From positions 32,798,001-32,862,000 of the forward strand of contig OZ038379.1 of NCBI GenBank assembly GCA_964036045.1: a stretch of 64,000 bases of DNA, written 5' to 3'. The position numbers were made by a program, and so were the translations under genes. Positions 1-64,000 of this stretch are shown here, one piece after another; the first letter of the stretch is position 1; every line of letters begins with the position of its first letter. The notes beneath the pieces are model-generated. The model worked only from the letters and a program-made list of their open reading frames with translations. It was not told where the DNA came from and ran no database searches. The stretch comes from Eutreptiella sp. 'Long Island Sound 2002'. Taxonomy: Eukaryota > Protista > Euglenida.

Positions 1-2559
1 GTGGAGCATTCGGAGGTTTCCCTTTTGCTGCAAACTTAGCAGAGATAGGTTTTATCATCATCCTCCTCCACAAGTAGGGGAGGGGAAATGATGCTACAAT
101 TATGTACAATGCCAACGGCACACTATGACAATGCTGTGTGGGTGCCCATGCCCATCACACACCCCAAAAGCTAAGCTACCGGGAGTGGAAAATAGCCGAC
201 TTTTCGCACAGCGCACGCACAGCACACGGTGCGCCCCCCTTGGGTGTGCGGTAGTGTGTGTTGTGGTTGTGGGTATGGTGGCTCTTGCACTCCCCATAGT
301 GTTGTACCCTGTGGCTGTGATGGTGGCTCATGCACTTGTCCCTCATCCCACGGTGCTAGTGCTCATGGAATCATCTATTGGCATCGTGATCCTGGTACCT
401 CCCACTGTTCTATCTATCCCGGGTGTGCAAATCTGGGCAGCTGCTGACGGCTTGGTGCCTTGCACGGGTCGTGTTGTGGCAAACACACTAGCGCATGAGC
501 TCCCTATTCCGTTGCCTATTCTCCCTGGGGCATCCTGAAATTGGCTTGCATTTTGGGACACGGACGTCCACCCCCCCCCCCCCTTCTGGCGAGCCGTGAC
601 AGGGACTATGAAGACGGGTAGACACTGCCCTTGCCTAGCCCTCCCCCTCAATGCTGCAAATAGTGGTGGTATTTGTTTCTGGTTCTTTCTGGTTGCATCC
701 CATAGCACAAAGGGGGAGGGGTACAACACTATGCCCCCTCCCCCCTTGGCAATTAGTCTCATGCAGACGTCAAAGAAGATAAATTAGATGAATCCACTGA
801 AGCGCAATCAGAACTTGCGCTATCATTGTCAGAGCTTGCGGTGCTGTCTAAAAAGAGATAAACCCCTTTCCTAGCTGGGGGGAGCAAATAAAAGAGGCGT
901 TGTGTCTACCATTTTAGCCCTTAGGGGACGGGGGGGGGGGGTCCGAGTACGTATTTGCTCAGCCCACTTTATAAGGGTTGGGCATTGTGGCTCCTGATGA
1001 GCAGCCCCAAGAGGTCTCGTTCTAAAGTTGTTCTTTTTCCCCCTTTCCTCCTCACATTGCTCAAAGAAGGGTGCAGCACCTGCTAGATGCTAATTTCACT
1101 CACAAAATGCCCCAACCCTCCAGAGTCATACAAATAGACTTCAAAGATCACCGTTCAAAAGAAAAAAGCAGTACATGGAGCCCATAACATGGGTCCTGTC
1201 GCAGATGTCCATTTCCTAGACCCCCCCCCTCCGTGTGTGACCCGTGACCCCGCCACCCCTTGAGTGCAAGTCAAGTTTCCCCATCTCCTGTGTGTGAACA
1301 GGTGGCACCACCTTATCTTGTTCCACATTTCCAGAAGGCGGCTATTGGGGTGTTCGCTTGGGCAATCGCTCAAGCCACAACCGCACTTGCTTTGTAGAAT
1401 GAGGTGCTAGGCTCTTTCAATTGCTCTATTTGGGGTTCTTCTTGACGGTACCACCTTCTCGTGTGCATTTCGGAGCTGTACATGGTGGTGATGTTGATGA
1501 TGAGATGTTTCTGCTGTGTTTTGTGCTTTTTCTTGTCCCTAGATCGTGACCTTGGTCGCCTGTACTAGTGTGTGGAGGGATAACTTAAGGAGGAGCTAGA
1601 CTTGTACCTCCTTCTTTTTTGCTTGTGTGCTGACACGGACAATGAGTCGGACTCTAGGGGCGTCCCTGCAGTGCGCGCAAATTGCGTGCTACTTTTAGAC
1701 AAGTTTCCCCCTGAAGAGCCCCCGGGCACACCCCTTCCAAACACCCTTAAAATCAGGTACCCAAGCTCAATACAGCTACAAGCTACCTTCCCTTCACATA
1801 AGACATCATGCACAATGGGAAAAGCCATGAACGGCGATGGTCGCCACCCCGGGTATTGGTTAGGAATATAGGACACCAGATGTCTCAAGACACAGGGGTT
1901 TCCATGGCCATGCCTTGGCCAAGCAACCGAATGGCAGTTAATCAGAATAGAATCACAATCAGACCACAATATTCAAGCAAAATTTCAGAGTATCTAGGTT
2001 GTGTGGGTGTGAGACCACTAGCCTTAACCTAGGAAGAAATATGCACTGCATTTCCCAGGGTATCCATCTTGCATTGCCGATTCATCAATATGGCTACATC
2101 ACCCCTGCCTTCTTGGGGTCCCCTTGGTGGGGAGGAACCTAGAAAAGAGTGGATGTGGTGGAAATGAGCAAAAAAGTAGGAGAAAGGGTGGAAATGGGTG
2201 AAACCGTGTAAAAATCCAAAAATAACATATTCCCAAGGTGGAAGAAGCATCAAAGTCTACTCTCAAACACCAATGATGCCCCTAGTATCACAAAGTATGG
2301 GTCTCCGGTATGGCCAGACGCCCAAATAGTTGCACTGTGCGCGCAGTGCGCGCACACTGCGCTAAGTGCGCCCCCTCCAACCTTGACCTATCCTCTCCCC
2401 CTCAGGGAGAGTGCAAGGCGGTAGGTGGGGCAATGCGAATTCCCAAAGAGCTGTGGGCTTGTTGCAGACATATCCGTGTGCATATCACTTGTTTAACAAC
2501 TGTGTTTCTCGGACTCAATGATCGCTTTGTTTGTCTTTCAGTTCTGAGATGGCCCTACA

Positions 2560-3093
2560 GTGGCACCGTGGAGCATGCTCTACCCCCCCTTCATTTCAAG
2601 TGAGCCCCCCTCCGCACCGAACCTTCCCGAACCCCCATTTGGAGTGACGTGCGACTTCCCCCCCGACCCCAACATGGTCGGCCCCTCGCAACCCCCAATC
2701 AACTTTGTTGATGGGAACGGTTACATGGTGCTTCGGGGGGTGGTGGAGGCAAAAGATTGTGAAGTGGGGTGCGGGAAGGTCATGAAGGCTTGGGGGACTG
2801 GGAATGAGAAGGTGGTGGCGAAAAATTTTGAGCTCCTGTTCAACGCCGGGTTGTCGGAGGAGCAGGCGAAGGACCCTTCGCTGCCCCGGAGTTGGCAGAG
2901 CAAGGGGGCGCTACGGCAGGGGGTGGGGCCCCCCCTTTTGAAGAAGTTTCACCCCCCCCCCCACCTGGTAGAAAGTGTCCCCATTGTCAGGCAATTCCAC
3001 CCGATGACGCCGGGCAGCATCATTGTGGCGAGCGTAAGGAGTGGGCCCCAGCTCCCCCACACCAAGGTAGCCACGCATCCCGAGGCTCCTTAG
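2560..3093 (+). pseudogene. Hypothetical ORF remnant, probably from a mobile element
   Basis: 177-aa ORF whose middle (INFVDGNGYMVLRGVVEAK...KNFELLFNAGLSEEQAKD) reads protein-like while the opposite strand reads like antisense; no family recognised. Confidence 0.25.
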
Positions 3094-3308
3094 GCTTGCC
3101 GGGTTTTGCCACTTTGCGTTTTGGGCACCATTTGGCCGTGGTGGATGCTTTTGGGGCGGGATTTTCGCTGGATGATGCGTGAAGAATTTGGGGCATGAAT
3201 TTTTCCACTTCAAATACCTCAAAAGGAACCAAAAATGTAGCGTTCCCCGCCCCCCCCCCAAAAAAAAAACCCCTCAAAATTTAAGCAAATTCGCGTGAAT
3301 TCGAATCC

Positions 3309-4226
3309 TCAATTCAAAGGACCGCTTAACCCCTGTTCAGTCGTCCGTGAGCCACTCCATATCTGTATCCCGGATAAACTGTCTCGGAGGCCACATGTTC
3401 TTGGCTTTGAATTCTTTTCAGTCATAGCGCCAGTCCCCAACTGATCCCGGTACAATGACAGGCCACGGGACTTTGCCTCTCTTCCATGGTGCTCCGTCCC
3501 AGCGGGCAATATACTTCTTTGCGAGCCTAAGGGACCTCCAGCGGCCCCATTGAAGTAATTGCGGCATGGTTGCCCCCGCACAAATGAACATAGTGGCGCC
3601 TGCCCTGCGCTAGGTGTGCCAGATGATACCATGATACTCGGTACTTTGGAGTAGGCGCTCCATCGTCGTGGACAGGGTCTTGGTTCCGCCTGGTAGGAGG
3701 GGCAAGTATGGCGATCTCTCCTAGATGCTAGTTTGAAGCCGCAAGAAGCCAGAGAGTCTGTTAATATACTCCCCAGCCGGCCGAGTGATCCACTGTCGCC
3801 TGGACTTCTGCTCCCAAAATCGGATTGCGGATTCCGATTGCTACAGGTCCACTGCACGTATGCTGGCCGCGTCACTAATTCTGAGGCAATAGACTGTGGA
3901 CAGGGCAGCAAGGGCAACGACAATTCTTTCTTGTGGGGACTGTGCTTTACGGCCCATGGTCTCAATGACTTCCAGGGGGCCCAGCGTTGGCTCCTTCCGC
4001 TACCGGCGAGTCTCTCTTTCCCACGCACAAGCCTCCGGATGTTCTTCGGGACAAAGAGGTTGCACAGGTCCAATTCTTCGAGAGACGCATCCCGGACCCT
4101 GTAGTGTGGCGCTGCGCCAGACTGAAGAGGTACTATCGTAATCCGATTCGCGGATCCCTGATTCGAGACGTGAACTGTGAGGTAGCCATTGCCTTGACAT
4201 GCCGGACGTACACATGCAAAGCCCAT
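3309..4226 (-). CDS. Hypothetical intronless 305-aa ORF, probably TE-derived
   Basis: Longest ORF in this non-satellite region; both flanks (3275-3305, 4915-4985) are rich in AATT motifs; no motif recognised. Confidence 0.3.
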   Translation of the reverse strand: MGFACVRPACQGNGYLTVHVSNQGSANRITIVPLQSGAAPHYRVRDASLEELDLCNLFVPKNIRRLVRGKERLAGSGRSQRWAPWKSLRPWAVKHSPHKKELSLPLLPCPQSIASELVTRPAYVQWTCSNRNPQSDFGSRSPGDSGSLGRLGSILTDSLASCGFKLASRRDRHTCPSYQAEPRPCPRRWSAYSKVPSIMVSSGTPSAGQAPLCSFVRGQPCRNYFNGAAGGPLGSQRSILPAGTEHHGREAKSRGLSLYRDQLGTGAMTEKNSKPRTCGLRDSLSGIQIWSGSRTTEQGLSGPLN

Positions 4227-5684
4227 CAGAGCCCATCAAGAAATGCTCTCTATGCCGGTGCCTTTCTATGAGGGTCCGTTTGGGGGTGAAAGCTGTGTAA
4301 TTGCCCAAAACGGCGCGTACCGTGCACCCGCACCCACCAATGAAGAGCTTTTCATCTTAGCCACCTCTAATTGTTGCAATAGACTCGAAATATGATTGGA
4401 CCCTTGTTGAGATTGTAAATGAATATTCTACCTTTGTTCCACCGGAGGGGGGGGGGCGGTATGCACTAGGTTAGTGGTGGGGTAGACCTGGACGTGGGTG
4501 TCCTTGGTCTTCCCCAGCATGTTGGTACTCATCCCCCTCAACGGCTGCTCCACAATGGCGGGGGGGGGGGGGGAGTGCAAAAACCGCCCACTAGGGACCC
4601 GGAGTCGCAGTTCCCTCCACAACTCCGTGGCCCAGGCCTTTCCCCAAAAATAGGAGTTGCGGAGGGGTTCCACAAATCAATGTGTACAACATTGGGGGGG
4701 CAACCTCTGCTACCCCCAAGGCGTCCAAGTCATACATGGCCTCCTCCATCTGATGCTGGGCCACGGGCAGGCCTTGGTACGCCGCCAGTGTGTCGGCAAA
4801 GGGGTCTGGGCGGGATTGTTGATTGGCCAGCTAGTTGAGGGTTTGCGACATTGTCAGAAAAGAAAGTGGGAGGCAATCAAAGCGGAGAACGAGAGGGAAG
4901 CAATGCAAAGTAGTACAAATTCGTACGAAATTCATACGAAATTCTCAACTGTGAATTCGGTGCAAATTGTACGTCAATTTGACTAGATTCGGAGTGGGTT
5001 CGACCAAACGGCACCAATTATTCGTGACCCAGCGGCCAGTTAAAATATTAAATTTGGACACATTTACAATCGCACCATTTAGGCAAAGGTAGCACGAGAA
5101 ACACACACCATGGCACCAAGAACGCGCAAAACACATCAAAAATTTGACAAATTCACGCCTCGGTGAATCTCCCATCACACGTAGCCTAGACGCCTAGCAT
5201 AGACTGTCAGTATCCTCCGGATAAGTGCAATGCTCCCCACCCCCAATTTTTTTCTAGGGGTTGCGTTTCATCCACGGATTCGGGGACCGACACGGACTGC
5301 TAGCTTTTTGGTCTGAGGTCTAAAGCCGGTCCACACATTGGACCCGGCATCGGGGGCTCCTTTGGGACGCAAAAAGCAGGCTACTTCTTCCGGGCTCCCG
5401 CTAGGGCTGCGGCTACTTTCTTCCGGGCAACAATTATTCGACGCAAAATTTCACAAAAACGCAAAAAAACCAAAATTTTCCGTTATAATGGACCCTCCTG
5501 AGTAATATGTATAGTGGTGTGCCACTCCCCAAAGGGAAGCTGCCCCGGCTACCAAGGCCACGCGTGGCCAATCACATGTCCCCGATTGTGGGACACACTC
5601 ACAGAGCGCCGGGTTCCCACCCCATCCCCCAGTTAGCCTCGTTAGCACGTTAGCGCTCCATCGCAAATATCGCTGGTCAACCGT

Positions 5685-5714
5685 GGTCACGGTCACGGTC
5701 ACGGTCACGGTCAC
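5685..5714. repeat. (GGTCAC)5 microsatellite
   Basis: Five exact tandem copies read directly. Confidence 0.95.
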
Positions 5715-7048
5715 TTTTGGATAGCCTAATTAGGGTTGTTGTTAGGGTCCATGGCAAGGGTTTGTTTATTTCACGATTCCTTCTGGCCATTCCATCTCGC
5801 GGCACTTTTCCTCTGCTGGATTGTCGGATACGCCGTCACCGGCATATTGGCTGGGGGGCATGAATTTCGATGTGCCGGTACCGAATCCCGAATGAAAAAT
5901 CGTGTTTGGAGGGATTGGTGTTGCCGGCCGATTCGCGGGTGGTCCTATCTTGTGCCCTCGAGCGGTGGGCCATTTCTGTGGCCACCGTGGTGTCTCCTGC
6001 CTTGCGCTTAATATGGGGGGGCGGAACCCTATCCACGAAGACTCCAATCATCTTAGACTCCAGGTATCACATGGGACGGTTACTGAAACATAGAGCCGCC
6101 AGGGCATGCTGGACTGCGGCTAGGAGGTGGCCATTAGGGGGGAGGGACTCCTTCGGTGGTGCATTGTGATCCACGCAACCTAGGTTAAAAACGTCCCCAA
6201 CCTCAAGCCCACTGTCTAGACATGCTGGTGCTAGATCCATTATGTGGGGCAGCGCAGTAAGAAACCTATGGGAGGAGGCACCGGTCAGCTCTCTCAGGCC
6301 ACCACTAGCAAGGGGCCAGGGCCATGAAGTGGGGTTGTGCAAAGGTGCAGGGGTTCCCGTAGGGTGAAGAAATGCAGCGAAAAGTTAATACACAGAGAGC
6401 AATTGGCAAAGGGCGGACAACACAAGACGGGGGGGGGGGGGGCAAGAGCAGACCTATGGGCGACAAATATAGGTACGTACGGGGCGGCCGCGATATGGTA
6501 TGGCCGTAGGGTGGGGGTGACCACAACGATACGGGTGATACTGTGGCCGGGGTGCGGGGGCGGGCTTGGGTTTGGGTTCGGGTGGGTCACCACGGGCCAT
6601 CTGCGTCAGGGTGCGCGTGTCCGGGCCCAGACTAAGGTGCCGCTTGACAGGTGGCTGGACAGGTGGGGTTGCTGGTGCTGGTTGTGGGTGTCCTAGGGCA
6701 GCAGTGACGTCCGTGGGCGCGGGGGGGGGGGGGGGGGGAAGAAGGAGTAACGACGATCGTTGCTGTGCGACGAGCCCTGGCAGTGCTGTCTGGCCCGACG
6801 GCAAGGGTGGCCTTCTTGGAGAGGATTTGGGGACGGCAGGGCGTTGTGGATGGGGTACTGTCTGCGCCACGATGAGCCTCGCCCTCTCGAGGCTTCGGTC
6901 GAGGAAGTGCGACCAAGACACGCGCCGTCCGCCCGCCCAAAATGCTACTTGGCCCCGCGTGTCCAAGGCAAACCGGTACCCACGGGTGGGCCGTCTCCTC
7001 GCTTTTAGACGCGGCTCTCCCCCCCAGTAGAAGTGGGCCGAAGGCCCC

Positions 7049-7079
<31 letters not shown>

Positions 7080-7204
7080 TTTTTTTTGGGGGGGGGGGCT
7101 AGCCGCCAAGGAGGGCTTCTCTAAGGGACTTGCTAGTCGCTGCTAGTTGCCGGGGGGGGAGGGGGGCTAGGAGAGGGGGTTAGCAAAGGTCTAGTTCAGT
7201 TTGG

Positions 7205-7310
7205 CAGAGACGCGGTGGCCTAAGGGGTTACTCTACAACAACGGAGGCCTCCACTCTACCTCCTCATCAATGCAACGGTGGTTGTAGGCGCCCACACCCC
7301 CTGCCTGAGG
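7205..7310 (+). repeat. Dispersed repeat, second copy at about 35575-35675
   Basis: gacgcggtggcctaaggggt...aacaacggagg.ctccactc.acctcctca.caatg...ggttgtag.cgcccacacccc is present at both loci; probably a terminal segment of a retroelement. Confidence 0.8.
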
Positions 7311-7410
7311 AGGGCCGTATATATATGCTGCACTCTCCGACACGGCCCGTCACACCGGAGAGCAGCTGGGTGCCTGGCAGGTTGCCCAGGCCTACGAGGC
7401 ACCCGATTAG

Positions 7411-7590
7411 TTTTTTTTTTTCCTTCGCTGTACACACAAGTACTGCTCTATGGGAATAGGTTTTTTTTTCCTTCGCCGTACACACAAGTACTGCTCTATG
7501 CAATAATTTTTTTTTCCTTCGCCGTACACACAAGTACTGCTCTACAGCAGTAGGTTTTTTTTTCCTTCGCCATATACACAAATAATATAA
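7411..7590. repeat. About four tandem copies of a 46-50-bp unit
   Basis: T-run + CCTTCGCYGTACACACAAGTACTGCTCTA repeated; last copy degenerate. Confidence 0.9.
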
Positions 7591-8439
7591 GCAAAGAAAG
7601 AAAGAAAGCCCCTTTTTGCCTCCTTCTCGAGCCGGGGAAAAGCTCGAGGCAGGGATCTCCAGACCCCTGATTGCCTCCTCCTTGAGCCGGGGTATTAAGA
7701 TTGTCCCGGTTTCCTCAATAGCACCGGACGGTTGGGGCCCAAAAGAGGGCGGAAATGCTACATCACCCCTGCATTCTCGGGGGTCCCCAACAAAGGGAAC
7801 AAAATCGGAAGTCAAAACCTATGCCGGGGGTCACCATGATGCACCACGCAACGAAGCGTGGATTCAAAGATTGTCCTAAGCGCGCCCCCTTAGTATGGCT
7901 AGTAGCCATTGACCCTTGGTAACTAAGTGGGCCCGGAGGGCCCGGAGGGGGGGGGGGGGAGTCGCGTACCCGGACCGAGGAGACGCCCCCCCCTTGCCAG
8001 TACCGCATCCACCCAAGATCAAATAGGCCATCTAGGGTCGCTAGGGGCTGTGCAATCCACTCTTCAGTCCTTGGGGTGATGAGGTTGGTTGCCCTGGCGG
8101 CGCGGGGGGGGGGGGGGGGTTCCTGTTGGCCGAGGAGGATCTTTGGTGGGGGACTAAGGTAGGGTGGTGATGGGGGATTTCGGTGTGAGGATGGACTGTA
8201 CGATGGTGCTGGGGGGGATGTGGGTGTGGGCGGTTTGGGTGGGGGGGCTGAGTACTGGCGGTTGAGGTGAAGCCAGCTGTGCGAGGCTCTTGGGAGCGTC
8301 GGAGTCCCATAGTGATTGGTCTCCTTGATCGCCATACAGCGGCAACTCAGGCAGATCCCCTCACCCTACTGAGTGGGGAGATGCTGGGGACGAAGGCAAA
8401 AAAAGGCAATGCTTGTCACAGATTGAAAACATGTTCCGC

Positions 8440-8650
8440 CATTGTCCCGCAGAGACAGGTGCCGAGCAAAAACTTTCACAGACACGAGGAGTGGAGAGGT
8501 AAAGCAGCTGTGTGCATGAGGGATGGCTTGCTTACCTACTGGTTGCTGGGTCCTACATGTGGCGGCATGATGAGACGGACGAGTGGTTGGGGGGCCCTCC
8601 TCCGACTGCCACATGGGGCGCCCACAACCGCCCCAGTACCCTACCGCTCC
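8440..8650 (+). pseudogene. Possible decayed tyrosine-recombinase C-terminus of a YR retroelement
   Basis: Frameshifted fragments TFTDTRSGEVKQLCA*G and GWLAYLLVAGSY loosely resemble the HSxRRGGA and GxW...A..Y boxes. Confidence 0.25.
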
Positions 8651-9160
8651 GGCGGCTTCGCTGGTCCCCGGTATTTGTACTCGAGCCCCCCCCCCCCCCC
8701 CCCCCCCCCCCCGGGTGCCACCATCGGGCCCCGCCTCGTACATGGTATGCTAGGAAAAGAAGTGGCTTCTGTACCAAACGCCGTTCCCAACTAGCGTTCT
8801 CACCACCAATGAGCAAGAACAATAATGGTGAAGCATTGAACAAAAAGGATATTAGTTCGCTTCGAGAAAAAGTATCTATAGACCATGCCCCGGACAAGCC
8901 ACCTGAATCCGTGCGTTGCTCATCCCCACTGGAAAGCCAGAGGTTAGTCGCGCCGGCGGGACTCCACGGGTTCCTTTTCAAAGGGGGTGTGGGGTGTTGA
9001 CCTGCCTAAAGTAGGAAAAAAAGGACAAAGGAATTTTGCTTCGTGCGCCAGCAATATTGGAGGTTGGGGGGGGGGGTTGTTTCAATGTCCAGATAGGGAA
9101 ACATGTGTGGCCAGTGGTGACGCAAGCCGTTTTGAAAACGGGGCATGCCGGACGGCAACA

Positions 9161-9360
9161 NNNNNNNNNNNNNNNNNNNNNNNNNNNNNNNNNNNNNNNN
9201 NNNNNNNNNNNNNNNNNNNNNNNNNNNNNNNNNNNNNNNNNNNNNNNNNNNNNNNNNNNNNNNNNNNNNNNNNNNNNNNNNNNNNNNNNNNNNNNNNNNN
9301 NNNNNNNNNNNNNNNNNNNNNNNNNNNNNNNNNNNNNNNNNNNNNNNNNNNNNNNNNNNN
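9161..9360. other. Assembly gap (200 N) with a duplicated 134-bp overlap
   Basis: 9027-9160 is identical to 9361-9494. Confidence 0.95.
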
Positions 9361-10381
9361 AAAGGAATTTTGCTTCGTGCGCCAGCAATATTGGAGGTTG
9401 GGGGGGGGGGTTGTTTCAATGTCCAGATAGGGAAACATGTGTGGCCAGTGGTGACGCAAGCCGTTTTGAAAACGGGGCATGCCGGACGGCAACAACATCT
9501 ATTTACATGTCTGGTCAACTAGTCATAACAAGCAAAATGAAAATTCACATTGGGTCCACCAAGCAGCCTTTTCCGGGCTCCATGTGGCAGCGTGACTGGA
9601 CCCGGAGTCCGACCCCACATTGGAGGCACCTTTGGAGGAGAAAATTTACCCAAAAATTTCCGGGCTCCCAGGAACCATACAAAAAATTTCGCACCGATGT
9701 TGCACCATGCTACGTGGCGCCCAAACAGACCCGACAAGGAAAACTCGGGAGGAAATACCGTCGCTGCACCGCATGGTACGACTATATTCTGTGCTAGCCT
9801 CCAGGCTACATGTGTAAGGGTACGTGGTTAGTGTTATTTCTTGATGGGTCTTGGATGGTCGCAAATATTTCCTAATGGGTTCCCGAACGGACAGCACGAA
9901 GATTGCACGTATCAGCACAGGAGCCCTGTCCATAGTGTGTGCCTGCTTCATAGCAAAGAACAAGCAAAACAAATCTTCACGGGTGATAAAATTAGGGCGG
10001 CTGTACTTTAAATGTATTTCTTCCGTGTGTGGACATCGCGGCCAATCAATGTGATCAAATAACGGGCACAATCAGAGAGAAACAAAGCCGTGGACCATTC
10101 GTTTGCAAAGGCGGAGCCCAAGAATACTGCAATGGAACTTGGGACGGCAGCGACTCGGTGTCGCCAAGATCCTTAAGAAGCAGGGGGGGGGGGGGGGTTG
10201 CGGAGAGGTAACGCGGACAACCTGCCCCATTGGGCTGTTGTGGCTCGCTTAGAGTGTCCTTTTTCGGCAATATGCCCCGCCGCAAACGCGGCGGGAAGGC
10301 CAAGCGACGCCGCCGTGGTGGCCGCCGCCACCAATGGTCGGGGGCGGGCACCGCCCGCCGGCGCGCGAAGGCCCGCCAACA

Positions 10382-10406
10382 CTTAGGCGCCACAAGTTGC
10401 CCACCC
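10382..10406 (+). repeat. Left TIR of element A
   Basis: CTTAGGCGCCACAAGTTGCCCACCC; reverse complement of 16896-16920 with one mismatch. Confidence 0.95.
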
Positions 10407-10812
10407 CCCACCTGGCGCTATGGCCCACGGAAGTCCATGTTGTAATGAGGGGAAAAGTATGTGAAAAGGGGTGTTATTTTTTGGGTACCCAAACCCCCCT
10501 GGTGGCAACATGCAAAAACAAGGTGTGTATTTCAAATATATGCCATTATTTGCATTTCTGGAAACACACAGATTTTCAAAATAAAGACATTCAATCACCA
10601 AAATATAGTGTTGTTTTACATTTAGACCACTGCATTCCAGTGTGTGGGGGGGGGGGGGGGGGGGGGCTGCCTATTTTTCTCTCCCCTTTGTTCGAGGTTG
10701 ATCACAGAACCCCCCTATACACCACAGATGAGGGAACCCCAAACATACCTTTCATTGAAGCACACAAAAAACTATCCCAAAGCATGTACTTGTATTTCCT
10801 ATTTTAACCAAC

Positions 10813-11135
10813 CTGGCCGAAATCTCGGCCAGCTCTTCGAAAAAGTCCAAACACATGGTCCTATTTGACAGACAGGCCTAAGCTGGCCGAAATTTCGGCC
10901 AGGTCCATCGAAACTCCAAATATGATCACTGAAATGGGTACCTAAGACAGTAGACATGAGCAAGGAACACAGGAGCAGTGACATTTGAACAGGGTGTGCA
11001 ACATAATATACTCAATTACAAGCAAATACTTGCCACCTGACGAATCAAAGCAGACTTTTGCAGTGCCTATGGGGAAACACAATAATAAAAGGCTGAAGAG
11101 GCTGAGGACTGCATGCTGGCCGAAATTTCGGCCAG
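10813..11135. promoter_or_regulatory. Three 20-bp palindromes downstream of the accessory gene
   Basis: CTGGCCGAAATTTCGGCCAG at 10883 and 11116; one-mismatch copy at 10813; first two are 70 bp apart. Function unknown. Confidence 0.85.
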
Positions 11136-11174
11136 ACTTCATGCTGACAGGCAATATAAGCAGCACGACTGGCA

Positions 11175-13761
11175 TTAGCGCTTGCGCAGACCAGATGCAC
11201 GGGGCTTCTTAGCACCTGTGTTAGCAGGCTGCTTGGCAGGGGCTGCAGCACCAGACTTGGCAGTGGCAGAGTTCTGTGACTGTGTGTTTCCACCCTGGGA
11301 TGGTGAAAAATGATTCACAAAAGTATTCATACCTTTGCCAGTAGGGGCAACAGTGCCTGAGGAGGAAGCTGGGGTGGCCTGAGCGCACTGCGTGCCACTG
11401 GGTGAGGGGGCAGGGGCAGTTTTGGGTTTCTTCTTTGGAGTCTGTGTCTCTGGTTGCGACTCTGCCTCCCCATCTTGCTCCTCAGGATCCTCATCTACAT
11501 ACCTAACCCCAGAACAATCCACAGGAAAACCTGCCCCCAAGTCGTGGTACACATCCTCCCATGACTTGGGGGGGCACGTGTCGGCGTTGGTGATACCTGC
11601 TCTGATGAGCTGAACAAAGTCATCGGGCACAACAGTCTCCTCACCCAAAAGGGCACACACAACATTACAGTCCTTGGAAAACCTGGTAGACATCATGCTT
11701 GCAAAATACACAGACAGAGTCCCCAGCAAAAACCAGTTGCCTGCCCGTTCTGGGACCGGAACCAGGCTCAAAAGAAATGAGAATATTTCAACAGGCATCA
11801 CAGACGACATGGGTCCTTCAGTAAAAGCCACGTAACGGGGAAGCCCATTATCAAAGGCAGTAGCAGAACAAATGGAAACCAGATGGGACGTAGAAGTGTA
11901 CAGCGGGGTCTTGCTTGACAAATTGTAAAGTGCAACATCACACTGATACATATCCTCAGCCACAGTGGCCTTCAAAGCAGCAACAATGGCTTTCACATCA
12001 GCAGACTCACCCGCAATGAACACAGGCACACCGGACAAAAGCAGCTGCGCAACCAGGTTATGCAAACCAGCTGTATAGAGGCGGGGCACCTCAATGACAC
12101 AAGCAGCAAAGGGCAGTGAACTAATGATACTGGGAACAGGGACTCCACAACGCATTGCCATCAGTTCCACACGGCCTGACTTTGCAATGAGTTTGCCTGT
12201 GCTTGACTCAACGAGGGACTCCCTAGCACACTGGATACTGACCAGACCAGTATCAGATTTTTCACAAACAGGCTTAGCAACAGGCTTCTGCAACAATCCC
12301 CGCAACCCCTCATATTTGGGTTCCTTCCAAAGAGGGGCCTTAATTACTGCTGACCACGGGGGCCAGGGGTTTTCTTCAGTCCAGGTCCAACTGCCATAGG
12401 CTACCTTCAGGTGTGATGCAATAGCGCACTGCCTTTTGGCCATCTCGATAGTACCAAGTGTAGCTGCAGACAGGTGGTAGCACAGGGTGGGCTCCTATTG
12501 TGCATTAATTGAACGACACACAAGCTGGCCGAAATTTCGGCCAGGTCGGTCGATTTATTCGAATACAAACCCCTGTTTGACCAAAACATACCTCTGGTGT
12601 TGTTCACAAGCCCATTGGTAGCCGCCTCGGGATGAAGAATGTGCCAGGACCACATCTGGGCCTTTTTAACATCTTTTATAATTTTTTGAGACCAGGTAGG
12701 GTACTTTTTGTCCCATCCATGTAACCTACGATCTCGCGAAGTCGGTCAGGCGTGATGCCTTCCACTTCCTTGAACGTACCCAGTGCGGGATGTAGTCCAC
12801 GCTTTTCCATGGCTGCCATGGCGTCTACTGAAGGAAGACCCACAAATTTCACCAAACGCCCAACGCCACCCCACCGTTTGGCAACAGCACTCTGCACAGG
12901 AGAACATGTGGAACACAGAAGCTGGCCGAAATTTCGGCCAGGTCGATCGACAAAACCGAATTAATAAATGAAACACACCACAGTGCCTTCCTCGGCAGTA
13001 ACACCACACTCTTCAAGCATAACAGTAATGTGATGGTACAGGGTGTACTCATTGGCATCCTCATCCTCAAGCCTATCCAGGAGTAGGGACATTCGCTCCG
13101 ATGTGGTGGATGCTGAGCCGGCAGTGGTCTGGATTTGATGTAAGCCTGCAAGCCGGCGCCTAGTCCGCAGGGGGCAGTCCTGTTTGACTTCATAACCACC
13201 AAATACCAGGGTCCAATCCGGAGTCTCCATATTTTTCATCTCAAATTCGGTCTTGTGTTTTTGGGCAGCAGTGTAAACATGCTGACCCCCCAAAAGAACC
13301 CAGCGAGTGGCTGTGCAACAGGAATATTCGTAACAGCAGGGTCGAAAATTCAGACGCGAAAACGGTACTATCGAGAAGAATACCACAACACACATACGAG
13401 TGACTTTATAAAAAAGAAGATCCTGGATGTAATCCACAGGCGGGGCTGCCTTCAGATCGTCGTAGCGACGTTGCACGCGATCATCCGAAATCCTACGGAC
13501 CTGCCCAAATTTTCGGTCGTGGTCGATAATAATCTGATCCCACCGAACCTTTATTTTCGTCGTTGACGTAACCCAGTCGGATAACTTGATGGAGGATGAT
13601 GAATTTTTCTTTGGTGCGGCCTTAGGCTTCTTTTGAAGTCCCTCTGTGCTCGCCTGGTCCTCTTGAGACTGGGATTGCACTTGAGATTGCCCATTGTCTG
13701 CTGCAGGCTCACCATCTGGCGAAACAGCCATGTCCTGCGATACCCCTCCAGGCTCAGTCAT
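11175..13761 (-). CDS. Accessory gene of element A: four exons, about 761 aa, N-terminal ParB/Sulfiredoxin-like domain, C-terminal alpha/beta domain and a basic tail
   Basis: Exons 13761-13398, 13310-12979, 12891-12592 and 12463-11175, joined by GT-AG introns 13311-13397 (87 nt), 12892-12978 (87 nt) and 12464-12591 (128 nt). All phases match if one A is restored in the A6 run at 12682-12687 (LKKIIKDVKK). ParB-like signature GQVRRISDDRVQRRYDDLKAAPP...WVLLGGQHVYTAAQK. Domain call is by eye. Confidence 0.75.
12525..12544. promoter_or_regulatory. 20-bp palindrome inside intron 3 of the accessory gene
   Basis: Perfect CTGGCCGAAATTTCGGCCAG within intron 12464-12591. Confidence 0.9.
12922..12941. 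promoter_or_regulatory. 20-bp palindrome inside intron 2 of the accessory gene
   Basis: Perfect CTGGCCGAAATTTCGGCCAG within intron 12892-12978. Confidence 0.9.
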
Positions 13762-13880
13762 AAAATAAAGGGCTACAAGGCAACATTTCATGAAGGGGAG
13801 AGTTCCCAGATAGCAAATAACAAGCACAGATCAACCAAAAAAGGACCAAAACGGACTGCCTGACAGGAAATTCGGATAAC

Positions 13881-14039
13881 CTGGCCGAAATTTCGGCCAG
13901 CACTGCTCTGCATGTCAAACCACTGTGTACAAATACCATTCTGAGAGGCTGGCCGAAATTTCGGCCAGAACCTTAAGTCATTTGTTTTCTGGGGCTAGCC
14001 ATATGACAAAACAACAAGTCTGGCCGAAATTTCGGCCAG
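13881..14039. promoter_or_regulatory. Intergenic array of three 20-bp palindromes
   Basis: Perfect copies at 13881, 13949 and 14020 (periods 68, 71) between the transposase stop and the accessory-gene start. Confidence 0.9.
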
Positions 14040-14131
14040 AAAAACATGAAACAGCAAATAGACACACCAAAATCACTGGCAATGCGTGGCAGAACCCATA
14101 CCACAGTGACAAACACAGCTGCAAACAGAAA

Positions 14132-16343
14132 TCAGTCCCAATCCTGGGTATCCACACCGATGTGTTCCGCCTCATCTAGGGCTTCAAAGGAGGCAACGCT
14201 GTCTGCATCACAATCAATATCCTGGTCACTATCACAAGAGTCGACAGCAATGGAATCATCAAGGGCGGGGGGGGGTACTGGGCGGGGGGGGGGGCGGGGG
14301 GGGTACTGGGGGGCCTCTGGCTCGGGGCTTCGGGGGTGGCTTTGGGGGCAAGGCAATTCCACCAGGAGCAGCAGCAGCAGCAGCAGGCGGTGCACGGTTG
14401 GCAGCGCGAATAGAAGCATGTGCAGTACGCAACACCCCTTGCTCGGCAGCAGTGCGGGCAGGTGCATTTGTCTGTAAAAAATCCTCAACACCCTCAGGAA
14501 CCCTGGTACGTGCAACCAGATTTTGCATTGCATGCAACAGAACCACTTTTAAACGGTCTGTGGTGATTCGTGTCCTGGACATGGTACCGGGGAACGTCAA
14601 ATCCTCAACTGCATCCAGTCTTCTCACCTCAACTTTATAGTCCGGAACGGGAACACAAATGGGCAGGCTCTGTGTATGGGCTGTCAAGATGAATTGTTTA
14701 AGATTGGCAGAGAACATTGCCACGGATCTCTCAGTCAGCACACCACGCAAAACTTTCTCTCCGGGTTGGACAGGGGGAAGTATCAGAAATAAATCAGACG
14801 ACTGTTGGACACTAGTACAGGCCGTGTTGCGGCGACAGTGGGCTGAGAACCGACTCAGAAGTGCCTCACCCAGCTCCTCAGAGTGGATACACCCTAGGGA
14901 GGCGGAATGCCACTGACTCCAAAACAAAAGAGCAACAGCGGTGGTTTTCACGTACTCCGTGGTTAACTGTTCCTCGGGCTTTAGGATGTTCAGCATGAGC
15001 AGTAGGGACATCTCAAGTGCCTGCTTAGCTACAATACCGGAACCTGCCCCCCGTCCCTCCCAGTTGCACTCACGAACCAAAGTCCCAATGCTGAAAGCAG
15101 CTGGACAGTATGTGTACAGCAAAGCCTTAAGGGCTAATAACATACGCAAACCCTTGCGCTGAATGGGTGTCAAGTCCCGCTGGCTATTGAGCACGGAAGT
15201 GACGCGCTCATCTAGTCTGCCTCTATTGGACGATGTGGCTAGCATGAGTCCAAGCAACGTCTTCTCCATATGGATGACCTTGACCTTGCGAGGGAGGATA
15301 GACCCAACCTGAAGGCTGTTCCCCTGCTCCAAAAACTTAATGAACGGCAGGAACGCCCTGTAGATCAATTCAACGCAATACTTATAGCTATGCCATACTC
15401 CGTACACCAAAGGAAAACCCAACAGTAATTGTGGTACATTCCAGGGAACATAAGCAGCACCATAACACAGCTTAAGTAGGGCAAAGTGTATTTTCATGTC
15501 CACAAGCAACGGAACACAGTGTCTGGTGCGGTGTTCCACACATGACAAATCAACCACGAGTTGCAAAAGCTCTTTGTGTGTGCCGGAGCGGAGCTCAGAC
15601 AGGAAAAAGGGTCTCCAGTTGAGGGAACGAACATCTTTTCTGGCAATATCCAAAGGAGCACGAACCCAAACTCTCTGAATACCTTGGTTGGCAACATCAA
15701 TACGATCAAACAATGCTCTATGTGAGCGAAAGATGTCATCAGCAACCTTTGGTACCCTGGCCTCAATTTCGGCCAGCTCCGGCAGACCCCGGTATGCAGG
15801 TAGGGCAGTAGTGTGCAAAACAGCAACAGCTGTACAGTTTAGGGTTAAGTCGGGTGAATGGGGATCAGCTCCCGACCTGTAACGCCTCAGGTTATCAAAC
15901 CATATACAAACTTGCCTACGGTGCATGGTGTTCCACAAGTTGTGTGCTGCTAGTCCAGCACGATGGTGAATGGACTCCTGCTTAGTGTTACACTGACCAA
16001 GGACTCCTACCTTACGGCGTTGGCGGCAGGACATAATACCCCAGTTGTAACCAGACCCCCAGTTAGAGTATGGGAGGGCCATACGGCGCAGCAGGCAGTA
16101 TAGGGCATGGAACTGTGACAAAAACGTCATGTACCATCGTGGGGGCTTCTTCTCAGTGGCGGCGGCCTTCAACTGTGTCAGGGAGTGCCGGCTCCTGCGA
16201 TTCTTCCGCAACAAGAGGCAGAATTGCAAAAGCTTTTGCAGAGTCCCACCACGTAATGCATTTCGCAACAGCCCTTTGGCTGTAGTAGCAAAAGCACCAG
16301 TAACTGCAGCATGTACAACATTGACAGTAATAGCAGAAGACAT
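14132..16343 (-). CDS. DDE transposase, distantly Transib/RAG1-like (RNase H fold)
   Basis: 694-aa ORF 14259-16343, with an acidic tail continuing to the 14132 stop after a frameshift in the G-runs at about 14265-14310. Candidate triad D150 (IWFDN), D282 (LVDMK), E493 (HSEELGEA, cf. Transib SEEAxEA); conserved H318 (YGVWH). Lies inside TIRs with a 5-bp TSD. Splice-acceptor-like cttgtctcag just upstream of the ATG. Confidence 0.8.
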
Positions 16344-16414
16344 TAATGCTGAGACAAGAAAACAGTTATGTAGGAGTGTATGGTGTAATACTCATGAACA
16401 ACGACAATTGCAAG

Positions 16415-16715
16415 CTGGCCGAGATTTCGGCCAGGTGTGTTCAAAGGGGAAATAATTGCTTACATGTTCAAAAATAGGAAAAGCTGGCCGAAATTTCGGC
16501 CAGCCCACCCAAAAACCAGAATATAAGTGCTTGAATAGTGAACAGACCAAAAAGCTGGCCGAAATTTCGGCCAGCCCTAAGAAAAATGAAAATAATCATG
16601 CCTATTCACCAAGAAACCAAAAAGCTGGCCGAAATTTCGGCCAGAAGGGTCAAAAACTGCATATACACATAGTTGTTTGCAACGTTACCCAAAACCTGGC
16701 CGAAATTTCGGCCAG
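16415..16715. promoter_or_regulatory. Subterminal array of five 20-bp palindromes with unique 49-51-bp spacers
   Basis: Starts 16415 (one mismatch), 16484, 16555, 16625, 16696; periods 69, 71, 70, 71. Confidence 0.9.
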
Positions 16716-16895
16716 CTTCAGAAAAACGTCAAATACAACACACTAGAAGACGGGGATACACAAGGCTAACACATCAACACGTATTTCAACGGGTGTCACA
16801 CAGCTCTGCCAACAACTTTGGTCACATACGTCAAACAACATACTCAAAGTAGAAATGTAGAATATTGTCAAATCGCGCGTATACGGGGTCCTAGA

Positions 16896-16920
16896 GGGTG
16901 GGCAACTTGTGACGCCTAAG
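16896..16920 (-). repeat. Right TIR of element A
   Basis: GGGTGGGCAACTTGTGACGCCTAAG followed by CAACA. Confidence 0.95.
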
Positions 16921-18169
16921 CAACACCAAGGCTAGGTCATGACCGGTCACCTAGCGGGGTGGCTAGTCCGCAACCTCTGGTTGGGCGCCCAGGGCCGGCT
17001 AGTTTTCCAGCGACCTTGCGCACAGCCAGAGGCAGGTGCCCTACTTGCGGCGGCCGCCGCCGCGGATCTAGTACGCCGGCTGCACAGCCAACCCACGCAA
17101 GTACGCACCCCTGAAGGCAAGCCGGAGGTCAAAAACGGACTTCCCGGGCGATCTATACGAGCACCCATGGCGCGTGCACTGCAACGGCCTCGTGCCAACC
17201 CTGGCCTTGTCCCAGCACAGGCGAATCAGCGGACAAGCTCTCCTGTATGTGTGGGTCAAGGGCTCACCGCATCTAGCACGGTGCATTGTGCGCCTCTTCC
17301 GGCCCCTGTGAGCGGCCAACATATCCGCCTGTGGTTCCTAGGGACCTTGCCGGTCACTGCCTCGCTTCACGCTGACCTCGCCGGCCGGAGTTTAGGGGGG
17401 GGGGGGACTGGCCTGTTGCCCCCTTGTTGATGACTATAATGTGATCCGGCCTGTAGGTGTTGAGTTGTGTAGGCCATGCATCGCTTTGGGTGCGCTGCAC
17501 TTCCTCTAGCCGTGGCTTCCCTAGGTTCTGCCCAGTTGACCGTTTTTATTTTGTATCTTTTCCCTTCTCTGTTGGGGTTTCTTTGGCGCTCCGTCTCTGT
17601 TGGTATTTACCCTGTGCGTGTAGCGCGCCGGGCATGGGTTACATGCACTGCAGATGGAGAGGGTGGGGTTGTGGCATTCCGACTGTAGCGAGTGGATGGA
17701 TGTGGGTGGGTGGGGGGGGGGGCGGGCACTGATTTCGGCATTCGGCGTTTGCCTGCAGCCGTGGTTTCCGCTACCACTCACCCTGCATCCGCAAGAGGGC
17801 GAGTCCAGGGCGAAGAATGAATTGTCAACTTTGGTTGCAGTATTCTTGTGCTCCGCCTTTGCACAAACTAGTTGAGCCTCGCCTCAACTTTTGTTTGCAC
17901 CTCCATACTTAGGCACTTTTTCTATTTTCTCCCGCCCCCCCCCCCCTGTGGTTGTGCCGTACCAAGCTTGCGAGCCGCACCGCAGAGCAGCATCCGTCCT
18001 TGTGAAACTAGTCATCCCGCGTGGTTCAAGACTGCCCTAACCGTGTTGCAGCAAGGCTTTAGGTGTATTGGTTCTGGGTCCGTAATAGTGTGGGGTCTCT
18101 GATGGTTGCGGAGAGGAAGATACCGCACCCGTCCACACTATCACCGGTACCGGTTGCGTAGACACACAA

Positions 18170-18578
18170 CACCACGCACCTTATAGGCATCTAGGTGACA
18201 CACCAGACGCTCCCAAACCTCTCAAGCGTGCAACTCGGCTCTTGCCTGCAACCCTGCATAAGTTAAATTGACCAAAAACATCGGATCGCTAGGTTGCAAA
18301 TCTTATGAGATCCACACGAGTCTTACCACCACACCCGAAGTCCAAAGACCCCTGGCCGGCGAGCGTAGCATTGCCCGCTGGTGCTGTAGGTGGCTGTGTG
18401 CCCTCAAAGATAGTACCTGAGCCAGTGCCGCCTCGCTATCACTGCAGATTGTGATGGGCAACATGCCCAAGTGCACAGCCAACCGCAACGCCCATGCCAC
18501 TGCATGCAATTGTGTTGTTTCCTGACTAGTGTATCTCTGGGGAGGGGGGAAGAAGGACCGGACGCCAAAGCAAGGCAC
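18170..18578 (-). pseudogene. RNase H domain remnant of a YR (DIRS-type) retrotransposon
   Basis: SQETTQLHAVAWALRLAVHLG...ICSDSEAAL...VRLVWIS*DLQPSDPM matches the E..A...A / D / WVPSxxNPAD pattern. Confidence 0.7.
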
Positions 18579-19299
18579 AAGTCCATGTCGGTGGCCTCGA
18601 CGGCGGCTAGCCTGATCCCGTGGGAAAGGGGGGCGGGGCGTGGTAGGGGCGGCAAACCTCCCACTTCCACCATAAAGCCAAGCTATACACGCAGGACATG
18701 GCCCAACATTCCGGACCGGTGCTCACACCCTGCGGCACCTCTGACCGGCCCGCGGGCAAATGCCGATGTCCACGCGGGTTGTTCTTCCCCCGGGAAGCGG
18801 GAGGGCTTGCCGCCGGATCTAGCTGGGCTAGCGCTTGCTGGTCCCACCATGAAGCTGCCGTCGGATTCGCCGCCAAATTATTTGCTGTCGTCGTGTGTGT
18901 CGACATCGGAGTTGACCAAGATGGGACCTTTGTGCTCCCCATTTGGCAGACATCCCCGCCGGCGCATCCCGCACTGGCCTAAGTGGCGCCCAATTGCACA
19001 ACAGCCTCAACGGGCACAGAAGTGGAGCAACGAACCACTGGTGGGTTTGTCGCCTCACGGAATGCATGACTTTGCACAACTGCTCGGTCAAGATAGTCCA
19101 GCAACCCCTTAGTAGCGGATTCTGTATCTAATCGGCTGTCGTCAGACTCGTGCGAGCGGCGCACCGCGCGGACCGCGCCCACGGATGCGGTTCGTGGCTG
19201 TGGTATCCTGCCCCCGGCAGGACGGGGACCTTGGCTTTTCCTCTTGGCCACTGTGCCCACAATTCGGGCCAAATCAGGATACATGGCACGGCCCCAAAT

Positions 19300-19983
19300 A
19301 GAAATGAGGCCCACGGGCGGTGGGACTTGGCTTGGCCCTTCACCCCGCTTCCACACGGGGAGGACAATGGGGGTAATGACCGCCGGATCCGTCCATCGGG
19401 TGGCAGATTGCACAGCGACCAACATGTGTTGCCACCGCCCCCCCCCCCCCATTTGAAGTGTGCCGGATGGGGTTTCCTGGTCTAGCACATCCTAGCCCCC
19501 ACCCTTGGCGAAGGGCGTGCCACCTAGCACTGGCATATGCCTGCCAGCAAGGCAGTCGGCCATGCCCGGCTCTAGACCCGACTCGCCTGCCTACCTAACC
19601 AGCATGTTAGACTTCTGACCACATCCCACCAAAAAGCCATGGGCCCCATCTCGCCCTTAGTCCGCGTACGTGGAGAGGGGTGAGGTGGCATACCCCTGGT
19701 CTCCTTTTTTTTAGCTGCAAAAATGGAAAGCCGCCGGAAGCACAATGTCGGCCACACGCGTAGTCACCACCTGCGTGAAGCGCAGGAAGCGAACCCGGGT
19801 GCGGTTTGCAAGAGCCTTGAGGAGGGGCCCAAACTTGGACTTGATCGCGTTCTCCACGAGGATGACTAGTACAGCCGGTGGAAGGTACGGCTTTGGTCTG
19901 GCTGACGTTGCCCCCGCACTAATCCTTTTGTGAAGGGTGGTCACGGCTGGGGCAATCCATTGCAAGTCCTCAACGGCACACAC
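19300..19983 (-). pseudogene. Tyrosine recombinase remnant
   Basis: ARPKPYLPPAVL...FLRFTQVVTTRVADI (box I-like) and GRWQHMLVAVQSATRWTDP (box II-like, catalytic Tyr lost); frameshifted. Confidence 0.55.
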
Positions 19984-20446
19984 GGCTGAGGTAATGCCTC
20001 AGATGGAGGGCACAGTTGCCCCTATGCGAGCGTGTTCCGCCAAGACGCCTACCAACGCCTCGGCGACAATAGACGGGCTCGTTTGCGCCGTGTAGGACAC
20101 CAGAGCACGTAGCCTAGAACCATACTAGGCCCTAGTACGCGGGTGCCACGACAGGATGGCACTTTTGTCTGGTGTACAGGGCTCATCCACGCTAGAGATC
20201 GAGCCGAGTGAGGTCTGCGAGCAGGGTGGCTATGTCGCGTTCCCCCACCCGGGGGCCTCAGACCTAGGGGAGGGATCCTGTAGCCAGGACCAGTGGGGGC
20301 ACTGAAAGTGCCAATGGCCACCCCCGGGGGAGCCACGCTGGGTGTAGCGCTGGCAGTCCCCGCTCGGTGGGGAGTGGACAGGGATCCACTCCCCTTGGTG
20401 TGTTTGCCATTGCAGCTCGCCCCCCACCACCCTGGACTTAACGCTC

Positions 20447-20728
20447 CTAGCTGTCCGCGAGGGCCTCTGTGGCCTGCTCTAGTGCGGTGTGTAGATGGTC
20501 GGCATGCTGGGCATCTACGGCTGACCCCGCGTAGCGTCTGGCATATGCCGACGGGGACTGATTGACGCCATCTGAAGTGCACCACGCTAGCTGCTCTGCC
20601 GGGTCCATCATGTCGTTGGCGACTTGGCCTTTGAACTCGACCGGCCGAGGAACCTCTCCGACTTCTCTTGCCTGCAGCCTGACGTAGGCTTTCAAATTGC
20701 AGCGGATAAGCCGCATCCACTGGGTCAA
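20447..20728 (-). pseudogene. gag-like ORF1 remnant
   Basis: 5'-most ORF of the segment; VTQWMRL resembles VTQWMGL in the 23372-23566 ORF of the neighbouring element. Confidence 0.35.
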
Positions 20729-21114
20729 CCAGGGGCGCTCTAGTGCCTTGTTCAGCCCGGGTACGGACAGGGGTGGGAGAGTCGGTCACTCCTTCACGAA
20801 TGCTCGGGCAAGCTGCTCAATTCCTCTGGCTTGCTCCACGGGTCTCTCCTTGATGGTCCCGTGCTAATGCGATTATGAGGCTGGTTGCATTTCATGCCCG
20901 TTCATGGCATTGGTTATAAAAAGAAGATAGAAAAACCGACTACGTATGGAGGTGCAAACAAAAGTTGAGGCGAGGCTCAACTAGTGGTTCAGAACGTTTC
21001 ACGGTTCTAACCTAATGGGTTGATCATTCCCATAAAGGGGCCCAAATGGTGCCCTTCAATTATGCGGTGTTGGGCTCAAAACTCCACACCCGTCATCTTC
21101 AAAGGGGACAGTCT

Positions 21115-21440
21115 CTAGGTGTGCCTCCCTTGGACGAAGGAAGTGGGTGATCGCAAATTTTCGATCCGCTGCCCTCCCACAAGCTCTACCTGTGCTTGTG
21201 GGAGAATGGTGTTCGGAGTGGCATCGTCGTGCTCCCCCCCCCCCCTCATCTGCTCTTGTTGGCCGACCCTGAACCTCCTTGCAGGCAACGGAATGCTGTA
21301 GCACATTCTGCGACCGATCTGTGCACAGTAGGGTAGGCTTGGTATGTGGCATGCGGCCATGCCGACCACATGCCCCAACCTGTTAGCCATTGCAGTGCTG
21401 GGGGGTTCTTGGGTGGTGGTGGGGGGGGGTGGCAGGCAAG
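21115..21440 (-). pseudogene. Possible decayed reverse transcriptase fragment
   Basis: RRMCYSIPLPARRFRVG and EHDD loosely resemble DLxNxFWSIxLP...FRV and YxDD. Confidence 0.3.
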
Positions 21441-22018
21441 GTTGCCTAGGGTGGGGGCGCTGTGTCACCTGTGTCACGCCATGAAGGTTTGCGACGGGCC
21501 TACTGGGGACCATATTGCAAGCCAGCGCGGCGGGGCGCCCGTACTCGTCCCGGGGCACATCCCCAAGGGAATCCTTCAGCATCCCCGGCCATGATGCGAA
21601 AGGCGGCCGTACTTTCGGGCCAGGTATTCCCCAAGGCGCCCGTACTCGTCCTGGGGCCCAGCCCCAAGGGGATTCCTGGATGCCCCCCGCACTCCTACGG
21701 CTTGGGGTCGCTGTGCTAGTCGTCGGCGTGACTTGGGGCGTATGTGTCCGTGTGCGATGGCTGTGCGGGGGCTGCCCCTGCTCCCGAACAGCCCGAAGAA
21801 GGTAACTGGGCATGCTCAGCAGTGACGTGTAGGGTGGCTATATTGCCCGCTCGGGTATTCTCCGAGGCGTCTGTACTCGTGCTGAGGCCCAGACCCGAGG
21901 GGAATCCTGGACACCCAAGGTACTCTTCCGGCTTGGGGTCGCTATGATGAGAGTTGGCAGGCACGCGGGCGTCATCGTCCGGTTGGTTGGCTATGATGGG
22001 GCTGCCCTTTCTCAGGGG

Positions 22019-22440
22019 TCATCCGCGGCGCCTGGTGCTGCCAATGGACACGGGGCGTGCCGTGGGGGTGTTCGTCACCCGTGTGGCCTTTGCGTGAACC
22101 CCTTCGGCTGTGTGCACGTGCAGTGCTTTGGAGACGGCGTCTGCAAAGTCGTACTTGGAGGCAACCCAGTAGATGCGTGGTGACACGCCGCCCCATCGTA
22201 AGGCATGGTGGATTCTGCGGAGTATTCCCTGCTGGCATCGCAACGGGGCCCGCACCCGTTGTTGTACCACTTGTTGCAGGTTCGCCACGTTGTCTCCTAC
22301 GATCCCGATGTCTTGACAGCCGCGGTGTGCCGCTAGATTGATAGCTTGATGTAGCCCATACCGTTTGGCCACCTGCTGTGATCGTACTCCCGTCTTGGAA
22401 TTCCTAAATTGCAACCACAGAGGAGCTGATACATCCACCA
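22019..22440 (-). pseudogene. Second RNase H domain remnant of a YR retrotransposon
   Basis: SQQVAKRYGLHQAINLAAHRG...IVGDNVANL...RIYWVASKYDFADAVSK. Confidence 0.7.
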
Positions 22441-23959
22441 TGGTGGATGTATAAAGCATGCAAGCACGGGCCACTAACTTTGCCCACCCTGAGTCACAGC
22501 ACCCAACATAGCATAGCCACATAAGCCATTGGCACAGAACCAGCATGGCTCTCACACTTTTCTAGCAGGAAACATAAACCTTCAGGGGGAAGGTCGGGCT
22601 GCCAGCCAACTCTAGAAGCCGCCTGCGCAATCCGCTTATGGATTTGCTGCACCACTAGGCCAATCCGACCGAGATCCTCACCGGCACGTACCGCAGCATT
22701 ATACCCCTGCAGGGTGGCCTGTTGCTCGCCAGCCTGTGCCTTGGCCGCTGGAAATTCCGCCAGTACCCCGGCCACCGGCGTCTCTCCTTGAGCTTCTTGA
22801 AGGGCTGCAATCTTGGCAAGCTTTTGGGCATCGGCCTTGCTAGGCCCACAATAGGACGGCCCAAGCATCAAGAACGCCGGGCTGGTCCTCGCGCCCCAAC
22901 ATGCACCAACGGGACCAGATCCAGGGATAGGAGCACTCACACTCCCCTGCGGCCGGTGCCGTGGCGGCAACTACGATTCTTGTGGCATTGTGGGACAGGG
23001 CGTCGCAAACCCTGCCCCCCATAGGCGCTGCTCAAAACCGAATGTGCCAATGCCTAGCTGCCATGGCAGCCCCTTTGTGGACCCATCTCCTGCAACCGGC
23101 GGACAGGGTGGACTCCACTGGAATCCACTTGCCCGCCCTCGTTTGCCAGCTCAGCATGCCTCCCACTTCCTTGAAATGTACATTCTTCTAATGGAAGTTG
23201 CTACCCAGCGCCCCTCTGGCTTTATCCAGCGACGCATAGAGGGACCTCCCCTTGGGCTCCTTCCTCGCTCGCGCCGTGTAGCACACCATGTACGCCGTGT
23301 GGGAGTTCTAGAGCACTGCCCATACTCTATACGCCTGCACGTGGTCCCTGGGGAGACAACCCCCTGCCTGGTCACTCCCTGCATGTTCTAGGGGGCCTTC
23401 GGAGCTGCTCCCCGGCCTCCATCTTGTCGACCCACTCCTTCGGCGCGCCCATGCACAGCCCCATCCATTGAGTGACCCTTTCTTCCCGCAGAAAATCCGC
23501 CACAGCCCCTGCCGAGAGGTCGGGAATGGCCGCCTCCTTCTTCAGGGTGGTTCTCTCCAGTTCCATATGGAGCCTCTCAATCTCCTTCGCCTAGGCCTCC
23601 ATCTTCTGTGCCATTTGGAGCATTTTTGACTCTGATCCGTTGTCGAAGTCTCCCATCCTAACTTGTGCACACACACAAACACAAACAAAAAAATGGACAA
23701 AAACTTGCCTGTTGAAAAAGAAAAGCAAACAATTGTTTTTGGTAAAAAAAAAAACAAGGGTTCTTGTAGTTGGACAGAGCGCTGGGCAATGTCATACTGG
23801 AGTCTTGTTGCTGTCTTGGCATGTGTGTTCGCGCGGTGTATGTCGTTTTGGGTTGCATTGAGTACCGTGTGGAGCCGAAGCTCACATATGTGGTTCACTC
23901 GCATTTCAAGCGATATCCGAGGACCGGTTCAGTGATTTTGAGCAACTCAACGCAAGAGC

Positions 23960-24063
23960 AAAGCACCTCACTGCATGACCAGCGCAACTCACTGCATGAC
24001 CACCACAACTCACTAAATGACTGGCTCACCTCACTACATGACCAGCACAACTCACCGCATGGT
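23960..24063 (+). repeat. 21-bp minisatellite (CACCTCACTGCATGACCAGCG-like)
   Basis: About five degenerate tandem units; the inverted counterpart is at 25226-25420. Confidence 0.8.
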
Positions 24064-25225
24064 GTCTAGTTATGGAAAACACGGGAAAGATGGCCAAGGT
24101 TGACCGCTTGGCCGATGCCTTGGGTATATTCTGATTTTGGAGGATGCCATATCGTTGCTACCCGCGGCTGTGACCGCCAAATACACAACCCCCAGAAACT
24201 ACAACCCACTTTGGTGAGGACCACCACCCTCAAGAAGAGGACCCAAACAGTCAGGGAGCAGTTCTTGGGTACTTTTTAGGGGTTAGGGTTGGTGAGGAGC
24301 ACATGGTTGTTGTCGGCACCCCATTATTTGCACCCCATTCCGCCTTTTGCGCACCACTAGCACTCTGTGACACACATCCTTGAATTAGTCAAAAGAGATG
24401 TATTGGGACACTACGCTGTGGGCTTGGTTGCTTGACTATAGACCAAGACACAAAACTTTTTGAAGGGCAAAGTTACTGTGGTGCATCATCGTAGGCTTCA
24501 AATTTTTTGCCCCATTTTGCTCACCAATCCTTGCCATACATGTCGGAGTACAAAGTACAGTAATGCAAGGTGATCTAAATAGCATTTGCCGTTGCCCTTC
24601 CCCTTCCTTTGTTACTTCCCCGGCAGCGGTGGCGGCTAGAGGGGAGCCCCGGCCTCCCACGCTTGGTTGTGGTGGGGGCTTTGGAGCCACCGGCGGATGG
24701 TCTCAGGCGTGTGGGGCTGTGGGAGATCCTGGACGACATCGCGCAAGAGGGCCTCGCAGTGGGGCTGGGGCATGGCACGATTGGGGGTCGGCACTCTGGG
24801 GTCGGAGGGGGTTCGGGTCCCGAGCTGCTAGCAGGAGTGGAGGCGGGAGCGTTGTTGGCTGTGGCCCGCTCCTCCCACCCACCTGACCCACCTACGGAGC
24901 TCGGGTAGGGCGGGTTCGAACCACCAAGTGAGGTCGGCGGGGGGGGGGGGGGGGTTGGTGCGGGGGCGTGGGGGCGAGAGGGAGCATGCTCTTGGGGGCG
25001 AGGGCTGGGTTCGCTTGCCCGCGTGGGGGACCTTCTGTGGGGGAGGGAGGATGGTTGTCTTCCGCGTTGGGCGGTGGGGGGTTCGCCCCGGAGGGGGGGG
25101 GGGGGGGGGGGCGTTGGGGGCTGTGGGCTCTGTTGTCGGTGGTAGGCGTGGGTGGGCTGGTGGGGAGGGTGGGATGGCGGGGAGAAATCCCCGCCGGGCT
25201 CTGGGCCCATGTGTCGGTGCTCTAG

Positions 25226-25420
25226 TCATGCAGTGAGGTGAGCTCGTCATGCTGTGGGTCGCGCTCGTCGTGTAGTGAGGTGCTTCGGTCATGCAGTGAG
25301 TTACACTGGTCATGCAATGAGGTGCTTTGGTCAGGCAGTGAGTTGCGATGGTCATGCAGTGACTTACACTGGTCATGCAATGACGCGCTCTCGTGATGCA
25401 GTGAGTTGTGCTGGTCATGG
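25226..25420 (-). repeat. 21-bp minisatellite, inverted relative to 23960-24063
   Basis: About nine units of GGTCATGCAGTGAGNTRCRCT. Confidence 0.85.
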
Positions 25421-25539
25421 TGTCCATGGTGTTCGATTTGATTACCCCGTGCGGTACCTTTGTGAACCATATGGCACTGATTCACTTCCTTGTTGCGTCA
25501 GTGATGGGCTTGCAGTCTTGTAGGTCCCTAATGTGAATT

Positions 25540-26160
25540 GGCTACATAGCCCCTACCGTCTTGGGGGGCCACATTTGGGCAAAATGACTACACAACTCCC
25601 GTTGTCTTGGGGGTCCCCAATGTAGGGATATAATCAAAACTGGCTACATAACCTCTACCATTGTGGGGGCGCACAAATAAATAGCTTCAGAAACTTTGGT
25701 GTCTAGGGGGTCCCCAAAGCGGGGATGAATTCAGAAATGGCGGCAAAAACTAGTTGTGCGTGAAGGCAAAGGGCACCAACAAGCAACCAAAGTGGGCACA
25801 CCCAAAGCAATTGCGGAACAGTTGCGGAAAAATGCGAAATTGTGGACCTCAACCCCCCACCCTTGTACATAAGCCCCACTGTCTTGGGGGCCGCATGTGG
25901 ACAAAATGGCAATAAAACCTAGGCTGTCTTAGGGGCCCGCAAATGACCAAAGTGGCAACATAACCCCCACATGTGGGCAAAATGGCTACATAACCTCTGC
26001 CGTCTTGGGGGTCCCAAGTGTGGGGACAAAATCAAAGTGGCTTCACAATGCCTGTCTTCTCGGGGTCACGAAAGTGGGGGAGGAATGGCTGCATAACCCC
26101 ATAACCCCTGCCATCTTGGGGGCCCCAACGTGGGGAGAAGTGGCTACATAATCTATGCCG
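25540..26160. repeat. Degenerate tandem repeat (GGCTACATAACCCC...GTCTTGGGGGYCCC...)
   Basis: Motifs recur roughly ten times with variable spacing. Confidence 0.75.
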
Positions 26161-28053
26161 TCTAGAGGTCTGCACAGCGGGAAATATTCAAATAGAGAGG
26201 AAAAAGTGTTTTCGCTGTAAATGCGAGCTTTTTTTCCCGTTGCAAGCAAGAATAACTTTTTTTTGCTGTAAACATGGGTGCCAAAAAGTCGTGAGTGTGT
26301 ATTTCTTTTTCACTGCAAACATGATAACCAAAAAAATCCGTAGTTGGTGTAATTGTTTTTTGCCCTACACACAAGTACCCGGTTCTGCATTACTTGCCAA
26401 TGCGATTTTTCTGGTACTCTAATTAACAGAAAAAAATTGCTCGGCTGTACAATTTTTTTTGCACTCAAATTTACAACAAAAAAAATACACGACGTACAAC
26501 AAACATGTCAAACTTTTTGATCCCCCTCCCTTCCAAAAAAAAAAGGTGATGCAGACAGTGGGTCCGAAAGCAAGAAAAAGGCTTTTCTAGAAGTGTCTGC
26601 CTCATGAAGTTTTTTGCATGGTTCGGCATAAAAAACAAACGCACCACTTGGCCCCTCAACACATGCTAAGCCAATTTCCCAATGCAACCAATGCAACGTG
26701 TTTATCGATGCCAAAAAAACACTTGGTGCAATAAAAAATACTGAAACCAAATCATCAAGATAAATGCCACACCCCGAACCCCCAAAAAGCCCATGCCGCT
26801 GGGAACAACACCAAACTGCTCAACCCCAGCACAAGATCAAAGGACAAGGTATCGCACGCAATTTGCAGAGAAGATGTTACTGTTGGAAGCTACAAACCAT
26901 TGACTTTAGTGTGCCTGTCTTTCAAAGTAGCGTTATGCAAATTGTCCAACTCATTCAACTGGAGGGAACCCTTTCAACCTGACTCATTGGGAAGGGTTCC
27001 TCCTTCGGTGGAGATCCGATGTGGTCCTTGCCCAGTGGTCATGTGCATAGACACATTTGCCGTTTCTAGTAGATGACAGGCCATCACACAATCCAAACTT
27101 GGGCTGAACTCAGCATGTTTCCATGCTATCTGCGTGACTATACAGAGGCTGTCTTCTGTTCATGTGTCAACATCTCCCTGAGCGAACACCTAGGTAGATG
27201 GGTACTTTTGATTCTCCTATAAATGTGCTGCATCCCAGAACAACTCACAATTAGGGATAGGATGGTCCGCTTCCCTATGCCCACTGCCGCCGGCGCTTGG
27301 AAGGCTGCGTGTCATTTAATTGTGTGTGCATAACTGTGCTTGCACATGCATGTCCATGTAGCCCTGCACAAACCTGAAAAGAGGCCACAAATCAAACACC
27401 ACAAACTGTCCGCATAAATGGGTGGCTGGCTGCACACACATGCGCGCACGCATCCACTTGCACGTGTGCGTGCTGCTGCCAATAACGTCTGCAGCTTGGA
27501 AGCGGCCCCTAAACAGTGTCACTGTTTTGCAAATGCGGACAGCCTGCGTTGCTGCTCCCAATATTTGAGTTCTTAGCAAGACGGTTCTTAAAACCCTGCC
27601 GTGGCCACATGTGCCATTGAACCATCCAATCACACCGACGTGTGTAGCACATTGTCTAGTGTACACAGCACGAGATCATGGCCATGCTTTGACTGTTTGT
27701 TCGCAAAACACGTCCCTCCCCCAATTGCAGCAGTTGATTATACCAAACTGAAGGGCGTGGGTGGGTGGTTGGGGGCAAGGGGGCAGCCTGTGTGCCATGA
27801 GACTATTTGGTGCCTGTGCCAAACGGAGTGTTCAAGCGATCTTACACCGCGGGTGAGTGCGCCAAATCATGCCATGAACATTCATGGCCTAAACGTTTCC
27901 GTAGCCTATGCGCACGCGTGCGCGTGCGTGCGACATTACCCTGCAAAGGGAGCTAGCAGTCAGGGGGGGGCTGCTGACTGCCTCAGGCGATGAAAGGATG
28001 GGTTAGTGCGGTGGATGCTTGTGAGAAGGGTCAAACGGACCAAAAAGGCAAGA

Positions 28054-28341
28054 TCATTCCGTTTTATTGCGAGACGCAGGAGTCTCCTCATCGTCCCCTA
28101 CCTGCCACCCGATGAACATGATCACTCCGCAGGCGAACAAGACAACCACTGGCATTGCAAAGGCCAAGAGCATGGTCTCCTCGTTGAAGCCGATTAGAAA
28201 TGGAAGATAGCTTTTGGCGAACTTGTTCATTTTTCCTTTCATGCCCAGCCCAAACTCCGGCTCAGTGCCCTCCAAAACTGCTGTCAGATAATCCACGATC
28301 AGGTTTGCACCCGTGTTGGTGTCCTCCTTTTCAATTGCAGC
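28054..28341 (-). CDS. TMX3/PDI-like thioredoxin-fold membrane protein, last exon
   Basis: Acceptor tctgcag|GCTGCA, phase 0; 288 nt including stop; hydrophobic segment LLAFAMPVVVLFACGVIMFIGW followed by an acidic/basic tail ending RNKTE. Confidence 0.8.
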   Translation of the reverse strand, partial: AAIEKEDTNTGANLIVDYLTAVLEGTEPEFGLGMKGKMNKFAKSYLPFLIGFNEETMLLAFAMPVVVLFACGVIMFIGWQVGDDEETPASRNKTE

Positions 28342-31300
28342 CTGCAGACGTGAGAAATACAACACATGGCTCTGTAGCGCGGGCGACACACCTTTGGGCT
28401 CACGAGACTGTGAGTGTGCTGTACACATTGCTGCGGCCATACACAAAACATCGCTCGGCACCATTGATTTTAGCGCACATTTTCCTTCACATCTTCACTC
28501 ACGTCTTCATTTACATCTGCACCCGCATTGCCACTTGTGACTTGGATTAGCACTAAAATGCGTCCTTAGGGCATCAGTGTTGCAGTGGCAGTATTCTGAG
28601 ACGAGGCCAAGCAAAAGCATAAGAAGTGTGACCAATGGATAAAGAGCTGGCTATCCAGGGCTTTGCCCACCAACTAAGTAAACTTATGGCTGGTAGCTTT
28701 CTTAGACGTGCTGTGACAATGTATTTGTAGAACTGAACCAATTTTGTACAATGGCTTCCCATGTAAAAAAAGCAGCCTTGCCATAAAGTGTGCAACCCCA
28801 AACAAAGGAGAAGTCTGCAACCCCAAAACACCATGTGCATGGAAACAACACATTGGTATGAAATCTACCATTTAGCAGTCAACCAGTTGTGACCAACAAT
28901 GTGCTCCTCCAAATTCCTCACTCAAGCGCAAGCTACAGTGGAAGGATCTGGAGGAGAACACCCACAACAGCAGCAAACAACGTCCTTCGAACGGCACCAA
29001 CCGCCGAAAGTCATTTCACCTGCCATCCACGCTGTCTGAACTGAATAGAAAAGGAAACACATCAAAAATATCCCAGTTTGTCGAAATTTCGACCGATTGG
29101 CATGCAGGCTGCACTGATCTTGCAATCAGAGTCCCTAACGAAACGTGGTTTGGATCTATCTCGTCCATTGGCTGCAGTAAGCTTCAATCGGTCGCATTCC
29201 ATGGATGACATTGCAATGCACATCTCCTCGTATCCAACTCCCTTGCTGCTCCTGAGTACAACTGCACTACCTTCACATTCCAAAGTTTGTCTGACAGTCT
29301 CCCAAGTGCCTAAATGAATTGTTCGTGTCTCGCGTCCCCCAGATGCAGCGAGATTAAACGTCGCTGTAAATATGTCAATCGGAACTGCCATATTTGCTTT
29401 GTGTGTCTACCTGGGAGTCAAATTGCAAGGTTCAACGTCGATGCCAAGATGTGCAGTGTTCAGCTTTGAGCATGAAAATCCTTCGATGCAGTGCGAATCG
29501 TGTGTCGTGTCGCTTCGATAATTGCTGCCAATCGTGCAGTCTTACAAGCCTAGAATCCACAGAAATCTTGATAGCAACCACCACAGCTAGCGTGTCACTC
29601 TGTGATTCAATTGAAAGGTTCACAATTTTGCGATCAAAATTTCAACAGGACGGTCAACAAATATGATGGCTGCCTTCCTGAAGATCAAACATGTTGTAGA
29701 TGCGTTCACGGCAATTTCCCCAACCAACTTATCTAGATTTCAGCAGGGACCAAAAGGTAATGAATGGGGCAACTGAAATCATGATTGTCTTTCGGCTATG
29801 CAAGCTATTGTGGTCCTCCATGGCACCACGTTGAAATGCCTTCCAACTAACTACATAGCATTTCAGGCCTAAAAACACACCCTCTGAAGGCTCCCTTATT
29901 CCTACGCCCAGGTAAACACCGAAAGTTGAAATTATAACACCATCAATGAGGCATTTGCAGACTGGGGCACTAGATAGGCAAGCAGGCACATGCAGCTCAC
30001 GTTGCAAGAACAGCGGCAGGGCCTACCAAATGGGCATCATGGCACAGCCATCCTACCACAGGGACTTCTGGGTCTAGGTGCATAGGCGGAGCCCGGGTGC
30101 GCATGAGTTGTGCGCAAACTCATGGATTGGATGCAGGCTGAATGTGCACTCTACACGGACTGGGTGAGGGCTGGGTATTGGCAGCGTACACGCTTGGGAC
30201 CGTAGCATGCCCCCTGTGTGGCTTGGGCGTGCGATGAGTATCAGCCGAATGAGTGTATACTGTTTAAAATCTGATATCTAATATGGCAGCTTCATGGGAT
30301 AGAAGACATCATCATAAATGTCTAACATTCCTGTTCTCATAGCTTACAACCAAAAAAGAAGGAGGCGAAAAAGGCAACAAGAAAAGGGAAAGGCAACAGG
30401 AGGAGGCTGGAACAAGGGGGAAGGTAGCATGCTGGCAAGCACCAATGGTCCCCAAGAAATATTTGCTATGCCACGGTACGTTGCGGCTTCAAGCCGTAGG
30501 TGGGGGGTACCCAAATTTTCCAGAAGCTGAAACCTAACCCTGACCTGAAGCTCGCGGGCATATGAACCATCTCGTTGTGTCTTGTTTTTACCCAAAACAT
30601 GGTCCTTCAGGATGGTGCCATCCTTTTGATGACAGCCAAACTGCACATAAAGTACAACACAAGCTCCCATTTTGACCTTCACCGTGGGTGTCTGTACAAC
30701 ATAGGTACTGCCTGATGCCTTCTCCAATTGCCCACTGCAAAATATCTGTGGTACTCCTAGCTGTCTCCTTGTTCCTCTTGGGTTGTGTTGTCCCCTCCTC
30801 AGTGGGTTCAACAGTAGACATCAGAAGTTAAAGTGAAGAAAACAATGGTCCGTCAAAGCATAACACAGCAGAAAAAAAAGGAAAACCCAGGTTGGGCTAT
30901 GTGCCCCTACTCCTGCCCCTGCCAGGGTTGTTGCAGAATGCCACTCCAGGAATGGAACCAGAGTCCTCTCAATCACAGATGCACCATTTAACCACTAGAG
31001 CAGTGTCCATCTCTGATGAACGACTACACAGGGATGGGATTGATATTTTGGTCCCATATTTTCCCCCAAAAAACCCCCAACCCAATTTTCAGTGTGCTGT
31101 GGCATGCTGCGGCATGCTTCAACCGTTGGTGCTTGCATGCAGGGCTGTTACCAAAGGGGCAAGAAGCGTAGTTGGGCCAGGGAAAATAGCAGGCTGGGAA
31201 ATACAATAGAAGGGACCATGGGGGGCGGTGTAGGGCGGTCCACTATCACTAGGGGAGATAGGGGGGTCCAAGCCAAACCAATGAGACCAGACAATGCAGG

Positions 31301-32199
31301 GGAAATTAGGGAGGTGCACACCACGTCACCATCACTTGGGAAAATCATGGTGGTCACTGCGGGTACTCAAATCCGCGGTGCTGCCACGTAGTGTGGCGTG
31401 CCTTCGCAAAGGGCGAGGCACGTGCTACCTTGGCCTCATTTTGGCCACCTCGTATGTGCCATTGGCCCTCCGATCCAACTGCCAGGACGGCAGGCGGTTC
31501 AATTTGCCCCCTCGGTCCCCGCGTGGGGCCAACCCGCCTCCCAAGAAGAAGGTGAAGCCGCCTCTAGCGGCGGCCCTAGCACTAGCTCCCCCAACAGCCC
31601 CCCAAGCGGGAGGTGCCCTCTAGCCCCTTACGGTGCCCCTCGCATTTCCCCACTGCTGACCCTCCCCGTGCCCGGGGCGGGTGTTGGCCCTCGCCCACCT
31701 TGGGCCCAGGCCACGGCGCCCCCCAAGCCTGCCCTGCAGCACTATCTGGTGGTCGCCCCATGTAGCCACGGATGGGAAGGGGGGGGAGGGGGGCTGGAAA
31801 AACTTCTCCCCAGAGGTGAAAAATTTTTTCAACCTCAACACTTGCGCCCCCCCCCCCACCATCCCCCCCCCGACTCCGTACAGAAAAATTTCCACCCAAA
31901 GGGTACGCCTCACCCCCCACTATCCCCCCTTGGCCGACAAACCCACCTAATCCCCCCCTGCCCCCCCCCCCCCCCCCGCCGCCTTGCTCCGCCACCCACA
32001 CAAGATTACTTCTCTGGAGGCTGCCCTAGCTACCATGGCCAGGCCCGGCCAATCACAGGTTGCTATCCTAGCCGACTCACGGAGCTGCCGGGTTCCCAAT
32101 CCCCCCATTCCGCCGCCAATCCCCAACCCTACTCCCTAATTGGACAATTATGTGCCTCCCTCCAATGCCTCTGTTTTCAACGCCAACTCCATGAGCAAC

Positions 32200-33360
32200 T
32201 TCTCCTTGAAATACAAGATAGCCGAAAAAACAACCACAGCAACTTCAAGAACTGAGCCGTTTCCCAGGATTAATTAGCAAATCAAATACCCCCCCAAAAG
32301 CTCCGCCAAATGCCCCCAAAGTGGACCGGTGCTGTTGTGGAACCCCTTGACTTACCCAGTCTAAGTTTGAGGCCTTTTGCCCTTCAACGGCCACCCCTTA
32401 GCGAGCATAGAGAGCACACGACATCCCAAAAGAGCACCGGTAACTCCAAGAAAATGAGCCATTTCCGAAGATCCAATCAGCAAATCCCCCCCGCGCACCC
32501 GAAAAAAAACCCAAGATGCCCCCGAAATGGACCGGTGCTGTTGTGGAACCCCCCACATTACCCATGCCAGCCCGGCCGGTGCACCAAAGGTCTAAGTCTG
32601 AGATCTTTTGCCCTTCAACAGCCGCCCCCTAGCGAGCAGAGAGAGCACAAGACATCCCAAACACCCCAGCAGCTTCAAGAACTGAGCTGTTTCCTTTCCT
32701 ATCAACAATTTAAATACCCCCCACAAAGCCCCCCAAATGCCCCCAAAATGGACTGGTGTTGTTGTGGAACGCCCCCACTTACATATGCCAGCCAAGCCAG
32801 TGCATCAAAGCTCTGAGGCCTTGTGTCCTTCAACGGCCGCCCCCTAGCGAGCACAGAGAGCAAAAGACATCCCAAAACAACCCGATCAGCTTCAACAACT
32901 GAGTCGTTTCCCAAAAACTAATCACCAAATCAAAGACCCCCCAAAAGCCCCCCAAATAACCCCAAATTGGACCCGTGTGGTTGTGGAACCCTTTGACTTA
33001 CCCATGCCGGCCCGGCCAAGTGCATCAAAAGTCTAAGTCTGGGGCCTTTTGCCCTTCAACGGCCACCACCTAGCGAGCATAGAGAGCACAAGACATCCCA
33101 AAAAAAAAAACCCAACAGCTCCAAGAAATTGAGCCGTTTCCCAAGATCCAATCCACAATTTAAATACCCCAAACCCCCCATCCCAAATGCCCCCCAAATG
33201 GACCGGTGCTGCTGTGGAACCCCCGGACTTACCCATGCCACCCCGGCCTCTACATGAACGGTCTAAGTCTGAAACTATTTGCCCTTCAACGGCTTCCCCC
33301 TAGCAAGCAGAAAGAGCACAAGACATCCCGAAACAACCACACTAGCTCCAAGAGCTGTGT
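32200..33360. repeat. About five tandem copies of a 206-231-bp unit
   Basis: GGACCGGTGCTGTTGTGGAACCCC recurs at about 32323, 32529, 32750, 32969 and 33200. Confidence 0.9.
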
Positions 33361-36300
33361 CTAGGATCCGATCATGCCTAAATTTTGAAGTATGACAATG
33401 TACCCCTCAGCCTCGCTCCCTTTGACTCTCTAGTGCCTCAGTGTCCTCCCGGGCCCCCCACACCGGGGGAAGAACCCTTCACACCCCATCAGGCACTAGT
33501 CCTGCAGACAGTGTCGCTTAACGAAAAGGGAAAAAATGCCATGAGGAAAATAGCAGGTGCTCTTGCACAAAAAAATTTCCGGGCAGAAGAGACGTTGTTG
33601 TAGGCGCCCGTTTCAGTGTTTAAAAGAGGGGAAGAGCCGAGAGCAAGGAGGGGGGGGGGGCTAGACAGTTGACGGTAGATAGACTAGTCCCCCACACTAA
33701 AGGGGGGACCCCACTTAATGATGCACTTGCATGCACAAGGCACACGCCCTCCACCCCCCCCCCCACCACCACCACAACCACAACCACACAGCACACAGCA
33801 CACAGCAAGGGGAAGGAGGAAAAATTATTTTGCAATGTGCTCCTATGGCCTAGGCCCCATGTGCACCATGCTCCTATGGCCGCGGACCCATGAGCAACAC
33901 TGTGTAGTGCATCTTAATACCTATCACATAGTGTCAACCGGCCTTTGCCACCCGTGCACTCTACGTCCTACGATCGGCGGAGCCCCCCTCCCCCCCCTGA
34001 ATAGGTCACCCACACCAAAGGGGGGGAAGCCGTTTGACATGCAAAGCAAACAAAGAACCAACTATCAACTCCAACACAAAACACGGATGTATATCCGGCC
34101 TTAAAAAAAGGTTGTAAAACTTGTGTCTTGAATTTTGGGCAAGAATTTTTCAAACATAACTTTACACACCTTTTCACCTTCTTTCAACCAAGACACTTGT
34201 CCCCCAGTTGCCTTTCTTTTTTTCTCGACTTTTCCCATGATTTTCTTCAACCACAACACTTGTCCCCCCCCCACCACCACCTACGGGGTGAAATTTCACG
34301 TGCCGTGAGAAATGTAAACCCCCCTCCCCTGCATGCAGGCGCTTTCCACACCCACAGGGCGCCCGGAGGGCGAAAGGGGGTTCGGACTACCCCTGCACCA
34401 CCCATAGGGGGTCCGCTGTCCGCTGCCGCTGCGGACCCTCCGGTGCATGTGCCCAATCTTACCCTAGATAGTGTGCGCCAATGCAGTAGCATGCTCTCCC
34501 ATCCCCTTTGGGATGCACCGCGCTGCCCGAAACCCGAGGGTGGTTGCGCGGTTAACAGTGAGGGCGGGGGCTAGGCTTGCCTAGCGTGGGAGTTGTGGTA
34601 TGGCATGCCCCAGCCTACCACGATGCCCCAGTGCTTGATGTGTGGCAGCACCGATGCGCTACTGCTGCCAAGGTAGACTGAGGTGTGGCAGGAGTGGCAC
34701 GCGGCCTATGAGAGCCTGGTGCGGACCAATGGGTGGCAATAGGCCGACCTATTCCCACCCGCGCAAGTGTAGGACAGCTTGTTGCGGGCTACGTGCCACT
34801 GGTTGCAAGTTCTTCATTGTGTGTCCTGCCTCCTCCGGTCAAGAGTGCCCTCCCTGCTCTTGCTCGCGGAGGAGGTCATCCTCTATGCATGGCGCAACCC
34901 AAACTCCGGCCCTCGGCTTGTCGCTGAGGCTGGGTGGGCCTATGACCATGGCGACTAAGGTCCTCGCAACCCTCGTTGGCATGTGACCCCTAAAGACCTC
35001 CTATGGGGTATACCGGGTGCGCGCCAAGTCATACACTCCCTTTGAGGCATGTATAGTTTGGCGCATGACCGCGAGAAACCTCTGATGGGGTGCAGGGGGG
35101 GAGTGTCAAACAACCCCCCCCCCCTCCCATTGCTAAAGAATTTAGCACGTGACCCCTAGGTGAAGGGGAGGCATGCCAAATCCCACACCCCTTCCGTCCA
35201 TTGTATCATTTGGCACGTGAACCCAAGAGACCTCCTATGGGGTGTACGGGTGCGTGCGACAAATCCTACACACCCTCTAAGGCATGTAGAACTTGGCGTG
35301 CACGACAAATCCTACACCCCCTCTCATGGGGGGTGCCCGGGTGCAGTCCTTGACCTGACACCCCGTATTATTTTGGCCCCTTGAAAGGGAGGGGGGGGCA
35401 TATTACCAAAAACCACCCCTTTCTCTAAACCAACGTGGTATCAAAGCAAAATTGACACCCACACACCCCGTGCAGCCACCTCCCGGTATATTCACAACCA
35501 AGGCAACGTTGCTGATCGTCTCATAATGATCCACGATGATGTCGTTTCTCATAAACCGCTATAAATAAAGTGGTAGGGACGCGGTGGCCTAAGGGGTCAC
35601 CATAAAACAACGGAGGTCTCCACTCGACCTCCTCACCAATGTCACACTGGTTGTAGCCGCCCACACCCCTTCGGGAGGGGGGGGGCGGGCGGGGGTTGAC
35701 AGTCAAGAGACCTTTTTGGCACGGCCTGCACCAAAGAGGGTGCCCCATGGGGTGCCCAAGCCTGTGAGGCCCTTTCGACCACGGGGGGCGATAACTACTG
35801 GTCCTGATGCGACCCACCCCCAAGCTATCTGTCAAAACTAGGGGGGGGCGGTGAGCATTGGCGGGAGGGTGGGTGGGAGTGTAATTGGCAATACGGCCGG
35901 GGGGGGGGCTTCCCGGGGGGGGGGGGGGGTTCGCATGACCCACACCTACCACATGTATACCTCGAGGGGGGATGTGTGTCTAGGGGTATGGGGATTTTGG
36001 AGGTGTATGAGGTATGAGAGGTATGTATGCGATAATAGCGCTTTCTTGTCTTTGCCGGGAAGAAAGTCTTAAGGGTCATCGTGTCGCCCCGGTCCCCCCT
36101 ACCCCCTCCCATCCATGTATGATTTTGCGCGTGAACCCCCTCTCGCCCCTCCAACTCTTCGGTTGGGCTTAACCCACGTATAAAAGACCGGATTGCCTTG
36201 GGGGGGGGATTAAAACCAAATCACAAAGTCACCAAAAGCACACCAATTTACATTGCAAGTTTCCGCTTCAAATCACAATTCAACTCACATTTGAAAATTT

Positions 36301-39169
36301 TACTTGCTAATAGACCGGGGGCCCTTGGTTGGGGATTGAAACGTCTCACAAAGCGGACTGAAGGCATGGTGGGCTAGCTATTTAGGGCTTGGCATGCGAC
36401 CATGGTGGTTGTCACCTTGAGGCACCTAGGCGGTGAAGGTTTCCGGGGATGAGGGGTGAGTCTTCCCATTGTATTGCCCACCAAATATGCAGTTTGTCCT
36501 AATGAGCAGGCATGGTTGTTGGTTACGGAAGATTGCTCCACTCCAATCCTCAGTTAGTTATCCTAGCAGCAGGCTGCAAAGACTGCCTGTGTAAGCTACC
36601 TGAAAGAAAAATGCTTGCCCATTTGCAAAGTGAGGATCATATGAGGATTGACAGCCCATACAATGCCTCTCATGGATTGCTTCACTAGATAAAAGGAGGC
36701 TTTGGGGGGCATTGTGTTGCAGTCTGCTAACGCCATGGCCTTGACCGGGACTGAGTGCTGCTGCTCAGTGGCTCAGTGGCACGCAGTGGCTGAGACGAAG
36801 TTCAGCCGACGGGCGCGAGGCCCGGGACCGGAGCCGAGTGCTGCGGCTCAAGGGCGTGCAGTGGAGGTTTGGCCCGCGGGCGCATCATGGTCACACGAAT
36901 TCGGACACCCTCTATTCCATTCCCACGAGGGGGACCCCCAAGAAAGCGGGGGTGATGTGGCCATACTCATCAATCCCCACCATGGGGACCCTAGGAAGGC
37001 AGGGGTGAAGCCACTCCTCGTTTTGTCCCCCTTGTTGGGGGACCCATGAGAAGGGGCTATACAAATGTCGTTTGTGCCGCACCTCTGCGGCCACGAGTGT
37101 CCGCGCTCGTCGCGACGGCCATCCCACCCCCCGACCAGCGCCGCACGCGGACACTGCCTCTGACCCCCAGGACGGTGCCGGCCCTATTCCGCGCAGCCAC
37201 CCGGGCCGTGTCCGTAGACACGGGGGAGAGCCATGTGACCCAATGGCGGACGCGCCTTGTACGCCTCCGCCAACACAGTCCTCATTATGTGGCTGCGCAC
37301 AATGGTGCGGGGAGGAAGTCTCGGCCTGCCATAGCCAAAAGGGACTCCCGAGTTGCGTCGGCCGCTTAGTAGAGGCTCGAAAGGCCCCCACACATAGGAG
37401 TAGATCCAAAACGCGAAACAACCGCCTCACGGGACTGGGCACCACCCCATGAGATGGCGATACGAAACATGAAATGGTCGAAACCCCCGGGGGGCGGTTG
37501 GGCCTTGTCCTTGTATGCGCCCCCCTCCCCGTTTGAGAGATAGTGGGGGGACATGGCGACAACAAGGTGTTTTTTTTGCATGCTTAGTTGAAGGGGGGTA
37601 CTAAGTGTTTGGTGCTTGTTCTGCTCCCTTTGTACAACCCAGTGATACACCCTAGCAACTAAATCCAAGTTTCAAATGTGGTGATGCACAAGATGGCGAG
37701 GATCTTCATGTGCTCTGCCCTAAGTTGCCATCACCGGCACGCTTGGCATGCTTTTATCCTAAAAAATATCCACGGTGTCACAAACCGCTCTCCGATGGAC
37801 CCATCTCGTACCTCCAACACTTGACCTTGACCTTAATCAGGGGGTGTATGTTTTTCCGCGCACCCTCTACACCACATAGGAGGTCTCCAGCGGTCATGCA
37901 TAAAATCATATGTGGATGCGAGGGGGTATATGATGTCACGTGCACCCCCCTACACCCCATGGGTGGCAAGGGGAACACATCAAATCCTAAATGCTTGGGA
38001 GTGGGAGTACGATTTGGCGTGCGGCCCCTACACCCCTACACTATAGAAGGTCTCTAGGGGTCACTTGCCAAATCACACAAGAGTGGGAGGGGGAGGGGGA
38101 TGGTCAGGTGCCAAATTATGCAAGGGTGGGAGGGGGCACGGGGGGCGCTCAAGCGCGGCCCCTAACGCCCACACCACCCATCCCCACCTACCGTCTAGGG
38201 GGCCAAAATGTTGAAAAGGTCCCGGCCATAATAGAGCCAATATGGAGAAATTGGCCGGCGCCACAGGTGCTAGAAAACTTTGGTGCCCCATCTGAAGGGG
38301 CTGGTGAAACACGTCACCCCATATTTTTATGCTCAAAATGCTCAGTTTTTTTGACATTTTCCCTAGCCCCCAAGAAGGCAAGATTTAGGTAGCCACTTCT
38401 CATTTTGTCTCCCTGTTGGGGATCCCTAGGGTTATGTAGCCACTTTGATCCAAGAGGAGAAAGAATAACACACTCATAACTAATATACACACTGTTGCAA
38501 CCAACATCTACTTCTACCCTCCCTAGCCTTACTTGTCTAACCAAGCAGACTCACCACCATACCCCCCACCTCTTGAGGCAAGAGCCGTGTTATGGCAATG
38601 TAATGGCACACACTAGCATCACATAAGACAACAAACCTGAAAACAAAAGGAGCATTTTGGAAGGGGAGGGTTTTGTACCGGTTGTGTTCACTTTCCAAGG
38701 GGGGCTTGGCCACTATACACAGTACACCCCACCATGGGATACAAATGCGCCCCCCCCCCCTTGAGGTTGCTTGGATGCTAATTCTTGGATGCTTGTTGTT
38801 TGCTCTTTGGATGGTTCCCAATTAGTATGGATGCTTGCAGTTAAATCCTGGATGAAAACAACACAGCACAAGGCATGATACATGGTGTCATGGGCAGCAA
38901 AAGCTAAGGGCACACAGAGGGCACAAGAAAAGCTCCTCAGAAATGCATTTGAGACTGAGTGCAACCAAAGTTCTTTTTGAGAGTAGTTGCCAGAGGACTT
39001 TGACGATGAAGTGTTGCAGCTCCCAACGGGATAAGTCTCGTCCATGAAATTGCGGGAAATTGCCAAAAAATGCGATAAATTCTGGAAAATTGCAAGAAGT
39101 TTCAGACCTCAATCCACCCACCCTTGGTGTCTGTGGCCGCTAGCAACAAATTTTCTGGCTTGGATGAAG

Positions 39170-39242
39170 ATTCAGAAGGTGGGGGAGGGGAGTGGGTCAG
39201 GGGGAGGGGGGCCTCCCTCCTCCTACGGTCAGCCGTTCTAAT
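39170..39242 (+). mobile_element. Short G-rich MITE-like repeat (degenerate copy)
   Basis: Same layout as 43614-43718: (a)ttcagaagg, G-tracts, cctcctcctacgg, ccgttctaat. Confidence 0.55.
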
Positions 39243-41707
39243 ATCATGGTATAAACCTTGTGTATGGTGAGATGAGGAAGATAGGAAGGGAGGAGGGAGT
39301 CAAGGGGGTGAGAAAGGGTGTGCGATGGAAGGAGAAGGCAACAATACAGGGGCCGGAATGGCATACAATCATAGCACACATGTCACGCATGTGTGCTCTT
39401 GAATGTTCCATGCTTGTTCCTATCATAAATAGTTTAACATGGGACGTGTGGGAGGGGGTTTCAACATGGGGTTTGCAACTCATTTTCCTAGGGGGCCGAT
39501 GTTGAGAGAATGTGAAAAGGCAAACAAACAGGGTTGCTTGCAACGGTGTAGGGCTATCTTTCCACTGTTCCATCCTGCAGCAAGGGATGATTTAGGGTGT
39601 GTGGATACCTGACATGGTAGGGAGGGGGGGGCAAGATGCACCAACTCGGGGGCATAACAGCTTTGGGGAGTGTTGAGGGGGTTCATGTGCTGAGAGAGCG
39701 TGAGAATGTCTGATACCCAAGGGTAGGATTCCATTCCAGCTTTTTTTGGGGGAGATGGTGTTCATGCGCTATTACCATTTCTTCAAGAGATGCTGCCTTG
39801 CAGTCGGGGTGCAAGGACCAAGACCACAAGTGGGCTACTGCAGCACACCGGGGGCAATGGCTTGCGGTCAGGGTGCACAGGCCAAGATCACAAACAAACT
39901 ACTCCAGCTCAAATTTGCATTAGGGTTTTTTGACTCATTTTCTCGAGGGGAAGGTGTCAATAGTTCAAAGTTCATTTTTGTAAGGGGGGGGGGGTAAGTT
40001 TTGACTTGGGGATAAATGAACACAGAGGGTGCCTCAGCGCACTACGTGCCCGCACCGGGCGCACCGGGCACTGAGGCAGAAGTGCCAAGTACCAGTTTAC
40101 TGCACCACTTTTTCAGGCAAAGACGTGGTGGCAAGGAAACCGGAGCTGCTCACAATAAAACATGGTAATGGTAGAATGGGGGCTTTGATGGAAATGTACT
40201 TCCCGATGTGTAGATGTTGAGGGTCTGAGCACACTCCTGAACGTCGGCTGCAAGAGCTGCAGACCCGTCGCAGACTCTAATTAAACACTATCCAACGGCC
40301 ATTTGACTAGTGACTAGCAACTTGTCTATTTTGGTGAATTTTTTTTGTTTTTTTAACCTTTTTTTTAATAAATTGTTTACCAAAATGGCCATTCTGCTGA
40401 TGCTTGCCTCCTTTTACCTAATCCTTCCATTGCAGGTTCATAGGACACAACTTTGTTCCATGTGGCTGGGACCATTGAGCCCTGTATAATTCTCTAGTAC
40501 ATGTTCAGGTATGTTTGTATGTTTATTAAACATGTTTTCCTGGGTGTGGTTTATTCATGGTTCCTTACAGGATGGTATTCTTCAATTTTGGTACAAATCA
40601 AATCCCATGCTGTTTATTCTTGGATGTTGCCAATCACTGTATATTTTTGGGACCTTCATTCAACAACAGATAAACATCAATAAACATCAATAAACAGCGA
40701 TTCTCTCCCAAAAACGGGCATTTTTTTTTAGAAAATAAACGTATAAACGTGTTTATTTTCCATTTGACTAGCGACTAGAATAGAGTCAATTAAAGCCTGA
40801 CCCGTCGTTGGTGGCGGCGGCGCCAGGCGGTTGAGACGGACCACGGTCGGAAGCAGGAGAGTCCGCGCAGACAATGGGGAAGATGTGCTGCTCCACAGGG
40901 CAATCAGGGCTGCACATGGCCTGAGTGCTCATGGCTGATGGCAACACACTCCGGGAAGGACGAGGCCCACAATAGCGGAAGGTACACGTTCCCCTGAGGT
41001 GCCTCTCAGGTAAAAGACATTAATGCTGGGCACCAAAAGGTCAGCATTCACTAGCATTCACTGCCATGTGTGCTGTGGAAAGCAAAGGAGGCAAACCTGA
41101 CATTTTCCACAAGGCGCCCTGCTGCCAAATCTTACACCCTAACATTGTTGATTCCACCCAAACACAACAATTGGCCACCCATTTGTGATGCTAGGCCCCT
41201 ATGACTGCTTTTGGGCAACATTCCATGGCACCACTGTTCTACGCCAACCAGGCCTCAGTCCCACCGCGCGCCCACACTGCGTGCGAGGCACCCTCACAAG
41301 CTGGGGGTTGGGTGGGTGCGGGTGGGGGTTCTGCACATGTCTGATCCCCAATGGGGGCGACCCGGTTTGGGGGGGGGGGGTGAACCAACAAAAGTCTGAT
41401 ACATAGATGGGGGTGGATTATGATGCCCTGCGAGGTCCATAAATATTTGATGTCTGAAATCGGATACCCAGTCTGGTTGCTGTACAAATATCTGGTGGGC
41501 AGAGGTGGGGCTGAGTATGGGGGCTGATTTTGGCAGAGGCTTTTGGTGGCAGGTGGACTGAATGCGGTATTGGGGCATCAGCAGTGGCACGGCACTGAGA
41601 TGTAATGGCTCACAAATATGCAAATTCCCTGACCATTTGGCACAATGCAGCATTCTGCACCCAGGCTCGTCCCATACTCAAGCCCATCCCAGGACACAGG
41701 CATCCAC

Positions 41708-42019
41708 CTTCAGGAGGCCTGAGTGGCTGTAGTTGCGGTGAAAGATCTCCAGCTTTGAATCAAACACAAACAGAAAGGGATATTGCTCTGGCTTGATGTC
41801 GAAGCCTTCCACCCACGGAGACCATTTAGTGCCGTCCAGTCGCCCAAAGACGAAGGATTTTCGAAGCGGTGATTTTGCGGCTTGCTGCATTTCGGACAAG
41901 CCCAAAGTGGAGGTGGTTGCAAAGCCCTCCCCGTCCAACACCTTCTCATACACGAGGATGGCCATTCTCTTCCCAAGGCTTCCCAAAGCAAAGAATTTGG
42001 TGTTATCTAATTCTTCGAC
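41708..42019 (-). CDS. TMX3/PDI-like protein, internal exon (thioredoxin-like b'-type domain)
   Basis: Acceptor acttcag|GTCGAA, donor CTGAAG|gtggat; 312 nt, phase 0 at both ends; VEELDNTKFFALG...FVFGRLDGTKWSPWVEGFDIKPEQYPFLFVFD. Confidence 0.85.
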
Positions 42020-42398
42020 CTGAAGTAAATTCAACGAAACTTGTGAGGGAATCAATGACTGACTGTGAGTGGGTATGGGAACGGGAGTGAAGCTGTGGGA
42101 AAAAATTTACCAGTACGAGGGAGTGAATGTTGAAGGAGGTATGGGTGCGAGTGTGGGCGTGGGCGTAGGCGTGGCAATGTTGTGTAAAGTTGTGAGGTTT
42201 GAGCGTGCTCTTGGGTGTGGGTGCACATGAGAGTAGGTTGTGGAGCGAGATGATAGCGCAGGAGAGAGAGTGGAATGTGAGTGTTCCAGTGGCTGTGGGT
42301 GTGGGAGTTGCTGCAGGATAGTGTAGTGAATGCGAAAAGGGTTGTGGAAGTGGGTGTGGAATTTGGTGGACAATTGAGTGGAGCATCGAACAGGCAAC

Positions 42399-42497
42399 CA
42401 TGTATTAGAAGGGGGGGAGGGGGGGGTGGGGGGGGTCTGGAGGGGGGGGGGGGAGGGGGGTCTGGCTGGGACACCCCTCCTCCTAGGGTGTCCGGCA
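42399..42497 (+). mobile_element. Short G-rich MITE-like repeat (3'-truncated copy)
   Basis: catgtattagaa, G-tracts, cctcctcctagggtgt. Confidence 0.55.
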
Positions 42498-42590
42498 AAA
42501 AATTGGGAAAAATCTTTTTTTTTCTGCCGAAGATGGCAACGGCACCCAAAAAAACGAAAATCTGTGGGACATCATCACCAGCAAAAGAAT

Positions 42591-42661
42591 GCCTCCGGTG
42601 GGGTTTGAACCAGCTACCTGTAAACCTGCAGCGCACTGTTCTACCACTCACCTATCACACA
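42591..42661 (-). pseudogene. tRNA-derived fragment (tRNA-Cys(GCA)-like), possibly a SINE head
   Basis: A-box-like TAGGTGAGTGG, CTGCAG at the anticodon position, B box GGTTCAAACCC; stems do not pair. Confidence 0.55.
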
Positions 42662-42830
42662 GAACTGCTTACCTCATGCATCCCAAGGTTCATAGCATGA
42701 CATGTTATCCAAAAAAAAATTCCCAGAAGTTCTCTATAGGTTGTTGACCACAGTCTTCACAAACATCTGCCAGTGTGAGGAGGGCCTGTGACCCTGCCCA
42801 ATTTCAGAGGTTAAGACAAGTCAAGCCCGC

Positions 42831-42979
42831 TTAGTACTGGGGTGGGAGACCACCAGGACCAATTTTTGAAAATGGGTCCTGGTGGTTCGGCTGTCCATTT
42901 CTGCTCACCCTTTTCTTTGCAAACTTTGTCAGTCGTTCGAACTCCACAGGACGTTCGTTAGTGCCGTCCTTTGTGTGGG

Positions 42980-43031
<52 letters not shown>

Positions 43032-43499
43032 GCTGGCCTGAGAGAGCGCATTTGCCTGCTCTACGGGACGCACAGCTTTCTCTGGCAGTAAATTGCGCTT
43101 CCAGGCTTGCAAGTATGCATGCTGCAACAAATTAGTGTTGCGTGGCATCACAGCATACAGGTTGGGCTGCACAATATGTCGTATAGCATGCAGTTCGTAA
43201 GGCAAAATGCGGCAATGGTCCGCTGACCCACGTTTTGCCGCTCTACACAATAACCTCTGCTGCGATGCCAAGACCCGCTTCTGTAAAAAGGCAGCACTCT
43301 TTTGCGCCAAATTGTAGGCCGTCTCGCGCCGCTTCCCACTGAAAATGTCAGCACACCGAAAAAACAAGATGGCTGCCACCAGATCGGGAGCTGTGACAGT
43401 TTCCACTGCCTTCTTCACAGGAAAGAAACGGTCCATGGTGTGTCCTACAATGCAGTGGGACACAGCAGACGGCCGGAAACCAAGAGCACGATAGACCAT
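42831..43499 (-). CDS. Hypothetical 222-aa ORF inside the PDI-like gene intron
   Basis: Open frame with non-repetitive protein-like composition plus a poly-Ser tract; no family recognised. Confidence 0.3.
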
Positions 43500-43613
43500 C
43501 CACGCAGACTTGAATCAAGTAGTCTTGAGGACCTACAGAGAGCACAGTGTCAGTTGACACCGCGTCTCATCTTTACAGTGACAGCAACAGGCCGATCAGG
43601 TGTTCAATCACAC

Positions 43614-43718
43614 ATTAGAAGGGGGGGAGGGGGGGGGGAGGGGGGTCTAGGGGGGGGGGGGGAGGGGGGTCCAGGGGGGGGTACCCCCCCTCCTCCTACG
43701 GTGTACTGCCGTTCTAAT
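43614..43718 (+). mobile_element. Short G-rich MITE-like repeat (most complete copy)
   Basis: Inverted ends ATTAGAAGGG / CCGTTCTAAT enclose four or more long G-tracts. Confidence 0.6.
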
Positions 43719-44529
43719 ACATGTCTGCGAACAGGGTATTGTGGAGTGGGAGTGGGTGCGGTGACTCACCATGATCAGTGGGTGTGGGGTGGGGTCTTGG
43801 AGTTGGTGCAGAAGTTGGCATCATAGAATCCCAATCATTGGTGTGGAAATGGGTGAGTGTGGGTGCGAGTGTGGGTGTGAGTGTGGGTGTTGGCTGTGGG
43901 TTTGGGTGTGGGTGTGGGTGTGGTTGTGGGTGTGGGTGTCGTAAATGGTGTGTGGTGTAGCGTGATCCACTACTCTATGCAGTGTGAAGTTGTGTGCTCA
44001 CTCTTCTCCCCACCAAGGTTGCGAGATTCTGGCACTGAAGTGATCCACAACCGATAGCCCCGGCGGGTCATAACTCTTCAGGGTGTGAAGTGAAAGGGGT
44101 AGTATGCCCGCAAACGACAATAATAGTGGAACAGTGCGATGCAGAAATACATTATGGGGCAACAATACCCAACAACAATGACAGCAAAAGCATACAGGAG
44201 GGCTAAGAACAACAAAATAGAAATCGGGATGAGCTGCGGGCACAACTGCGATGCGAAGGGGTAGAGATATGATCCAAAGCAGCAGAGAGTACCATGGAGA
44301 CTGTTGCCTGAGGCCATCCGCATCCGCATCAGGCATGGAAAAAAAATTCTATGGCCTTCGGCAGTGCACCTCGAAGAGAGGCTGACAGTCAGTTAGCCAG
44401 GCAATCAGTTAGTTAGCCAGGCAAGTAGGCAGGTAAGCAAGGTAGGCAGGCAGACAGAAACACACAGTTTGGGTGTTTTCAGTGGCGGACTCGGCTACAA
44501 GCATTGGGGAGCTGGAGCATAGCAGAACA

Positions 44530-44600
44530 GACAGCGGTCGAGTGGTAATGCAATCGACCGCCAAGAGCCGTGTCGGCGGTTCGATTCCCGGCCCACAGAT
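44530..44600 (+). pseudogene. tRNA-derived fragment
   Basis: A-box-like CGGTCGAGTGGTA and perfect B box GGTTCGATTCC; no intact cloverleaf. Confidence 0.45.
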
Positions 44601-46248
44601 CGCCGTCAGCCGGCGGTCTTTGGCCTTGGGCTTTGTTGTGCCCCACCCTCGTTCAAACCCTTCTAAGCACAAAACTGTGACCCCACCCCACCCCAAAATG
44701 TGCTATCCAGTTTCAGGGGATAGAGGCCTCAGAATCAAAAAATCCATTGGGAGATTGTTTTATTGGGCAAAATAATCATTTTACAAGGGGTTGGACATCC
44801 AATATCATGCCTTGGGGTATGCTACGCAAACAGGCCCCCCAAAAGGGGGGGGGGGGGGTATACGACACGTGCGCCTGTGCTTGATCTAACAACCTCTCTC
44901 CGAGGTGATTTCGTTCCTCAGTACAAAACTGAGTGAAACAACTTTATTCTTTCAATCTTTTCTTTATTCTGAAACTGCGAAATTTTTTTTTGTTTTCACT
45001 CAGTTTTGAAACTACATACTGGATAAGTATATGCATAAATAACAATTTAGCGCAGCGGTATATCTCTCTGGGACATTCATTTTATGCCAACATGGAGCAA
45101 ATTCACATTCTTCCCGGTTTTTCTCAACTTTTAGTCCAATACACCAAAATGTCGTTACCTTGGGGGGGGGTATGTGTATGCTTTTCGAAATCTATGAGAA
45201 AAGGCCATTTCAGAAATGTATGGGTTGGGGGGGGGGGTAGGTGGTCACAGTGTTGCGCACAGAGCTGTACAAGGGAGGACACACAAGGCACAGGCAATGG
45301 TCCAGGGATCACTCATTATTCCGAATCCGATTTGTTGTCATCGTTGCCCCTTTCTGCAAGGGCCGGGACACCATTGGGGCTCCAAATCAACGTTGATGCA
45401 GGTTGCCAGAAATTCATGCTGAGAAGCCTTGCTGGGGTGCTCTTTACAATCCCAAAACTGGGATGCAAAGGCAGTGGCCTCTGCAGTGGACAGAATCTGG
45501 TGTTCCTTGTGGGAGCAGGCAGGTTGCTGCGAACCACCTGTACGAGGCTTTTTGGCCTGCCGGGCAGGCTCCCGGGTCACCTTTACCCAATTTGCACCCC
45601 CAGAGCGTGCCCTTTTTCGCACCAAAGGTTTCTGTGGTGCATCGGGGGAAGCAACAGCCTTGGCAGGAGTTGGCCTAGCCATAGCCATATGGGGCAAGAG
45701 AGTGCCATGGTGTGAGATGAGGATCTGGACAGGGGGGGCAGGGGGGGGCTTGGGCAAGGTGGTCTTTTGATCGTAACGTTTGCTTGTAACGGAGGGGGCA
45801 CACCAACCTCAAAAAGAGCAGTGCAGGAGCGCTAAGTATTTCCAAAAAATAGGTGCGAATGCAATGAAAATGGTTGCATCTGTTTTTTCCTGCGACCTCT
45901 CCGGCGAATGCTTGCAGGGGCCTCACAGCCCAAAAATTGTTGCCGTCGCCAATCCTCGTTCCCGAGTGGCACACATTTAGTCCACAGGTCTCTTGGGTAC
46001 ATTCCGGCGATTCATTCAGCCTCTCGTTTATTTGCTGCAATGAGTCTCCACCTGCTGCCCATCAGTGGCGTCGAAGCACAGCCCTGTCTCAACACGGTCT
46101 GACCGTCGTTTTCCCTGGCTTTGCCTGTGCTTGCGACAGGGGGTCTTTAATCGTCGAAGTATAACACGTACCCACAGTTCTATTCTACGGCCAGGTCCGA
46201 AGCAGGATGGCAAGGGCCAGTCCGACGGGAGGGAACCCGCCCCGTCAC

Positions 46249-46505
46249 CTGCAAAAACCGGTTGGTCTCCACCCACTCAGTCATGTCCTTTGCATCGGAA
46301 GCCCCAGTGTAGACATTGTGCAGCAGTTCATTGTAGGCGACAAGGGCCTCGGTACCTACGACGCAGTGCCCAGCCTCGGCGGCTGCGCCCCCGCAGTCGG
46401 CAGTGACTGCAACCTCCTCGAAGGCCTCGGTGTTTTCATAGATTGCGAAGCCGATGTTGTTGAAGCCTGCAGTCTTGAAGTGCAGGTCCAGCTGCAGGGC
46501 CTGAT
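46249..46505 (-). CDS. TMX3/PDI-like protein, internal exon (thioredoxin-like b-type domain)
   Basis: Acceptor tccgcag|ATCAGG, donor TTGCAG|gtgacg; 257 nt ending in phase 0; joins the next exon as ...WVETNRFLQ|VEELD.... Confidence 0.8.
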
Positions 46506-49399
46506 CTGCGGAGGCGGCGAGGCATATGGGTTGATAGGCATGGCACAGGGTCAGACGATGGGGTGCAGGTATGGAGTTTTGCGGCGATGGTGTTTGTACA
46601 GCAAAGAAGGCGTGTGGAGTTTGACAGGTTGGGTCACAGCATGTCATGTGCGGAGCAGCCAAGCCCCTGAGCAACCCCCAGGTGGAAGAAAGCATGTCTG
46701 TTCCTCATGCACTGTGACTTTCGGATCGATCTACGGCGGACTGTCAATGACCTTTGCACCGATCCCCCACACTTGAGCATTACCAGCCGCATCCACCTAA
46801 GCTGGGCATCGTGTGATTTCAGCGGCCAAAGTTGCACCGGGACCAAAATAGTGCACTGGGAGATCTCGTCTTTGGAGGCCCAAAACATAAACCACACGCA
46901 ACACAAGAGCCTTGTGCACCAGAGTCCTTTTGCAGTGAGGTCGTTTTGGAAGAGGTGAAGAGACATATACATGGAAGCATACACGCATACAGGGAACGAC
47001 TGGACCGATAGGCATCCAAGAACTGACTTGAGTGTCAGGCCAGGTTGCAACTCTCCCGACCAGGCTATTGCTCAGCGACCCCAGGGGGAGGCAGTGGAGT
47101 CGTTGGGAGGCCTCAGGGGCTGGAGATGGCGCACCCACCCACCCAGCCACAACCCACCCACCCTGACTCCGGGGGGTATACCTATGCACCACTGGCCCAC
47201 GTTGGCTTTAGCCACGCTCTTCGGGGTGGTCCCCTGCACCCCATTATGCTTGCTAGTCACGGAAGCGGAAGGTTATCCCGGGGGGGGGGGGGGGGGTCCT
47301 TCCTGAAAAATCCTTTTACCCCCCCCACGGACCCGCTACACTCAGCAATAGCCTGCTCCCTGACCCCCTTTTATTTGCTGGGACCCATCCCTCCCCAAAA
47401 TGCCCAACTCGGGCAGGCAAGCCATAAATGGCAAATAGACCAACCCAGCATACCAATTGGTACAAAGCATGCATCAGCTTATGTTATTGTGTTCTTTTGT
47501 TGGGGAGGGTGCAGCATTCTGATGCACTTCTCAGCCGCTGCGCAATACCCACATTCCACCCCACACTTAATCTTATCATAGAACATGCGCGACAAGGTCA
47601 GTTGGACCTGTGCAGCACGCAGTGACCAGAAGGGGCGCACCTACTCGCTCGAGCTGGCAACCCCCAGGCCTCGACCAGTTGTACATGCGGACTCACACAT
47701 TCAACGACACACAGCCATGCAGTGACGCACCTTTCAGAGGACCAGATGTGTGCCACACAAAATTGACGACGTTCTCTGCAAAACAAAGACAAAAAATGCA
47801 TACATTACAACAACACAGCACATGGTCTGCCAAGATGCACGTCAGAGCACTGGATGGACGCCTACCTTTTTGCGTGCCCCGCATCATGCACATGGTGGAG
47901 CACGTTCAAAGCTTTTATGCCCGATGCCTAGCCCTGTGGCCCAGGGCCTCTCACATCCAGGGGTGACACGGCAAGAGACTTCCCGAACGACTCTCTGCTG
48001 TCCCCTTGGGGGAGGCCCATTGGCCATTCAAGTGGGAGGGGGTCATGGTCCCGGCCTTTGTATGCAGACAGTGCGCACACAGTGCAACGGTTTTGTACTA
48101 CCTACCAGACGCTGCTTCTAAGCTTTCTCCTACACCAGATGAATGCAAAGGGGCAGAGTTCAAATCCTGCATTAAATGGTTCTATTCTTATGTGGGGTGT
48201 TGGGTGCAGTTGCTCTGCCCCTTGCCCTATCAAATGGATGTCATTCCCGTCATTCAATATGAGTCCAGGCGGCTGTGGAAAGATGATTATCAGGAGATCG
48301 TGCCAAGAAAAAAGAAGAAAGAAAACGGAACCTTTTCCAAGAAAGAAAACGGCATCTTGGGCCCTTCTGATGGCTGCTTCATGCTCATAAAGCCCAACAT
48401 GAGAGGCTGGGGGTCAAGACAGAGGCTCTTTGGGCAGCAGTTGGATGAGCCCCGCTTTAGATAGGCCATCTCACGAGGGAAGGGGGATGAGTACTTGCAG
48501 CGCCAGACGACCCCCCTCTGTGTCACTTTGAGCCTGCGTGTATGTGTGTTTGGTGTCGCACCTTTGATAAGAATCCTTAAGTGCAGCTCAAGTGTAGAAT
48601 GATTGCAGCGAGGGGATAGCACATGTGTCAACACTTTAAGTGTGTCATCACACACCACATATCCCAACACACAATACATCACTTCAACACACATACCACA
48701 ACGCAATGCAACACCACACAACACCAACACCAACCCCAACACCAACACCGCCGGCACTAATGCCAACACCATCACCACCACCAGCAGCTACGCCAATGCC
48801 AACACCAATACCAATATCATCACCACAACGCAACGGAACGCAACGCTGCCAGGCACAGGGGAGCAGAACACAACACCACACGCCATGCCACGCCACACCA
48901 CGCCACGCCACGCCACGCCACACCCTGAGTGCTCCCCAGCTCTACCCATAGGCAGGGTGCCGGGTGCGAAGCCCCGCACGACAGGGCCCGGGCACCACCC
49001 TCTGGGAGGTGTACTGCCAGTGTGGGGTGTGTGCATGCCCCAGTGCCAAACACCAACCCCGGGGAACCCCCAGCCCCCTAGTACCGGCCGCCTAGGCTTC
49101 GGGAATGGCCAGCGACCCCTAGCAAGGACGGCTGGCACAGCCTCCCCTCCTATCCCCCACATGCGCCCGCCCCACACACAGGGCCCACCACCACGCCCCA
49201 GCACGTGCCCCCCCGCCCCCCGCACTTGTGCTACTGCATCCCCCACCGCCGCCCCTGCGTGCTCCCCTCCACTCCGTCCTATGCCCACCCGCGCCCACTG
49301 CGCCGCAGGAGGAACGGCCGGCGGCGCCAGAACTTGTGGGTGGTGCACTATGCCGGGAGGAACCCTCCCAATCTTGTGGGTGGTGCCCTATGCCGGGCG

Positions 49400-49900
49400 G
49401 AGCACCGTGGCCTCCCCCGTTGGCCGATCCTCCCTAGCAGCAACCACCGGCACGGCGAGGCTACCTGTCTCCCACTATCCGGAGAATCCGCAGCCGGAGG
49501 ACTTTGGAATTCCCTCGCTGGCCACTCCTCCCGAGCAGTGACCACTGGCACAGCAAGACGACTTGTCTCCTCATGGCCGGTGAACCCGCATCTGGAGTAA
49601 CCGTGGCCTCCCCCAAGTAGCAACCACTGGCACGGCGAGGCTACGCGTCTCCCCGTGGCCGGTGAACCCGCAGCTAGAGGACTTAGGACTTCCCCCATTG
49701 GCCACTCCTCTTTAGCAACGACCACCTACACGGCGAGGCTACCCATTTCCCCCTGGCCGGTGAACCCACAGCCAGAAGAACCATGGCCTCCCACATTGGC
49801 CGATCCTCCCGAGCAGCGACCACCGGCACGGCAAGGCCTCCCCTCTCCCCGTGGCCCGTGAACCCGCACATGGAAGGACCATGGGCTCCCCCGTTGGGCG
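49400..49900. repeat. Degenerate 80-100-bp tandem repeat
   Basis: GGCACGGCGAGGCTAC...TCTCCCC.TGGCCGGTGAACCCGCA recurs about six times. Confidence 0.8.
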
Positions 49901-49904
49901 ATCC

Positions 49905-50690
49905 TACCCACCTCCCCGAGGCGGTGTGGCAGTGTGCACCAGGAGTTCCACTGCCCACTGCCCCAAGGCTGTGCGGCAGGGTATTGCACCAGTTCCACTT
50001 CCCACTGTCCCCAAGCAGTGCGGCAGTGTATTGCAAGACTTGCATTACCCACTGCCCCCGGCAATGAGACAATGTGTGGAAGGAGATCTACTGCCCACTA
50101 CCCCCGGGGAGTGTGGCAGTGTGTAGGAGGAGATCCACTGGCCACTGTCCCCGAGCAGTGTCGCACTGTGCAGCGGCTTCCAATGCCCACTACCCCCGGG
50201 TAGTTGGGCAATGTGCCGCAAGTGTTCCAGTACCCACTGCCCCAAAGCAGTGCGGCACATAATTGCCGGAGTCCCATTGCCCATTGCCCCCAGGCAGTGA
50301 GGCGGTGTAATGCAATAGTTCCACTGCCCATTGCGCTAGGGTCATGTGGCAGTGTGCGCCAAGAGGTCGCGGCCCACGGCCCCGAGACCGGCCACGAGTG
50401 TGTAGCAGGAGTTCCACTGCCCACTGTCCCAGGGCAGTGGTGCAGTGTGTAGTAACAATTCCACTACCCACTGCCACCAAGCTGTGTGCCAGTGTGTAGC
50501 AAGAGTTCCATTGTCCACTGCCCCAAGGTAGTGCGGCAGTGTGTGGTAGGAGTCCCACTACCCACTACCTCCAAGGATACGGCAGTGTGTTGCAGGAGTT
50601 CCACTACCCGGTGTCCCAGGGCGGTGTGGCAGTGTGTGGCAGCAACTCTAGTGTGTGGCAACAGCTCCGTTGCCCACTGCCAACAAGCTA
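49905..50690 (-). repeat. 45-47-bp satellite, reverse orientation
   Basis: GGAGTTCCACTGCCCACTGCCCC units, the reverse complement of the 52030-59002 arrays. Confidence 0.9.
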
Positions 50691-51486
50691 TGTAAGGCAT
50701 GGCTGGCTGGGCAGCAGCACTTGCAAAGGCTGATCTCCAAGAGTGCCCGCATGAGCGACAATAATTATGAAGGGCACAGGGATACTTGTGCTTTCACTTG
50801 ATGTGGGGTGGCTGGGTGGGTGGGGGGGGGGGGTTGAACCATAAGGGGAGCAAACTTGTCGGCAAGGTCCCATGGTGTTGTGTTTTGATGGAGAAAGACC
50901 TCCGCTTCATGATGTGTGTGATGTGGAGGCTGACCCTCGGCAAAGTTCGAATTCACCACTCAGCACTGCCATGGCGGGGGGCGAGGAGATGTTGGGGTCA
51001 CAGATGGTGGCTCCCAGATCCCAGGGTCCCAGGTCCCGTTCGGCTTAGTCATTACAGCCCGCCGCGAGCATATTCAGGTTGAGCTCAAGTGTACCCTGTA
51101 ATTGTACGACGTCTTGTTCCATTATACCCACCCGATCACTGCGTTGACCAGTGGTTTTTGGCGCATTTCATGCAATACACAAACGTGCCCAATGCTAGCC
51201 TGCCCTTTTCCTATCGGGGGCCCTCCTCGAAGAAGTGGGTTTTATTAGGGGGCTCTTGACCCAAAACTTATCAGGGGACACGACGCACCAGGATGCCAAA
51301 ATCGCAGGGCAGGAGGGTTGGGGGGGGGGGGGGGCACCGACAGGGCACCTGGTTGTGGCTCCGATGTGTCCCGTGCCAGCCGAGGCACCATTGGACGCTC
51401 AACCAGGAGGTTCTCCGCACTAACGGTGGGAAAATACGTTTCTACATGCACTCGTCAGGCATACGTGAGCCAAGGCCAAGTCACAG

Positions 51487-51572
51487 GTGGAACTGGTCCT
51501 TGACTTTTACTTCCTTTGCGATGCTACAAGCCCCAAAACAAGGGCTGTTTTGGCGAGTGTGGCCATGAAAAA
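51487..51572 (+). CDS. Candidate short exon of an unidentified plus-strand gene
   Basis: cacag|GTG...AAAAA|gtaagc, 86 nt (VELVLDFYFLCDATSPKTRAVLASVAMK); phase-compatible with a possible exon from 51687 (RLVRDIDRLLTQTLLLASQ). Confidence 0.35.
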
Positions 51573-52029
51573 GTAAGCACAGGTACTCCAGCTGGTGCTA
51601 CATCGCACAGGTACTCCAGCTGGTGCTACAGCAAATAGAACTCTTCTAGGGGCCTGCAAAGTTGTTGGGTGCTATGCACCACCTAGGCGTCTCGTGAGAG
51701 ATATCGATCGGTTATTGACGCAGACCTTGCTTTTGGCTTCTCAGAGTGCATTGGTTGTGCTGTGGTGTGGTGTGGCATGCCGAGGGCGCTGTTACCGGAA
51801 GGCAAAGGCTGGGATGTCTTGCTTACAGGCATACTAAAATGGGCAGGGGTGTGTGCGCGTGCGCGCTCTGTGTGGCCCGAGCGGCAACTGGGTTCGCCCC
51901 TTCGTCTGATGATCTCTGTCCATGGATGTTCTCGGGACTCCCTGCCGCTCCACTCGCCGGAGCCATTGCAGCTCCCGCAGGGCCGTCACCATGGTGCCCC
52001 CGGGTCCTACTGGGGCCTTGCACACTCCC

Positions 52030-53838
52030 TCACTAACTTGTGGCAGCGGGCAGAGGAGCTCATGCATCTCACTGCAGCAGTGCCCTGAGGCAGCGGGCAG
52101 TGGGTCTTCTGTTGCATTGTGCCTCATGCCTCGGGGCAGCGGGCCGGGGATCTCCTGCTTCTCACGGCCACACTGCCTGGGGCAGCGGGCAGTGGATCTC
52201 CTGCAACACACCGCCGCACGAACTGGGGGCAGCAAGCGGTGGAGGTCCTGCGGCACACTACCTCACTGCCTGCAACCAGTGGGCAATGGGACGCCTTCGG
52301 TGCACTGCCTCATTGCCTGGGGGCAGCGGGCAGTGGAACTCGTGCATTACACCGCCGCATTGCCTGGCGGCAGTGGGCCATGGATCTCCTGCAATGCACT
52401 GCCACACTGCCCGGGGGCAATGGGCAGTGGAACTCTTGCATTGCATTGCACTACATTGCCGCACTTCGTGAGGGTAGTGGGCAGTGAAACACCTAAAACA
52501 CCCTGCCACAGTGCTTGGGGGCCGCGGGCAGTGGAACTCCTGCAATACATCGCCGCACCGCCTGGGGGTAGTCAGCAATGGAATTCTTCCATTACACTGG
52601 TGCACTGCCTGGGAGCAGTGGGCCATGGAACTCGTGCTACGAATTGCCGCACTCTCGTGGGGCAGTGGGCAGTGGAATTGCTGCAATACACCGTTGCAAT
52701 GATTGGGGGCGGTAGGCAGTGGAAAACCTACTGCAGACGGCCTCACTGCCTGGGGGCAATGGGCAGTGAGCTCCTGCAATGCAACGCCGCACTGCGTGGG
52801 GGCAGTGGGCGGTGGGGCTCTTGCATTACACTACATTACACTACCGCATTGCCTTGGGGCAGCGGGCATTGGGACTCTTGCGTTACATTGCATTACACTG
52901 CCGCATTACATGTGGGTAGCAGGCAGTGGAACTCATGCAATACACCGCCGCACTGCCCGGGGCTAGTCGGCATAGGAACTCACTCCGGCAATACACCACC
53001 GCACTGCTTGGGGACAGTGGGCTGTGGAAATCCTGCATTGCACCGCGGCACCACCTTGGGGCCGTGGTCAGTGCAACTCCTGCCACACACTGCCGCAACG
53101 CATTTCGCCGGTGGGCACTGAAAATCGTGCACTACACCGCCGCAATGCCTTGGGGCAGCGGGCAGTGGAACGCCCGCAACACATTCCTGCAGTGTCGTGG
53201 AGCTGTGGACAGTGGAACTCCGGCATCAAACCGCGGCACTGCCTGTGGGCATTGTGCAGTGGAAGTCGTGCCACATAGTGCCTCGCTGCCTTGGGGCAAT
53301 GGGCAGTGCAACGCTTGCTGCAGTGGAATTCCTGCCTAAATCGGTTTCTGCACAGTGCCAGACTGTCCTGGGGTAGACTATCTTGGGGCAGGGGGCAATG
53401 GGCCTGCTCCACAATGCCGAATTGCCTCGGGGGCAATGGGCACTGGAACTCATCTGGAACACCGCCGCAGTGCCTGGGTGCAGTGGGCATCGGTACCCGT
53501 GCCAAACATTGCCACACTGCTTGGGGGCAGCAGACAGGAGAACTCCTGCTGCACAGCCCGGGGGCAGTAGGCAGTGGAACTTCTGCCGCACACTGCTGCA
53601 ATGCTTTGAGGCAGTGCACCGTGGAACTCCTGCTGCACGCTGCCTCACTGCGCGGGTAGGACATCTGCTGCCACACAATGCCGCAAGGGCTCAGGGCAGT
53701 GGGCAGTTACACTCTTGCCGCACACTGCCAGACTGCTTTCGGGCAGTGGACAATGGAACTCTTGTCGCACACTGCCACACTGCCTTAGGGCAATGGGCAG
53801 TGAAAAACCTACTACAGTGAAACTCCTACCTCACTGCT
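52030..53838 (+). repeat. 45-47-bp satellite (GGGCAGTGGGCAGTGGAACTCC...CACACTGCCGCACTGCC)
   Basis: Dozens of degenerate tandem units. Confidence 0.95.
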
Positions 53839-53843
53839 CCAGG

Positions 53844-55045
53844 TTAGGGTTAGGGTCACCGAGCTGGTGGAACCAGTCTTGGTTTTATAACCCTTTTTAG
53901 TGTCTAGGGTGGACCTACTAGGTTTAGCAGCAAGCAAGCAAGCAAGCAGCAAGCAGCACGCGCGAAATGGCTAAAATCAGAACTCCGTCGTGGTGCTTCA
54001 GATTCAGGTGAAATTTTGGTGGATGATACCTATGGGTGTGAAGTACAATCACACAAAGTTTGAGCAAGAAACTCAACGGTGGCGGCCAGGAACGGGCTTC
54101 GCAAAAGGCGGACCTCAGTTTCAAAAACTGCAGTTTAGGGCCAAAAATAGCCATTTTTGGGCCAAAAAAGCCCTGGAACACATTCAAAACGGCCAAACGA
54201 AGGGAAACGGTGGGTACACTCCACGTGCGGCTTGACTTCCCCGTGTCAACGAGCTCTTTGCGGCCCTCTAACTCAATGATATGTCCGGGAAACGGCCCAA
54301 AAAGGCCCCCAGAAGCTCCAAATGCCGACAGCCACAAACCAAGAATAGGCCATATCTTTGGCTACATGGCTCAAAATGCGATTCCGAGGGCACCTACTCC
54401 ACCCGCAACCCCCCACTTTTTGTGGTTTCCACCCCTCAAAATTGCCCAAACGGACGCCTAGACCCCCCGTACCCAGGCCCACTAGGCTGCGGCAAGCTGC
54501 AAGCTCAAGCCCAAACAGGTGGGTGCCCAAATGGGTCAATAGGGTCCAGTAGGGGCAAAAAGATGACTTTTCTCAAAAATGATCCTAGACCATGTGCGAC
54601 GCTAAAAACAAGTGTTTTTGGACCGTTTTCAGGTGGTGGTGGCCCATTTTGGTCCTCCGAAAATCCCAAAAGGCCTTGAAAATGGGCTATTTTGGGACCA
54701 AAAATGGGTCAAAAATGGGTCAAAAACGCATTTTTCCAAACCTCATCCTAGACCATTTGGGGTGCACAAACGGGTGAAATGAGCCCACTTTGAGCCCATT
54801 TTGAGCCCATTTTGGGGTATTTTGGCCCCTCAGAAGTCCAATTTGGGGTATTTTGGCCCCTCAGAAGTCCAAAAAGCCTTGAAAGTGGGCCTCGTGGTGA
54901 TGGGGTTCACTTGCAAGCTGATTTCACTTTGTCAAGAGCCATCAATGTGTGAATCATTCTTGATGTCCCTCACCAGTCATAGCTGATGTTTCCTCCCCCA
55001 CCAGCTCGGTCCCAATATTCAGTCTTGATTAGGGTTAGGGTTAGG
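53844..55045. mobile_element. 1.2-kb non-coding insertion in the satellite, with 13-bp inverted repeats and flanking TTAGGG tracts
   Basis: ACCGAGCTGGTGG at 53858-53870 and its reverse complement at 54998-55010; (TTAGGG)2 at 53844-53855 and (TTAGGG)2TTAGG at 55029-55045; internal tandem duplications. Confidence 0.6.
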
Positions 55046-58000
55046 ACAGAGGGCAGTGGAACTCTAGCTGCACTCTGTCTTGTCTTCGGTCACTAGGTAG
55101 TTGGGCTCGTGCTGCACAGTGCCCCACTGCATGGCGGCAGTGGGCAATGGATCTCCTGCCACATACCACCACAGTGCCCGGGGACAATGGGCAATGGAAC
55201 TCAAGCGGACCATTGCCACATTGCCTTGTCGCAGTGGGCAGTAGAGCTGCTGCAATGCACCGCTGTTTTGTCTGCTAGTGGGCAGTTAGAAACCTGCGAC
55301 ACGTTGCCGCACTGCCTTGGGGCAGTGAGAAGTGGAACTCCTACTGCACACTGCGACGCTACCGAGGGGCAGTGGGCAGTGGGACTCCTACTACACACTG
55401 CCGCACTGCCCCGGGGCAATGGGCAGTGAAACTTGTGCCGCACACTGGTACACTGCCTTGGAGCAGTGGGCAGTGGAACTCCTGCAATGCAATGCGAGAC
55501 CGCCTCGGGGCAATGGGCAGTGGAACTCCTACTGCACACTGCCGCACTGCCTTGGGGCAACGGGCAGTGGAACTCCTGCCCCACACTGCCACACCCCGGG
55601 GGCAGCGGGCAGTGGAACTCCGGCATCACACTGCCACACAGCCCCAAGGCGGTGGGCAATGGAACTCCTGCAACACACCGGTGCGCTTCTTGGGGGCAGC
55701 GGGAAGTGGATCTCATGCCGCGTACTGCCCACTGCCTTGGGGCAGTGGGCAGTGGACCTCCTATTGCACCCTGCCACATTGCGTGGGGGCAGTGGGCAGT
55801 GGAACTGTTGCTGCACACCGCCACACTACCCGGGGTTAGTGGGCATTTGAACTTGTGTTGCACCCTACCACACCACCCGGGGACAGTGGGCAGTGGAGCA
55901 GCTGCTGCACAGTACCCGACTGCATGGGGGCAGCGGGCCCTAGATTTGTTGCCACACAGTGCTGCACTGGCTCGGGGAAGTGGGCAATGGATATTTAGCC
56001 GCACACCGCTGCATTGCCCTGGGATAGCGGGTAGTGAATCTCCTATTGCACTGGAAGGTGAAACCCTTGCTGTACACCGCCACACTGGACGGCATGTGCA
56101 GTGAGGCTCCGGCAGCACACACAGGCTGCACACAGGCTACACACTAGCCGCCTTGCCTTGGGTCAGTGGACAGAGGGTCTCTTGCAGCACGCTGCCCCAG
56201 TGCATGGGGGCAGTGGGCACTGGGACTCTTGCCACACGGTGCTTGGGGGCACTTGGAAGTCGGACTCCTGCTGCAAACTCCACACTGTCCTGGTACTGGG
56301 GAGTGGAAGTCATACAATACGCTGCTGTAGTGCTTTGGCGCACTCGACAATGGGAATCCCGCAATACAATGCCGCAACATCTAGGGGCCGTGGGCCGTGG
56401 AACTCTTGCTGCACACTACCAAACTGCCTAGGGGTATTGGGCAGTGGAACTCTTACAACACATTGCCGCACTACCCCGGAGCCGTGGGCAGTGGAGCTTG
56501 TGCACTACATTGCCGCGGTGCTTGGGGACAGTGGGCGGTGGAGTTCCTGCAATGCACCATCGCATTGCCTCAGGGCACCGCGGCGTGGAACTTGTGCAAA
56601 ACAATGTGTCCCGGCCTAGGGACAATAGGCAGTACAACACTTGTTGAAACACTGCCATAGTGCTTTGTGGCAGTCGGCGGTGGAGCTGCTACAATACACT
56701 GACTGCCGCATTGTCTCTGGGCAGTGAGCAACGGAAATCCGGCTGCACACTGGCACGCTACCCGGGGGCATTGCGCAGTGGAATTTCTGCTGCACAGTGC
56801 CACACTACACGGTGAAAGTGTGCAATGGAGCTCGTGCAATGCAATGCCGCACTGCCTAAGGGCAGTGGCCAATGGGCCTCCCGCAATACACCACCGCTCA
56901 GCCTGCGGGCAGTGGGCAGTGGGACTCTTGCCACACACTGCCGCACTATGTTGGGGCAGCACGCAGTGGAACACGTGCTGCACACTGCCACAATGCCCCG
57001 GGGGACTGGGCAATGGAACTATTTCTGCACACTGCCCCAAGGGAGTGCGGCAGTGGGCAGTGGCACTCCTACCAGACACTGCCGCACAGCCTGCGGGGAG
57101 TGGGCAGTGGGACTCCTGCCACAAACTGCCGGACTCCCTTGGGGCAGTGGGCAGTGGAACACCTGCGGACTGCCTAGGGGCACTAGGCAAGGGGCCTCTC
57201 GCAATACATTGCCGCTCTTCCGGAGGTGAGCGAGCAGTGGGACTCTTGCCACACACTGCCACACTACTCTCGCAATACACCGCCGCCCTTCCTCTAGGCA
57301 ATAGGCATAGGGAGTCCTGTCACACACGGCTGCACTGCTTTTGGGTAGTGAGAAGTGGAAATTATGCTACAAATTGTCACACTGCCCTGGGGGAGTGGGC
57401 AGTGGAACTCAGGCTGCACGTTGTTGCACTGTCTTCGGGTAGTGGGCAATGGAACTCCCGCAATACATCGCCGCCATGCTTGCGGCCAGTGGGTTGTGGA
57501 ACTGGTGCAATACACCGCCGCATCGCCTAGGGATATTGGGCAGTGGATGACTTGCCACACACTGCCATGGGACAGTTGAGTTTCTGCAATATATTGCCTG
57601 GGGGCAGTGGGCAGTGGGACTCCCGCCACACAGTGCCGCGATGCCTTGGGGTAGTCGGCAAGTGAACTCCTACCTCACGCTACCGCACTGCCTTGGAGCA
57701 TTGGGCATTGGAACTCCTTGTGCTCACTGCCACACTGCCCCTAGGCAGTGGGCAATGGGACTCATGCAATACACTCCCGCACTGCCTAGGGCAGTGGGCA
57801 ATGGCTCTCTTGCAGTACAATACCGCGGGACCTGGGCACAGTGGCCAATCGCACTCCTACAATACACCGCCACATTGCCTAGGGGCAGTGGGCCATGGGC
57901 CTCCTGCAATACACCGCCGCTCTGCCTGCGGGCTGTGGGCACATGGACTCCTACCACACACTGCCGCATTGCTTTTTGGTAGTGAGCAATGGAACTCCTC

Positions 58001-59002
58001 ATGCACAGTGCCACTGCATGGGGGCAGTGGGCACTGGAACTCCTCCTGCGTAGTGCCATATTGCCGCAGGGGACTGGGAAGTGCAACTCTTGCCGCACCG
58101 CCTTGGGGCAACGGGCAATGGGGCTCCCGCAACACACCGCCGTGTTGCCAGGGGGCACTGGGATGTGGAACCAATGCAATGCAACACCGCATTGCCCATG
58201 GGTATTGGGCAGTTGATGACCTACCACACTCTCCCGTTATTGCAACCGTGGAGCTCTTGCAATACAGTGCGGCACCGCCTGGGGGAGATGGGCAATGGGA
58301 ATCCCTTAACACATCGCCGGTGCGCCTGGAGACTGTAGCTAGTGGAACTCTTGCGGTGCACTACCTCATTCAGGAGGTTCCTCATTCCACTCCCCACAGA
58401 CTCCACGTGGTATGGTAGTGTGCATCTACAATTGCACTGCCCACTCGCCCAAGGCAGTGCGGCAATATGTAGCAGGAGTCCCAGTGCCCACTACCCGCAG
58501 GCACAGCGGCAGCGTATTGTGGGGGGCCGATTGCCCACTGTCCCTTGGCAGTGCGGCATTGTATTGCAAAAGATGTACTGCCCACTGTCCCCGGGTGGTT
58601 TTGTATTGTGCTCAAACCATTCCACTTCCCAATGTGCCACAATGGCAGGGCGGTTTGTGGCAGCAGTTCGACTGCCCACTGCCCCGGAGTAGTGTGGCGG
58701 CGTGTAGCAAGACGTCCATTGCCCATTGGCCCAAGGCAGTGCGGCACTATGAGGCGGGAGTGCCCTTGCCCGGTGTTCCACACATTGCCGCCCTGCTTTG
58801 GGATAGCGGATAGTGGCACTTCTGCGTCACACTGCCGCACTACCCAATGGGCCGTGGAACTGTTGCCATACACTACGGCGCTACCCTGGGACATTGAGCA
58901 GTGGAACTCTTCCAGACACCGCCTGGGGAAAGTGGGCAGTGGAGCTCCTACGACATACTGCCGCACTGCCTAGGGGCAGTAGACAATGGGCCCTCCGCAA
59001 TA
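55046..59002 (+). repeat. 45-47-bp satellite with an internal inverted block at about 58420-58770
   Basis: Same unit as 52030-53838; orientation flips and then reverts. Confidence 0.95.
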
Positions 59003-59435
59003 CTTAGGCCACACTAACTGCCCACCCCCCTACCCACAGGCTGGGCTCCACGGGGCCATCCTGTACCTCCCCCCCCCAAAAAAACAGGGTATGAATTTTG
59101 CACCTAGGGGACCCCTTGCTCTTGAGAGGAAAAAATGAGTATCTCTATTTACCTAAAATGCCATTGTCATGTAACCACATTGTAGTTGTTAAAACACAAT
59201 AAGCATGTATGCATACTGGAAAAGCAGAGGAAGAATGCATGTTTCAGCAATACAACAAACCTTTCGGTGTTACACACAAATGTATCAACCTGCGAAGCAA
59301 TGAAGTGTAAAAAGTAGGGCGGCACACACTTGGCAAGGGTTGCTGCACCCTGTGTGTGCCCAAAAAACTGTCAATTGACAGTCACTCAAATCCATGCATC
59401 ATAATCAAGGTCTCTATTTGCCATTAATGAGACCT

Positions 59436-59524
59436 CTGGGCGAAATTTAGTCCAGCTTTGCAAAAATGTAAAAACGAACCGTGTATACCAAGAAATACCT
59501 GAACCTGGGCGAAATTTCTTCCAG
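59436..59524. promoter_or_regulatory. Two decayed variant palindromes of element B
   Basis: CTGGGCGAAATTTAGTCCAG at 59436 and CTGGGCGAAATTTCTTCCAG at 59505; period 69. Confidence 0.8.
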
Positions 59525-59653
59525 CTTTAGTAAAACACAAAAAAGCATTGCTCAAGACGTCAATGGTATCTGCAGAGACAGCGCACAACCCCATTGTGAC
59601 GTGTAACAGGGAAACCATACAACACAGCAGTCACAGCACACACCACTGTCACT

Positions 59654-60708
59654 CTATCGCCGCTTCCTCAGGCCGGGTGCCTTTGGTTTGGCACCCTTAC
59701 CAGGAAACTGCCCACCATATGCCTGTCCTGCCTTGTCACCAGACATCTCACTGTTAGCATTACCAGTGGCACCACGTCCATTCATGGGCACCACAGCTCC
59801 AGCCTTCAGGTCCCAACCCTGCTCAAGAAATTTAATAATAGGGGCAAATGCCTTGTAGGTTATTGCCATAGAATACTTATATGGGTGCCAGACACCGTAA
59901 AGCAAGGGGTGTCACAACAGGAACTTGTCTACGTGCCACGGGGCATAGCTTGCTCCGAACCACATTTTCAGGAGTGCGTAAAAGATCTTCATGTCAATCA
60001 GAAATGGCACAGTCCGTCTCGTCTTCACCTACAAGCATTCTAGCCCCCTGAGAAACACCAGTAACTCAACATGACTTCCGCATTTCAGGTGTGATAACAG
60101 AAAGGGCCTCCAGTTGAGGGATACCACAGCATTGCGAGCATAGTCCAGAGGTGCACGAACCCAGGTCCGCAGAACAGGCCCATCTGGGACGGTACCGCCC
60201 TGCAACAGCAACCCAACAGAGCAAACTAGGTAGTCGACAACCCCGGGTATACATTGTGCACACCATCCAAACCGGGCAGACCGTGGTACTGGGGCAGCGC
60301 AGTAGTGTGCAACACACCGACAGCAGTCACATTCAAAGTCTTATCAGGGCTATGGGGGTCGACCCCATTGGTGTAGCGACGGTAATTGTCGAACCACGGG
60401 GTAATTTGCTGTCTCTCAAATGAATCCCGCAGGTGTGAAGCTTGAACACTGGCCTGGGCCGAGATAGTAAGGGCATTGATAGTGCATTCCCGTGCCATTG
60501 CCAGCTTACGGCGGATGGACTGGGTCATTGTACCGCGATATGAGGCTCCAGTGGCTCTCTCAGCACGGGGATATGTCAGCACTCGCACAATGTTATAAAG
60601 TGAGAAAACTTGCTTCTGCACGACCAACAACCGTCTTGGTACACGACTAGAACTGAAGGCAGCCCGCACATACCCAACATTACGTCTAGTCTTTCTATTG
60701 TGACGCAA
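59654..60708 (-). pseudogene. Truncated transposase of element B, fused to the 3' end of the accessory gene
   Basis: WFDNYRRY, DPHSPDKTLNVTAVGVLHTTALP, VRAPLD, LNWRPF, IDMKI, YGVWHPYK and IKFLEQG all match element A; stops and a frameshift present; ends KGAKPKAPGLRKRR*, cf. GAKKPRASGLRKR* of the accessory gene in A. Confidence 0.9.
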
Positions 60709-60921
60709 ATCCAGTGCCAGCTATAGCAGCGGGAGTGTCCTCCCTTTGTTCAATGGCACCCCAATTAGAGTCGGGGTACGAACGCGAGTACCCCCCACGG
60801 CTGTTTGAAGAAAGCGCACATCAATCATGTCTCACAGCCACATTGGCAGAAGCAACCCGAAGAGTCAGTGAACAGAACCCAACAGAGGTACCAACCTGTA
60901 GGTAAAGGGTGTCAAGGCAAG

Positions 60922-61190
60922 CTGGAAGAAATTTCGCCCAGATTCAACTTTATCGACTGGTGGGCCTAAGCGACAGGCAGGCAGAGGGCAACATATCATG
61001 CACAGCACAAGGAAATAAGCAACAGGGGGGGGACCGGAGGAAATTTCGCCCAGGATCACCGATTGGTGTTTTTAAGCTATATATTTTGTAGAACAGGCAG
61101 AGCTGGGCGAAATTTCGCCCACGGTAATCAAGACATCAAAATATGTAGACTTTTTTGCTATCCGGGGGGGCTAGGGGAAATTTCCCCCAG
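60922..61190. promoter_or_regulatory. Subterminal array of four variant palindromes of element B
   Basis: Starts 60922, 61034, 61103, 61171 (last periods 69, 68); consensus CTGGGCGAAATTTCGCCCAG. Confidence 0.8.
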
Positions 61191-61396
61191 GTCATGGCAA
61201 ATTGGCAAATAGAGACAGTGAATTTGAGTGTCAACATGTGTATGCATAGTACACGCAATAAATGTACAGCTATTCATCACCACCTATTACAGTGCAGTCG
61301 ACACATGGAAAACATAGGCACAAAATAAAGACACAGAAAAGGCAACAAAGTGCACATGTTTGGGTCATAAGGCGCGGGTAGTTAGCGTGGCCTAAG

Positions 61397-62540
61397 CAAT
61401 ACACCGCCGCTCTGCCTGCAGGCAGTGGGAACTGAGACTCTTGCAACAGAGTGACGGAGTGCCTTGGGGTAGCGGGCAATAGAATTCGTGCTCCACACTG
61501 CCGCACTACATGGGGGCAGTGGGTAGTGGAACTCGTGCTACACACCGCCAGAGTCCTTTTGGGGCGCGGGTAGTGGAAATCTTGCTGCACACTGCCGCAC
61601 TACCTTGGGGCATTGGGCTATGGGAAACCTGCTAGCCACCACCGGACTACCTAGGCGCTGTGGGCACCGAAACTGGTGCAGTAGATTGCTGCACTGCTAG
61701 GGCGTACCGGGGAATGGCACTGGCACACTAGACCGCCACAATGCTTGGGGGTATTGTGTAGTGGATCTCATGGCCCCCACTGCCTTGGGGCAGTGGAGCT
61801 CCTCCAATACAATGCCGCAATGCCTGGGCGCAATCGGCACTAGAACGCTTGCTGCTGCACACTGCCACACCGTCCGGGGGCAGTGGGCATTGGAACTCGT
61901 GTTGCACACCATCAGACTGCCCCTAGGCAGCGGGTAGTGGAACTCCCGCCTCACGTTGCCACACTGCCTAGGGGCTATGGGCCATGGGACTCCGCCTTCA
62001 CAGTGCCGCAGTTCCTAGGCGAAGTGGGCAGTGGAACTCCCGCCATACGCTGCTGCCCTGCTCGGGCACAATGGGCTCTGGAACTCCCGCTGCACATTGC
62101 CGCACTACCTTGGGGCAGTGGGCAGTGGAAGTCCTGCTGCACACCACTACACTGGCCGTGGGCAGTCGGCAATGGAGCTCCTCCTGCCCAATGCCACAGT
62201 GCCTTGGAGAAATGGACAATGGGACTCTTGCAGTACAATGCCGCACTGCATTGGCGCATTGGGCAATGGTACTAATGCAATACACCAACGCACTACGTGG
62301 GGGTAGTGGCCAGCGGATCTCCTGCCACATACTACCTTGGGGCAACGGAGCTCCTGCAGTACAATGCCGCACTGCCCGGGGTCAGTGGGCAACGGAACTT
62401 CCGCAATACACTGCCACATTGCTCGGAGGCAATTGGCAGTGGAACTCTTGCTGCCTAGAGGTAGTGGAAACACGAAATCATGCAAAACAGTGCCGTGCTG
62501 CCAGGTGGCAATGGCTAGTGGAAGTCTTGCTGCACACCAC
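61397..62540 (+). repeat. 45-47-bp satellite, continuing after element B
   Basis: Resumes with CAATACACCGCC directly after the TIR. Confidence 0.9.
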
Positions 62541-63164
62541 CCTTCAGGAGTTCCGGCGGGAGTCCCCTTGGTGGTCGTGCAACCGCAGCGCCAGGGCGAA
62601 AAATAGGTCGCAAGGCTTAGCGACACCGCGGTGCCCCATGTGGGGTAAACCGCAGTGGAGGAGCACCGTGCGGTGACATCTAGAAGAGGAGGGAGGGAAA
62701 ACAGTGCGCGACACAAGGACTACCGGGGAGGATCAGGGCCAACCTCCTGCCTCCTGGCCATGAAGCGACATCGCCCATTTTCGTCCCCAGGTCACGTGCG
62801 TGACCATGACGCATTTTTTTTATTCACTGGGATGGTGCTATCCCCCAGCCTGGATACCCCAAACTGTGGCGCCGTGCAGCGGTGGACGGCTCTGGGGCCC
62901 ACGCTGTGCCGTGTGGCAGCCCCCAGACACCGGGTGTGCGCCGTGGGGGTCCGGGATAGTGCAGCGCTGGGCTTCGGTGGTAGCGAAGCCCAGGGTATTG
63001 TGTCTCGCCGGGAACGAGCAGACAACCAGAATGGGTCGTTGGGAACGAGACCACCACAAGCTGTGATGGCCAGTGCGAAACGGGATGCCGCATTGACTGG
63101 AGATTGGCGGCAGCAGCACTCAATGAACCTGGCGTATGACACCGCCAGCACTGCTTTCGGCGGA

Positions 63165-63845
63165 ACTGAAGGTATTGGGCGAATGCCCATGCAGATTTAT
63201 TACCTTTGGCAAAACTGAAGGCATTGGGCATGTGCCCATGCAGAATTTATTACTTTTGGCCGACTTGCAGGCATTGGGCGTGTGTCCTTGCAGAAGCTAT
63301 TGATGTTGGCAGAACTGAAGGCATTGGGCGTGTGCCCATGCAAAATTTGCCACGTTTGGCAGAACTGAAGGGATTGGGCATGTGCCCATGCAGGATTTAT
63401 TATTTTTCGTAGAGCTGGGGGCATTGGGCGTGTGCCCATGCGAGATTTGATTACTTTTGGCACAACTGAAGGCATTGGGTGTGTGTCCATGCAGAATCTA
63501 TTACTTTTGGCACAATTGGGGGCATTGGGTGTGTGCCCATGCAGAATTTATTCCTTTTGAAAGAATTGGGGGCATTGGGTGTGTGCCATGCAAAATTTAT
63601 TACTTTTGGCAGACCTGAAGGCATTGGGCATGTGCCCATGCGGAATTTATTACTTTTGGAAGAACTAAGGGCATTGGGCGCGTGCCCATGCCGAATTCAT
63701 TACTTTTGGTAGAACTGGGGGCATTTGGCGTGTGCCCATGCAGAATTTATTACTTTTGGTAGCACTGAAGGCATTGGGCTTGTGCCCATGCAGAATTTGT
63801 TACTTTTGGCAGAACTAAAGGCATTGGGCTTGTGCCCATGCGGAA
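63165..63845. repeat. About 13 tandem copies of a 50-bp unit
   Basis: GCAGAATTTATTACTTTTGGCAGAACTGAAGGCATTGGGCGTGTGCCCAT. Confidence 0.95.
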
Positions 63846-64000
63846 TGTATCAGCGGGGACCCAGGGCAAAGGGGCCGGGGAGCGTGGGGGAGACGAGAGC
63901 GACGCGATGGATGCTTCGCCCGCCGTGGTGCCGTCCAGCCCAGCCCGGCCGGCGCGGCCATATGCGGTGCATCTGGTGGATTCCTCTCCAGGCACTCGGA

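Follow-up and report, generated by a model that had tools for sequence, protein, structure and literature searches.

Eukaryotic DDE transposons are at present placed in about 20 superfamilies (PMC9587614). In the P element and Hermes transposases, RAG1, and Tn5, the same arrangement is found, in which an insertion domain lies between strand 5 and helix 4 of the RNase H fold (PMC8230255). The C(2)C and H(3-4)H motifs define the EnSpm/Mirage/Chapaev/Transib/RAG1 group, and the EnSpm/Mirage/Chapaev/Transib clade makes target-site duplications of 2 to 5 bp; duplications of 5 bp are also made by hAT5 families (PMC12730594). A ParB-like accessory protein has been described in an algal transposon, Sola1-1 of Ectocarpus (PMC12477816).

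We analyzed a stretch of 64,000 nucleotides (the window) that contains a 6,539-bp element at positions 10382 to 16920. The best overall explanation of this locus, and one that we consider probable, is a young, so far unclassified family of DDE transposons of a eukaryote, with terminal inverted repeats (TIRs), two genes, and arrays of palindromes. A preliminary description had interpreted the locus as a two-gene TIR transposon with a DDE-type transposase and 5-bp duplications, which our analysis supported. It had also called the element probably undescribed; no published family with these features came up in literature searches, and the Pfam and PDB sequence searches gave no match.

Element ends, copies, and genes

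The element is bounded by a pair of 25-nt TIRs that are 24/25 (96%) complementary, with 0 such matches expected by chance, and the 5-bp sequence CAACA is present at both flanks (Table 1), so that the TIRs and the duplication claimed earlier were both located. We compared 11 elements, namely the window copy, six near-identical copies, three elements from sister subfamilies, and a deleted derivative. All 11 were flanked by 5-bp duplications (10 perfect, one with a single mismatch), and the duplicated sequences were all different. The 5-bp duplication of the window copy is not a chance match, because the 10 other elements have 5-bp duplications of differing sequence, which answers the earlier question of whether other copies carry them. 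At insertion, 5 bp of the target are duplicated, with no evident sequence preference. All 10 further elements had a CTTAGG-type tip, with one base changed in two of them, and the termini CTTAGG..CCTAAG were shared by the window family and the sister subfamilies.

Table 1. Positions of the features in the window
Feature	Position	Strand	Basis
Target-site duplication CAACA, left copy	10377..10381		sequence
TIR at the gene 2 end of the element, starts CTTAGGC	10382..10406	+	inverted-repeat search
Three palindromes (10813, 10883, 11116), 3' of the gene 2 stop	10813..11135		repeat search
Gene 2 exon D, stop at 11175-11177	11175..12463	-	ORF kept in clusters of 134 and 175
Gene 2 intron 3, GTATGT..CAG, 128 nt, palindrome at 12525-12544	12464..12591	-	splice-site reading
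Gene 2 exon C, frame shifted in the window copy	12592..12891	-	ORF, copies
Gene 2 intron 2, GTGTGT..CAG, 87 nt, palindrome at 12922-12941	12892..12978	-	splice-site reading
Gene 2 exon B, with the conserved ..LLGGQH.. motif at its start	12979..13310	-	ORF, relatives
Gene 2 intron 1, GTATGT..CAG, 87 nt, in frame, no stop	13311..13397	-	splice-site reading
Gene 2 exon A, from the ATG at 13731	13398..13731	-	ORF, copies
Intergenic array, three palindromes (13881, 13949, 14020), after the stop of the transposase and before the gene 2 ATG	13881..14039		repeat search
Transposase gene	14132..16343	-	ORF, copies, alignment, model
Degenerate palindrome, 2 mismatches, in the transposase coding sequence, encodes ..LAEIEA..	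15757..15776		repeat search
Subterminal array, five palindromes (16415, 16484, 16555, 16625, 16696), 69-71 bp spacing, upstream of the transposase start	16415..16715		repeat search
TIR at the transposase end of the element	16896..16920	-	inverted-repeat search
Target-site duplication CAACA, right copy	16921..16925		sequence
Second element, sister subfamily, internally deleted (element 59003-61396, 2,394 bp)	58998..61401, including duplications	-	window sequence

The host, a eukaryote, is represented by Mb-scale contigs in the metagenome assembly ERZ25074135. The copies were 96 to 99% identical over 6.5 kb. The transposase cluster had 267 members, and the gene 2 exon D clusters, in which the ORF was kept, had 134 and 175 members. 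The transposon is real and was recently active, and its family is young, with several hundred copies, of which the window element is one. In some of the other copies, the reading frame of the transposase or of gene 2 looks intact. The family also includes deletion derivatives in which both ends are retained. One is the second element in the window, from which the larger part of each gene is missing; its TIRs start CTTAGGCCAC, it is flanked by the 5-bp duplication CAATA, and six variant palindromes lie within it. An Rfam search of the window gave no match, and 17 other long ORFs had no informative Pfam match.

The transposase gene had been described as an ORF of about 737 aa. This length holds for the copies L002 and L003, which encode 737 aa and have a stop that corresponds to window position 14132, but not for the window copy, in which the uninterrupted ORF is 694 aa long (16343 down to 14259). 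In the window copy, a C-run at about 14270 to 14300 differs in length and shifts the frame, so that the acidic conserved C-terminal tail, with its stop at 14132 to 14134, is out of frame.

Gene 2 lies downstream of the transposase gene on the same strand. It has four exons, and its three introns are all canonical GT-AG introns with GTATGT or GTGTGT as donors, confirming the earlier report of a second, spliced gene. Given these canonical introns, a dinoflagellate host, which we considered, is not favored. An intron at the position of intron 1 appears to be present in distant relatives too, across lineages. In the product of exon D, a conserved domain is accompanied by a basic tail of low complexity. 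One nucleotide is lost from an A7 run at about 12682 in exon C of the window copy, causing a frameshift. With these two homopolymer-length frameshifts, in the transposase C-run and the gene 2 A7 run, the window copy as assembled is probably non-autonomous, unless both are read errors.

Word-based homologue searches with gene 2 returned near-identical copies only, or two proteins. Gene 2 was also found 3' of the transposase homologue at the loci L007, L014, and L015 (transposase identity, 42 to 46%), and downstream of it at L009 (32%), where four weak matches were collinear, and at L008 (26%), where the one match was weak (E 1e-3). The gene 2 pieces matched no Pfam, NCBIfam, or PDB profile, those of ParB and DGQHR included. 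That none of them matched the Pfam RAG2 family or a Kelch-type propeller agrees with the earlier remark that this gene does not resemble RAG2. For the N-terminal region of gene 2, AlphaFold gave a pLDDT of 40.9 from a shallow 15-row alignment, and the fold search with this model returned noise.

The predicted transposase and its relatives

The transposase motifs named in the preliminary description, WFDN (D150), LLVD (D282), YGVWH (H318), and SEELGEA (E493), were all present in the large ORF. In an alignment of 40 sequences, consisting of the window protein and 39 relatives with identities to it down to 21%, the residues D150, N151, D232, D282, W317, H318, E360, E489, and E493 were invariant. 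The family comprised 977 cluster representatives at E <= 1e-3 and 164 at E <= 1e-30. A pattern-based scan of prokaryote genomes and viral contigs found no member of the family, and a scan of metagenome contigs with the transposase profile found four short loci only. Pfam, NCBIfam, and PDB sequence and profile searches returned no match for the transposase, RAG1 and DUF6589 included; none of the 40 members matched a Pfam family, and the PDB profile search was empty. The affinity to DUF6589 that had been considered was thus not borne out, there being no such Pfam match at E <= 1 in the window protein or its 39 relatives.

A structure model, which had been proposed as a check, was obtained with AlphaFold (pLDDT, 88.7; pTM, 0.83), and the order of its secondary-structure elements agrees with an RNase H fold in which strand 5 and helix 4 are separated by an insertion domain. 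In this model, D150 lies in strand 1 (residues 145 to 154), D282 just after strand 4 (279 to 281), and E489 and E493 at the start of a helix (490 to 505); this helix comes after an insertion domain that is all-helical and about 170 residues long. We propose D150, D282, and E493 as the catalytic triad, since the model places them as an RNase H-fold DDE enzyme needs, although one of the other invariant residues D232, E360, or E489 could be catalytic instead. The large protein is thereby predicted to be a transposase of the RNase H-fold DDE type.

The best meaningful Foldseek matches of the model were all DDE transposases with insertion domains, namely, those of the P element, Hermes, HzTransib, and ISCth4. 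The P element transposase (6p5a) was the best of them (E 5e-3; probability, 0.99; TM-scores, 0.24 and 0.34). A Pandoravirus hAT protein matched at E 1.3e-2 and Hermes at E 1.5e-2 to 0.15 (probability, 0.35 to 0.85; TM-score, about 0.2 to 0.3), and HzTransib followed below the P element and Hermes at ranks 16 and 29 (E 0.23; probability, 0.2). RAG1 was not among the best 50 matches. All of these matches are weak, and the assignment to a structural neighborhood is soft because none reached E <= 1e-3 and the TM-scores were low (0.24 to 0.34). An integrase-type (Ginger) origin was rejected, given the lack of an integrase Pfam match and the insertion domain in the fold.

A specific affinity to Transib/RAG1 had been suggested for the element, in which case it would be a divergent member of the Transib superfamily and its transposase a relative of RAG1. 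The 5-bp duplications fall within the 2 to 5 bp of that group (PMC12730594), its predicted DDE enzyme contains an insertion domain, and HzTransib is among the fold matches. We nevertheless found this reading very unlikely and did not retain the suggested affinity, because C(2)C and H(3-4)H are absent: between D282 and E493, C426 is the only Cys column conserved above 50% (30/40) and H318 the only invariant His, and the window transposase has no CxxC anywhere. The termini CTTAGG..CCTAAG are not of the CA..TG type, in line with the earlier observation that the ends start with CTTAGG rather than CAC. The rank of HzTransib and the place of RAG1 outside the best 50 also speak against it, as do the 40 members without a Pfam RAG1 match and the partner gene without a RAG2 match.

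The best fold matches were the P element, Hermes, and the Pandoravirus hAT protein, which would agree with a highly divergent member of the P superfamily or of the hAT superfamily (hAT5 group). Arrays of subterminal repeats are common among hAT and P elements, and the insertion domain of about 170 residues compares with 190 in the P element. P elements make 8-bp duplications, against the 5 bp seen here. Such membership appears quite unlikely, given that none of the 40 members matched the Pfam families for the hAT dimerisation domain, BED, THAP, or the P element transposase, that the PDB profile search was empty, and that the element has two genes. Moreover, the residue three before H318 is Gly in 39/40 sequences, not Cys or Asp, leaving G315-x-W317-H318 where C/DxxH would be. 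On the duplication length, hAT5 families with 5-bp duplications do exist (PMC12730594). Because its sequence signatures fit none of the P, hAT, and Transib/RAG superfamilies, we would treat the transposase family as a lineage of its own, as yet unclassified, within the P element/hAT/Transib-RAG structural group.

Palindrome arrays and a possible mechanism

The 20-bp palindrome CTGGCCGAAATTTCGGCCAG occurs in 14 copies against 0 expected, all inside the element. The palindromes are spaced about 70 bp apart within arrays and fill the non-coding parts of the element. These arrays are a feature absent from the preliminary description. The palindrome of the sister subfamily differs by a symmetric pair of changes, C to G at position 5 and G to C at position 16, and more distant relatives have an unrelated 18-bp palindrome (L009) or a 24-bp interrupted palindrome (L008). 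Their placement is similar across lineages, a spacing of about 69 bp recurs in L009 and L015, and the internally deleted copy (59003-61396) retains both arrays. More speculatively, this pattern suggests that the 20-bp palindromes are probably binding sites of an element-encoded protein.

In the mechanism that we propose, which is that of the P element, hAT, and Transib/RAG enzymes, the transposase would cleave the element at both ends and join these ends to a target site opened by cuts staggered by 5 bp. The enzyme class, together with the deleted derivative, leads us to infer cut-and-paste rather than copy-type movement. The palindromes may be bound by the helical N-terminal region of the transposase or by the gene 2 product, and such binding would mark the element and help to pair its ends or to control its two promoters; the arrays adjoin both ends and lie between the genes and in the gene 2 introns. 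A wider version of this proposal, which we regard as rather unlikely, is that the family is an undescribed superfamily-level lineage, widespread in microbial eukaryotes, with an obligatory ParB/DGQHR-like accessory protein that would bind parS-like palindrome arrays at ends, promoters, and introns and thereby assemble or regulate the transposition complex.

On the other hand, gene 2 and the palindromes might both be passengers and not transposition machinery. The gene would then have been captured from the host, and the palindromes would serve as sites for host transcription factors or as RNA hairpins of introns and untranslated regions. Nothing ties gene 2 or the palindromes directly to transposition, and the palindromes lie upstream of both genes, where promoters are expected, and downstream of gene 2, in the place of a terminator; when transcribed, they would form hairpins. 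Against this reading, the position and orientation of gene 2 are the same beside transposases of 26 to 46% identity in three other assemblies. The palindrome sequence differs between lineages while the placement is kept (and, in L009 and L015, the spacing), the sister subfamily shows its symmetric double change, and both arrays persist in the internally deleted copy. A changing sequence with a kept placement and a symmetric change is what a co-evolving, element-specific binding protein predicts, and a fixed host factor does not. We consider the passenger explanation rather unlikely.

Significance and comparison with described elements

With close to a thousand cluster representatives, no Pfam model, and signatures outside the known superfamilies, this lineage would be an addition to the superfamily classification, and it would allow repeats in metagenomes and in protist and algal genomes to be annotated better. 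The occurrence of 5-bp duplications without the Transib/RAG1 signature would make duplication length a weaker marker of RAG ancestry. A conserved gene 2 together with subfamily-specific palindromes offers a testable case of a transposon with its own site-specific DNA-marking system. Since the family is young, with several hundred copies and some apparently intact frames of the transposase or gene 2, it also provides a candidate active element that can be tested directly.

Among the described systems, the Drosophila P element (PDB 6p5a) gave the best fold match. Its transposase has an RNase H fold in which, as in our model, strand 5 and helix 4 flank an all-helical insertion domain of similar size, and its D/D/E residues sit on the same structural elements (PMC8230255). 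The P element and our element also both have short inverted repeats and internal repeats. Our element differs from the P element in having a transposase without sequence or profile similarity and without a THAP domain, G-x-W-H in place of D-x-x-H, 5-bp instead of 8-bp duplications, and a second conserved gene. The hAT elements (Hermes, hAT5) gave the second-best set of fold matches and share subterminal repeats and, in hAT5, 5-bp duplications (PMC12730594), whereas the element has neither a C-terminal hAT dimerisation domain nor a BED finger by Pfam, lacks C-x-x-H, ends in a different terminal sequence, and carries two genes. Transib/RAG1 is alike in its 5-bp duplications, in its DDE enzyme with an insertion domain, and in the second gene of some Transib/RAG-like elements, and is unlike the element in C(2)C, H(3-4)H, and the CAC termini, all of which are missing here, in a fold match weaker than those of P and hAT, and in a second gene of the element that has no RAG2 match.

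A transposase and a conserved accessory gene within one TIR pair are likewise found in PIF/Harbinger (with a Myb-like partner), CACTA, and MuDR, but the transposase families and duplication lengths are unrelated, and the accessory protein of our element matches no known domain. Unlike the system of Sola1-1 and its ParB-like protein, gene 2 has no Pfam, NCBIfam, or PDB profile match and no detected methyltransferase domain. Read as a motif alone, the N-terminal ..GQ.R.. of gene 2, followed by the strand-like ..LLGGQH..A.., recalls ParB box II and the DGQHR motif, and the element is studded with short palindromes in the manner of the parS sites of bacterial ParB/parS systems.

Ends, copies and reading frames of the element

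A search of the 64 kb with the TIR sequence, allowing up to three mismatches, returned just two sites, both of them element ends (0 expected), and CAACA immediately flanks the element on both sides (see the table), which bears out the 25-bp TIRs and the 5-bp TSD of the preliminary description. The window transposase ORF has a 97%-identical relative representing a cluster of 267 sequences, whose single source assembly is ENA ERZ25074135 (listed contigs include ones of 0.3-4.4 Mb). Six copies from this cluster (L001-L006) were retrieved for comparison. All six carry the same TIRs, 6.4-6.5 kb apart, and their 5-bp duplications are all different (ATATG, TATCG, TAATG, TGTCC/AGTCC, TTGAG, and TGAGT). 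Full-length identity among the copies was 96-99%, except for a copy at 90% that has lost 175 bp.

Three elements of sister subfamilies, with transposases 42-46% identical to the window protein, have related tips (CTTAGGCCACG.., and CTTACGCCACG.. in one element) and the 5-bp duplications TCCAA, TGGTA, and GTTGT. A further sister-subfamily element within the window has lost the greater part of both the transposase gene and gene 2 (the spliced gene downstream of the transposase), showing that non-autonomous deletion derivatives exist in this group. Duplications were perfect in 10 of the 11 elements examined, a perfect match being expected by chance in about 1 of 1000 cases; therefore, both the element structure and the 5-bp duplication are genuine, and the family is of recent origin. 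Cluster sizes of 267 for the transposase and of 134 and 175 for gene 2 exon D indicate a copy number of several hundred. Reverse-transcriptase and MULE elements were found among the neighbors of the copies; together with the introns and the Mb-scale contigs, they identify the host as eukaryotic. One sister-subfamily locus, L014, holds two elements of different subfamilies 860 bp apart (505-7476 and 8338-14660), both flanked by 5-bp duplications of their own.

The window copy itself has reading-frame defects. The ORF of about 737 aa described previously is the product of copies L002 and L003, but the window ORF has 694 aa: a length change in a proline-coding C run at ~14270-14300 shifts the frame, so that the ORF terminates at 14259, leaving the conserved acidic tail (which ends at 14132) in another frame. 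Through variation in this run, ORF length across copies is 694, 696, 722, 735, or 737 aa, which may partly reflect read error. In gene 2, the window copy is missing one A from a run at ~12682 that is A7 in five other copies. In the window, 26 homopolymers of G or C reach 12-29 nt (e.g., at 7050, 8686, 10646, and 25093), some of them inside the element. Positions 9161-9360 are 200 N; translations of the flanking ORFs show the same peptide on both sides, and this masked or gap stretch appears to be placed between direct repeats.

Features of the element (nucleotide positions in the window) and of the transposase model (residues)
Feature	Position	Details
Element	10382-16920	6539 bp
TIRs, starting CTTAGGC	10382-10406 and 16896-16920	25 nt; 24/25 positions complementary
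Second element, sister subfamily	59003-61396	2.4 kb, internally deleted; CAATA duplication at 58998-59002 and 61397-61401
Transposase ORF, minus strand	16343 down to 14259	Uninterrupted, 694 aa
Gene 2, four exons, minus strand	13731-13398, 13310-12979, 12891-12592, 12463-11175	
Gene 2 introns		87, 87, 128 nt; GTATGT or GTGTGT donors, CAG acceptors
Five palindromes	16415-16715	69-71 bp spacing; between transposase start and adjacent TIR
Three palindromes	13881-14039	Between transposase gene and gene 2
Intronic palindromes		One in gene 2 intron 2, one in intron 3
Three palindromes	10813-11135	Downstream of gene 2
One degenerate palindrome	15757-15776	Inside transposase coding sequence; encodes ..LAEIEA.., within a confidently modeled helix
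Model element 1, strand	145-154	Carries D150
Model element 2, strand	168-177	Then inserted helix
Model element 3, strands	235-249	
Model element 4, helices	256-273	
Model element 5, strand	279-281	D282 directly after
Model element 6, helix	283-294	
Model element 7, strand	312-314	
Model element 8, all-helical block	~316 to 487	
Model element 9, helix	490-505	E489 and E493 at its start

Gene 2 and the palindrome arrays

Gene 2 was modeled by tblastx of the window against L007, a 46%-identical subfamily copy, together with direct reading of the sequence. Its predicted product in intact copies has ~751 aa. Homologous pieces lie collinear, on the same strand, downstream of the transposase homolog in the sister-subfamily loci L007, L014, and L015, and likewise occur in two unrelated metagenome scaffolds, L009 (transposase 32% identical), which gave four collinear matches, and L008 (26% identical), where one weak match was seen (E 1e-3). 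The first L014 element has a second, more divergent gene 2 copy, 30-36% identical to that of the window. This retention of order, strand, and position indicates that the two-gene layout goes back to an ancestor of a broad section of the family. At L007, gene 2 exons A and B are separated by an ORF of 976 aa (10714-13644) that weakly matches MULE transposases, apparently a nested insertion of an unrelated DNA transposon.

In all lineages examined, we infer an intron at one position, just 5′ of a conserved ..GGQH.. motif. The GGQH region is reminiscent of ParB box II as well as the DGQHR motif found in DndB-type proteins; searches of Pfam, NCBIfam, and PDB profiles with gene 2 were all empty, ParB and DGQHR included. 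Prediction of its structure from the sole alignment assembled reached a pLDDT of only 40.9, and the C-terminal domain of exon D had no match. The earlier reading of a second spliced gene unlike RAG2 agrees with the four exons and with the lack of a RAG2 match.

Fourteen copies of a perfect 20-bp palindrome, CTGGCCGAAATTTCGGCCAG, are present in the window (up to two mismatches; 0 expected), all of them inside the element, and the array next to the transposase start was also picked up as a 71-bp tandem repeat. Relative to it, the sister-subfamily version, CTGGGCGAAATTTCGCCCAG, shows two symmetrically placed substitutions that leave it palindromic, and has the same placement and ~69-bp spacing; the deleted window element retains both arrays. 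In L009, the palindrome is an unrelated one of 18 bp, TTCGCTCCATGGAGCGAA, present at 13 sites; upstream of the transposase, four of these are spaced 69 bp apart. Each gap between its gene 2 coding segments (3721-5689) holds a palindrome pair 67-68 bp apart, raising the possibility that these introns were built from the element's own repeat unit. L008 has a different, interrupted palindrome of 24 bp, found both upstream of the transposase gene and within the gap preceding the GGQH motif. Degenerate lineage-specific palindromes also lie within the transposase coding sequence at L009 2893-2910 and L008 3304-3327.

Thus, placement is conserved while the sequence has been replaced, and the spacing too is kept in the two best-sampled lineages. 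This is the pattern expected of sites read by a co-evolving element-encoded protein, making the palindromes candidate sites of this kind; the reader could be either the transposase, through the 140 helical residues at its N terminus, or the product of gene 2.

Transposase fold and superfamily placement

An exhaustive HMMER search found 977 cluster representatives at an E of ≤1e-3 and 164 at ≤1e-30; all ten representatives checked were on short contigs of metagenome or public sequencing-run assemblies. A pattern-plus-tblastn scan found no member of this family in 185,579 prokaryotic species genomes or among IMG/VR viral contigs. In an alignment of 40 sequences, down to 21% identity with the window protein, D150, N151, R228, P230, D232, R235, D282, W317, H318, E360, G420, R424, W475, E489, and E493 were invariant. 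The AlphaFold model built from this alignment is confident (pLDDT 88.7, pTM 0.83), and its order of elements matches the RNase H fold anticipated earlier, with a predicted insertion domain between strand 5 and helix 4. By this order, the acidic residues would be placed as in the P element, Hermes, RAG1, and Tn5 transposases, which have theirs at the same fold positions (PMC8230255).

Sequence searches gave no placement: no transposase-related Pfam family matched the 40 members at an E of ≤1 (RAG1, hAT dimerization domain, THAP, P element, MULE, KDZ, Plavaka, and DUF6589 all lacking), the sole matches being scattered singles to unrelated families (best E 0.02), and PDB sequence and profile searches returned nothing. 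The suggested DUF6589 link is therefore not supported. Foldseek against the PDB found nothing at an E of ≤1e-3. Its top meaningful matches were, without exception, DDE transposases with insertion domains: P element 6p5a (E 5e-3, probability 0.99), Hermes of the hAT superfamily (E 1.5e-2 and above, probability up to 0.85), HzTransib (E 0.23, probability 0.2), and ISCth4 (E 0.4, probability 0.21). The best match among viral predicted structures was a Pandoravirus hAT protein (E 1.3e-2). These fold matches and the absent sequence signatures together suggest that the transposase belongs structurally within the insertion-domain transposases, nearest to P and hAT; it fits the sequence definition of none of the superfamilies compared. 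The element is probably an unclassified, superfamily-level lineage within the insertion-domain DDE transposases. We found no published description of such an element in the literature, in line with its initial characterization as an undescribed two-gene DDE transposon with 5-bp duplications.

The specific Transib/RAG1 link proposed at first was not supported, given the HzTransib score, the absence of RAG1 from the Foldseek top 50, and differences in the Cys/His motifs and termini. [quoted passage not shown] Where hAT and P transposases have a C/D-x-x-H motif, immediately following strand 5 in the fold, this family has an invariant His, but the residue three positions before it is Gly, not Cys or Asp, in 39 of the 40 family sequences.

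Follow-up and report, generated by a model that had tools for sequence, protein, structure and literature searches.

We find that the 20-bp palindromes of element A, a DNA transposon in the 64,000-nucleotide stretch analysed here (the window), are probably recognised by a sequence-specific DNA-binding protein encoded within the element. This protein is probably dimeric and most likely the product of gene 2, and we assign this reading a probability of roughly 0.55. It draws on the excess of sites, their placement in non-coding DNA, their high conservation and the lineage-specific nature of the palindromes. From sequence comparisons we infer both the identity of the binder as the gene-2 product and the purpose of its binding.

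Element A (10382..16920, minus strand) is 6.5 kb long, and one assembly contains hundreds of copies of it; across exactly this span it is 98.5% identical to a second copy (L001:7422-13958). Terminal inverted repeats of 25 nt lie at 10382..10406 (plus strand) and 16896..16920 (minus strand) and are 96% complementary to each other. Directly outside them stands the 5-bp target-site duplication CAACA, at 10377..10381 and 16921..16925. Other insertions carry CAATA, ATATG, TCATT and TATGT, making five insertions in all, each with a 5-bp duplication. Element A contains two genes, both on the minus strand. Its terminal inverted repeats, its target duplication of fixed length and an RNase H-like core with invariant acidic residues identify element A as a cut-and-paste transposon of the DDE (RNase H-fold) type. 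Ten further long reading frames in the window gave no informative Pfam match, and no Rfam match was found anywhere in the window.

Gene 1 (14259..16343, minus strand) is a 694-codon reading frame that, from the invariant residues of its relatives and its predicted fold, encodes a putative DDE transposase; two frame-changing length differences separate it from the L001 copy. An alignment of its relatives, which form 977 clusters, shows D150, N151, D232, D282, H318, E360, E489 and E490 to be invariant. In the predicted structure (pLDDT 89) the ~140 N-terminal residues form a helical region that precedes the catalytic core. Fold searches placed it closest to the Hermes, P-element and Transib transposases, all with weak scores (E 0.02-0.6). 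Single and profile searches returned no Pfam or PDB sequence match, the Pfam result being negative across 39 diverse members, and there was no match in NCBIfam or PHROGs. Elements of the hAT superfamily duplicate 8 bp of target. We rejected hAT membership given the negative Pfam searches, which included the hAT C-terminal dimerisation domain in the 39 diverse members, and the 5-bp duplication in five insertions; the fold likeness to Hermes is weak (E 0.02, TM 0.25-0.31). Transib/RAG1-like elements duplicate 5 bp, in agreement with element A; here the fold resembles HzTransib and RAG1 weakly (E 0.24-0.66), and gene 1 has no sequence-family match.

A motif scan of the whole window found the palindrome CTGGCCGAAATTTCGGCCAG eleven times without mismatch, starting at 10883, 11116, 12525, 12922, 13881, 13949, 14020, 16484, 16555, 16625 and 16696, and twice with one mismatch, starting at 10813 and 16415. 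The chance expectation is 0.01 sites, and none of 100 shuffles reached 18 matches at up to three mismatches. These are the numbers reported by the first-pass annotation, whose neighbour spacings (70; 68, 71; 69, 71, 70, 71 bp) were also reproduced exactly. At each of the 13 positions the element in the window or its near-identical copy L001, if not both, has a perfect site. A fourteenth match, missing from the earlier list, is a degenerate palindrome with two mismatches at 15757..15776, within the gene-1 coding sequence, at a position common to L001 and L009.

The 13 sites are spread over the non-coding compartments of element A. Five form an array upstream of gene 1 (16415, 16484, 16555, 16625 and 16696; 16415..16715), with 72 nt between it and the gene-1 start codon and 205 nt between it and the right end of the element. 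Three (13881, 13949 and 14020; 13881..14039) lie between the gene-1 stop and the gene-2 start, 120 nt off the gene-2 start codon. Two introns of gene 2 hold one each, and the remaining three (10813, 10883 and 11116; 10813..11135) follow the gene-2 stop, the first of them 431 nt from the left end. All 13 are non-coding, though non-coding DNA makes up ~35% of element A, an outcome with a chance probability of ~1e-6. The coordinates thus bear out the earlier description of copies downstream of, between and upstream of the genes and in introns 2 and 3.

Gene 2 (11175..13761, minus strand) is a multi-exon partner gene whose open exon blocks, at ~13398-13761, 12988-13310, 12679-12891, a short one near 12584-12690, and 11175-12495, are conserved in L002, L006, L007 and L008. 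Each of its three ~90-nt introns contains one palindrome unit or remnant. Intron 1 (13311..13397, minus strand; 87 nt, GT-AG, in frame), as read from the sequence, has a decayed remnant near 13340-13351; the annotation had noted this near 13341, and it is real; a sister subfamily retains a palindrome with one mismatch there. Introns 2 (12892..12987, ~96 nt, GT-AG ends) and 3 (12496..12583, ~88 nt, GTATGT...AG ends), both on the minus strand, appear as gaps separating conserved exon blocks, with palindromes at 12922-12941 and 12525-12544, respectively.

No CTGGCCGAAATTTCGGCCAG site lies outside element A in the window, where the sole near matches fall in element B (59003..61396, minus strand), an internally deleted L002-type copy with the target-site duplication CAATA and only a fragment of gene 1 left. 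These differ by three mismatches from CTGGCCGAAATTTCGGCCAG and by one to three from a variant palindrome, CTGGGCGAAATTTCGCCCAG; the six decayed variants start at 59436, 59505, 60922, 61034, 61103 and 61171. Across the window and ~80 kb of other loci of the same assembly, no 20-mer copy or solitary unit was found outside element copies. Elsewhere the exact 20-mer is never clustered: 241 million metagenome records yielded 26 singletons, 596 Gb of prokaryotic genomes yielded 11, and IMG/VR has none.

Comparison of element A with the L010 subfamily gave 93% identity at palindrome positions (205/220), against 76% in other non-coding DNA and 77% in coding sequence. Among young copies, palindromes and the rest are about equally identical (98.5 vs 98.3%; 94.4 vs 93.9%), that is, they decay at the neutral rate. 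Selection acting on active lineages and not on dead copies would fit both observations.

Five other lineages, from at least three samples, carry a gene-1 homologue at 31-46% identity, and in each the same compartments contain a repeated palindrome peculiar to that lineage. Every locus whose flanks are long enough also shows a gene-2 homologue and the same layout alongside gene 1 and the palindromes. The palindrome of L002 and element B is CTGGGCGAAATTTCGCCCAG-like, and that of L006, GTGCTGG-NN-CCAGCAC, has 17 matches against 0.9 expected, including intron-equivalent positions, one of them equivalent to intron 3 of element A. L007 has 22 copies of TTTCGTAAC-N-GTTACGAAA, L008 has 14 copies of TTGCGCGC-NNNN-GCGCGCAA, and L003 has TTCGCTCCA half-sites spaced 69, 78 and 69 bp. 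Judged by sequence, then, distant relatives share the design, each with a different palindrome. These comparisons support the view that the sites are family-specific, selected at the DNA level and changing together with the element lineage. Sites in the relatives are spaced 18-29 or 55-160 bp apart. We therefore rejected the ~70-bp period as a fixed structural requirement; it is peculiar to some lineages, not general.

The gene-2 protein proved hard to place. No exon, and no relative, matched Pfam, NCBIfam or PHROG models, and the 422-residue C-terminal exon matched none of these or the PDB. The Pfam ParB model PF02195 did not match the exons, the unspliced reading frame or the intron-free L007 relative. 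Against solved structures, the best matches of the L007 relative were five sulfiredoxin sequences, over residues 238-305 and with sub-threshold E values of 0.34-1.1; a multi-lineage gene-2 profile did not reproduce them and gave no significant match. The structure model of the N-terminal reading frame has a pLDDT of 38, and tblastn of the intron-free relative against plasmids and phages found no match. Family searches recognised no DNA-binding domain in either protein and no ParA-type ATPase partner, as element A has two genes and neither matches any ATPase family. These sequence searches thus suggest a ParB-like gene-2 protein only weakly.

We regard it as possible, though well short of probable, that the palindromes are instead subterminal and internal binding sites of the gene-1 transposase, aiding end recognition and pairing. 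The hAT, Mutator and En/Spm elements have subterminal repeats that serve end recognition by transposase. The sites of element B are 433 nt and 206 nt away from its two ends, almost as in element A (431 and 205 nt). In the shortened non-autonomous copies, L009, element B and L010, the arrays are retained or even enlarged, with 27 sites in the 3.6 kb of L010; both end arrays survive internal deletion. These fixed distances and this survival fit transposase binding equally well. The modelled helical region ahead of the gene-1 core could bind DNA, and the best fold matches include Hermes bound to transposon ends. However, half of the sites are distant from the ends, in intergenic and intronic DNA, whereas a Mutator-like element nested in L002 has the usual pattern, with repeats at its two ends only. 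Moreover, the 25-nt terminal repeats are alike across co-resident lineages, with 5-6 changes per 25 in lineages B and L006, while the palindromes differ, which suggests two separate readers. The constant company of gene 2 with gene 1 and the palindromes likewise weighs against the transposase as reader.

En/Spm (through TnpA), Ac/Ds and Hermes have subterminal binding motifs, and PIF/Harbinger has a two-gene design. Element A resembles these families in pairing a transposase with a second, here putative, DNA binder and in its repeated short motifs near both ends, retained by non-autonomous derivatives. It departs from them in having long perfect palindromes that are also intergenic and intronic, and in its terminal repeats, target-duplication length and both proteins.

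Could the palindromes instead work by folding into hairpins or cruciforms, within single-stranded DNA or transcripts, as processing signals, small-RNA sources or recombination structures? The 20-mer folds into an 8-9-bp stem with a 4-nt loop (-9 to -12 kcal/mol, z -5 to -6), and in L007 and L008 the 1-4 bases at the centre are free to vary, as a loop would be. The palindrome change from lineage A to B is symmetric and would keep the stem; a hairpin accounts for such symmetric lineage differences as well as a dimer site does. Against this, L003 also has isolated half-sites in both orientations, which cannot fold as hairpins, many sites precede the first gene, in DNA not expected to be transcribed, and there is no Rfam match. 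We consider this explanation quite unlikely.

A host transcription factor using the palindromes as promoter or enhancer elements would account for arrays just upstream of both start codons, and palindromes also precede gene 1 in L003, L006 and L007. But three of the lineages share one genome and yet differ in palindrome, which favours a reader encoded by the element over one supplied by the host, and it is on this ground that we rejected the reading as very unlikely. Sites within introns and downstream of the last gene, and the lack of any copy outside element copies in the loci scanned, also speak against it.

The spacers bear on how the sites multiplied. The first-pass annotation had called them unrelated and excluded simple tandem amplification, and for the upstream array this does not stand: adjacent units, compared in register over 48 nt, are 44-54% identical, where shuffles give 27 +/- 6%, and Tandem Repeats Finder reports a 71-nt period with 2.4 copies and 80% matches. 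The array is an old tandem duplication whose spacers retain residual tandem homology. Units at 10880, 12522 and 12919 (repeat families D2 and D5) are alike over ~32 nt, more than expected by chance, and the L007 relative of gene 2 has no interruption at the intron-1 position. Taken with the units or remnants in all three introns, such traces might suggest that small selfish units multiplied within the element by insertion or duplication, perhaps creating short introns, without serving it, but this is highly improbable, as it would leave unexplained the 93% versus 76% subfamily conservation and the lineage-specific palindrome at equivalent L006 positions, and no solitary units were seen outside element copies.

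Under the reading we favour, an element-encoded dimeric binder that finds sites in every non-coding compartment would mark or coat the element's own copies along their entire length. The most likely outcome would be self-directed control of element chromatin or expression, easier recognition of the element as a substrate for transposition, or the two together. Such control of chromatin or expression is conceived by analogy with VANC of the Arabidopsis VANDAL elements or with the ParB-like accessory proteins proposed for algal transposons. VANC anti-silencing proteins act for VANDAL (Mutator) elements through target motifs that are tandem and differ between related elements (PMC5735166). Like those targets, the motifs of element A run across non-coding parts, are often tandem, and are lineage-specific, co-varying with the element protein; unlike them, they are 16-20-bp palindromes, and we found no sequence relationship to VANC.

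The idea of a ParB-like accessory protein beside inverted-repeat arrays is itself not new, a similar one having been published in 2025 for red-algal transposons. In Plavaka transposons of red algae, ParB-like PAG3 accessory proteins adjoin inverted-repeat arrays and are proposed to bind their own element, and a Sola1 element of Ectocarpus encodes a ParB-like/DNA-methyltransferase protein (bioRxiv 10.1101/2025.02.11.637652; PMC12477816). Like the PAG3 systems, element A is a eukaryotic DNA transposon with a non-transposase gene and inverted-repeat arrays: three sites upstream of gene 2, two to three in its introns and three downstream. The N-terminal region of gene 2 also gives a weak ParB/sulfiredoxin-type hint. 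Unlike in those systems, no 2-oxoglutarate oxygenase or DNA methyltransferase domain was detected in the element A proteins, the transposase family has no Pfam model, the target duplication is 5 bp, and there is no Pfam ParB match. The sites of element A are also intronic and at both ends, not just beside the accessory gene, and gene 2 appears to be a constant partner, unlike a captured mobile cassette.

Bacterial ParB loads at clustered palindromic parS sites, and its loading and sliding on DNA depend on CTP. Element A resembles this system in its clustered ~16-20-bp palindromes, confined to the element, and in a candidate reader that weakly matches sulfiredoxin, which has a ParB-type fold relationship (PMC12704722). 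It differs in having no ParA partner, recognisable helix-turn-helix or Pfam ParB match, and its setting is a nuclear eukaryotic transposon with introns, not a bacterium or plasmid. From the earlier parS-like reading, we retain the element-specific, selected and lineage-tracking sites, now with a published algal precedent; a ParB-like protein was not established. A bolder version, which we consider doubtful, is that element A represents an undescribed two-gene transposon superfamily whose partner protein is a diverged ParB/sulfiredoxin-fold clamp that loads on element-specific palindromes, present throughout the element and also in its introns, to mark its own copies. If true, this would be parS/ParB-like self-recognition in eukaryotic chromatin, with specificity re-evolving in each lineage, and the short introns of the element may have originated from units that bear the sites.

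The analysis brings to light a large transposase family, of about 1000 clusters, for which public domain libraries have no model. A transposon with its own sequence-specific reader and many target copies can distinguish its own copies from host DNA; to our knowledge, self-reading transposons are known experimentally only through the VANC proteins of plant VANDAL elements. Element A would be an unusually clean case, with perfect 20-bp palindromes excluded from coding sequence and kept in introns. With six lineages carrying six different palindromes, the co-evolution of reader and site may be directly readable from sequence.

We searched the window with the 20-bp palindrome CTGGCCGAAATTTCGGCCAG. 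Eleven copies are perfect, those at 10813 and 16415 carry one mismatch each, and a further copy at 15757 carries two. All fall within 10813-16715; the chance expectation is 0.01. The first-pass annotation had reported the same perfect and one-mismatch counts inside element A, a two-gene transposon; the two-mismatch copy, which lies within coding sequence, is an addition to its list. The only other near matches in the window form a second cluster at 59436-61190, based on the variant CTGGGCGAAATTTCGCCCAG. All 13 good sites are non-coding, while non-coding DNA makes up only about 35% of element A. Five sites form an array that ends 72 nt upstream of the start of gene 1; three occupy the stretch between gene 1 and gene 2 and come within 120 nt of the gene-2 start; introns 2 and 3 hold one each; and three follow the gene-2 stop. 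The intronic sites, the decayed remnant in intron 1 and the spacings (70; 68, 71; 69, 71, 70, 71 bp) all agree with that annotation. The distance between the outermost site and the element's end is 431 nt on one side and 205 nt on the other in element A, and 433 nt and 206 nt in element B, a shortened relative in the same window.

The description of the spacers as unrelated did not hold for the upstream array. There, neighbouring spacers are 44-54% identical in register, compared to 27 +/- 6% in shuffles; with a period of 71 nt according to Tandem Repeats Finder as well, the array reads as an old tandem duplication. The case for constraint is the stronger for this, since the spacers decayed while the 20-mers stayed perfect. 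Three units (10880-10911, 12522-12553 and 12919-12950) share about 12 further bases beyond the palindrome, of GTC-N2-TCGA type, and within these lies a second small palindrome; the shared stretch could represent a composite site or the trace of a unit duplication.

The same assembly contains another copy, L001, which matches window 10382-16922 at 98.5% identity and shows no relatedness past that span. Element A is bounded by 25-nt terminal inverted repeats (10382-10406 and 16896-16920), and 5-bp direct duplications flank both copies (CAACA at element A, ATATG at L001). Three more insertions, of element A's and related lineages, show 5-bp duplications (CAATA, TCATT and TATGT), and a sixth shows one with a single mismatch. 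These features mark element A as a cut-and-paste DNA transposon. Its copies number in the hundreds, as indicated by protein clusters with 90 to 267 members from one ENA assembly. A 38-nt inverted repeat pair (87%; 10104-10141 and 17826-17863) brackets element A at unequal distances, and the element may therefore be nested inside another terminal-inverted-repeat element. Nearby, a 200-base N run (9161-9360) lies between two identical 134-nt stretches (9027-9160 and 9361-9494); a gap in the assembly whose edge was duplicated is the most likely explanation, rather than biology.

Gene 1 (14259-16343, minus strand) spans 694 codons. Sequence searches found no Pfam or solved-structure relative, and we read its family as lying outside the coverage of every public domain library. 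The family is large: it forms 977 clusters at 50% identity, and full-length members reach down to about 30% identity. Among 39 diverse members, D150, N151, R228, P230, D232, R235, D282, W317, H318 and E360 are invariant, as is a C-terminal E489/E490/E493 group. Structure prediction was confident (pLDDT 89), and even the top fold matches are weak (E 0.008-0.6, TM about 0.2-0.3): the Hermes (hAT), P-element, Transib, RAG1 and ISCth4 transposases and, among viral proteins, a Pandoravirus hAT-family protein. We read gene 1 as a putative DDE-type transposase that has a helical insertion domain; membership of hAT or Transib is unsupported. Within gene 1, two length differences that change the reading frame separate the window copy from L001, and either of these could be the intact copy. 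G or C homopolymer runs of 13-27 bases, which are prone to assembly length errors, are common in this genome (in the window at 8686-8712, 10183-10197, 10646-10666, 14263-14311 and elsewhere), and gene 1 has one in its 3' part.

In gene 2 (11175-13761, minus strand), short introns of about 87-96 nt with GT-AG ends interrupt a series of open exon blocks; host introns are of GT-AG type. We searched with each exon separately, unjoined, and built local profiles from natural exon pieces only, for searching only. At the related loci L002 and L006, the gene-1 homologue is followed by one of gene 2, which in L002 is split by a nested Mutator-like insertion. Local profile searches found homologues in two more samples, downstream of gene 1 on the same strand in L008 and divergent from it in L007, where the first two exon blocks are contiguous. 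Gene 2 thus looks like the transposase's constant partner. Every family library searched left it unrecognised, and the structure model of its N-terminal reading frame is unusable (pLDDT 38). The best solved-structure matches of the intron-free L007 relative are five sulfiredoxin sequences over one common stretch (E 0.34-1.1), a hint that a multi-lineage gene-2 profile did not reproduce. The ParB nucleotide-binding fold is shared with sulfiredoxin (PMC12704722); these L007 matches are the sole support for a ParB-like gene-2 protein, and we take the ParB/sulfiredoxin reading as a lead, not a result.

In each related lineage the same compartments are occupied by a repeated palindrome peculiar to that lineage. 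L002 and element B (gene-1 identity to element A 46%) have CTGGGCGAAATTTCGCCCAG-like sites spaced 69, 112, 69 and 68 bp. L006, from the same genome (33%), has GTGCTGG-NN-CCAGCAC, with 17 matches versus 0.9 expected; these include five sites ahead of gene 1, one intergenic site, three downstream sites, and copies at the intron-1 and intron-3 equivalents. The other loci come from other samples. L003 (about 32%) has TTCGCTCCA half-sites in both orientations, 69, 78 and 69 bp apart upstream of gene 1, as well as a single full palindrome. L007 (31%), bounded by 28-nt inverted repeats, has 22 copies of TTTCGTAAC-N-GTTACGAAA in arrays flanking gene 1 at 23-29 bp spacing; it also contains a short CCCTAA-type telomere-like run (L007:1402-1443). 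L008 (30%) has 14 copies of TTGCGCGC-NNNN-GCGCGCAA. The palindrome system is therefore a family hallmark, while the ~70-bp period is not. Exclusion from coding DNA is not absolute, given full palindromes within transposase coding sequence (four in L008:1238-1937, one in L007:6115-6137).

Element B (59003-61396) is an internally deleted L002-type copy with its own 5-bp duplication, CAATA; it retains only a gene-1 fragment and lacks gene 2, with both site arrays kept. It is inserted into a degenerate 47-nt satellite (about 49900-58300 and 61400-62460) whose unit holds the inverted repeat CCACTGCC...GGCAGTGG. Two unrelated tandem arrays lie at 32359-33357 (period 231 nt, 4.4 copies) and 63154-63850 (period 50 nt, 14 copies).

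In young copies, palindromes diverge like the remainder of the element (98.5 versus 98.3% identity in L001; 94.4 versus 93.9% in L009). Between subfamily A and the L010 subfamily, palindrome positions are 93% identical, while identity is 76% in the rest of the non-coding DNA and 77% in coding DNA. This contrast fits selection that acts in active lineages rather than on dead copies. Shortened non-autonomous copies retain or multiply sites, with 27 in 3.6 kb in L010. Beyond the family, hits to the exact 20-mer are scattered and single: 26 among 241 million metagenome records, 11 across 596 Gb of prokaryotic genomes and none in IMG/VR.

The notion of an element-encoded reader is not without precedent: red-algal Plavaka elements carry a ParB-like accessory protein beside tandem inverted-repeat arrays (bioRxiv 10.1101/2025.02.11.637652, 2025), a brown-algal Sola1 element encodes a ParB-like/methyltransferase protein (bioRxiv 10.1101/2025.02.11.637652; PMC12477816), and Arabidopsis VANC proteins bind lineage-specific, often tandem motifs in their own elements' non-coding regions (PMC5735166). 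The element A family differs from these in its transposase family and 5-bp duplication, in a partner protein without a recognisable enzyme domain, in the constant pairing of its two genes, and in sites retained within introns. The comparison covers the published elements named here, and the family may already have been described elsewhere.

These sequence patterns are best explained if an element-encoded, dimeric, sequence-specific DNA binder targets the palindromes. Terminal repeats are conserved across lineages with differing palindromes, which suggests separate modules or proteins for reading the ends and the palindromes. This apparent division tells against a serious rival, binding of the palindromes by the transposase, as does their spread over the whole element, introns included, unlike ordinary subterminal transposase sites. 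The ordinary pattern is seen in the Mutator-like insertion nested in L002 (L002:10800-15200; weak PF10551 match), where the 11-nt motif GCGTAAGTCGC is repeated only at both ends. Weaker rivals are that the palindromes function as hairpins, or that palindrome-bearing units spread selfishly. A host factor is an unlikely reader because three lineages co-resident in one genome have different palindromes. For an element-encoded binder, the same separate reading of ends and intron-inclusive distribution favour the gene-2 protein as the candidate. Such binding would let the element mark itself, for control of chromatin or expression and possibly also for substrate recognition.
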